From: Paragordius varius
Taxonomy: Eukaryota; Animalia; Nematomorpha
Reading direction: 5' to 3'
Assembly (NCBI GenBank): GCA_964247055.1
Contig: OZ176052.1
Location: 8,308,001 to 8,372,000 of the forward strand
DNA length: 64,000 nt
Shown here piece by piece: positions 1-64,000 of this stretch (positions within the stretch are counted from its first letter, which is position 1; the number at the start of each line of letters is the position of its first letter). A model generated the notes under the pieces. It did no database searches. It was not told where the DNA came from and worked only from the letters and a program-made list of their open reading frames with translations. The translations under genes and the position numbers were made by a program.

Positions 1-760
1 ATGGTTTATAAGCAGCTTTTTGGATAGGCTCTAATTTATGTAACAATCGTCCAGGTATTTCCTTAATAAAAATTGAATATCCGATGCTTATTAGTAACAC
101 TCGGTAGGGGTTTATTTGTAAAATAGAACACCGTATAAAAACAAGTTGGTTAGGAAGCTATCTAATTTCCAGACAACCTTGGCGATTGTAATCATGCTGG
201 GTGATTCCATATAAAGGCATATTTTGGCCTTGCGCCTTTTATAAAAACCCTTGGGTAGGGCTCTAAGCAAAAATACTCTATTATGTATTTTTCAGAAAAT
301 CTTCCATAAGAAATATAAAGGTTTCAGATATTTCCAGTATAAAGGCAAATTAGCTACTCTTAAATAGGATGCTGGGTAGGGGCCAACCCTCTGTATTCGA
401 TCATAAAATGAGCTGACTCTAAACAAATTTTCCTCCAAGTTACGAGACTATATAAAATCAACGAAATGTAAAAAAAATTGAGTGCTTTTTTACAATTATT
501 CCAGGGTAAGACCCCACTCCGCGTTAAATACCATATAAAAGTGCTTAGAAGTAAGTTTTTGGATGATTTATGAGATCATGTACTGCGCTTTTTTTTATAA
601 CTGGGAGGGGGCGCTCTTCTGTCTCGGTAAATTGCGAATCCACCATTAAATTAGCTTCTGGGTAGGGAAAACCATCCTATACGTTATCATATAAACCATA
701 GACGCATACATTTTCTGGATTTATGGCTTATTAGGCATTTTGTGTTTAATGGCAAAACAT
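1..760. repeat. Degenerate tandem/dispersed repeat, ~100-160 bp unit with CTGGGTAGGG and CCATATAAA motifs
   Basis: CTGGGTAGGG-like motif at ~101, 197, 251, 372, 502, 601 and 658, usually followed ~20-30 nt later by (C)CATATAAA; a related unit lies on the minus strand at ~7340-7425 (cagccctacccagcagctctttataac). Confidence 0.4.
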
Positions 761-3323
761 TAAATCTTGCGCTACTTTTGTAACAACGCGTTAGGATCAT
801 ATTATTTGTAATTGTATATAATCCCCAGATAAATGTAAAAAATTAGCTTTGAAACACCAAAAAACGGGGGGGGGGGAGGGGGGGCTATTAGAAGGTTATT
901 TTTTATAAATCGTGATATTTTTTGGAATTAGCCCCTGTATTTAGTTCCCTCGTACGATAATGTTGCCAAAAACTACCTAAAATTATTTTAGCCAATTATA
1001 AACATCAAATACATTCATGGTCCAGCGGATGTCTTATAAAGGTAAGAATTATAACTAACCTACATTTTAATTAGATTTTGGGCAGAGCCGCGTTGGAGGA
1101 AAAAGCCTTTTGAAACAAAAATTCGATATAATATTTAGGGTGCATATAGTAAAATCAATTTAATCTTAGTAGTATGTTAATTATGAGAGGTACAAATATA
1201 CTGCTGTGATTAGCGCCAACCCGTGTATAAAGACAAAACCATCGATAGTCGCCAAAAATGAATAGTATTTTACATATTGGAGAAAGAGATTGAAAACACT
1301 ACGTTCCTTTTCAATCCAATTTTTTGGACCTTATTTCGTCACTAGAATAATCTATATCAAAAATATAAAGCTGGCTTTAAGATTACGGAAAACAGAGAGG
1401 CCCATTCAGATTCACAATTTATTTTGTTTATAAATTTAATACGCCGAACGCAGTTAAGCCATTTTTTTCAAGAACCAGCTGTAATTAGCCATTCTTACCG
1501 TAGAATCATATTTTCCAAAAAACTTAGTCTCCAAAAATATTTTTATCATTATTTGAAAAACATGTAAGTGATTTGATTTTCCGGAAAACGTATCGTATTT
1601 AAATTCAATCATAGGTCTTCCTTTTTCATGCACTGATTTTAGCAGAAGCATTATTTTAATTACGATTCTATATTTAGTCCCACCTTGTAAAGGCAAGTTT
1701 TGGGCAAAAAACCTCCATTCATCGTCATTCGCAAAATAATAAATTTCACATTTGCGGGAGAATGGCAATATTAGATATTACCAAATATGTCATATATCAT
1801 TATTGTCATCTATATTACATGCCAAATTTTGAGATAAAAATGACCTCCTCATAAGAGAAAATTACTTGCAGAATGCGAAAGCAAATGGGCGCTTGGTATT
1901 ACCAACTGATATTAAGCAGTGAGTCAATATAGCTAGAAAATATTCAATTTAATAGATGGTTAATAATAGTTTTGCATAATCAATAAGATAATATTACACA
2001 TTTAAAAAGTGAAATAATATAATGTGAAATTCTGATTTTTTGAAATAAAATTTAGGAAACTTTATAAAATTTTTATAAATTTGTTAAATATAATGAGTTG
2101 TCGGTTTTTTGCTTTTTATTTATGGCGTTTTGAAAATTATCATTTAGTTCTAAAAATGATGGATAAATCCCTTTATCCTAAATGTCCAAAACATAAAAGA
2201 GCCCTTGGAAAACTATATGATTAATGCGTTTTATATTGATTATAACGCCTAACGGAATAATTTATAAAAAGTTTAAAATATATTAATAGATCGCTCTGTA
2301 ACTCGACAAAATCATAACTAGTGGGAATTTATTCCTCATGATTTGTGAGAAATATAAATTAATTTTCACCACACATTATTTTATGAAATAGAAATTACAC
2401 ATCCCGTTGTACACGTTTAAAAAAAGATAAAATTTTGCTATATGTAAAGGAACAAAATTTGATTAAATATTTATTGCATTTTAATGATGTATAAATTTGT
2501 ACAATTTTATTAATATTTATGGTTAATAATTATTATTACCAGTTAAATCACAATACTGTAGATTGGTAATAGATTTATTTTGTTATTTATAAATTGTTAT
2601 ATCTATTATATATATATATATATATACAGTATGCATTATTTACCTGTGTTTTTTTAATTAGTAATAACAACTATACATTATAATACCAATATTAATTAAT
2701 ACAGGTATTTAGCATATTGAAAAATATATATTATTAAATTTAGGAATAATTAACATAAAACATCTTAAAATACGTATTTTACTATTTATTAATTTATCAA
2801 AGATAAAAACCCACAAAATTCCGCATCTAAATATGTAACAACAATATTACAAATGTTAACATAAATTGCTATAATATTCTCAAAATTTAACATTACAAAA
2901 TATCCATCAAATTAAAGCCTATGTTAATTCTCACGTCAATCCTCTTTCATATGTGTACTACGAAATAATTTCGTGGGTCAGTATTTTACGCATTGGATAA
3001 ACCATTTATGTTATTCGACTGACAATAAAATTACTGAACATACATTAAAATGCACACTGTATATATATATATAGAAAGAGCATTCGAAATAATATTATCA
3101 AATAAAAAAAATTAAATGCGTAGTATAAAACGCTAATGATCTTTATAATTTACTATTTGTTTGTGTTTTTGATCGGTTAGCGAAAATAATTAAATGCATA
3201 CATTTTGGAATAACGCATTATCATTAATATATAATATTGGCACAAAGCATCATAAGCTATTGTAAGAATTGGGAATAATGTATTTTCGATACTATATAAA
3301 TTAGATTATTCATAATATCTAAC

Positions 3324-3440
3324 TATGTATGTATGTATGTATGTATGTATGCATGTATGTATGTATGTATGTATGTATGTATGTATGTATGTATGTATAT
3401 ATGTATGTATGTATGTATGCATATATGTATGTATATATGT
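3324..3440. repeat. (TATG)n microsatellite
   Basis: About 29 direct TATG units with a few interruptions; explains the spurious ORFs at 3319-3547. Confidence 0.95.
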
Positions 3441-3770
3441 GTTTGCGCAAAGATCGTCGTTCATCATACAGTCGTTTGTCATGTAGAATTTTTAGAAATC
3501 TTTTTATTTTCTTTAATGTCATCGTGTTCAATATCGTAAGTAGCTGAATGTTAGGAGATTGGATAAATAATCTAAGTTTCTCCCTTTGTTAAGGTATGGG
3601 CCAATTTTCGCGTGCAATAATTTAGAACTTTTGATGAGTCTCGTTGTGTTATGCGTTAAATGTTTAGCAGGCTCAGAATGGACATGCGAGTCTTTTGATT
3701 TTTGGAGTAAAGCTTGTTTATTAGCACCTTTGTCTGTATTGTCATTCGTATTGGATTTGAGAGAAGGCAG

Positions 3771-3812
3771 ATATATATATATATATATATATATCTATAT
3801 ATATATATATAT
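3771..3812. repeat. (AT)n microsatellite
   Basis: Run of AT dinucleotides with one interruption. Confidence 0.9.
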
Positions 3813-3914
3813 CTTTTTCCCTTATGGATATTCTTACATATTAATAAAAATTTAAATTACGATTGATACAATAAGGCATTTTAAAGCGCATTACATATTA
3901 TACATTAATAAACA

Positions 3915-4252
3915 TATATACCATTTACAATTCGATTTCACCCTTAAACAATTCAAATTCACCCTCGAACAATTCAAATTCACCCTCAACTAAAATATAA
4001 GTTTTTAAGATTAAAAATTACCTATATTTTATATATTTTTAAAAATAAAAATTATGTTTTAAATTAAAATAATACCTAAAAAATAATAAACTATATCATA
4101 AACATATATTTCATCTTAATAATTAGTTATATTAGTTCGAAAACACATAATTTATTTTTAGGGTGAATTTGAATTGTTCAAGGGTGAATTTGAATTGTTC
4201 GAGAGTGAATTTAAATTGTTCAAGGGTGAATTTGAACTGTAAATGATATATA
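3915..4252. mobile_element. Foldback/MITE whose inverted arms are built from tandem 20-bp units
   Basis: Left arm TATACCATTTACA then (AACAATTCAAATTCACCCT)x3; right arm (AGGGTGAATTTGAATTGTT)x4 then TGTAAATGATATA; TA flanks. Related copies at 25785-26007 and, degenerate, at ~4795-5230. Confidence 0.8.
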
Positions 4253-5559
4253 CCATATCGGCATGTTCGTCCCATGCAGTTTGTTAATTTTTTGCAGAAT
4301 TTTATTCAAGGAATTATTAAGCAAATAATTTATGATTCGTCGCACCCACACCCCCTAGAATAGTTTTATTGTAAAAAAGTAATATAAATTTTAAATAGAA
4401 AAGTTTTATTAGCTTACAAATCAAATATAAGTCACTCACTATAAAAATTACATTGGCAGATTATGCTTAGAAGTTAAGATTCTAATATGGTTTGTATAAA
4501 TCATGTAATTTTGGTCCTTTTCGAAGTTGTATTAACCCAAGCATCTCTTTTGGTGAATACCAACTCATTAAACCTGTATATTTTAAGTTATCCATATTCG
4601 CTTTTATCATATTATATGGATTTGAATCAATCGTCCAAAAATATGTAGAATTCAAACTAGGCCGATAGGGGTCAAAATTATAATGAATATAAAAGGCACA
4701 TTTTGAGCTTTATCGAGCTGAAAATATTAAAATCGAATTTCCTACACCGCGTATATTAAATTATATTCTCAAGAAACTAATTTAAAAAGCAAATTATACC
4801 ATTTACACCTTAAATATAGATTTAAATCAAGGTTTTATTTTCTAAAATTCATCATCAATCATGTAATATTCACCTTTAAACATTCAAATTTCATCCCATA
4901 AATTAATGTTATTGGGAATAAATAATAAAAATATATGATCAGTTATTATGTTTCATTACTCTAAAAAAACTCCATTTTTAAAAATTATAAAAAAATATAT
5001 ATAGATTTCAATTTTAGGTGGCCTGTATTTTATTATTCAAATACATTTTTGTTTCACCTATTATTGATAATTTTGAAAAATGATAGTATAAAAAGTAATA
5101 ATAAATTAAGTAAACAAAAAATATTTTATGTCATTTATGAATTTATTTAGCTCAGAAAAACACATATTTATTTTTTGGAATGTTAAAGGGGGATTTCATA
5201 TGTATAAGGGTGAATATGAAATGTTCTCTTGTGTGTGAATGCCATACTCCTTCGACACCATTCAGTTAACATATATGTAAAAATCTGATATCTGCATTAT
5301 ATAATTTTATGTTAGGTATATTGATCACAATAAATGTTTATTTCTATGACTTTTATCTCTGTATCAATAATAATTACATAATAGCTATAGGCGTTGGATT
5401 CTCACATTGGGTTGGTTTAGACTTTAGAAGTTACCTTAACCATCTGTTCAGACAACTATCACAAAATGTAATAGGTATAAAGCCCTATTTTTATGGTGAC
5501 GTAAGAAAGGTGAAGCCTATGGGACTATGCTACCTTGACACAGACGTTCTGACATAAGA

Positions 5560-6870
5560 ATATTAAACCACTTTAGAGGGAACACAAGGGATGATTCATC
5601 GGATTGTTTTTCGCAGAGGGCGGAGTCCCCCCACTTCTTCTAATCATTTTTTCAGAAGCTTAGGTAGGCAAACATAAGTAATTTTGTGAAAGATTATGTT
5701 ATGGCAAAAATAGGAATCTAAGTCAACTTATATCAACGCCTAGAGAATAACCTATTACACACTCGCTTCGCACTTAAAAAAGTCAATCAACAGATAGTGA
5801 GAATATCTTACGTGAAATCCAAGATCCTTGAATTGTTGTCGTAACAAGCAAAAAAGATCCGTAAGCAATTTAAAAATTAAATTTGGCACGTTGGGGGAGT
5901 TGAATCCAAAAAGTGCAACCGTATACATAAGGCGTGGGCATTAGTTATAAACCTAATATACTTGTACTATCTTGTATTAGCGAACCTTTCAAAAAAGACT
6001 ACTGGTGGTTATGTTGCCCATGCTATGATGTACCGAGCTGAATGAAATACAGAACGCGATGTTTTCATGTTAGACAGCTTTGCCAACAGTTGCATCAGGA
6101 TCTGTGAAAACGTATCGCTTGAAGATCATAAAGCGGTAGAGGATCTTAGAAAAAAAATAAAATCCCTTATGCTCAGAAACGCTGGGACCGGGAAAGGCCG
6201 GTGCCAGAACTCAAAGTTGGATTATTCAACATAACCAAGGATTGGGTCCGCCTTATAGATAGCAGTAATAATAGCAATTTATAATGTCAATAACTCCCAA
6301 TTATATAATTAAAAAAATAAAAATAATAAAAAAAGTAATATTAATAATATTAGGGTCAAGGGTTAGGTTATATTTGTAATAAAATTTTGGTAGGCCATTC
6401 AAACAGCCCAACCGAATATTAACTTGCGACAAGGCAGGTGAAGAGGAAACATTCAATTCCCACAAACATAAAGAGGATCGAAATTTGTAGACCAGGAAAA
6501 TATAAGACCAGTCATAAATTAACTCTCGCAGTAAGTCGAAGTCTGCTTTACCAAAAAAGGGGTGACCTAGAGCTCGACGTAATTAACATAGAGGCCACGT
6601 GCATGTGCCTAGCGCAAAACCATAAATCGACGCTTTAATTGGGTCGAAGTCTACCTACTTGAGATAAGGCGTCCCAAAGCTGGAGACAGCTAACAGGGAT
6701 ATATTTAACTATCTGTTTTTTATGAAATTTAATTGATGCATACATTTTTTCCGATTGTCTCTGAATGAGCGTATGTTGTAACCAAGGATCATCTCTATTT
6801 TCGGTTTTAATATTCTCCCGGCGTATTGTTATGTTCGACAGGAGGTTGCTTAGCATAGGAGGCTGTATGA
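5560..6870 (+). mobile_element. Decayed non-LTR retrotransposon fragment, probably L1/Tx1 clade
   Basis: GC-enriched relative to flanks. Frameshifted gag-like knuckles at ~6050-6150 (RCFH.../FANSCIRICENVSLEDHKA, resembling tandem CCHC). 6438-6638 (IPTNIKRIE...VSRSLLYQKRGDLELDVINIEATC) resembles the post-RT L1/Tx1 motif (LY.PK..GGLGL.D). No RT core (YADD) found. Confidence 0.45.
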
Positions 6871-9800
6871 AACATTTTAATCTTTGATCATTATTACCAT
6901 TTTTGCCTGAGTGTGAAAAACAAAATACAAATCGGGAGTCACCCCGAAAGATGGAAATGCAAACTAATTATCACAATCCCATATATCCACAATGTGTTTT
7001 TAGTTTACTTAAAAAATAAAGCATCCCACACTCTGAGCCTAAACCGTGTTCAAGTATGATAAATGGTTCACCCTTTATAGATGTGGCAATCTAAGAGGGA
7101 ATCGGCACTGCTAAGGAAAGCATGATGTGAATTTATGTCTGCACAACCTTTATGCGCCGACTATGGTGCCCAGACCGTATGAATTGATAGTTATCACTGC
7201 TTTCGGCCTCGCAATTCATTAGGTTTTACAATCAACTCTCATGCCTCTCGCATGGACACCAGGTTTTTCTACAAAGTTAACACCGTGCACCAATGTAATT
7301 ATAAAAAGAGCGCTTGACTTATTTTAATTCGGTCTCATATTTTTAAAAATGTGCCTGAAACTAACGTCATTCATGGTGGTACATTTTACAGAGTGTGCAG
7401 CCCTACCCAGCAGCTCTTTATAACAAGAACCTGACTATTTTTTTCCTTATATGAGTAATATCTAAAATTACTGATTTTATATGGTATCATTTTGCTTGAT
7501 CGAAAATGCCTCATAGTCACGTCATTTTTATACTGAAAAACATTTTACAGATGGTTGACATTGTGCAGGTACCTACCACTACTATTGATATAACACGATC
7601 TAATGAATTTTTTGAACGTGACTCTAAGCTAGTTTTTTTAACAAGGTGTAAGGATTGTACAAAATTTGATATCCTCCGACGATCGTTTTAAAACTTGTAT
7701 TTCAGCGGTGTATGCTCTTTACGGGGGATGGGGACAGAGACTAATATCAGAGTATCTATAATTATATAGGGTAATTGAATCCTATTACGGCTTTACATTT
7801 TCTGAATATTGCTTAGTCAGGATTTTTTATGTGGAAGCGTTTAATTTTCACAATAATCATCCATGGACTAATATAAAATGTCCGCTCGATTTTGACCTAG
7901 GTCTTTAATTAGAAATGACTAGATGTGGTAAAAAATGTTTTTACCGTTAAATTTAGGGGCTTGGTTTTGTACTCAAAAACTAATTTTACTGGGGAAGGCG
8001 AAGCTGAACTTAATGGCTAATAAAAAATTACGATGGAAAATTTTGATTGAATTTAAATGTGCCTAGTAGACTCCTAAAACATGCTTTAAAGAAACAGTTG
8101 TTGGGATCATAATAGTTTGAACTATTTACTGAGGGTCGTATGGCATAAAAAATGGCTCTGGCACTTAAAAAAATTTTCTCTTTTTAAATTTCGATGTGCC
8201 CTAACATTGTTAATATTTGGAAGATAAAATTCTTATAATAAAATATGGTGTAGAATCGGACCAAAATTTATTATTAAATTAATAATATGTAGGTGTAATT
8301 TTAGGATACCTATTCCAGTATATTAAAGTATTTTAACTTTATACGTTTTATTATTGAAAAAATTTACAACCGCTCTGCAATATATAATAAAATATATTTC
8401 AAGTCTTGGAACAAACTCCTATGTGAATTGTGTCATTTTGATTTTTATGTGTTCTCATTTTAACCACTTTTAACTCGTATGTGACAATTTTATATAACAC
8501 AGATTCAAAGACTATTTTGCCATATATTACATTGAATTGGTAAATACATCATATCACAATTTTTATAAATATTGATGCGTCTGTGAGGTACCTATTTTAG
8601 TCTCTAAACCATTTTTATCATTCGCGCATTTTTTATTTTTTTACGAAGATGAAAAATAATTAAAAAGTCAAATATTTACCGAAAAATGTGGTTGTACATG
8701 TTATCTATGTTTTTATATAAATAAAAATTGTACAGTCTTTAATTAAGATTAGTATTAAAATTAAATTTTTGGTATATCCTATGAAATTCTTTGCTTATAT
8801 GATAACCAATTTATTATATTTCTTTAAGTATCTTTTTATAATTTGAGTTACACACTGATCAAATTTAATAGCCAATGTTAGGTTCGAATTGATCATTTTA
8901 AACATCCAAACCAGGATTTGACCTTTAATGATATTGGTTAATCGTATAATATCTATTACAGTTTGAGCTTTTTTACTAAAGGATAAGGGCTTAAATTGCA
9001 TTAGTACTTAAATGCTTTAACTGACGCCTGCCCAGGGCTGACAGTGATGATGGATAAATTGCACAATTCAGGGATTCCATCTCTCTTATTCCAAACAGAG
9101 TAAGAGTTAGGCTCCCTACCTGCAATACCATCACGCTTATGATTGTCTATAAACAGAATTCAAAACATTTAAGTTTAAAATAAAATATGAGATAAATTAA
9201 AAAGTTAAACTTAACATATGCAGTAAAACACATATAAATTAGTGATATACACTGAACATAAGATAGAACTCTTAATCATATTTACTAAAAATACATATAA
9301 ATCGTTTTAAATCATATGAAACATAATTAGACTGTATCATAATAAATATTAAACACTGTTTACCAATCCAGATTATCGACTGAAATAACGGCAAATGCAA
9401 AAGCAGACATTTATCTGGCTTTCCCTTTCAAAAACGTCACCAAAGTCCTATATCAAAAATTAACTGCAACAGTTTTAGACACTGTCTCAAAGTTGTCGAT
9501 ATATTAATTTAATTTCATAAATGATAAACCCTAATAAAATATGACAATGTATGGTGTGCCGCACACAACAACAATTAAATCAAAACTAAAAGTTTACAAT
9601 TTATAAAATTTCCATTTCCGGACAGACCGAATTTTTCAATTTCACGCTAATCCTGCTGTAAATAAAGAATATTGGAGTGAATTACCAATACTTGATCATT
9701 TTCTTATCTTTTACGTAGAAGACCGTTTTCATTTATATTCAAAATTCGGTAAGCAAACCGGATTATTTTTGTCTTATTAGTCATGGGCTTAGAATGTTCA

Positions 9801-10377
9801 TTTTTCCAAACTAAAACTGGTAATATACGTATAAAAGGTGATTATTTAATATATAAAATAGATATATCTTTATGCGGTCAATATTAACCAAAATATTCGC
9901 TTTAGTAGATGGCTCATCGCAATGTCATAGGTCAGGGTTAATTTTAAAACATTACATTTTATATTTATATGTATAAAAGATGATATACATAAAATTAATT
10001 TCACACTGATTACAATTTTTGTACATCAAAATTTTAAGCTTATTAACATTCATATTTCAACGTTAAAGCATTTTCGTATTCATCGGTACATCTATAGTCA
10101 ATTTGCTGACAAACTTTCAATCAACTTTGAAAGATATGATAAATTGTATTATCGTTTTAAGATTCGATTAATATCAATGTTAATTTGGATATTTTTATTA
10201 ATAACTATATGCGCTTTTTCAATTATTAATATTTGATTTATAGCAAACAGTTATGAAGCGAGAGAATACAATAATACCAATGATATGTTTGACGCAATGC
10301 TAAATTAAACATTTAACTCACACATAACTGTTCGAATTACATTTCATTTTTAAACACAAACTAATTCGCCAAAAACA

Positions 10378-13300
10378 ATGATGCAAATTATTAAATCTTT
10401 ATTATTGGTTTTTTATCTTGGTCTCCTTTTTATCAAAGGATATATTGGTGGACATCCATCAATACAACCCACATTAGTAGCCCATAGCAATACCCAACCG
10501 CAAGAAATTCAGAACTCAAATTCCAAATATTTCAAACATATTCAAACATGTCAAGAACGTGGTGGAAAAATGGCGGGACCAGAATACTGTTGCCATCCGA
10601 CCGATGTCGTCTACCAAACAGACGAATATACCTGTTGTTCGACCTACTTAGATTGTGGTATGTTTTTATGAAAATCTTCCTTATTACAAAAAATTATTTT
10701 TTTAAAAAAAATTACCAAATTTTAAATCATTGTAAAGATAGAATTTATGCATCATCTTAATTCAATTTTATAGTTAAAAAAAGAATATTTTAATATTTAG
10801 ATTATAAATGTCGACAAATAAAGGGCGTATGCGTATCTCCTGAATGCTGTCATGGAAAAATAAGTAAAAACTTTATTGATCAATGTAAGTCAGTTTCCGG
10901 GACAGTTTGCTGCCTTAATAATGCATATTGTGGTAATTAAATAAAATTATAATAAAACAAGACCACAGCTTTATAAATCTATACTTTATAGGGAAGGATG
11001 TTTATTTATAATATGATAAGCTTCTGGAAAAACAACATATATCTTTTATAAGAATATAAAAATATGTTAGAAATAAATTTAAAACAAATAGTTTTGATAT
11101 TATAATGAAAAACATTATATTTATAGGCAAATCTTTGTTCTCAAACTTGTATGGTATCTACACCCAATTCGATAATTTGAACATCACTGATGTAGTCTTC
11201 ATGAAAAGTAATCAATCTATACAGTGTTTTTATGAATACCAATTTAAGAAACCATATTTTATTCTTAGGATTAAATGTTATGATATCAAGCTTTATAGTA
11301 ATTAAATATATTTCTTAAGATTTCCTTTGAGTTATATAGTTATTTTAGTTATGCCTTCAAGTGCTTGATTTTAATCAAATAAAATCCTTTTGTATATCAA
11401 ATATAAATATTATAGAGTGGCAAAAATATAAAAAATCAATCTTTGGGGATTATGCAACTATTAAACGTTTAAAGGACAAAATACAAGAGGCCGATAATCA
11501 AACCGGAGTTAATCCATATATTTTAGCAGCTCTAATGAGTAAAATGTCGCGTGTTGGAAAAGATTTGAAGAAAACATTTATGACTGGTGATCGTTGGGGC
11601 ATTATGCAGGTTTTATAAAACTTTTCACTTATCTAATCAACATTTATCCAATCACACTAACTTTTTTCATCCAAACTCATTTATAACGACTTTAAAAATT
11701 TAGAAATCACTTTTTAGGGTTTTTTATCTCTAGTTATAAATTGAATAAATGTTAAAGTTTTGGTTTGAAAAAGCGTTTTTAATAAAATTACCCAAGCATT
11801 TATTTAAAAAAAAATTTGGTATATAAAAAAAACTCTTGCTTTTTAAACGTTTAAAAAGCAATTAGTTAAAATTAATTTTGAATTTGATTAAGTGTAGAGT
11901 TTGGTTGAAAAAGTGTTGGTTGTAAAAGTTTTACAGATAAAATAAATGATTTTTCAAATATTAGGTTGATATAAACAAAAATATTCCCGTTGGATCACCG
12001 TTTAGCAGTTTACACATTAAACAAGCAGCTCAAATCATACGACACACCAGAGATCTTTTGTCTAAGAAACATCCGAAATGGATGCCGAACAAGTTACTTA
12101 AAGGTTAATTATTATGTAATTATTGTTTAATGTTTATCATATTCATAATTTATTTATATTCTATAATTTAAATACTTCATGAGAAGTTGATTGTTTCTGA
12201 TATTAACGGCTTTTTTATTTGTAACACGGGGGACACAAAAATATGTCATAGTATTTTTTTTATATAACCATAAAAAATGATAATTTCTTAAATGACTCAG
12301 AAAGTTTTAAAACTGTAAGCGCCAGAATCCTAAAACATTTTTCTACCAGAATATATATATATATATATATAATATATATATATATTTTGTCGTATACGAT
12401 TCCCGTTTTCAGCACTATGTTATAAATATATAGTAGCTTTTGACAAGCATCAAATTGAAGTTTAAAATAAAAGATTACCAACCATTTTTTATGTAAATGA
12501 AAATAAAAACTCTTTCAGCTATAGACAACATTTTTACAATTTTTTACACTCAAAGGCAACCAAATTTTAAAGCTGCTTTTAAAAGTTATCTTGTTCAACC
12601 TTAAATCTTTTGCATGAAAAACTAGTGCCTTTGGGTGAAAATATTATGTTATAAAATAAAAAAGCTCTTGAATAAAAATTTTGGATTTTACTGAAGATTT
12701 AATGAAAGGTGTAAAAAATATAAAAATTATTTTAAGCAACTATAGGTATGTACAAATTATGCAACATTTCCACCTATGATATGGCCAAAAATACCACGCT
12801 CGAATTGGCGACATTTGTGGATGATGTCATTCAAAGAGCCAAAATGTTTAAAAAACTCAAATTTTTGGACAGGGCTAAAACTTTCTACAATGATTTCATC
12901 CGGCCAAAACTATTTTTTTCTCAATTGAATGGCAGGGATTATTTTAATGAAACACATAGAACATATTCGTTTGATGATTATAATACAAATCGGGAATTAC
13001 ACCCAAGAAGCGAAATAACAATGATTGATTCTCATTCGAAACACAGTATTTATAATTTTTAAGAGCGATAATTAAGTCAATGATTGTGATACAGATATGC
13101 ATAGCTTAATCCTTTTATTTTATTATTTAGCCTTGATTCCAATTTATGAAACCCTGTTTTACTTGCCAACCAATGGTGCTACGAAAAAAACTATGCTTCG
13201 CTACAAGATTGACCCTAAATTATCAGGTTATATCTATATATAAAATATATCCATTAATTGTAAAGTTTCATTAAAATTGCATCAATGGCACAATAAATAT

Positions 13301-16300
13301 GCATAATAAATTAAATCACAATTTCAATCATTTCTTATTATAAATTAAAAATTATTTATTTATTAATGTTAAATGTTAAAAATATCTTTTTGTGTATTAA
13401 ATTTTTAGGAATTGAGGCATCGGAACAAATGATTAGCCAAGATTATTCACGTTTGCTTCAAATAACACCTACTATTAAAAGAGTATCTAAGGTTACTCAA
13501 ATACCGGTTGAACTTATTGCAGCTCTTATCAGTCAGCGTTCTAGAGTAGGTTCTACACTTAACGAATCCTTTTACGGTCACGCCGGGTTCGGACTGTATC
13601 AAGTATGGCTAATATATTATATAATTAACAACTTTAAATAAAATCTGGACTAGGGTAGATCACAAACTACAGAAACTAGTATATTTCCATATTAGATTGA
13701 AATTCTGTAGATTTCTATATTAATACTTGTCATGGGGTCTCCTAATAAACCCCGCACATTTTTTTTGTTCAAAGATTTGGTTAGGTTAAATTGGACAGAA
13801 TTAGCTATAGCTCCAAAATGTCAATGTAAAAAGTCAAATTGACATATGACTAGAACAAACTTCCTCATATCAATACCGGTTTGGACCGTTTGCTTTAACT
13901 ATCCTTGATTTATTTAGTAACCAACTAGTTTTAGTGGCCTAGCTCTGTCTCGATTGCTGGGCATTTTCTCTACATTTTTAGGATTTTGTTGTTATTTAAA
14001 TAAACAAAGATTATAATATACATACATTTTATTATAAAAAAATATATAATCATGTAGCTAGGATTCAAACCACAGCATTCAAACCTCTCACCATATTCCT
14101 ATTTCCATATACAAAACGGAGCAATAATTCTCCACAATTACATTGTAAAAGTAAAGTGGCATCACCCTAATTTTACCTTGCGGCAAATATTAATAGGTAT
14201 GCATTAGATTAAGGCATCATTATTTCAAGTGTTATTAACTTTTTTACTCCAATTTGGATTGATTTAGGTGCTTTAGCTGCATTCGAATCGCAAGAAAAAT
14301 CCATCCCATCCATCCCTAAAATAAGATATTTATACAGTTATGGGGATTTAATTATGGATGTTATTGCAAGAGCCAAATGGTTACGTAGATATGGATATCC
14401 CAACAATATTATTTCACCCCTTACTTTTGAACCGATGCTAACAACTACTTCTAGTAGTTTAAAAACTTCCAAAAGCGGTATAAAAATAATTGAATCTCTA
14501 ATAAATGTATCCAAAAGGGTCATTGATGAAATAACTAAATCTCAATCGGTACGGAATCAAACGTTTGTACAAACGGAAGATAAAGTTTCTCTAAATAGGA
14601 CAATCGGTGTTGAACAAAATAAAACGATTATGACGGTCACCAACAGTACTCCAATATCAATGGCAGTTTCCATAGGTGGATCAACCATCATAACGGAAAA
14701 TGGTGAAATGACCAAGTTAGTTAATATATTAAATTGTAATTTGTTTTTAAAATTGTATACACACAAATATCTTACACTTTTTTATAGGTCATCGGTAGAT
14801 GATGCAGTAGATAATAGCATAGCAACTTCTACAAATTCAATAATTGTTCACACGGATATGACTAATACATCAGATGACAATATAAAATCAATTAATTTCT
14901 CCAATGTCACACAAACTAAAAAAAACGATTTCACAAATATAGTTACCACACAGTCTAGTATAACTGATGTTATATCAAGAATTTCCTCCGAAATCGGTCC
15001 GGATTTATTAACGGAATCAAACACGGCTCAAACTGTTTTGGTTGCTACAACTATATCTTCAATCTCTGAAGCAAGCAATCAAAACAATGAAAACATGATG
15101 GCAATAAATGAGGCAATGACAACGGTGTCGCCTTCTATTGGCTTTGTAGAAATAGGAAGTAGCACAGTTGAAATGGTAAAAGAAACTGGGGTTGATTTTA
15201 TCACCTCTGTTGATTTGATTCCAACCTTTCCTGCATCAATAACTGTATCTGAAAACAGTCGAACAACAAGCGAATCCCCCTTTATTTCATTTAATGAAAA
15301 TAACGATGGCAATGTCAATATTATGCCAACGTTTCCCTCAGTTCTTACTATTAATGATTTTGCTGGGGAATCAGAAGGAATAGCTTCCAGTTCTACATCA
15401 GAACAAACCATTGTGATGACCACTCAACAATTAATTGTCGAAAATAATATTTTTAATGATTTGGATGTGTTTCTTAGATACCTACAAAATACTTCCAATT
15501 TCATTGTCTTCAACCTAATTACTGAATTACCGACCGGTATAGTTAGATATAACGAAACCGTATTTAGATATACGACATCGTTTAATGAAACATTTACTAT
15601 AATAAATATTACATCTGTTCTCCAACAATTGCTAAACCGGATATTTGAAATATTTAAGATAGGATTGGGAGTTAATTTTGGCAATTATAGGATAAAAATT
15701 ATTTTTGAAAAGTCAAACGCAGCAAATATTCGTTTTAATTATATTGATTTGGTAAACTTAACTATTTTTCGCCAAAATTTTGCTGATAACTTTCCTTTGT
15801 TAACCATTGTTGCATCGAATCAAACTCTTAACCTATCCAAAAAGGATGATTCTGATCAAAATCTTTTAATAATATTCCCTTCAGCTTTGACCGGTATTGA
15901 AGTGTCGGATGAGTTTGGAGCAATCATAACAAAGTTTACAATATCTACATCGAACACAACAACGCTTTTTCAAGAGTTGACCAACTTTTTAACTCGTTTA
16001 ACGTTTTACAATATTTTGACAAGCTCTTCCTCAAATGATGTTAGATTAAATCAAAGTGAAATAGCAATGGATTTTGGAACAGTGCAAATCAATATTAATT
16101 CCAATATGTCTGGATTACCGAGTGGCAATGCGTTTGCCAGTTTGGATGATATAATAATGTACCTTAATAAGAATCTTAGAGTTTCGAATATAACATCAAA
16201 AAATATTTTTTCCAATAATACGGTTATAAATTTATTTTCAAACGTTACAACATATCGTATCTTAAATTTCCTCAAAGACCCTACCAATGTAGAGGGTATC

Positions 16301-18580
16301 AACTCTCTTAATGATACCGTTACCTCGTATATGATCAATGGTACAACCTATTACATTGTCAATGTTACGTTAGGGTTAGAAAATTTACTAGAAAATTTAC
16401 AGGAATATTTACGGGTTACTCTTAACATTCCTAAGGATTCATCTTTTACCATACGTTTCTTATTTGATTCTAATGATGTTAATTTACTAACCACCAATTT
16501 AAATGCTATTGATTTTCGTGTTTTTTCAACTAATTTGTTGAAAACGTTTCCTTTACTACAATTTATTTTAAAAAATGAAATAATGGATTTTCGTAGCGGA
16601 CTTATTGAAAACAATCAATCTCAATACGGTTTATTTATTCTACCAACATATATAAAAGGTATTGAAGTTCGAGATATAAATGATTCTGTTTTAACACAAT
16701 TCATGTTTCCTAGTGGTGCTAATAATTTATATACTCTTCAACAATGGATTAATTTAATAGCCAATATATCGAATGATGTAAGCTCTAATACAATACCAAT
16801 GAATTTCGGACAAAATGCAACGGTCAACATCGAGATAAATGAAAATTTAATTCGTTCTACGTCCCTACCCACAATAACTGATAATGAAATTGGGACTCAA
16901 GTGGAAACATCCACAAATGAGCTAAAAGTCTTAGATTCTACGTTAATAGGAAGTTTTGCGTTTGGTCAAAACTTACCCTATCTCGTTGAGAATGAAAATC
17001 TTATCATTCAAAAATTTAACGCTACCTTTTATTCACTTAGGGCCATCGAGCAAACTGATGTTATTTATGCACAAGATATTACAGCATTTTTTAATTCACT
17101 TGTACAAATATTGTATAGGGCATTGAATCAGGTGCAAACGGTATCCAGATATGCCGTAAAAGTTTCGCTTATATTTGATATCCAACCGGGCACTTCCAAT
17201 TCTAATGATAAATATTACATTCTGCGGTTAAATTCTGTGGACGCTGGCTTCATAAATTCTTCAATATACCATGAGTTTTCCAACGAATCTTTAGTACAAT
17301 TAGGTTTTTCAATTGAAATAAAAGTGCACTTAAATGATGAAGTAGAAAAAGAAGATTTGTTTAAAATATATCTCCTAAAAAATTTATTAATAAAGAGTAT
17401 AAGAATCCAATTTTCATCGGGAGAAATTTTAAACGTTTCAATTGATAACAATTTATCGGACCTTGACTTTATTATTAATAGATTGAGAATGAATCTTTCT
17501 CAAACGTTTGCTATTAATCAAGAAATTACGAACATAAATGCAACAATTATTAACAATAATATCCTTGATAAAGAAATAGTGATAAGTACTTCAAATACGC
17601 CCATAAAAAATTCAACCATTTTAACAATGGGCAATGGTAATAATACGTTTGTTAGTGAAATAAATACAACTCACATAATGTATATCAATTTATCAGGTAA
17701 CAAAATTGATATTATACCTAATTTAACCAAACGACTTACAAACACGCTATTAGATTTCCAAAAAAAGTTGAAAATTGAATATAATGTTTCCCAAACCTTA
17801 ATTGAAGATTTAAATTACGAATTCATTATAAAGATAACCGGAAACACAGATGATACCCTAATTATTGATCTAGATTCGTTAGGGGTGGTGATTGATAACT
17901 TAAATAACTTGAAATTTGATGTAGAGGGTAATGTTAAAGCTATGGGAGATTTTGGTATCGCGTCCAGATTAAATACGTCAAATTCTAACGTGATCGTAAT
18001 TGAAAACGCTGTTATAGAATCCGTCAAAGTTTTTGAGACAGATACCACAGGATCACGGATCATTATTGGAACTTTAGCTATTAATGAGTACAATAACAAC
18101 AAGTCAAGTAATATTGATGTTATTTTTGATGAAAATTGGATTAATATAAAAAAAGCTAATGAGGAATTTTCTATCACAAGTGAAAAAACTACTCTTGTAA
18201 TGAAAAATCTGATGACCGTTTCCACCATTTTTCCTTCATATAATACCACCCGATATTCAATCTACATAAATCGAACCCATAATGAGAACAGATCAAGAAA
18301 TAATTTGTCTTTTCCAATCTCGTACAACAGAAATAAAAATAAACCATTTTATCATTATTTGGATCGAAACGGGGATGATTACAACACCCGAATGTACAGT
18401 GCAAGCAGAAATGATTATCGCAATGGAACAAGCAGCCGAGTGTATGGCAATACATACATATCCCGCAATTATGGACCAGTTGTTATGTATATCAATATCA
18501 GAAAAAACCCATTGTACAAACCATCTAACCTTATTCGACAGCTCAAAGTTGCTAAGCGACCATTAAAATTGGGTATGTAG
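10378..18580 (+). CDS. Large secreted multidomain protein: 2 beta-defensin-like Cys modules, 2 catalytically degenerate goose-type (GH23) lysozyme domains, S/T-rich stalk, ~4 diverged ~210-255 aa repeats, Y/R/N-rich tail (~1948 aa as modelled)
   Basis: Phase-consistent exons 10378-10657, 10801-10932, 11127-11191 (junction uncertain), 11349-11609, 11965-12103, 12746-13045, 13131-13226, 13409-13602, 14058-14196, 14268-14715, 14788-18580 (5847 nt). Signal peptide MMQIIKSLLLVFYLGLLFIKG. g-lysozyme motifs: NPYILAALMSKMSRVG..WGIMQ|VD..DDVIQRAKMFK and TNGATKKT..GIEASE..IAALISQRSRVG..GFGLYQ|..GALAAF..DVIARAKWLRRYGY. Confidence 0.85.
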
Positions 18581-19811
18581 CAAAATAAATATTTCTATTA
18601 ATGTAAAAAATATGATATATCAAATCTTGTCGATTGATATATTACAATTGCTAATGCTATGTTTATTTCTTTCAGTTTGTCAGTAAGATTGTATATCAGC
18701 GTATATGTTTCCAGATTGCATTTCTTAATTAAATTGCCTTAAATAGGCATTTATTTTTGATTTTTGCGTTTTTTTAAATTATGAAGCAAAACTTTAACTT
18801 TTAAATAGTTAAACAAAATATAGATATGATTAGTTTCGAAAATTTATTCGTGACGTGTCTTCCTTTTTATGTATTTAATATACTGGTAGTTTTATCGATA
18901 TTTTGGATATATGCGCATTAGTACCCTTTTAATTTAAAGGGTAGGTACGTAAATGAATCCTTTAGATTGATGATTTTTGCAATACATTAGTCTCTATAAG
19001 GCAAATTTATACTTAAATTCAAATAATTATTAAAAACGGTTATGGACATAATACTATGAATTATACCATAGAATACTAGAGCTCCATTGTCTTAAAGCTA
19101 TCTCTCAGTAAGGGCAATTTATTTCTTTGTTCTAATTTTAAGTTAGTTCAGTTACGTTTACAATTATATTCATTCTTTATTAATATAAACATCCTATAGA
19201 TGGGGAACTTGTGCAATAAACAAGATTGGAATTAATTCCATATAGATTCAATTCTAATTTTATAGTTAAGTTTTAAGAGATAGGGCCCAATTAAAAAAGA
19301 GTCATCCATATATTTATAATATTAATTATATATTCCCTAAGGATATAAAGAAGTTAAAGTTTTTACTAAATCCCCAAACCTAATGGGCTTAATTTTTAAA
19401 ATATGGTAAACTTTTCTGGTTCTAACTTTGACTTTACTTATTTTTGAATATGAACAGTAATAATCGAAATTATACAGACAAAACTTAAAAACTCAGGCAT
19501 ATATTTTTGAAAAAAAAAGATAACCATTTTTTCAAAGATTGATTTTTGTGAAATAAAACTCATCGTTTTGCATTGCAAATAAAATTTAGATGTAAATTCA
19601 CACTCAATCATATATTTGAAAATTGTAATTACATAGTTTATGTAGGAAAAATTAAGGTTTAAAAAAGTATGCATATTTTTTGTCTTATAGTGAGTTTTTA
19701 CGTTTTGTCTGTTTAATTATAATTTTTGCTGTACTGTAATAATAAAAAATATAGCAAAATCTTTTTTAATTAATACTCATACATACACAATATGTTATGT
19801 GTATCAAATAG

Positions 19812-19999
19812 ATCGAGTTACTAGAAATATGAATAAAACAGCGGCTGATTTAACCAAAGTAGATTTGTTCGAGCTCGATACATCGATAAATGGAAAGCAT
19901 GGAATGTTCCCCCTAAGTGGTTTGAATGGGCCCTACTTTAACCCCCAATCTTTTTACAATAAATATGATAACACTCATCAAAATTATTCGGTATCTTAA
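19812..19999 (+). CDS. Probable additional 3' exon of the lysozyme-like gene
   Basis: The TAG at 18578 lies inside a strong donor (TTG G|GTATGT, 18573, phase 1). The acceptor CAAATAG|AT at 19811 joins in frame to give DRVTRNMNKTAADLTKVDLFELDTSINGKHGMFPLSGLNGPYFNPQSFYNKYDNTHQNYS, which has the same N/Y/F/K bias as the preceding tail. Confidence 0.55.
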
Positions 20000-21006
20000 G
20001 ATATATAAAGAAACACGCATTTCACCCATACAACATATTTTTATATTTATATTAATGCATTTATTTCACGTTTTAATGCAGGGAAAACATGCCTTTAATA
20101 TTAACTCTTATAATTATTATAATAATAAATAGTATTGCGACTTTTTACTAATTTATCATATATTGTCATAACAATACTATGTACAACTCTTCGTTATGCG
20201 ACCTATTCCTGTATTAACTTACATTGACTACAAAGTTTTAACCTGTTATACATTATAAACAACGAACCCATTTTCAATATTAAAATATATTTAATATAAA
20301 AAAATACATTAAATCACTCACTATTTGTGTAAAATACGGTAACCGCCCAAAGATATTTACAAAAAGTGTTTAGATTAAGCAATATTAATTATTTGGGGTA
20401 CAGAAAAATGTAAAATAATGTATTAAAAAGAATTCGTATACAAAAAATTTAACCAATTTTTCCCATTCTAATATTAAATTTGTTTATTAACTTTGGACAA
20501 AATCTATTTTTATATCCTACGATACTGCATTACCAATTAACCAACATAAATATGCATATTGTGATTAGTTCATGCATATCAAAAACTATTTCGATTTCTA
20601 AACAACGAATCTTTTGGAATCGTTAAAAACTGACCGTATTCTCCCACAAATCAGTTCATAAAATGTGGCTTAATTAGAATAAGTTTCAACGATTATACAA
20701 TTTAACTGAAATTGAAATTATCACTCCATTGATGCGCATAAACAGCATCAGCAAGAAATAATGCACACAAAAAGAAGGGTGAGTTTCATGAATAACCCTT
20801 TACAGTTCCTTTAATCCTTTGAGCTTATCAAGGAAAGCGTGTAACATAACTATCATATACTCAATTTTACAAATAAGCATAGGTATAAAACAATATATAA
20901 TATATATTTTTTAAAAAAATTCCAAAATTTGCTCTTATCGTTATCTAAAAAGATCAAATATCTGTATTTATTAAGCACAATAATATACCACAATCACTCT
21001 CTGTAA

Positions 21007-22209
21007 CAGTGATACTCAAACCGCGGCACACAGGCCGCATGCGGGCCTAAAAGTCCTCTTTAATGGCACTGAGTTATATATTTTATTTGATTTACTTTTA
21101 TTTGAAGTATAAATATGTGCAAATAAGTCAAACTATGAAATATTTATCGGTATTAAATAGTGCGCGTTTTTTTGGTGAATTAATCAGACAGAAAATAATT
21201 TAATGCATGTTCTTTTAGAGATATTACCCCACATAATATTCAATGACAATATTGATGATGTATTCCGTGTCTATATAAATTTACGGGGAAAAATAATGTT
21301 TCACTTAAAATTTGGAAGAAAAAAAGGTGGAGGTTAGGACTCATTTATTATTTATGTGTGTAAATAGTAAAAGAGCAACAATCTTAAATCAAATTAAATA
21401 GTCTATAAAAGAAGAGTTAATATATCATTTTTAATTTATATATACAAATTTATAAAGGACGAAATAAAATTTATTCAACAGGATAATACAAAAAAAACCA
21501 TTAGTTTATGGAAACAAATAAATCATAAGATTATGATTAATTATTTAGTGACTAATTAATCAATACTTTTTGTTTTAAACCACCAAAGTTATAATTTATT
21601 TTATTATGTTTTAAAACAAAAACGTATGTTTTTTATTCCGAAGTTTGACACAATATAAATAGAGTAGGTACATTTGTGTTGGCCAATTGGTAATACAGTA
21701 GCGTGTTATAAAAAACCAAATTTATCGATAATTGAATGAACAAAAAATCATTTAATTTTAATTTGGTGTTTTATTTTACGGTGTTGCTATTTGGGTAAAA
21801 ATAATGTGAATTGGCCAACATAAATATGTGCATACTATGATTAAGAAGCTAGTTTAAATATATGATTGCGAAAAACAATCCGCAGAAAACATCTCAATAT
21901 GAAGAAATTAGGAAGAGGGTTGTGAAGCTAAAAAGCTCGATTTGAAATTTTTATATAATTGTTTTATAGGAGGGGTGACCAATACGCGGCCAAAATTTGA
22001 AAATCCATAACTTACATAGCGTAAAAAAGATGATTAAAATTGATATTTCTTAAATAATTTGGCAAAAACTAGTAAAAATTGTTTAATTTTTTCACTTACG
22101 TTTTAAACCAAATAAATTATTTATGAATGCCCATATCTATTTCAAATGCGACCCGCAAGATTTTTGAAGTAAAAAATGCCGTCTACGATGCCATTTGTGT
22201 AGGACACCC
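21007..22209 (+). mobile_element. Fragments of a hAT-derived non-autonomous element
   Basis: 5' end CAGTGATACTCAAACCGCGGC...GGCCGCATGCGG at 21007; 22030-22209 matches the 3' part of the 27608-28158 copy. Confidence 0.5.
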
Positions 22210-23628
22210 CAGAATGTAGTATCTTTTATTTATTATTGCATGAAAAAATAGCAAAAATAAATAATTGCTCAGTTCCCAACTCTAAAAATATTTTTTTACT
22301 AAAATGGGTACATATTTAATTAAAAAATATTTTTTTATATTTTTGCGGCAATCAAACTATGACAGAAACATAAACAGCTTCAAAATACTGTATTAATAAT
22401 TTTTGGGTGGCTTTTGGAAGTACGGTTCTTTTTCGATTGGTTTTAGTGGAAAAAGTCCCATTAATTTTCACGCTAGAAATTTCTATCTGAAACAGTATAT
22501 ATATTAATTTCAAATAAATAAGATTCATTTATTAACTTATTGAACTCCCAAATTACAATAAACTTTTCATGAAAAGCTAACTTATTTCACAGAGTGTTTT
22601 TAATTGGAAATTTAATTTTCATCGAAAGGCTAATAACCCGGTTGTGAATCATTCTGTTGAACTGTTTAAAATGCAATTAAAGATTTTTCTAATTGGTTTT
22701 TAGGTTTAAAGTATTGACCCAATATCATATGAACTTAATTTCTCAAAAAAATTGTGGCAAAATCTAATTATAAATGCTTACTCTTGATCAATTCATAACA
22801 TTATTTATTGTATATCTATCTATATCTCCTGAGACCTTTTTAAATCACTTTTCCAATCTCTTTAATTTTTTTAAAAAAGAAAGTAATTTTATATTTTTCA
22901 AAAAATATGATATATAATTGTAGCATCTTAACTATCTTGGCCTACCTAGAAATATAAGATTAATACACATTTTCTCTAAAAAAACATTTTGACAGTAATT
23001 AAAAATTAATTATTTTTATTAAGAATACATATATATATATAGCGTAGGTTTTTTTAGCATAAAGCTTGCAAAACTCCTCCCAATTAGATCAATAACAACG
23101 AGGAAATTAGTTTATTATACAAAATCTATATCCCTTAAAAATTGTTTTTGTTCCTAATCATCAATTTCCATGAAATAATTGCAATACTAATTTAAAATTT
23201 TTATAAATTTGCATAATTTCTCCAAATTAAGAATGTTAATATCTGGGAACGTGCCTTTATCATTATGATTTTTGTCAAGTTAAGTAAAACAACGAACGAA
23301 CGAACCAATTAAATATGTGTTTAAAATTATTTTTTTGAAAAAAAAGGTATAAATTTTGGATGACTTAATAATTCACATATATCAAAAAAATTAATTAAAT
23401 ATATGTATATATATAAACAACAATGTATATATCATGGGAAGGGATCATAAGTAAGGAGGATTCATCATTAATATGCCATTAATGCCTCACAGCTTGCCTC
23501 CCCTCCTTTATTGATACTTTGCGATTATTATATTATCTATTAACATTGTACCGTAAAATAAAAAAATTATATACAACAATAATAATAATAATTAGTAAAA
23601 AAAAGTTCATCATATCGCACAACAATCC

Positions 23629-23635
23629 TATATAA
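23629..23635 (+). promoter_or_regulatory. Candidate TATA box of the 23735 gene
   Basis: CCTATATAAGG about 100 bp upstream of the ATG; weak evidence in an AT-rich genome. Confidence 0.3.
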
Positions 23636-23734
23636 GGAGGGCTACTCATTCAACTTTGTCAATATCTTTAAATTTTTTACCTTTACATTTCCTATTATTG
23701 TGCAAAATTATTATATTTCTCCAACGAGACCAAC

Positions 23735-24394
23735 ATGATTTTTCACACCCATTTACCGTTTTCGATTGCATTTCTTTTCATTTCACATTATTGTTACGTT
23801 TGCCATTCAGCTCCACAAAAATTTAATTCACTCATATCACAAAGGAGGGCTCTTGGGAGACACGTTAGAATCCCAAATTATGATCGTTTCTTTGATAGAG
23901 AAGGTCAGGGCCCACACCAAACCAACAAACAACAATCTCAGCATTTGACTAAACATCCGTGGAACCTTTACAAAGCATATAAGGATTTTCAATACACCCA
24001 GCCTGATGTTAGTAATAAAAATGGTCCTCAAACCTTTTACGATACCACTTTAGGGGATGAACAAATAGGTAATTATGATGAATACGGGACCGGTAGTAAC
24101 AAGCAATTCATACCAAACAGAAATTTGAATGAAGATTTGATTCTATGGCTCCTGCAAAAAGAGTTACCCAACAGATATGACAATAATAACTATTATTACC
24201 CTAAAAAATCGGTCATAGCCAATGATCGACAACCAACAAGTTATGTCAGAGCCCTAGAAAGTAATCGAGATTATTTGGAGAAAAAAGATGAACCCGATGA
24301 AGACCTAGAAACGCCCATCAGAGTGTCCGCTATATATTTTGTTCCGCCTGGGAAAGCTACTTCTCGCCTGGGTCAAGAATTAACAAACAACTAA
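23735..24394 (+). CDS. Secreted protein of unknown function, prohormone-like (219 aa, single ORF)
   Basis: Clean 660-nt ORF with coding-like composition, a hydrophobic N-terminus ending in CHS|A, basic sites RR, KK, KK and GK, and no Cys after the signal peptide. No family recognised. Confidence 0.7.
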   Translation: MIFHTHLPFSIAFLFISHYCYVCHSAPQKFNSLISQRRALGRHVRIPNYDRFFDREGQGPHQTNKQQSQHLTKHPWNLYKAYKDFQYTQPDVSNKNGPQTFYDTTLGDEQIGNYDEYGTGSNKQFIPNRNLNEDLILWLLQKELPNRYDNNNYYYPKKSVIANDRQPTSYVRALESNRDYLEKKDEPDEDLETPIRVSAIYFVPPGKATSRLGQELTNN

Positions 24395-24544
24395 AACAAA
24401 ACCTATTAAAAGTTTGGTACTAGTTAAATTTTATAACATTCCATATTTTTTTATAATGTATAAATATATATTGTGATTTATTTTCTTGTAACGTTATTTT
24501 TTACAAACAAAAAAAACAGAAATGTTAATTTAAAAAATAAAATA

Positions 24545-24754
24545 CAATATGCACATTTATGCTGACCCATTCACATTATTGTTGGCCAATTGGTAATACA
24601 GTAGCATGTGTAATAAAACAAAATTTGTCCCCAATCAAATATACAAAAGGAAAAAATGTTTAATTATAACATTTTGTTGTTTTTATTCATATATTAGTGT
24701 GTTACCGATCTGGCCAGCATAAATGTGAATAAGCCAGCATAAATGTGCATACTG
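24545..24754. mobile_element. Tc1/mariner-type MITE (CAGT...ACTG ends, TA flanks)
   Basis: Inverted ends TACAATATGCACATTTATGCTG / CAGCATAAATGTGCATACTGTA; related copies at ~21670-21835, 25081-25243 and ~29975-30180. Confidence 0.7.
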
Positions 24755-25373
24755 TAAGTTTTACATCCAGATGTAATTACATAATATAATACACAATTCA
24801 ATATTTTGGTATTAAAAAATAAACTTTATAAATAAATAGATGTGGACGCATATACATTTTTAGAATTGGCATAGGTAAATTTAGGTATGTTAGACATAAA
24901 AGATTTTACAGTGCTCACTTTATTCTTAACCAAGTGGAAAAAACGGTAGGGCATGACATAAAGCAAATTTTGTCTTTAATTTATTAAAATTTAATGTTGT
25001 GAGTTAGGAAAAGATGTTTAATTTTAACCATTTATAGTTTTTTATCCATACGATATTATATTACCGATTGGCCGGAAATACAGTATGCATTTTAAAGGTG
25101 CATATTTCACAATATATTTGGGCAATTAGCAACACACTAGTCTATAAAGAACAAAATATTGAATAAACATTTCTTTCATACACCACTGTGTCGCAAATTG
25201 CCCAACTATAGTGTGAAATAAGAAACCATTAAAATGCACTCTGTAAGTTGAATTAGACAACAATAATTAAGTACCGTAAATTAAGCATAAAATAAATACA
25301 ATGCTCTAAGACTAAAAGGAAAACATATGGATATGAAAAAGAAAATTTTTTATAACCACAATAAAATAATCAT

Positions 25374-28300
25374 CTAAGAGGGTGATGTTTCCATTATTGA
25401 CGGTAAATTTTGTAATTTTTGTGTCAAAAATGATATGCGTGCTGATCTGCGTTGAGATCTTAACAATTCCTTAGAAACGGGGGTAAATTTATTGTTTTGT
25501 TCTGCAAACGATTCCAACAATAGAGAAGTGTATTCCATATTTTCAGCTAAAACTTCTTGATTTTTTTTCTGGATAAAATAAAGTAATACAAATTATATGA
25601 ACCATTGTTAAATTCCTGAAATAATATTATAAACTAAAATGAAACTGAAACACCAAAAAAAACTGAAAATAATGTTTGAAAATTAAACTGAATTCGTATG
25701 TGATTCTAACTGAATTAGTTGTGTAAGGTAGGTGCTAACAAGCAGAAAATTTATTTGCGATTACTTTTGACGAAGCGTCATATATATAAACCATTTATTA
25801 TTCCAATTCACCATAAACAATTCAAATTCACCCTATAATTAAATTATGTGTTTTCGGACTAATATAACTCAGCATTAATATTAAATATATCTTTATGTCA
25901 ATTATTTTCAGTATTATTTTTTCATTTTTATAAATAGCAAAAAATATAGGTATTTTTAGATCTTAAAAAAATTATTTTAGGGTAAATTTGAGGTGTAAAT
26001 GGTATATAACTTAGTATTTATTTAATTTAAATATAATTTTCACCTTATCAATAACAATTATAGTTGATTTTCAATTTAGTTTTAATTCAATTTTCGTTAA
26101 CAACTGGCAACTATAAATTGTTAATATAAAAACATTAACAGTTCCGTATATTACCATATTATCCAATTTTTATTTTAAAGGATTTAAATTAACACATATT
26201 AGACTAGGTTTTTTAGATTGATCATTTAAGTCACACCCCTAAGCTTTAAAAATTACATATTAAAATATCTTTAAAGACAAAAATACGCATTTTAAGGAAT
26301 AGCTAAATAAAATTCAATATGGTTTTGGGTAGGAGGGAGGCAAAAGACTAGTTTAATAAATGCTAAAAATATAATAATGCTAAACTTTCAATAAAATACA
26401 TGTGTATCAAATAATTTTATAAATATCATATTGATCAATGACACTTTAACCTACGCGTAAAAACATTCATAAATATATAAACTAAAATAATAAATTATTT
26501 ATGTATAAAATTGGCGCTTTATAATAAATTTTATGGGTTGTAAAATGTAAGATAATTTATGTATAAACCTGTATAGTTTAACCATAATTGTTAAATCCCT
26601 GTTAAATATCTAGTAGAGTTATAAATGCGTTTTACAAAATAAAAATTAATTATATATTAATACATAAATGAATTAACTGAAATTTGTAAGTTAGTGTAAA
26701 TATACGTTTCCTGAATGGACATCTAATTTTATAGCATTTTAAACAAACAAGAACTTAAATTTTAATACTTAATTCAAAAAAGCTTTCTTATCTGGGCTTA
26801 CAGTTGAAACGGTTCATTTGATTTGGATTAGTTACCGCAAGATATATATTTTATAATTTTTGTTAATAATGATGACTACCAACCATAAATGGCTGCATTC
26901 ATAAGCGGTGTCAGACCGGCTATTATTTTTTGACCGTAAGCTAATCATACATGGAACTTCAATTTTCCCTCATATGTATTATTTTTGAACAATTTGAAAA
27001 ACATTAACATAAATTAATACAGATTTTAGAAATTAAAAAATTTTCAGAAAACACAAAACACTTTCATAAAAGACATATTTCTATATAAAAATAACTTCCC
27101 TGGAATATTTTATGAAATATTTTTAATCAATTGGTCAAATTTATGAATCATACGTTTATATACCTCAGAGATACATAAGCCCAAATTCGAGAAATTAAGT
27201 ATTAAATGGATTGTTAGTACATTATAAAACAAAACCTAAAATGGCTATAAATATTTCATAAATTTACATTGATGCGACTTGCAGATTTAGGCGTAATTTG
27301 TGGTTCCCTTAATTGGTATCGATTTTGGGTATTGGGTGTTGTTGAGAGAGGAGAAAACACTTTACTTAATTCATCAATATTTTCTTCACGAATATCAGGT
27401 AAGGGTGATCGGTATCTAATTAATGTAAACAATTAAAATATTTAAAAAAAGCAATATTTAGGGTTATTAATATTAACAAAAATCTGTGATCAGGAGATGA
27501 TTTCTATTCAAAAATGATATTTTATATGCAAAATTAATGGTAAATGTATTTCTGTCCAGCTTAAGCAAGCATAGAGAGAGATGTTATGTTTGTATGATAG
27601 ACTAAATCAGTGGTACTCAAACCGCAGCCAACGGGCCGCATGCGATCGTAAAAGTGCTTTTTTATGGCTCTGAAGTTATAATTATTTGGATTATAATTTG
27701 CTAATATATATAAAACATCTATGAAGAAATATATATCGGTATTAAAATTTTTTGGTGAATACGACTGGTCTAAACTATTTGCTTTTCAATATAATATTCG
27801 CCAAATAAAAAGTAAAATTGTTTCTGCTTTGCCGACAAAATAATTTTTTGATTTATTAGCCAAAGGTTATTTTTCTGAGAATGTAACTTTCTAAATCAGG
27901 CGCATGCGGCCCTCAGAGACTTTGTATGGGGCACGCGAAAAAATTGGAAATTCAGAATTTGCAGAATTATGCTTACAAAATCTTGTCAAAATTGATATAT
28001 CTGAAGAAATTCTAAAAAAGTCTATTCAATTGGCAAGAACCACAAAAAATTACTATATTGCGTTAGTATTTTGCAGTTTAAAATTAAATAAATTATTTAT
28101 GAATGCCCATATATATTTCAAATGCGGCCCGCGAAGATATTTGTATTGAACACACCTGAATGATTCATCCCTAAATAACAAAAAATAATTATCAAATATG
28201 GAGAATTTTTGCGGTTACTTTTATAGACAAAAACATATAGCGTCAAGAAAAAAATAATTATTTTAAACTGATCAATTGACACATATAAACAGAACTAGAA

Positions 28301-31300
28301 ATTTAATAACATCATCTACTTTTCGATTTCGTAAGTGATTTATAAACTAAAAAACGAAACGAAAATACTTATTAAAATGTGTATCCTTATCATCGACGGC
28401 ATGAGTAGCATTGTTTGATTCATTTGGGGTGATTGGAGACGCACTGTTAGATTTTCTCCTTCTTAAACTGTTTCGTTTATTCGATTTTTTATCGCTCGTA
28501 GATTGTGGATAAGGGGAACTGTTAAATCCTTCAAGGTTCTTTTGATTAGAATTGACAATCAACGATGAATCCTATTTAAATATGAAAATTTAGTGTTTGC
28601 TACTTATATGACAAAGTTGTTTCGTAAATGGTTAAATAAGTAATATTTGAGATATTTCAATATTGAATTAAAATATTGAATATATAGTATCACCGTTACT
28701 AAAATTAATTAAAAGATAATGTCTAACACAAAAGAGAGAAATATATATTTGAAATATAAATTTCGTAAATTACTAATTTTATATTAATATATAAACCTCA
28801 AGTATTGAGTCATTAAGAGCTATCTTTGGTGTACGATGAAGACGTTGACTTTTACGCGTATATGGTGATTTGCTAAATGGTCTATTTTCTGCAAAATTGA
28901 AAACAAACATTTATTCAACTTTAAAGATTAATGAAATAAGATCATATATATAAAAATATATAAATACCATGTGATAAAAATATGGTAGGTGAGTTTGCTG
29001 ATTTAATGGGACTTGGTATCCATGAAGGGAAAGCTTGTTCACTTTGATTATCACTATTGTATTTGATAATAATAGAATTTTTTTAATATTTATGCATATA
29101 CTTTAACAAATTTTTATAACCAATTAGTTTATGTCTATCTGAATATTTCAACAAAAATTATCTTTAAATACGAGGTAAAAAATGGCGGACACAACATAAT
29201 TAGTACAAAAAGACTTTTATGAAAACTTTAAATTACAAAAAGTGAAATTCAATAAATTCAAAAATTACTACACAACTAGCTTTTTTATAAATGAAATATT
29301 ATCATTGTAAAACAAGGAAATGAGATGATATTGAATAAATCAAGCATAGTTCATATATTACTTGGAGTGAGCCCTTGAAAACAGTATCAAATTTTCCATT
29401 TCAATAGGATTTACATTTTCCTTATTATCACTTTGAATTTCATCCATTTTACAGGTGTCAGGATTTAACTTATTGACGTCTATATAGTCTCGTTTCTCAT
29501 CTAAAACATCAGATAGGGGTGGGGAAGTTTTAATATTATTCGTCTTTTTCCATTCGGCAAAATTTAATCGTTTCTTTACAACGGGTTCCTTAACATTACC
29601 TATATCGGTTTTTGGTAAAGCAGAAGGGTCATCAGTTGAAACATTATTCAAGGTGCGTTTATTGACATTGCTTGGCTGTTTTGGAGTTTTCTAAATTGTT
29701 TTTTAAAACAATTATATTTATTGGAATTATTTAAATTCAGCGATAATTCCAAAAATAAAATAATGTTAGAGCGTAAATTTAATTATTCCTCATTACCTTT
29801 GTAATTGTAGGATCTCGTACACTTTTTTGAGGAGTTTGAATCAGTTTGATTTGCTCTAAAAAAGGGATAAATTTAAAAATCTGAAAACATTCCGTTTTTT
29901 ATCCAAAAACAATACTTTTTCATCCAAAGATAACATTAATTTTTACAAAACACTTTTTTTAACAAAATGCGCTACTATTTACAGCACATATAATTCTGGT
30001 GCTGTATTACAGTACCCACTAATTGGCAATACAGTAGCGTATGATATAAAGAAAATTTTGTCCATAATTACTTAGATCAATCTAATGTTGTAAGATGGGG
30101 AATATTGTTTAATTTCACACATTTGTAGTTTTTTATCCATGCGCTACTGTATTGCCTATCGGCCAAAAATACAGTATGAGTAAATATACATTGCTAAAAA
30201 GTTATTAATTAGTAAATAGTAAATATAACAAAGGGCAATATTATTGGCTAATAATAGCAAAAAGTGAAAAAAATAACTATAAGCCAATAATACTGCCCTT
30301 TGTTGTATTTACTATTTGGCAATAATTAATAACAATACATACTTACTCGTACTGTAATGTGAAGTGGCCACCAATATATTGTACTGTATAATTTGATTGA
30401 AAAAAGTTTTGAATGATAAATGTTGTTGATTTAAAAACAATGCATTGCTTCCGAAAAAAAATGTTGATTAAAATGGTAAGAAATTTATGGAATGGAAAAA
30501 TATTGTAGATTTAATGGATATATATTGTTGTGTTTCCAAATACAAAAATGGTTCATTTAAATTAAAAATATGGTATTGTATGGTAGAGTTGCCCTTTAAA
30601 AAACCATATATTTTTTCTTATAAATATTGTGGGATATTTTAACACATTTACTTTTTTTACTTTTGAAAATATCCTACCTGCAAATAAAATATTTTTTGAA
30701 CTAACCCACAAAAAGTTATACCATATTTTTTAATGCACAGTTGAACAGTATCATTTGAAACTGGAAGCCACCCATTATTTTTCTGTAAAATTAATAGTTC
30801 GTTTTCCTTGCATATCTCATTTACCTGAAAAAATTATGTTTATAATAAATAATTTTTTTAAATAGAAATAACTAAAAATACGATTCTATTATCCCTAATA
30901 TTTAACCCATAAAGCTTTTGAAAAATGAAATTAAATGTTTGACCCTATCATATTAAATGGTGAGAAACAATAAATTAAAATTCTTGATATTATGTACAAA
31001 ATAAAACATTTTAATAAATTTTATTTAAAAATTAATATAATATTGGATAAATATATATAATTGAGTTTAATTAATAATATAAAATAGCATTACTTGGGGT
31101 AAAATCATTTCCCAAAATCCTACTAAATCTAACGCTTTTGGTATTTTGGTTTCATCAATATTTTGCATGTTTTTGCTATTTTTACTTTTGTTCTGGCTAT
31201 CATTATGAATGATAGATTTCCGTTTTCTTACATCATTTTGTTGTTGTTTCGTAGAATCGTCCAAATGATCATAAGCAGATATAGCCAAACTTCCAAATTG

Positions 31301-33359
31301 TTTAAAACGGCCATTCTTAAACAAGTTGAGTTTCCCAACGTGAGTCCGTATTAGATCTAACAGATATGACGTTTCGTATAAACTAAAAAGGGAATATTGC
31401 CTTAAAATAAATGCTTCAAATCCTGTAAAAAAATACGTTAAACACACATTGTTGAAAACCTAACGAAAATCATATCACGGTCAATTTAAGGGGAGTAACT
31501 TGTAAAAAGACAAAAATATAAGAAATTGTGTTAAATTGTTTAAACCATCATCGCCATTTACTATATTGGGAAGAGTAAATGGTTTATATGTTCCATTTTG
31601 TGGTTTAGTCGCTAGACTTAGATACTGATTATAAAAACATAGTTTTTATTGTTTTTTTTCTTACTAGGGCATAATTTATTAATCTTAACTAAAACTCTTT
31701 TGTTAATTTTAAAATATTATGATGCAATATCAGCAAAATTAATAATAAATTTATTTATGAATTTTCGTTGCCTCTAACTTCTTCGGATCAACACAAAATT
31801 AAAAATTAGATAGAAATTTAAAATTATGAAATATTTTATAAAAATAAAGATGGTTATCTATAAAAATTCCGTTATTAGGTTGACATGATTGATTTCCTTC
31901 GATTAATGTTTGAAAGGACAAGGCAAAACTTTAATATAATTCATATTAATTAACAATTATAATGTAAAAATCTCTTAGCTTCCGTATATAAAACCTAAGT
32001 AAACATACGATTCTATGGAAAAATGTTTGGTAAAAATTGGTTGATAAAATATTTAAAAGTACATTTAATCTTTTCAAAACAGAATTAAAAACAATTTTAA
32101 CGAAAGAATAAACCTTAATTTCTAATCATTCCTAAATGCAGTTTATTAAATCACATGAGATATTAAATAATATAAAAAGTTAGCTTGCTCAATTCTCTTA
32201 TGTGCTTGCAAAGTAAAACCTTATTAATATATCAAATATTTTGCAACTTGCTTGGCAAAAGTATAGTTCTTAATAATATTTACTCTTTACCAGGTAAATA
32301 ACATCAATTGTTTCGCAATCAAAAACTAGACAAGGCATCTTTTTTCAAAATATGATGACACATAATATGATTATTAATAAAATTTAGAAATGTAATTTAG
32401 ATAAAATATTTCAAATTATTTTAACCAACCAAAATCATAAATTATACCTTCAATTTCATGGTTAAAATTGTTTTCAGATTGTGATTTAATATAATTCCTC
32501 CATTCTGTGGAACATATCTCAAAACACGAAAGATAATGTTCATAAATTCGCATAAACCATGTTATTTGTTCTACAAGAGAACCTGCTTTAGGGTAAGGGG
32601 TGTTAAAATCTATGATATAAAAAAAATTATTATATTATAATTAAAAAATAAAAAGCTTATGAAAATATATTTGAATGTATTAAAACCTTTAATGCTAGAT
32701 GGATCAAATACATTATTGGTTAATTTTGGATTTGGTGCTATGGTAGTCTCATGTTTGTATTGTTTTAATGTTATGGAATTATTTTTATCTAACTTGTGTC
32801 TAATTAGGCTTTCATCTTTATGGAGTTTTTCTAACATATATATTTATATTACCTTTAAATGAAATGCGAGCAGGAGTTTTTCTCAGATTGTATGATATAT
32901 CTAAAACATCATTAAGTAAATACTTTGGTCATTTAATAAAGAAATAATTTCATTATTACGTTTTTTCCTAGCTTGTGGTGTTTTCGATAGCCGCCCTTGC
33001 TTGATTTCATGAGATAACGCTAAATCGGGTTTAGGTTCTATTATATATTTAACAATACTTATGCGACGTTTTAACCCAGAGTCCACTTTTGCCTTGACAT
33101 GTGCATATGGATCTTTTGCTAAATTTACAATAAAATATACTTTTGTATTTTTTCTAAAATTTAAATATAAAATTACCGTATTCCTGGTTTCGTTAACATT
33201 TAAAAACACATTATCAGTCACATGGTAAAATTTAAATATTGGTTTTTTCTTACAAACATTTTCCTTTAAAAGTCGTTTTTTACGTTTGTAATCTTCTAAT
33301 TTTCGGTAAAACGATAATCTTGATTTTTTATTTTTTTGAGATTTGGACGGGGAAAACAT
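25374..33359 (-). CDS. DLGAP5: Disks large-associated protein 5 / HURP / Mars (GKAP-domain mitotic spindle protein)
   Basis: N-terminal RKLEDYKRKKRLLKE..KKKPIFK resembles the HURP N-terminal basic motif. GKAP domain: TWFMRIYEH..EW..HEIE|DLIRTHVGKLNLFKNGRFKQFGSL..PKALDLVGFWEMILPQ|VNEICKENELL..NNGW, compared with HURP LIRTAVGQ.RLL..KFKQF..DL.GFWDM. Many S/T-P-x-K sites. Stop TAG at 25374-25376. Some 3' exon junctions (26800-27000, 30600-30720) are unresolved. Confidence 0.85.
25785..26007. mobile_element. Second copy of the 20-bp-subrepeat foldback MITE (DLGAP5 intron)
   Basis: CCATTTA..AACAATTCAAATTCACCCT ... GGGTAAATTTGAGGTGTAAATGGTATA, same family as 3915-4252. Confidence 0.65.
27608..28158 (+). 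mobile_element. hAT-derived MITE in a DLGAP5 intron
   Basis: CAGTGGTACTCAAACC start; GGCCGCATGCG subterminal motifs; ends GAACACACCTG; same 5' end as the 39497-41521 element. No clear TSD. Confidence 0.65.
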
Positions 33360-33790
33360 TCAAAATTTTAAAGTTGGTTGCAAAACCGCAACAGTTGTTT
33401 TAGCGAGATAAACAAAATTTATTAGTATATTCTTCATATTTTTTATTTGGCATAATGCATTTTTTTGAAGATATACACAACGTCTACATAAAAATATCCT
33501 GATAAAAAATATATTTTGATAGAAAAATTTACCAGGATTATCATGGTTTTTTGGTTTTGGCACTTAGGAGTGATTTTAGAAAATTATTTGCCCTTTTAAG
33601 GTAGGTGCTCTATATAATTTTAAAATTTGCACACCTTTGGTTATATGATATTCTTAAATGGATGCTATTTTTTTTAATTCAAAAGAATCACAAAAATATT
33701 TTATCAATTACCTACTAAAAGCAAACAATATTTTTTAAAATTAAATTTTTTCTGTGGGCTCTGAAAGTCCCAATATTTTTGCTCTTTTAA

Positions 33791-34372
33791 CACTTGGATA
33801 CAACACATTCATTTTAGTCCTTCGATTCAAATTGGGGTAGTTGGATACCCCAGGCCTGTTTAAAATCAAATACTTCAAAAAGTATGGAAGCAATCGAAAC
33901 CATGGCAAAATTTTGCACTTATATAACATTAATAAACCGAAATATATCAAAAAATTTATTCAAAAATACTTGATATTACTTATTTTGAGCTAAAACTGAA
34001 AGGTAAAAATTTAGTCAACGTGACATGTGTCAAATTGTAAAATTAAAAAATAATACAAAATAAACCGCTTTTTCTATTTCTATCAATTTTAGATGTAATT
34101 TGTATAAAAAATAAGCTTTAGTTTTACCCTAAAAATTAAATTAAGACGATATTTTGCAAAATTTTTGTAAAATAAAAATGGCGTCGAAGTAGTTTGAGAT
34201 GGAACTTTTTTTTCAAAACAAAATTTTATCAAGATATTTTGGCATATTTATATAATATTTATCAGGATAGAAGCATAAATTTAAATTGGGACCGTTTCCT
34301 TCAGTAGTTTTTTAAAAATTTTAATTTAAATTTAGTCTGGGGTATTTAGATACCCCAATTTGAATCGAAGTG
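33791..34372 (+). mobile_element. piggyBac-type MITE, ~580 bp (copy A)
   Basis: TTAA|CACTTGGATAC...GAATCGAAGTG|TTAA; asymmetric subterminal inverted repeat TTCGATTCAAATTGGGGTA..ATACCCCAG. Confidence 0.85.
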
Positions 34373-34889
34373 TTAAAGCTACTTTTCTCAAAATCGAAAA
34401 TGTTATATATGTGAATTTTAATATCAACTAAAATATTTCTAAAAAATGCAACTTTTTTTAAAAAATTAAGTTTTTAGCATTTCGTTGAGGCGCACATAAT
34501 ACTATTTAATGAAAACTGTCTAAAACGCTTAAGATGTAAAAATTTATCTACATGTTTAAATAATGCTGAACTATATCTCGTTTGAATCTAATTTTAAAGG
34601 CTTTTTGATTATTTTTCTGAGTTTTCGTAGAAGAAACAATTTATTTTTAATATATAAAACATTTTTATACCGTTTTCTTCTTGCCACAAAACAATAGGAA
34701 GTTTGTTCAACAAAATTTTTCTAAAAATTAAATTAATAAAGCAAGTATGTGGATATTCATAATATGTTTTGTGATTCCATAATACTGAAAATTATGTTAT
34801 AATTTCGGCATTTTTGCGAAAATAACCCATTACACAGGGAAACAAATCGGGGTCATGAAAAAATATCTCGATGAAATTAGTACATTCTA

Positions 34890-36570
34890 ATAAAAAAATG
34901 CAGGATTTTCATGGTGCTTTTGATTTTGTTACGAGTGATATAATAAAGTAATTTATACTTTTGTAATAAATGCGCCATCTAAAATAAAAATTGACTACTT
35001 TTTTGCAATATATTTTTGATGAAAGCTAAATGCTTCATTCCAAAAAATATATCATAAACTTTTACTAAAAGCAAAAGATTTTCTTATAATATTTTAATTT
35101 TTAAATGTGGACGAAAGTCCCAAACCTTTTTGATCTTTTAAAACGGGCTTGTTATTTTAACACTTGGATACAACACATTCATTTTAGTCCTTCAATTCAA
35201 ATTGGGGTTGTTAAATACCCCAGGCCTGAAAATTAAATTTTTTAAAAAATATGGAAGGAATCAAAACCTTGGCACAACTTTGCACTTATATAACATTAAT
35301 AAACCGAAATATATAAAAATTTTTATTCAAAACTACTTGATATTACTTATTTTGAGCTAAAACTAAAAGGTAGAAATTTAGTCAACGTGACATGTGTCAA
35401 ATTGTAAAATTAAAAAATAATACAAAATAAATCGCTTTTTCTATTTCTATCAATGTTAGATGTAATTTATATAAAAAATAAGCTTTAGTTTTACCCTTAA
35501 AATTAAATGAAGACGATACTTTGCAAAAATTTTGTAAAATAAAAATGGCGTCGAAGTAGTTTGAGATGGAGCTTTTTTTGCAAAACAAAATTTTATCAAG
35601 ATATTTTGGCATATTTATATAATATTTATCAGGATAGAAGCATAAATTTAAATAAGACCGTTTCCTTCAGTAGTTTTTTAAAAATTTTAATTTAAATTTA
35701 GTTTGGGGTATTTAGATACCCCAATTTGAATGGATATGTTAAAATAAAGGCAAAAATGCCGGTCCGCAATAAAATTTTTAAATATTCAAATTTGAATAAA
35801 AAAAAAAGTCTTTAAAATTGCACACATTTTACGAAAATTTAATTCGGAATTTTCGTGAAGCGTAGTTCATCCTTTTTTAAGGCATGATTAAAGCGATATA
35901 AAAACTCTTATTATATTAAAAAACGCTTTTCTAAATAAGTGGATGGGGCTAAACATTTCTATCGCTTTAGTATTTTAATTTTAATGTTCGCTTTGGTGAA
36001 TTTTTATTTAACACAATTTATATTTGACATAAATTTGAAGACAAACGAATTAATCAAATAAAATTCTCAGGTGATAGTAATGTTCAGCATCATCAAATTA
36101 ATTAGAAATAGCGTTTTTTAATATCTAAAAGCGTATATGGTTTTTATGCCTAAAAAAGGATGAAGCGCGCTTCAATAAAATATCGCTTAAATTTTATTTT
36201 CGTAAGTATGGATTTTAAAAAATATTTTTTTATGTCAAAATTTAGCATATATGTAAAAAATTTATCGCGCCATCTCGGCATTTAATGCGTTTGTTTTCAA
36301 AGAACTAGCCCGTTGTAAAAGAGCCAAAAAACTTGGGACTTTCGGAGCCCACATTTAAATATTATAAAAATATTAATTTTTAACTAGTTTATGATATAGG
36401 ATATTTTCTAGAATGAAGCATTGATCAAAAAATTTTATTACAAAATATGTGCTCAAATTTTGCCATTTTCTGATATGGAGCACTTACCAAAGAAGTGTAA
36501 ATAATTTTCTTATATCACTCGTAGGCCCCGAAGCCAAAAGCACCATGGAATTCTGGATACATTTTCCTAT
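34890..36570. mobile_element. Foldback element with ~270 bp inverted arms, interrupted by piggyBac MITE copy B
   Basis: CATGGTGCTTTTG..TACGAGTGATATAA..GAAAGTCCCAA..AACGGGCT (34890-35155) is mirrored at 36300-36570; related fragments at ~33500-33790 and ~36650-36850. Confidence 0.6.
35161..35738 (+). mobile_element. piggyBac-type MITE (copy B)
   Basis: TTAA flanks; near-identical to copy A. Confidence 0.85.
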
Positions 36571-36856
36571 CGGAATATATATATATATATATTTCACATG
36601 ATATTTTTTATACACTGTGTTATAAAAGGGTGAAAAAATTAGACTGTGAGACCACTATAAAAATCTTTTTACATATAGTTTATAATATATTTTATTGATA
36701 TTTGTTGAAGGAAGCATTCAGCTTTCGAAACAAAATGTAGGCAGATTATGGCATTTTCTGATATGGAGGATCTTTGATAAAAGTGTAAATAAATTTTAAT
36801 CACTTCTAAGGAAGCCAAAACACGATAATCATATTTCCAATCAGAATATATATATA

Positions 36857-38141
36857 TACTGTGTCTAAAAAAGAGGGTCATTTAGAATTAACGAAAATTT
36901 TTTTTTCATGAGATAGCTTAGACCAGCGTATTCATATGCCGCAAAAATTTTTATATGTTGACAACCTAGTTTTTGAAATATTGAGAGAAAATTGAAATCG
37001 GGCAAAAAGTGAAAATTAAGGATATTTAAGGATAATTCAAAAAATAATGATAAAATCTGAAATATTATCGTTTATTATCATTTTAGGAGATATTTTCAAT
37101 ATATAAATAGCCTAAAATCATATAGTTAGGGTTTCTATAAAATTTCAGGTCAAAAGATGGCGTTTTTCTTTTATCACACTTAAAAGACAAAAAAAATAAA
37201 GAAACTATATTTAAATAATTTTTTTAATTTACTACCTAAACTCACTATTAAAATCTTAACATTCATATTTTAATCAGTAAAATAAACTTCTAAATCAAAA
37301 TAAAACCAAAAATATTGTTTTTTTATTTTTGCATTTTTTTGTCATCTGGTTTATGAGTATATAAAAATACTGTTTTATTTTGGATTCTTACATGATTAGG
37401 CATTATTAAGTATATAATTCATGCTAAATAGGATTTAAAAGTAGTGGAATATCAACCAACAATCCTTACAGTTTCGTGTAACAAGTCTGTTTTATGACAA
37501 ATTAATATTTGTATTGGGATTTGTACGAATTGTTGGTTGATATTCCACTGATTTTCGATCCTATTTTGCATAAATTATATAATTAATAATTCCCACTCAT
37601 TTAAGAATCCAAAATAAAACAGTATAAATTTTTTATATACTCATAAACCAGATGACAAAAAAATGCAAAAATAAAAAAACAATATTATTGGTTTTATTTT
37701 GATTTAGAAGTTTATACTGAATAAAATATGGATGTTAAGATTTTAATAGTGAGTTTGGTAATAAATAATTAAAAAAAAATATTTTAATATAGTTTCTTTA
37801 ATTTTTTTGTCTTTTAAATGTGATAAAAGAAAAACTCCTTCTTTTGACCTGAAATTTTATAGAAACCCTAACTATATGATTTTAGGCTATTTATATATTG
37901 AAAATATCTCCTAAAATGATTATAAACGATAATATTTGGACAAGATTTTAACATAAATAATAATTTATTATTTTTTGAATTATCCTTAATTTTCACTTTT
38001 TGCCCGATTTCGATTTTCTCTCAATATCTCAAAAACTAGGTAGTCAAGAAATAAAAAATTTTGCGGCAAATGAATACGCTGGTCATAATCTATCTCATGA
38101 AAAAAAATTTTTTCGTTAAAATTTTTTTTGCACACAGTGTA
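36857..38141. mobile_element. ~1.28 kb near-perfect palindromic foldback element in a (TA)n tract
   Basis: Arms of ~600 bp are reverse complements (e.g. AATAGCCTAAAATCATATAGTTAGGGTTTCTATAAAATTTCAGGTCAAAAGA vs TCTTTTGACCTGAAATTTTATAGAAACCCTAACTATATGATTTTAGGCTATT); ends TACTGTGT / CACACAGTGTA. Confidence 0.85.
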
Positions 38142-38839
38142 TATATATGTATATAATATATATATGTATATATATTTTATCAGGATTTTATACCCCCCGA
38201 TTTTGCACGCACTGTTAGTTTTGCGAAAAAATGATTCATATTTTTCATAAATATTTGCTAATTGCTGATTTTTTACATAACTTTGGGAACATATGTAGGA
38301 AAACTAAACTTTTTAAACCAAACTAAAAATCAAATAAAAAACAGTGTGATATGTTTATCCCTTCAATTATTTTTCTTACTAATAATGTGAAATAAAACGA
38401 ACTATTTTTATCTTTGGTTCCAATGCCAATTCCAATGGTTTATACCGGTTCCACAGTCTTAGGATGGTTCTAATATTGTTTTCATTTTAAAAGATAGGTT
38501 CAAGAATAAAACGTTTGCGGTTCGGCCTTTTTTAAATGGAAAAACAATTGTTTTTGACTAAATGATTCCTAAAATTATTTTTAGAATAATTTTTGGTACA
38601 GGTTCAAAAAAGAGGGACGCGTTTTCAAATTGGTTTAAAATAAATTCCGGCGTAAATAGGTTAGGTTTCAATCCTGTTGTGATATTAAGACTCCAAGTCC
38701 ATAGTTCTATCTATCATTATTATCATAAAGCTGGAGCCCAAGTCTATGAATTATATTGACGAAGCCTTTCACACATCACTTTGTAATTGCAGTTTATGTT
38801 TAATCTCAATTCGTCAGTTTTATTATTCCTTTTATTTAA

Positions 38840-39381
38840 TACTTCGATTTAAATTGGGGTATCTAAATACCCCAGACTAAGAGTTGATTTTTTAAAAAAT
38901 ACTAAAACAATCGGCCACAATTTAAATTTATGCTTCTATCCTAATAAAAATTATAAAAATAACCTGAAATATATAATAAAAATTTAGTTTTGAAAAAAAG
39001 TTCCATATCAAACTATTTCGAAGCCTTTTTTGCAAAATATTGTGTTTATTTAATTTTAAAGCTAAAATTAAAGCTAAATTTTTATTTAAACTAACATTGA
39101 TAGAAACAAGAAAGTTGTGTTTTTTGTATTATTTTAATATTTAGCTAATGTACACATGTCATGTTGACTAAATTTTTACCTTTGGGTTTTGCCTGAATAT
39201 ATAGAATATCAAGTAATTTTGAATGATTTTTTTATATTTTGGTTCATTAATGTATAAGTGCAAACTTTTGCCATGGTTTTAATTCATTCCTTTATTTTTG
39301 AATTAATTTAATTTTTAAGCGGCCTGGGTATCCAACAACCTTTGAATCGAGGGACTAAAATGAATGTGTTGTATCTAAGTG
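38840..39381 (-). mobile_element. piggyBac-type MITE (copy C)
   Basis: Reverse-orientation copy with TTAA flanks; more diverged. Confidence 0.8.
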
Positions 39382-39496
39382 TTAAGCTTACTTTCAGGAC
39401 AACATCAGTTAAATTTTAAGTTACAACCTTTCACGGATATAATATTGTTTTAAAAAATATCCTTGTATGCAAATGTAGATGAACAACAATTAAAAA

Positions 39497-41521
39497 CAGT
39501 GGTACTCACCAAAATAAATTTGACGGGCCGAATAAAATATATGTTTTTTTCGAGGGCCATGAACCTTATAATGGCAAATATTCCAAAGCTATTTGACACA
39601 TATGATATTTATACTCTAAATCAGCACAGTGAATTTTTTTGCAATTCGCATGTAAAGCCAGCTAAATACTTGTTTTGCACCATTTAGTTTAAAAAATAAA
39701 AATATTTTGAACCAATAATTTTTGAGAAATTTGGTTTCGCCTCATGACAAGCCAATCTTAATACGTCGTCCATATGATCATCGGTTAAGTGATTTTTGTA
39801 TGTATTCTTGGCATACTTTATTTTTAAATATGCCGTCTCACACGTGTAATTTGAGGAAACAGTTAGGATAACTTGAGCACATTTTTGTATATTTTCATAT
39901 TTATTTGGCACATCTTGCAAAAACTCTACATATTTTTCTTCTCTGCGATTCTCCTTGAAAATAGCGTCCAAAATGGAATTTCATAAATCTAAGAATTCTT
40001 CACGATATGCGTCTGATCAAAACCGAAATGCTCAAATTGCTTAATAACGAGTTTTAAAATATTTCTTAATTCTTAAAATCTGAATTTCATCTCATTAGAT
40101 AAAAATGTTAAATGTCAATTATTAAATTAATCTCCGCGGTAAATTCCATATTTTTCATGAATCGTTATAGGTTTTGGAAAATATAGGAGGGCTTTATTTG
40201 TAAAATCTTGTTTATATATTATTAATTTTTCTTCAAAAGCAAATATTTGATTAGCAAATTGGGTTCTTATTTTCCCTTGATTTGTATTAAAAATACTAAG
40301 TCTAGGTAGGCTAATACACCATTTACTATTAATTTCCTCGTCAATTTCTGTTATCTTTTATAAAAAGAATTTTATATCTTAAAACAAAAAATCTATATTT
40401 GAACATATTATCAAATGCGTAGAGCACATGTTGAATCTGAAATTTTTAATTTGCCTAATTTATGAGAATGGTGGATTCTAAAATGTCTCAATATTGTTTT
40501 TTTTATAATTATCTTGTCCTTACATATAAGGCAGGTAACGACATTATTTAAAATGCCAAAGAATTTTTCTGCCCATTCTTTTTAACGTTTTTTAGCATTA
40601 GATGTCATCCCTTGAATTTATATTATGTTAATTTTTTCAAAAAATAGGAATATAATTTAAATTATGCTATAAAAAACCAATCAAATTTAATGATGGTGAT
40701 TTAAAAAATATTTTATGGGGAACACTTCGATTCAATTTGAGGTATCTAAATACCCCAGACTAAATTTGAGTTAGGATTTTAAAACTACTGAAAGAAACGG
40801 TCCCAATTTAAATTTATGCTTCTATCCTAATAAAAATTATATAAATATGCCAAAATATATAAATAAAATTTTGTTTTGAAAAAAAAGCTCCATATCAAAC
40901 TACTTCACCGCGATTTTTGTTTTACAAAATTTTTACAATATCGTCTCTATTTAATTTTAAGGGTAGAATTAAAACTAATTTTTTATTTAAATTACATCTA
41001 ACATTGATAGAAATAGAAAAAGCGGTTTATTTTGTATTATTTTTAATTTTACCATCGCACACATGTCACGTTAACCAAATTTTTACCTTTCGGTTTTAGC
41101 TTAAAATAAGCAATATCAGTATTTTTGAATAAAACTTTTTCTATATTTCGGTTTATTATTGTCATATAAGTGCAAAATTCCCATGGTTTCAATTCTTTCC
41201 ATTTGTTTATAGAATTTAATTTTAAACAGGCCTGAGGTATTTAACTACCCCAATTTGAATCGAAGGACTAAAATGAATGTGTTGTATCCAAGTGTTAATG
41301 TGGGGATTTTTTTCTACATTTCAAATTGGGTAAAAAATAAAAATTACCAAAATAAAATTTTTAAAAATTAAATTAATATAAAAATCAGTGAAAATTCGTT
41401 TATGTGTATTTTAAAAATTCATCGATAAAAAAATAATTTCAGTATCAATAAGGTCATGGGGCAATTTTAAGGCACTCTTAGCGCCGCATGCGGCCCGCGG
41501 GTCGCGGTTTGAGTACCACTT
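39497..41521 (-). mobile_element. Decayed hAT transposon (Charlie/SPIN/Buster-like) with a nested piggyBac MITE
   Basis: TIRs CAGTGGTACTC / GAGTACCACTT; 8-bp TSD ATTAAAAA / CTTAAAAA (7/8). ORF 39684-39971 is a hAT C-terminal dimerisation domain (YENIQKCAQVIL..SSNYTCETAYLKIKYAKNTYKNHLTDDHMDDVLRLA). Confidence 0.85.
40723..41294 (-). mobile_element. piggyBac-type MITE (copy D), inside the hAT element
   Basis: Full-length copy; TTAA is intact only on the right. Confidence 0.8.
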
Positions 41522-42183
41522 CTTAAAAATGTCGAGACCGATATTTTAAAATATCAAAATATACTTTAACTTAAGATACACTTTATCAAAACTTTGCCAA
41601 ATTAATAATAATAATAATTATTATTTTATGTTCAAGCGCAGGGGTGTCCATCACACGGCCCGCGGACTACATGCGGTCTATAAAATATTATATTTTAAAA
41701 TACAAAATTCCATAATTTGCAGAAATATTGCTATTCAAAAACTAAATTTTATTAATTTTATATTTATATTCCAATTACTAATATAGTTTTTGATAATAGT
41801 TATCTCAAAGTTTTTTGGAGGTATTTCTTGGATTTTTAAATGGCTATATACATTAATGAAAATGTATTTATGGCTAAAAATGTAAATACTTAAATTTAAA
41901 AAGATTTTATTTTATTGAAAAATTTGATAAATTCTGATTTAATATCGTCCGTTTGTGTCAGTCGTTTCTGTAAACCCCAATTTTGGGCTTTAAAATTCGG
42001 TGAAAAACATAAGCTTTTTTGTAGATGACAAAATTTGATTAAGCCTTAACTAGAATAGCTTTTAAAACAGTATCTTAACAAGAATCTTAAGATTTTTAAA
42101 AAGGAAAGATTTTATAGATAATGAAGTTTTATTCAGTTTTATATCAGATGGTGTGTTCTTTGCGAAATGGGTTGAATTAAACT

Positions 42184-45100
42184 ATGATTTTTTTCATAAT
42201 TTTTTCTACTACAATTTTTGCTATAGTTGAACCAAAGGTTCCATTTGAAATCAGGCATCACACAAATGAAGAAATTTTAAAGACATTTATTAATATAAAC
42301 AAAGCTTGTCCTGATATAACCTACGTTTATAACCTTCCAATTCCATCTGTCCTTGGTAACAATCTGACCGTCATCGAGTTTGCAAATCGCCCTGGTTACC
42401 ATGTTCAAAGTAAATAGTTTTTTATATACCTCATAGCTATACCTGAATTTAAATACATTGGAAACATGCACGGGAATGAAGTTGTAGGGAGAGAAATGTT
42501 ATTAAAACTTGCGGCTTATCTTTGCGACGAATATAATAATAATAATAAAGATATTTCAGATTTGATACAGCATACCCGAATACATATATTACCTACAATG
42601 AATCCGGATGGATGGGAAAAGGCTTATACTACGGTCAGAATATTAATAGCATATATATTGATATCAGTTATAATATAGAGCGACTTATGATTGTACATTT
42701 ACTGTGCCAAACAATTATTACCCGCTAAGCTCTAAATAAATTATTTTATATTTATTGTTATATTTTGTAATTCCGCCTGAATTTTATTTTAACACATAAA
42801 TTGACACAAATCTGTCGTTTATTGGTGAAATCAATTTTACACTAATTTATATCTTATATTCTGCAATGTTTTATTTTATTTAAATTACCCTTTACTATCG
42901 TTTAAATAAATCATTTATGCCCTTGACACTTTTGGCTTAAAACTAAAATAGTAGTTTTTGGCTCATAATTTAACTGGAAAGATTTTATTTATATTTTCAA
43001 ATATTTATTCCCTTTTCTGACAAGTTTAGTTTTGTATATCACCTCATTAACCGAATTTCGCATTTTGCATTGTATATACAGCTTTTACTTTTAAATTTTT
43101 ATAAATGCCATAATTTTAATTATTAATTTTAAAATATATTAAAACATTTGCATGCCTGTTTAATAAATTATCCTATACTGTTGTGAGAGAAAAATAATGT
43201 CACCACTTTAAGCATTATGGATACTTTGACACCTTTGACATGTTTTGATAATTATCTTTCATCACCAAAATTTACGTCTCATAAATTACTATAAAGTTGC
43301 TCTTGTTTTTTTTCATATGCACATTCTACGTTTTAAATGACTTTTTAAACTTTGACAATATTTGTCACAATAATTTTCTAAATATTAAAAAAAATATACG
43401 ATTATATTTTGTTATATAATACAGTTTTTTTGCCAAAAAGGCATGTTCAATCTCGAATGTTGAAAATAAAATTACTAATCCTTGATTTTTATTCTTCTTA
43501 AAGTTTTCTATGTGTTTAGTTTCTAACATTTTTTTTTCATGTTAATATTTTAGTTAAACAGAGAGGACAATTGGTTAGTCGGACGTGGTAATGCTAGAGG
43601 AGTTGATCTTAATCGAAATTTTCCAGATTTAAATCAACTTGCCTATATGAATGAAGGCACATTACCTCGACCCAATTCACATAAAACCTTCTCTAGTGTA
43701 CGCTCTACTAATCGTCTCTTATCAGCTATGAAACGAAACAATCACTTTTTTGATGATTACCCACCCATGCAAAGAAAGGTAAAATTATTATTTTGTTAGC
43801 TGACATTTGTTAGCTACAGGTTTCTCGGTATTTTATTGGGTTTGTAATAATATATTAATGTGATTGATACAATGTTATTTAGTGCTTTAATCTGATCTTT
43901 ATAAAAATATCCGAAGTTTTTGTATTAATTTGGAGAGTCAATTAAATTTGCCAAAAAATATTTTTGATAATTATAAGCTTTGTTTATTAAGTAATTTCTA
44001 TTTTTACGCTTTAATAGTAATGCTATGATTCCGATAAAAAGTATTATATTACAACAAAATATGAAATGAAATATCTTAAAATAATGCAATGATTGTACGC
44101 AATCCTGCATAAATTATTTATTCAAATATTTATCTACAATATATTATCTTGTCTGAAGGTATAATAATTTGGGGCACTCTACCTAAATGTGTACATAAGT
44201 TATAAATGGCTATTTTTATCATTTTTCAATCACATTTTTCTCTTTAATTTTTATGTTTAATTATCTAAAAATAATTATTGCAGTGAAATATATTGACAAC
44301 TCGATATAAAATTTTGTTATATAAATTGGGCTAGTTTTGATATGAAATTTTTTAATTCAAAGTTGTTAAATGTTGTTAAGCTATTCTTATAATATAACCT
44401 ATTACAGATACTTGCATTACTATGAGGATAAGAAGTTAACACTTTGATTTAAATTGGGGTATCTAAATACCGCAGACTTTATTAAAGTTAGGATTTTTGA
44501 AAAATTATTGAAGGAAACGGTTTCAATTTAAATTTATACTTCTATCCTAAAATAAATTATATAAATATGCCAAAACATTTGAATAAAATTTTGTTTCGAA
44601 AAAAGTTCCGTGTCAAACTACTTCGACGCCATTTTTATTTTAATTTTTGCAAAATATCGTCTTCATTTAATTTTAAGGGTAAAATTAAAGCTAATTTTTT
44701 ATTTAAATTACATCTAACATTGATAGAAATAGAAAAAGCGGTTTATTTTGTATTATTTATTTTTACCATTTCAAACATGTCACGTTGACGAAATTTTGAC
44801 CTGGTTTTAGCTTTGAATAAGTATCATCAAGTATTTTTTAATTAAATTTTTTATAAATGTCGGTTTATTAATGTTATATAAGTGCAAAATTTTGCCATGG
44901 TTTCGATTCCTTCCATAATTTTTAAAGTATTTAATTTTAAACAGGCCTGGGGTATCCAACTACCCCAATTTTAATCGAAGGACTGAAATGAATGTGTTGT
45001 ATCCAAGTGTTAAATGGTATTTACATGTGTTGAATTTTGACTTTATATTAATCATGCTACTTTGTACAATATCGTAGAAAATAAGTTCCAATATATGATG

Positions 45101-47883
45101 TAGGGTATATTTTTCATTATTACTGTGTTGTAAAGCTATATTTCTAATACGTTTATTCAATAGTAAAAAATTTCCAATTTCCAATATCTAATCATCTTAT
45201 CACAATTTAAATGTAATTAATTTTGTATGCATATTTGTTTGGTTCACCTGTAGATGCTGCATCTATTATTTATATAATATGTAAGAAAAAATTATTGATT
45301 TTTTATTTGGCCACATATAATATACTTCCTACAACGGATACATATAATATTTGAGTAAACTTGTTTAGTATATTAAAATATTTAATAGTTACTATTTTTT
45401 GGAAATTTCATAAATAATAGTAAATTTGTTATTTAAGATACATATATCAGTTTTATTGTCATTTAAACCATGGCAAACTTTAGTTTATATTTCTAATAAA
45501 TATGCCTTTTGTCGAAGTAACTAATGTAAGGTAACCTATATTGTAATGCCAGGCTATTTCATCTTATATATAAAATAAAAATACGATTCCGATTAAAATT
45601 TTAAAATGCGAGAATATTAAATTATTCGTTTTAATAGTCCAACTACTTGGATTCTTCTAATGTGTTATGTGTTTATGGGGTATATAAATACCAATACAAT
45701 GTTAGATATTTTATATACAGTAGCGTATGCAGTAAAAGATTGTTAGTGCAAATAATCTCAATGAACACAAAACAGGGGGATATGTTTATAAATAGGACTG
45801 AATGATAATTATTATATGAAAATTATCCCCCTGTTTTGTGTTCATTAAGATTATTTTGCACTAACAATCTTTTACTGTATACGCCACTGTATATTAATAC
45901 TTGTCGTTATTTCCAGCTTTAATATTCACTAGCATATAGCTTTTTGAAAAAAATACGAGTAAAAAAAAGCTTCTATATTATGATTAAAACCCTTTCTAAA
46001 ATATATAGAGAAAGATTAAAATTATTTTTTAATTTGTAAACCAAATGTCTGATTTCACATTTTTATTTGTATGCTGTTTTTTATATTTAGTCTATGCCTT
46101 TTGATCATGTCTTTGAAGATTATGAATATAATTATTGTATTTATAAAATATTATGGGATTGTAAATAAATTTACAGAAAAGATATTATACAATATTTATT
46201 AGCTTGAACCCGAAACAAAGGCCGTCATTATTTGGATGTTTCAAATACCCTTTGTCTTATCCGCCAATTTACATGAAGGTGACCTGGTTGCCAATTATCC
46301 TTATGATGAAAGTCGTTCGGGTTCGGAAAGGGAATATTCAAAATCACCAGACGATGCCATGTTTAAGTATGCACATAAAAACTTATAAACAATTTATGTT
46401 TAAGCTTACGATTTTTTTGAAAATGTATATATATAAGTTTCCATAATTTCAACCTCAAGATAGCTTATTCACACTATAGTTGGTCAATCGGCAACTAAAT
46501 AGATTATGGAAAAGAACCACAAAATCTCGAATAAAGATTTAAGTTAGGAAAAAATTCTTTATTCAACAATTTGTGTTTTTTTCCATACACTCTTGTGTTT
46601 CCATTTCACCAACAGCCTATAATGCATACTGTAATTTTAACAATTTTGGCCTTTAGATATTTGGCTAAATCCTACTCCTTGAAACATCCAGAGATGGCTG
46701 ATTCATCAAGACAATCTTGTCCTTTTACAACGGAAAATTTTGGAAAACAGCGAGGAATAACTAATGGGGCAGCTTGGTATAGCGTAGCTGGGGGTATTCC
46801 TTAATAATATTTTTTTAAAAAAATACATTGGATTCTCTTAATAAGGTAAAAGATGGGCAAATTTCGCATATCACCTCTTTAAAGAAAAATAATTATACCT
46901 TTTAGCGATTGTATCAAACAAACTAATATTTAATTTAGCTATCGCTTAATTATCATGAGTTAATTATCTTAAAGCGCTTGAATTTACAAAGAAACTTTTT
47001 AATTGTAGTTTTAGAAAATGTTAAAAACTATTGGGTAGTTAAATGACTGTTTACAGCCTTACATAATTATTATACTATATGTATAATTTAACGATTATAC
47101 CCAATTTATTTAGGTATGCAAGATTTTAATTATTTGGCCACCAACGATTTCGAAATCACTTTAGAATTGAGTTGTCAAAAATTTCCGCCAAGCCGTACAT
47201 TGGTGAAAGAATGGGACAGGAACCGCGATGCACTAATTAATTTTATATGGCAGGTAAAAAATATTTTGGAATAACCAACTTATTCAAATTCGTGTGAAAC
47301 TAACTATTATTATTTCACTGCCCAAACAAGCCTAACTTTTATAATTATAAACATTATTTTTTTAGGTGCACAACGGTATTAAAGGTGTTATCTATGATGC
47401 TTCAAATGGAAACCGAACCATTCCTGGCGCAATTATTCGTGTGCGTAATATAACAGCAGGAATCGAAAATTCTGTACCAATCAATCATGATATAAAATCT
47501 AGTAAAATATTGTTTACATATTTTATATAAATAACATTTGAATATAAAATGCCCTTTTTATTAACTGTGGTATGAAAAACGCTTTATAAATATATATGCA
47601 TTATCATAGTTAAATTGAAAAAAAAGTGATTTAATTATTGAATTAATAAGAGAGTGAATTGTTTTATTGTTATATTTAATTTTACAAAAAATTAATATTT
47701 ATTAATGTAGCCCTTTTTGGTGATTATTTCCGACTTTTACCGCCACTAACTACTTATGAAGTAACAGCTTTTTCTCGGGGCTACACTCCACAAACTGTGC
47801 AAGTCACGACACATGGACCCAAAGATCCAGCCAAACCACCCGAAAATACCGCTAAAATTGTTAATTTTTATCTCAAAAGGTAG
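42184..47883 (+). CDS. CPE: Carboxypeptidase E (peptidase M14B, neuropeptide-processing)
   Basis: Signal peptide; [97 protein letters not shown]; transthyretin-like C-domain (GDYFRLL). The Zn ligands and catalytic Glu are present. Stop TAG at 47881-47883. Confidence 0.95.
44440..45009 (-). mobile_element. piggyBac-type MITE (copy E) in a CPE intron
   Basis: TTAA|CACTTTGATT...TATCCAAGTG|TTAA. Confidence 0.85.
45718..45889. mobile_element. Tc1/mariner-type palindromic MITE in a CPE intron
   Basis: TA|CAGTAGCGTATGCAGTAAAAGATTGTTAGTGCAAA...TTTGCACTAACAATCTTTTACTGTATACGCCACTG|TA; ~65 bp arms. Confidence 0.85.
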
Positions 47884-48489
47884 GTTAATTTCTTCTCACT
47901 CAACGCTATAACGATTTGTTCTTTTACCAATGCCTTTACCTTAATTTTTAAGAAACGATTATTAAAATTATACCAATTTATAGTCTCGATTTGAAGTTAA
48001 AGGGGACATTTTTGTTTTTTAATCACGTAATGAGAATACTTGATATGCAAAATATTTAAAAGGGGCGAAGAAATATCTAGGGGGGTTTGGAGGAGCCACC
48101 TTATTATAACAAACACAATGTTTATAATTATTTGATAATTGGTTTATTTATTATTATATTTTTACAAAGTTACAACATTGGGAAATAATCATTATTAAAG
48201 TGTTTAATTAACACATATTGTATCCAAATTTTTTCTTTTGCTGGTGCTTACTAAATATTATAATATATAATAAATAAAATAGCATTAAAAAGTTAAAAAT
48301 GCAAACGTAAGGTATTATCAGAATAGATTTAAATGTAAAGCCTAGCTTTTTTGTTCACGCCCCATGAAATTAAAAAAATCCACCGCTCCCCCTAAATATA
48401 CAAAGATTAAAATGCAAAATTTATTATAATATTTTAATAATCATAATTAGTGAGATTATTGTATCCGCAAATGTTGACATACTTTTTTC

Positions 48490-49230
48490 CATATCGGGGA
48501 GAAATCTTTATAATTTGCATCTGAGATCCTTATTCAATTTGTTTTATTTTTTATTTTAAACAAATTTCAAAAAGTATCAAAATACGTAAGGATGTTAGAT
48601 ATTTTGGATACAGGTTAAGCGCTTATCCAAATAGATATTAAGATTAGCAAAGTAATTCATAAATGAATCTTATATTAACTCTATTGCCTCTTCATGTACT
48701 TATATCGTAAGAATATTTACATCAACTGTAAATGGATTTATCGTTAAGTTTACTGAAAGATCCAGAAATTATTTAACAAATCCTTTCACAAAAATAACCA
48801 AATGATCATCTATTGAAATAATAAATGTATTATTAGATATAATGGACTTGTAGATCGAAATTTTTGATTGAAATAGATTTCAAATAATCAACTAAAAAGG
48901 AGAATCTTATTTGAAAATTTAAATTCGAAAAAATAAAATTCCAATTTGCTTTGATCGTCTAATAAATAAAGCCTAATTTTTCAATTCTTATGGGCCCACT
49001 AGTCTCCCCTTAAAGAGCCATGTAATATTAGTATGAAATAACTCCTGAGACAACCGATATTTCTTCGCATAAGAGTTTGAATATCTAGTATTAAGGGCGC
49101 TACTTTTAAATTCAATGAGTTGTTAAACCCGCTTTGCTCACGTCGCTTTAATTGATCTCGGGTATTGATATTCATCCCCACGGTTAGATTCAAATTATCG
49201 AATAATGCTATCTGAAGGCGTAAGATAACA
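48490..49230 (-). pseudogene. Decayed hAT transposase fragment (minus strand)
   Basis: Minus strand reads WLFKGRLVGP*ELKN (cf. RWLSKG.VL.R..ELK) and is collinear in inverted orientation with 49580-50330. Confidence 0.65.
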
Positions 49231-49289
49231 ACGGACAATCTTTCAAACGTTAGAGGCAGATAATAATTTACCTTTTTTGTTTAATGGTA

Positions 49290-50464
49290 AGAGAGCACAG
49301 ATATTTTTCAATCGTAATTTTACGCATATTTGCAATGAACAAATTTTGGAAGTTTTTATGTTTTCAGAATAATTATTGGCCACTTTTAAATAGGTGAATG
49401 CTTCGGCTTGTGTTGATAATTTTTTTCAAGATGATTTATCTCGGGATAATTTAATCAGCATTACTGATGGTGCTCCACAGATGATTGGTTCACGATCCCT
49501 TTTGTTAACATACTAGTTTTGGCCGCTAAATCGTTGCCAAAATATCTAAATTATTTAAAAACATTTATCGAAGGGTATTTTATTAAAGTGGCGCTTTTAT
49601 ACTAGAATATTCAAACTATGCGAATAGTTATCTGCTGATCAACAGCACTTATTTTACCATGAAATAAGGTGGCTCTCTAAGGAGAACATGGTACAGCGTC
49701 CATAAGAATTGAAAAACGAAATTTTATTTTTTTGGGCGATCAAAGCAAATCGGAACTTTATCGTGATTTTTTGAATTTGGATTTTCAACTAGGATTTTCC
49801 TATTTAGTATTTTTAACAATAATTGTAATAATTAAAATTTGCAAGGCGGGATTTGATTAACGCATTTATTCCAAAACTGTATTTATGGATTTCAAGAGAG
49901 TATAATATTTTCCGATCTTTAATTCGACCTACAAGTTAAACTACATTCATTATTAATTCAATAATTGATCATTCAGAATTTTTTGTAGAGAAAATCGCTA
50001 ATTACTTTCCAGATTCCTTATTTGAAGGTTGTTATAACAATACATCCATTTAAGGTGGAAATAAACACATTTCTGAGAGAAGTACTGTAAGAATTGGAGT
50101 TGAAATATGATTCAAGTATTAAAAATCACTTTGCTGATCTTAAAATCGACATAAAAACCAATCTGTATTCAAAATATCCTAAATTGCCTTGCGTATTTCG
50201 ATACCTTTTGGATCAATTTATGTGAAACTAGATTCTGAGCATTGGATCAATTAAAAAATTTAATTGACAAATAAAAGGTTAATGAAGATCTCAGGTGCAA
50301 ATCATCAAGATTTGTCCCTGATATCAAAAAAAACTTTCAACGATTGCAGATACAAGGATCTCATTGATTATAATTTTTATATTAATTAAATAACTTTTGC
50401 ATCTTTGTTTTTTTTTTGGAGAAATGAATATGTTGGGTTCTGTAAAAAAAGGTTTGGAACCACT
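49290..50464 (+). pseudogene. Decayed hAT (Buster/ZBED5-like) transposase with 3' TIR
   Basis: ITDGAPQMIGSR, HEIRWLSKENMVQR..ELKNEI, YPKL...CETRF; ends GGTTTGGAACCACTG (reverse complement CAGTGGTTCCAAACC). Confidence 0.75.
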
Positions 50465-51242
50465 GTTATAGGTTATAAAAGTGTTTTTTGAATTTGCTAA
50501 TTTTATATAATCTAATAAATTCCTACACCATTTCTATCGTTAATATAGAAAATATTGCCATTTACGAATAATATATTTTTCCATCTTTAAAGGTGATTGA
50601 ATTTAGAGGTGATTTTTGATATTACAACAATAAGTACAATACAACAAAGGAAAAATTGATGTTTAATTTTTAAACAATTACTAAATTATTTTCTTAGAAG
50701 CGTCACATTTTGCATTTTGTTAAACAATTTTATTTTTTGGTTTTTACAATCTATTAAATGTTGCTCTAACCATTGTAAAATGTCAAAACTTGAATTATAG
50801 CTCTATTATCATTTTCAAGAACTCTATAAAATAACACATTTTTGCCGTAAAACTGAAATAATTTAGACAAAATGTAAGATTAAAACAAAATTTTTAAAAA
50901 ACCAATTTACTTTTTAAACCTTGATATTTACATAAATAAACTATATACTGTATGATTAAGTCTATATTGCTAGAAAGTTCTTAATTATTGCCAAGTAGCA
51001 TATTTAGCGAAATTATTATTGGCTATAATAGTAAAAACTGAAAAAATAATATAAGCCAATAATACTGCCCTTTGTTGCTTATTCTATTTGGCAATAATTA
51101 ATAACTTTCTACAATGTATATTTACTCATACTGCAATACAGTTGTTAAATGTATAATAAAATTTTAAATATATGATTGTTTTTTTTAAAAAATATTTCTT
51201 TTATACTGTATAATATTAATTTTTACTGCACATAGAAGAATT

Positions 51243-51338
51243 ATGGATCAACAACCTATTAACCAACTTAATAACATTGATGAAAATGGTGAGCCTAATC
51301 TTATGATACCTATTAGACCAGAATCTCCCCCATATCCG
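51243..51338 (+). CDS. Orphan candidate coding exon (MDQQPINQLNNIDENGEPNLMIPIRPESPPYP)
   Basis: Good acceptor TTTTACTGCACATAG at 51235, an ATG, 32 protein-like codons and a phase-0 donor CCG|GTATTA. No partner exon established. Confidence 0.35.
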
Positions 51339-52944
51339 GTATTAATTATAAAGAAAATATTTTAATTTGTTAAATTTTAGAAACGATGTATTTAATTAAA
51401 CTATATGTTTTCATAATGTTTTGGATCAATTATAATTGTTTTATATGTTTTGTATTTTTGCATCTAGATTTTTATGTAACATGGTTGATCCGCACATTTT
51501 TAATCATTTTCGTATTTAAATCATGGTCCAATCTAAAATGCACTTAAAACCAACATTCCTTATACACATCATTCACTATTAACCAAAGAGGACCTAAACA
51601 TATTTTTCACCGTTTCGCTATATTTTTATTTTTAAATTGTATATCTGGTCATATATTTTAAGTGTTGCAATTTCCGATCATATATTATTTATAAAAAATT
51701 TTATTGAGGCTTTTTTGTAACGCTATCGTCATGTTTTACATAAAATTAGAATATTTATTTATTACACAGATGCTGCACTTTAAATAAATTTGTAAATGTA
51801 ATAAATATTTATTATTCATATATAGTAAATTGTATTTCATAAATTTGATTTAATGTAATAGATTTTTATAATATATTTTTTGACATCCAAATATTAATAT
51901 GTTTTAACATAATATTACATATTGGATGCCAATTCTTTTCCATATTAAAAATTCTCTTATTCTACCTAAATAGCTTCTAATTACCATTAAACTTTCTTAT
52001 TGTAAAAAAACTAAAGATTAAACCGATCACATTTCATATTATGATAATTCTCATGATGTGATAATCAGCGAGCTGAGAGGTACTCCTGTCGTTCGATCCT
52101 ATACGTATTTTATCTATCATTTTAATTTTTGGCATATTTTTGGAACTAGTCTACCAGGGCGTCGTTCAATGGCGCATGGAACCAGTGTTTAGAAACTAAA
52201 TAATAGCTTAAAAGATATCATAAAATATACACAATAAAAAGCAAATGAACATAATCATAAATTAGATATCTACATAACTAAATAAACGGAATCATTTAAC
52301 TGTAATTACGAGATTATGATATATTTATCGGAGGTAGTGATATTAGAAGAAGAATAAAAATAATTACGGCTTTCCTAGTATTATATGAAAAGAAAGTTGA
52401 AAGGGGAAAAATATTAGGAATTAAAATTCGGACAAAAAAAAGTATAATGAAATATTTAACTCATAAATAGAAGTTGTCATTTTCAATTTAACAGTTATTA
52501 TCTTAAATTAAAGAATATAAAAATCAAAAAGAAAACAAAAACAAATAAAACTCAAAATTTGCAAAAGAGCATATGAAATGTATGTATATTAATGATATAT
52601 ATTCTATCATTTTTTGAACTAAATATAATAAGTAAAGTAAAAAATTTAAAAAATAAAGATCGAAAAAGGGAGATTTCTATATATGTCTTGGCGCCAGTAC
52701 TACCGGGCGAACAAGATGATTTTAAGATACATATATATTCAGTATTTAGACCGACCATTGAGAGAATTTAGAAAATTGAAGTAGTTTGTATTATAATAGA
52801 TTATCTTAAATTTAAGAAGATAAGAGAACAACAGAAAAAACAAGAGACACATCTTGGCTTGAATCGAGATCACCTGGTAATTAGGCTAATTAAAGTAAAT
52901 GCGGCGCCACACGTGCGACCGAGCGGACAATTAAGGTACTTAAT

Positions 52945-53770
52945 AGACAAAATTTTTATGGAAACTATTTTAAAATATTTTTCAATTATTTACTAGTTAA
53001 ACTAACTATTAAAATCCTAATAGTTATATTTTGTTTAGTGAAAAAACTTATATATCAAAATAAAACTAAAAAATATTGTTTTGTATTTTTATTTTTTTGT
53101 CATATGGTTTATGAGTATATAAAAAATATACAGTATTATTTTGGAGTGTTACATGAGCGGAAATTATAAATATATAAATTTATGTAAAATATTTCAAAAG
53201 TAGTGGTATCAACCAACAATCCTTATAAATTCCTGGAATAGGTTTATTTAACGCAAATTAATATTACTGGGTTTGTACGGATTTTTGGTTGTTTTTCCAC
53301 TATTTGTACATCCTATTTTGTATTAATTTAGATACTTTATAATTTCCGCCCATGTGAGATTCCAAAATTAAGCTGTAAATTTTTTATACACATTAACCAT
53401 ATCAAAAAATTAAAAAATAAAAAACAATATTTTTTTAGTTTTATTTTGATATATATGTTTTTTACTGATGAATATTAAGTGAGTTTAGCTAGTAAATAAT
53501 TAAAATTATTTTAATATAGTTTCATAAAAAATTTGTCTTTTAAGTACGTTAATAGGAAATTTGCTCTAAATTTTTTATTTGAATTTAGGCTATTATGACA
53601 TTTCATATTCTATCATTATTTTTTTAATTATCCTTAGTTTTCACTTTTTGCCCGAATTTTATTAAAATATTTCAAAAACTGGTATCAATACGGCAAATGA
53701 ATTCGCTGGTTATAAGCATCTACTGTAAAAAAATTTTTGTTAAAAAAATAATGTTTTTTGCACAGAGTGT
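52945..53770. mobile_element. Truncated, diverged copy of the 36857-38141 foldback
   Basis: Shares the central hairpin (GTAGTGGTATCAACCAACAATCC...GGATTTTTGGTTG) and the right end TTTTTGCACAGAGTGT. Confidence 0.75.
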
Positions 53771-56111
53771 CCATATACATTTAGCCAATTGTATATAGTG
53801 ATTTACAAAATTCAACAAATGGTCGTGAAAGAGACTAACACCTAATGTTTGGGATAATTATATACCCAATCATTTAAAAATTAAATATCTTAAAAAATTT
53901 TAGAATCGGGACAAACTTAAAAATATGTTTTGAGGTTTGACGCATGATAGAAAAAAATGTTTGCAAAAATGTTTAATTGTAAAATCCTCATCTCAAACCT
54001 TTTCGACGCCATTTTTTCCATTTTTCTTTAAATTTTAAAAATATAGTTTACTTTGGAAATATTTAAAATTACATTTTATCAGCCTTTAATATTTTTTAAT
54101 TTTACCTGCTTCAATAGTGTTTTGGAGCTATCTGAGTTTGGGTTGAAGATAAGAAAAGGTATTTCTTTTTTATTTAATACTGGAGAAGAGAGTTTGATAA
54201 TTAAATTTTAACTAAAACATCTTTTAAAACAATAGTTTCTCTACTATGGTATAAAAAAACTACTTAAAATTGTCATCACGTACAAAAATATGAATGTAAT
54301 GAATGTTAAATGATGATTTTTTATGTATTGAGTTTTTATTTTTTTTTAATTATGAGGTTTAAAAGATAAAAATTATAATTAGCCCAAAATCTCAAATGCT
54401 TATTAGTATGGGACTTTTAAATTGTTCTGGAATAAGTCATTCCAAAAATAATGAAATGTTAAGATATTTATTTTAACCTGGTAGGTTAAAAACCCCTAAA
54501 TTAGCACATATCAGTGCGGTAAAAATTCACCCTAATGAATTCTGCTACAAAAAAGGTGTCGTGGCTTTTTAAAAGCTAAATCCACATTTGAGGTAATATA
54601 TATCAAAAAATGGATGAATTAGCACTCTCTTAGCTAAATAAACAAAATTTATCACTTAAACATATAAAATCTATGTAACACTATTCAAATTCGGTAACTA
54701 TTGACCCCAGACCATATTTAATTTGTCAAAAAAACTTCTGAAAGAGACGATTCCAATTTTAATCGATGCTTCTATCCCAATAAAAATTTCAGAAATAAGC
54801 CAAAATATCGAAATTAAATTTAGTTTTGAAAAAAATTCCATAACAAACTACTCTGACATTTTTATTTCAGACCTTTTTGCGAAATATCGTGTTTTTCATT
54901 ATAATGCTAAAATTAAAGTTATTTTATTAAAATCAATCTATCATTAGCATATCGATTCAAATTGGGATAATACCCCGGACTATATTTAAGTTGATATTTC
55001 TAAAAAACTACTAAAAGAGACGATCTCAATTTAAAGAAATGCTTCTATCCTAATAAAATTAATATAAATAAGTTAAAAATATGTGAATAATATATAGTTT
55101 TTAAAAAGTTCCATATCAAACCATTTCGATGTTATTATTTTCACAAAGTTTTTGGAAATATCGGGTAACATCAATATAAGAAGGTGGTATATTTTGCATT
55201 ATTATTAAATTTAACTAATTTCGCCTATAAAATATAAGAAACATCAAGTATTTTTTATTGTTCAATTTGCCATGGTTTTACTTCATTCCATATTTTCAAA
55301 AGTATTTGATTTTTAACAAGAGCTTTTAAATACCCTGAATTGAAGGACTGAAACGAATGTGTTGTAAAATATAAAGTGGCTTACTAATGCACATATGTGT
55401 TATGTTGATTAAATTTTTACCTTCAGGTTTATCCATAAAATAAGTAATATCATTTTTTATCAATTTTTTTATATTTAATGTTACATAAGTGCAAACTTTG
55501 GCAATGGTTAAAAATTACATATTATTTGATATCTTTAACTAAAAACAGGCTTGGTCAACGACTACACTTCGAATCGAAGGACTTAAATGAATATGTTGCA
55601 TCGAGTATTAAAATGAAAACATATATTTACATCAAATTTCACATATTGGTTGCAGAAGTCTTGGATTTTGGGCCCTTTAAAAATGAGATAGTTTCTGAGA
55701 ATACAAAAAACCGAAATTGCGCAAGTATTTTTAACACTTCTTAACCTTATTTTTGGTTGACGATTATATTTGCGGTAGTTTTACACCATCAAACTTGTAA
55801 AAAACTGCTAATTAATGGTATCTTGCTTGAAATTTTTTTTAACATTTTTCTTCTAATTTCAATATATTTCTTACAGTTTATAATTCCAGACTGCAAAAAA
55901 TACTTTTATAATAAACAATCTCATATTAAAAAAACAAATTTGCATTTAATAATAATTTAAAACGTTTTTAACACTTCGATTCAAATTGGGGTAGCCAAAT
56001 ACCCCAGACCAAATTTATATTAATATTTTTAAAAATCTACTGAAGGAAAGGGACCCAATTTAAATTTATGCTTCTATCCTAAAATTATATAAATATGCCA
56101 AATTATCTTAA

Positions 56112-56693
56112 CACTTCGATTCAAATTGGGGTATCTAAATACCCCAGACTAAATTTTAATTCAAATTTTTAAAAAAATACTGAAGGAAACGGTCCCAATT
56201 TAAATTTATGCTTCTATCCTGATAACTATTATATAAATATGCCAAAATATCTTGATAAATTTTAGTTTTGAAAAAAAAGTTCCATCTCAAACTACTTCGA
56301 CGCCATTTTTATTTTACAAAAATTTAGCAAAATATGGTCTCCATTTAATTTTAAGGGTAAAACTAAAGCTTATTTTTTATATAAATTACATCTAACATTA
56401 ATAGAAATAGAAAAAGCGGTTTATTTTGTATTATTTTTTAATTTTACAATTTGACACATGTCACGTTGACTAAATTTTTACCTTTCAGTTTTAGCTCAAA
56501 ATAAGTAATATCAAGTATTTTTGAATAAAATTTTTTATATATTTCGGTTTATTAATGTTATATAAGTGCAAAATTTTGCCATGGTTTCGATTGCTTCCAT
56601 ACTTTTTAAAGTATCTGATTTTAAACAGGCCTGGGGTATCCAACTACCCCAATTTGAATCGAAGGACTAAAATGAGTGTGTTGTATCCAAGTG
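56112..56693 (-). mobile_element. piggyBac-type MITE (copy F), preceded by a partial end duplication at 55972-56107 and degenerate copies at ~54720-55620
   Basis: TTAA|CACTTCGATTC...TATCCAAGTG|TTAA; close to copy A. Confidence 0.85.
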
Positions 56694-56699
56694 TTAAAA

Positions 56700-58153
56700 T
56701 AATTTTGTGTTGAAAAAAAACCTCCATGTCAAACTACTTCGACGCCATTTTTATTTTATAAAATTTTTGCAAAATATCATCTTCATTTAATTTTAAGGGT
56801 AAAATTAAAGATAATCTTTTATTTAAATTACATGTAACATTGGGTGGGGTGATAAAAAAGTCGCACTTGACTTGTAAGCCAAGCGTGGCAAGTTGAGCAA
56901 GATTACTTAAGCCAGCAAGTGTACACTTGAAGATCGGTGATAAAAAAAACACTTAAGTCAAGTCTTTTGCTTATGAATGTAAAAGTTTTTGCCACCCAAT
57001 TCGAATTTTATGGAAATTTTTTGATCATTTTCAGCTAAAAATTAGAATTAAGGCACAAAAAGATAAACAATAAATACAATATGCATTTATTGAAGTTTTT
57101 TAAACTCACTGGCACGTATCTTATATAATATTGTAGAGTTTTCTAAATTGTGAGCTTGGTAATAATTTTTAGATTGATGAAACCATTCGCCCTTAAAACA
57201 CTTTCCATTATTTTACCACACTACTTATTTTGTTTGGAGTTTAGTTGAAAATATAATGGGAAGATGTTTATACAATATAACATAATTATTTTTAATTGAT
57301 TATAAACATTACATTCGAAATAAATTTATGATGAAATAAATTCTTTACATTGGATAAAAGTGAAGGTTGCTTTTAATAAATGAATTGAAATCACAAGATT
57401 AATATTAAGAAATTTTCGAGAGTCCAATTTTTTTGCGGTCACAGAATTGATATATTTAGCATATTTTTATGTGCCATGTTATTTAATATTAGCAGAGTTT
57501 TTCTATAAATTTATCCTCTTTTGTATCCACCCAATGAATAGATTAATTAGCCAAAATTTACTAAATTAACAATTTATAGAATTAATAAAGGTTTGAATTA
57601 CATATAAAACCTAAATTTTGTATATAAATAGTTTCCAAAATAATTTTATCCATATTTTTAAATCTGTCAAGTGTGCCCTACACCACACTTGCAAAATCTT
57701 TAAGTTTTACTTGAACATATGATTTTTTATCACCTCCTTATCAAGTTTTCTCGCTTGACTTAAGTGCCCTAATGTTAAATTTTTTTATCACATGAAAGCA
57801 AGCCATGACTTGAAAAACTTGCAAGTCAAGTCAAAAAAATTTTTTAATCACCCGACCCATTGATAGAATTAGAAAGAGCGGTTTATTTTGCATTATTTTT
57901 TGATTTTATAATTTCACACATGTCAAGTTGACGAAAATTTAACCTTACGGTTTCAGCTTAAAATAAGTAATATCATATCTTTTGATTTAATTTTTTATAT
58001 ATTTCGGTTTATTAATGTTATATAAGTGCAGAATTTTGCCATAGTTTCAATTCCTTCCATGCTTTTTAAAATATTTGATTCTAAACAGGCCTGGGGTATC
58101 TAATTACCCCAATTTGAATCGAAGAACTAAAATGAGTCTGTTGTATCCAAGTG
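56700..58153 (-). mobile_element. piggyBac-type MITE (copy G), truncated and split by a 1-kb TIR element
   Basis: MITE sequence stops at ...TAACATT(G) (56841) and resumes at (C)ATTGATAG (57859), ending TATCCAAGTG|TTAA. Confidence 0.8.
56842..57858. mobile_element. 1017-bp non-autonomous TIR element, superfamily unassigned
   Basis: Ends GGGTGGGGTGATAAAAAA / TTTTTAATCACCCGACCC; iterated ACTTGAC(TT) / AAGTCAAGT motifs in both arms; duplicated target ATT (or CATTG). Confidence 0.8.
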
Positions 58154-58469
58154 TTAATATATTTGTCAGTTGGTTACCAATGAAAAAAATCGGCACAAAT
58201 GCATGATGCACCTAAAAGAGTGAAAATATTTTAATTTTCTGGGCACAAAACATAATTAGGTCTGATAATTTTATTTGAAATTTTTCTTAACAGCCTCAAT
58301 AAGAAACGAATTTGGAATTTTCTATATTATATTACCGCCTCAATCCCTCTCTACAACCCTTTCACAATAAATTAAATTATTCAGCTGTTGCTACAGTTTC
58401 CGTTCTCCAGGGCCTACAGCTTAGTAAAAAATTTGTTCTAAAATTTTGTTCTAGAAGTGTAGTTTTTAA

Positions 58470-62891
<4,422 letters not shown>

Positions 62892-64000
62892 TTTTTGAGC
62901 CTTATTTTTATATAGCCCATCTCCTTCAATCCATTTGATAGTCATTTTATCTATATATATTATACTGGATTTTTATACATCATATATTGTGCAACCGAGT
63001 GTGTAAATTTTAACACGGTTCGGGTGATGGTGTTTTTCTGGAAAAACACTGTTTCAATAAAAAATCTCAATATGGCGCTAAGATTAAATACCTATAGTTC
63101 CGTGTTCAAACTGCAAACTTATGCAATCGTAATATATACGTATTATTCCCACATTTTTGCATATATATAAGCAGAAGACATGAACACATACATGGATAAA
63201 AGAATATATAGTTATATGCACAATATATTTATAACTGTTTTGTACATATTTATACAATTATATATATCTATATATTAATATTTATAACTCTTTATTCTCT
63301 ACAAAAATATTTATAAAATTAATATAAAAATATACCAAAAAATATACAAAGAATCTAGATAATATAGTTTAACCTTATTGATGATGTGTTGACCTGCTTG
63401 ACAGTATGGTTTTACGAAAAAAAGTTGAATTATAAAAAAGATAGAATTGAGAGCGCCTTTTATTATTTGTATGATTTTGATTTTTTATTCTTTCATGGAT
63501 TAATTTTTTTCCAAATTATATTTCCTACATTTGCATGATTACATTTATATCAATCTATATCTTTAAGAAATATGCTTGGTTCATTTATATGCTTATATAT
63601 GTATTGGTTTAACCAATAATTACGCCTTTGTTTAAATAAGTTCCACATTTTTATTGCATATATACATTAGTTTATCCATTTATCAATTGTTTTATAATTT
63701 ATCCAAATTGTAGTGTTATTATTGCCTTATTTCTTATTCAATCTTAAGTTCACCATTTGATTCTGTAATAATAGTAAGTATACATGTATTAAATATTTTT
63801 GCGTTCGTTATCAATATACTTTTTGGCGCAGCACTCACAATTATCATTTTGTGATAAAGAATTACTAATTTTTGATGGCTAAAATATTGTGTAACCACAG
63901 TACATAAAATAGGATGGAAATAAAGGCAATATATTTGATTTATGTTTGTATCTAATAGAATTTTTTAATGGTTAAGTGATATGCAAATAATTTTTTTGTG

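Follow-up and report, generated by a model that had tools for sequence, protein, structure and literature searches.

The locus analysed here raises the question of whether a series of open blocks on the forward strand of animal DNA (~27% GC) belongs to a single gene, and if so, what kind of protein such a gene would encode. The multi-exon reading frame covers positions 10378-18580, or 10378-19999 if a ninth exon is included, of the window, by which we mean the whole 64,000-nucleotide stretch that was analysed. In the explanation that we put forward, and to which we give about an even chance of being right, one gene would encode a secreted, non-enzymatic glycoprotein with a long glycosylated body that carries lysozyme folds as its binding modules.

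Gene model and reading frame

The initial annotation had joined eleven exons with consistent phases into one long ORF. The consistency of the phases stands, while the number of exons that can be supported is eight or nine. All junctions follow the GT-AG rule; their phases are compatible, no junction codon is a stop, and GC content is 0.31-0.40 in exons versus 0.15-0.29 in introns, with a sharp step at each boundary. Codon bias is frame-specific, and the large exon holds a stop-free run of 1,455 codons, an open frame that cannot be a product of chance in 27% GC DNA. The spliced model comes to 1,956 codons with exon 9, or to 1,896 if exon 8 is read through to the TAG at 18578-18580, giving a product of ~1,900-1,960 residues. 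No RNA families were found within 9000-21000.

Exon 1 (10378-10657) contains the start codon, a signal-like segment of ~21 residues, a spacer and Cys-rich module 1 (6 Cys); an in-frame stop lies upstream at 10351-10353, and the donor (GTG/gtatgt) is in phase 1. Exon 2 (10801-10932), a symmetric phase 1-1 exon, holds Cys-rich module 2 (8 Cys). Lysozyme-like domain 1 is spread over the next three exons. Its N-terminal part, corresponding approximately to goose lysozyme 36-96, is found in exon 3 (11416-11609, 194 nt), the acceptor of which was picked on its match to exon 6 in length and phase and on the intron-like character of 11349-11415 (GC 0.21). The middle part, approximately goose lysozyme 97-142 and starting with Val-Asp, is in exon 4 (11965-12103, 139 nt). 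Exon 5 (12746-13045) supplies the C-terminal part (~39 residues) and then a ~60-residue linker, with a codon score above zero in the chosen frame only, before a phase 1 donor (ACA/gtattt) past which the unspliced frame stops within 5 codons.

Domain 2 follows the same plan, with its N-terminal part in exon 6 (13409-13602, 194 nt), its middle part in exon 7 (14058-14196, 139 nt) and its C-terminal part at the start of exon 8 (14268-14400), which lines up with g-lysozymes over their final 45 residues, as far as the C-terminal Gly-Tyr. Exon 8 as a whole (14268-18572, 4.3 kb) continues through a Ser/Thr-rich stretch into an orphan region and ends at a phase 1 donor (TGG/gtatgt) six bases ahead of the TAG at 18578-18580. 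The probable last exon, exon 9 (19812-19999), consists of 62 codons and a TAA, and its phase fits the donor at 18572. Its GC content is 0.35 versus 0.22 upstream, and its codon score (0.167) exceeds the 95th but not the 99th percentile of null open blocks. No GC island of the exon type was seen in intron 8 (18573-19811), and a search for phase-1 entry gave no candidate with the GC of an exon and a length of 45 nt or more.

The stops immediately past the exon 5 and exon 8 donors, together with an in-frame ATG at 13366, are also what would be expected if two or more genes were present. Gene A would then comprise exons 1-5, end at the stop at 13060 and encode a pseudo-lysozyme that is small, Cys-rich and secreted; gene B, starting from ~13366, would encode the second pseudo-lysozyme and the orphan region, and exon 9 may be part of a further gene. 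The link between the parts, like every splice junction in our model, is inferred from sequence. We nevertheless consider a division into several genes improbable. The ATG at 13366 is the only one upstream of domain 2, which lacks a separate signal or start; it would give a poor signal peptide, and the sequence from there to the exon (13366-13408) is intron-like with a GC content of 0.14, the 60 nt directly 5′ of exon 6 having a GC content of 0.10. Exon 6 has the same start, phase and length as exon 3, which could not serve as the first exon of a gene, and only the exon 5 donor is compatible in phase with exon 6. Lysozyme-like domain 2 is not preceded by copies of either exon 1 or exon 2. For the remainder of the model, the end of the second lysozyme-like domain and the orphan region share a single exon.

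Two tandem goose-type lysozyme-like domains

Homology searches and structure predictions were run piece by piece, never on the joined spliced model. They identified two tandem g-type (GH23) lysozyme-like domains, each made of three exons (194 nt, 139 nt and a third piece). A profile of exons 3 and 6 matched all six g-lysozyme sequence groups with E-values of 1.1e-7 to 3.3e-5, everything else being at E ≥ 0.6, and a profile of exons 4 and 7 matched g-lysozymes over positions 111-141 (E 0.003-0.004). Exon 6 alone matched salmon g-lysozyme at E 1.8e-5, and the g-lysozyme matches of the exon pieces are colinear across six exons. Exons 5 and 7 searched singly gave no PDB match, and no shared words turned up when the exon 6 block was used in a word-based search. 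The Pfam SLT family (PF01464) gave no match at E ≤ 1 exon by exon, a weaker test than one on a whole domain, and a six-frame scan of the entire genome yielded none either.

The two domains have equal exon lengths (194/194 and 139/139) and can be aligned gap-free in one register, at 27-30% identity. The pair would have arisen when a cassette of three exons, entered and left in phase 1, was duplicated in frame. Their first exons have 17 identities in common, 9 of which fall within 14 residues around the former catalytic site (AAL.S..SRVG..L), suggesting that this region is still constrained.

In HMMER alignments, the position of Glu73 (ES motif), which g-lysozyme requires as its general acid (Kawamura 2006, as cited in PMC4243810), is occupied by Met in domain 1 and by Arg in domain 2. 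At the position of Asp86 there is a gap in domain 1, with an Asp nearby, and a Gly in domain 2, while Asp97 is kept in domain 1 and replaced by Leu in domain 2. As Glu73 is gone from both domains, and Asp86 and Asp97 also from domain 2, no peptidoglycan cleavage by the g-lysozyme mechanism is to be expected; on these alignments, we predict that neither domain can work in this way. The profile matches and the lost acid bear out the earlier designation of pseudo-lysozyme, here for two domains. An alternative would be that the domains have kept glycosidase or transglycosylase activity through another acidic residue, such as the Asp97 retained in domain 1 or the Asp near its Asp86 position. With the essential Glu replaced by Met and Arg, and with all three acidic positions lacking in domain 2, we regard this as extremely unlikely.

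GLMQ and AYNxG are substrate-groove motifs of family 1 lytic transglycosylases and GH23. The former is retained as GIMQ in domain 1 and GLYQ in domain 2. The latter is degenerate in both (MYKLC and AAFES, respectively), so that glycan binding may be lost too. As GLMQ alone is left of the three GH23 signature motifs (ES being lost and AYNxG degenerate), the earlier proposal of bacterial-wall binding, microbe trapping or a place in cuticle, egg coat or mucus is somewhat weakened. The decay of two of three motifs in both domains would also suit a different explanation, in which a single gene still encodes a single secreted protein, but its lysozyme folds persist as relics without a glycan-binding role and the product is a structural matrix or adhesive component. 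We consider this possible but unlikely, given that the former catalytic site is the best-conserved stretch between otherwise divergent domains and that GLMQ persists in both.

Cys-rich modules and predicted secretion

A hydropathy scan of every exon found a hydrophobic, signal-like segment directly after the initial Met (KD19 = 2.11 at residues 1-19). Elsewhere hydropathy peaks at 1.23, with all other pieces below 1.25, and the scan showed neither a TM helix nor a hydrophobic C-terminal (GPI-type) end, in agreement with the earlier reading of a signal peptide and no TM helix. Judging from hydropathy, the product is predicted to be secreted without a membrane anchor.

The modules of exons 1 and 2 are related, with six Cys positions in common in a C..CC..CC..C pattern. 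Their description as defensin-like did not hold up: the only PDB match of exon 1 was gallinacin-11 at a non-significant E of 1.1, and exon 2 had no match in PDB or Pfam and only a sub-threshold match (0.75), to an unnamed cluster, in the ESM Atlas. Exon 2 can be read as C-x6-C-x4-C-x12-C-x7-CC, which resembles beta-defensins and big defensins, but the Cys core shared by the two modules differs from the C-C-C-C-CC arrangement of these peptides, and exon 2 has 8 Cys. An AF2 model of exon 2 aligned with the exon 1 module had a pLDDT of 56.5, too poor for a fold search.

The Ser/Thr-rich stretch and orphan region

The lysozyme-like domains are followed by ~1,400 residues without a detectable relative, or ~70% of the protein. 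In the Ser/Thr-rich stretch of exon 8 (14435-15439), S+T makes up 29% and Pro 2.4% of residues, and neither a DNA-level search for tandem repeats nor self-comparison returned anything there; the term mucin, used for it in the initial annotation, fits weakly and found no support in any test. The predicted protein does resemble secreted gel-forming and tethered mucins in having a signal peptide and a long Ser/Thr-rich segment, predicted to be glycosylated, but differs from them in its low Ser/Thr and Pro content and in lacking tandem repeats and VWD, CK or SEA domains.

Next come two units, ~235 and ~255 residues long, that are homologous to each other (15440-16909; Smith-Waterman z = 13, 31% identity). 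The further ~435 residues (16910-18214) are of similar composition, and units 3 and 4 can be delimited there by eye only. MAFFT hinted at a four-fold repeat, which was rejected, as Smith-Waterman shuffles and hhalign backed units 1 and 2 alone. What is left of the novel repeat proposed earlier is thus one significant pair, units 3 and 4 showing no significant similarity to units 1 and 2. An AF2 model of unit 1 with unit 2 as its alignment reached a pLDDT of 42.6, again too poor for a fold search. The unit region has 35 N-x-S/T sequons versus 21 ± 3.9 expected from composition, which suggests that it is probably N-glycosylated. The frame of exon 8 ends in a basic tail (18215-18572) rich in Tyr (12%), Arg (12%) and Asn (15%), with 21 K+R versus 5 D+E.

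HMMER found 0 matches to the C-terminal 1,055 residues among 1.84 billion (1.84e9) representative proteins, a word-based search with the 1,434-residue exon 8 piece found nothing, and the ESM Atlas had no usable match for units 1-2. No piece matched Pfam, and no paralogues of exons 2, 6, 8 or 9 were found in the same genome. Two origins can be proposed for the C-terminal 1,055 residues: a lineage-specific invention that evolves fast, or a domain family that has yet to be sampled.

The lack of any homologue or paralogue in these searches, and the frequency with which open blocks of 55-100 codons occur by chance in the window, might suggest that there is no functional gene here at all, only an unexpressed or decaying duplicate with an open frame, or an artefact of GT/AG choice in AT-rich DNA. 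We find this very unlikely in view of the 4.3-kb open frame, the colinear homology of six exons, the GC steps at all boundaries, the frame-specific codon bias and the sequon enrichment.

The size of the orphan part and the composition of the tail would also favour a matrix or adhesive role, in which the protein would belong to a cuticle, egg envelope or gel and get its properties from the orphan region, with its glycosylation, and from the Tyr/Arg-rich tail, for instance by cross-linking. Pfam detected no matrix domain in any piece, whether collagen, cuticlin, chitin-binding or other, and here too we consider this role doubtful, as for the relic lysozyme folds that go with it.

Proposed protein and relation to known systems

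Under the explanation that we favour, an AT-rich animal genome would carry one protein-coding gene whose product enters the secretory pathway via its N-terminal signal peptide. Two disulfide-rich modules would be followed by two GH23 folds, separated by a ~60-residue linker, and by a Ser/Thr-rich spacer. A sequon-rich alpha/beta region of ~925 residues, with at least one duplicated ~240-residue unit, would lead to the basic Tyr/Arg/Asn-rich tail. The lysozyme folds would bind peptidoglycan, chitin-type glycans or a protein partner; that the dead lysozyme heads bind glycans is plausible but putative. The gene looks real and unusual, and we infer its splicing, secretion, glycosylation, binding and biological role, and with them its function, from sequence. 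A more speculative hypothesis, and to our minds rather an unlikely one, is a lineage-specific invention in which lysozyme folds became non-catalytic glycan-recognition heads on a new family of ~240-residue glycosylated units. If this is true, the protein would represent a new type, with a part in pattern recognition or in a matrix. Practical value would be modest until expression and binding are shown.

The architecture was indeed unfamiliar, as no counterpart was found for tandem dead g-lysozyme domains combined with Cys-rich modules and an orphan region. Chitinase-like lectins, non-catalytic PGRPs, sperm SPACA3 and alpha-lactalbumin all keep an enzyme fold, have lost the catalytic residue and have been reused. 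The same logic would apply here, although those proteins belong to other folds and families and binding is putative for ours. With goose-type lysozymes (GH23; goose 153L, salmon 3MGW, cod 3GXK), both domains share colinear similarity across the ~150-residue core, a GLMQ-type motif, the C-terminal ...ARA..[YF]....GY ending and, by prediction, secretion. They differ in the Met and Arg at Glu73 and the degenerate AYNxG, and, whereas goose-type lysozyme is a ~185-residue single-domain enzyme, two domains stand here in tandem within ~1,900 residues.

Loss of the catalytic Glu/Asp has been described in g-type paralogues, namely human LYG1 and two genes of the sponge Corticium candelabrum, all single-domain (PMC11576321). 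These likewise belong to the g-type family without its catalytic residues and are presumed non-lytic, but they are of ordinary size, whereas here a duplicated pair of domains is joined to Cys-rich modules and 1,400 orphan residues. A tandem dead pair within a secreted protein of ~1,900 residues would add an example of fold recycling to these published single-domain cases. Vertebrate lysozyme g genes have one common structure of five coding exons (PMC4243810). The distribution of g-type lysozymes among animal lineages is patchy, and the survey describing it mentions no ecdysozoan (PMC11576321); in the literature consulted, a g-type lysozyme is named for an ecdysozoan only in the case of one deep-sea shrimp (PMC8707215). 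The present gene would widen the known distribution of the family.

Gene structure

The gene at 10378-19999 was modelled on the + strand by linking stop-free blocks through canonical GT-AG sites in compatible phases. Two Cys-rich exons, E1 (10378-10657) and E2 (10801-10932), precede a first goose-type-lysozyme-like domain in E3 (11416-11609, 194 nt), E4 (11965-12103, 139 nt) and the start of E5 (12746-13045). A second such domain occupies E6 (13409-13602, 194 nt), E7 (14058-14196, 139 nt) and the start of E8 (14268-18572), and E9 (19812-19999) ends in a TAA stop. Translated, the junction codons give D, E, G, R, G and D; none is a stop. The initial annotation had joined 11 exons into one reading frame of ~2,000 aa. 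The joined frame holds, at 1,956 codons in the nine-exon model or at 1,896 if the donor at 18572 is unused and a TAG at 18578-18580 ends translation, but the exon number could not be reproduced: within intron 8, considered for phase-1 entry only, GC nowhere rises to an exon-like island, and no candidate exon of 45 nt or longer has the GC of an exon.

Base composition follows the model closely, with GC at 0.31-0.40 in exons versus 0.15-0.29 in introns and sharp steps at the boundaries (at E6, from 0.10 upstream to 0.37 within the exon). Codon-usage log-odds, for which the opening 1,315 codons of E8 were the sole training set, favour the predicted frame in E3, E4, E5 including its linker, E6, the E8 tail and E9; they also pick the frame in unrelated ELAV-like and carboxypeptidase exons, and are uninformative in the Cys-rich E1 and E2 and in E7. 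E8 alone is an open block of 1,455 codons, which is impossible by chance at ~8.5% stop codons. The gene is real and unusual, and a non-functional locus is very improbable.

Whether the exons belong to one gene was judged from how they can be joined. E3 lacks a start codon and needs to be spliced onto upstream exons. E6 opens precisely at the position homologous to the start of E3, and in the same phase; the sole ATG upstream of it, at 13366, lies in a stretch with a GC of 0.14, domain 2 is not preceded by copies of E1 or E2, and the single phase-compatible partner is the E5 donor. A single exon, E8, carries the close of domain 2 together with the entire orphan region, its part for which no relatives were detected. 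Division of the locus into two or more genes is quite unlikely, and the single-gene reading is held with good confidence. E2 is symmetric (1-1), and the donor of E8 has phase 1; E9 probably belongs to the gene, a point on which we are less sure.

Paired lysozyme-like domains

Homology and fold searches were run with each exon piece submitted singly. In PDB searches, E6 (E = 1.8e-5), E3 (0.083), E4 (0.22) and the start of E8 (0.34) matched goose-type lysozymes only, and the matched parts of the enzyme are colinear (residues ~24-97, 97-142 and 137-end). E5 alone and E7 alone had no PDB match, and no exon, tested singly, reached the Pfam SLT threshold. A two-sequence profile of E3 and E6 recovered all six g-lysozyme sequence groups (E = 1.1e-7 to 3.3e-5; next match 0.64), while one of E4 and E7 recovered three of the six at 0.003-0.004, over positions 111-141. 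The alignment of the two domains has no gaps, stays in one register and shows 27-30% identity, and their exons are identical in length and phase, which argues that the pair arose through in-frame duplication of a three-exon cassette, phase 1 in and phase 1 out.

ES, GLMQ and AYNxG are motifs of GH23 enzymes; of these three, GLMQ alone appears to survive here, as GIMQ/GLYQ. In the alignments, the position opposite the catalytic Glu73 (goose lysozyme numbering) is Met in domain 1 and Arg in domain 2, in keeping with the earlier label of pseudo-lysozyme. Asp97 is retained in domain 1; in domain 2 the residues at the Asp86 and Asp97 positions are Gly and Leu, respectively. Glu73 is the essential general acid of g-lysozyme, according to the passage of PMC4243810 that cites Kawamura 2006. 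Since it is replaced in both domains, muramidase activity by the known g-lysozyme mechanism is, as far as sequence can tell, excluded; that the enzyme is still active is scarcely credible.

The distribution of g-type lysozymes among animals is patchy, and human LYG1 and two genes of sponges are reported to have lost catalytic residues (PMC11576321). Vertebrate lysozyme g genes have five coding exons at conserved positions (PMC4243810). Our literature search found no description of tandem or multidomain g-lysozyme proteins. Multi-domain genes may have been described in urochordates. What is new here is the presence of dead g-lysozyme domains within a large, new architecture with an orphan body.

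N-terminus and E8 body

TM-like hydrophobicity is confined to the N-terminus (KD19 = 2.11; second-best segment 1.23), and as this is the sole such segment the prediction is of a secreted protein that lacks a TM helix, as first proposed, and also a GPI-type end. E1 (6 Cys) and E2 (8 Cys) encode two related modules with six Cys positions in common (C..CC..CC..C). Their description as defensin-like is unsupported, because the sole such signal, E1 against gallinacin-11, is non-significant (E = 1.1), E2 has no match in Pfam, PDB or Atlas, and the AF2 model of E2 is poor.

After domain 2, E8 encodes a Ser/Thr-rich segment, a region of two homologous and two putative further units, and a basic, Tyr/Arg/Asn-rich tail. 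The Ser/Thr-rich segment, annotated as mucin, has 29% S+T but just 2.4% Pro and no tandem repeats; it may be O-glycosylated and is not a typical mucin domain. The proposed novel repeat holds for units 1 (~235 residues) and 2 (~255), whose homology is clear (31% identity, z = 13); units 3 and 4 resemble them by eye only. The unit region is enriched in N-x-S/T sequons (35 observed vs 21 +/- 3.9 expected).

Among 1.84 billion representative proteins, none matched the C-terminal 1,055 residues at E <= 0.001. A word search with the orphan part returned nothing, Atlas gave no usable look-alike, and a first-look six-frame search of the 110.6-Mb assembly (110,561,105 bases, 44 contigs) found no paralogue. 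The lack of relatives calls for caution, since protein collections seem to cover the species itself, and perhaps its phylum, poorly.

Putative function

The product would be secreted and heavily glycosylated, an extracellular protein with no enzymatic role whose lysozyme folds bind either peptidoglycan- or chitin-type glycans or a protein partner. This is the best-supported reading, and we give it about an even chance. E3 and E6 share 17 identities, nine of them within the 14 residues around the lost Glu, a clustering that points to a part of the fold still under constraint. That the same protein carries its lysozyme folds as relics, in a purely structural role, is rather unlikely.

Surroundings of the gene

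The window (8308001-8372000 of its contig) has a GC of 24-37%, and the neighbours are animal genes. A BiP exon had matches of only 76-85% identity, spread over many animal phyla. The spliced leader of the ctenophore Hormiphora californensis, published with 718 genomic copies (PMC8527503), is absent from the assembly, and that species was rejected as the source. An M14 zinc carboxypeptidase gene lies at 42181-47880 (+; Peptidase_M14 E = 1.6e-21 on exon 42418-42675). An ORF of 219 codons is intact at 23735-24394 (+). Its N-terminus is hydrophobic and its codon bias frame-specific; it has no Pfam match and may encode a further small, secreted orphan. Between 33785 and 59913 a repeat family of ~0.5-0.6 kb is dispersed in at least 8 copies, on both strands and at 76-98% identity (for example 33785-34376, 35152-35742, 38835-39385, 40721-41298, 44401-45014, 56108-56842, 57858-58172 and 59393-59913); most copies sit in introns of neighbouring genes or in the intergenic DNA around them, and none falls within 10.3-20 kb. 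A long (TATG/CATA)-type microsatellite at 3300-3590 keeps several phases free of stops on both strands. The ELAV-like gene at 58470-62888 (+) combines RRM exons with a long hinge that is rich in His, Gln, Ala and Pro and has a much higher GC (0.35), and the first, sequence-only reading places a possible 23-nt intron in it at 58702-58724.
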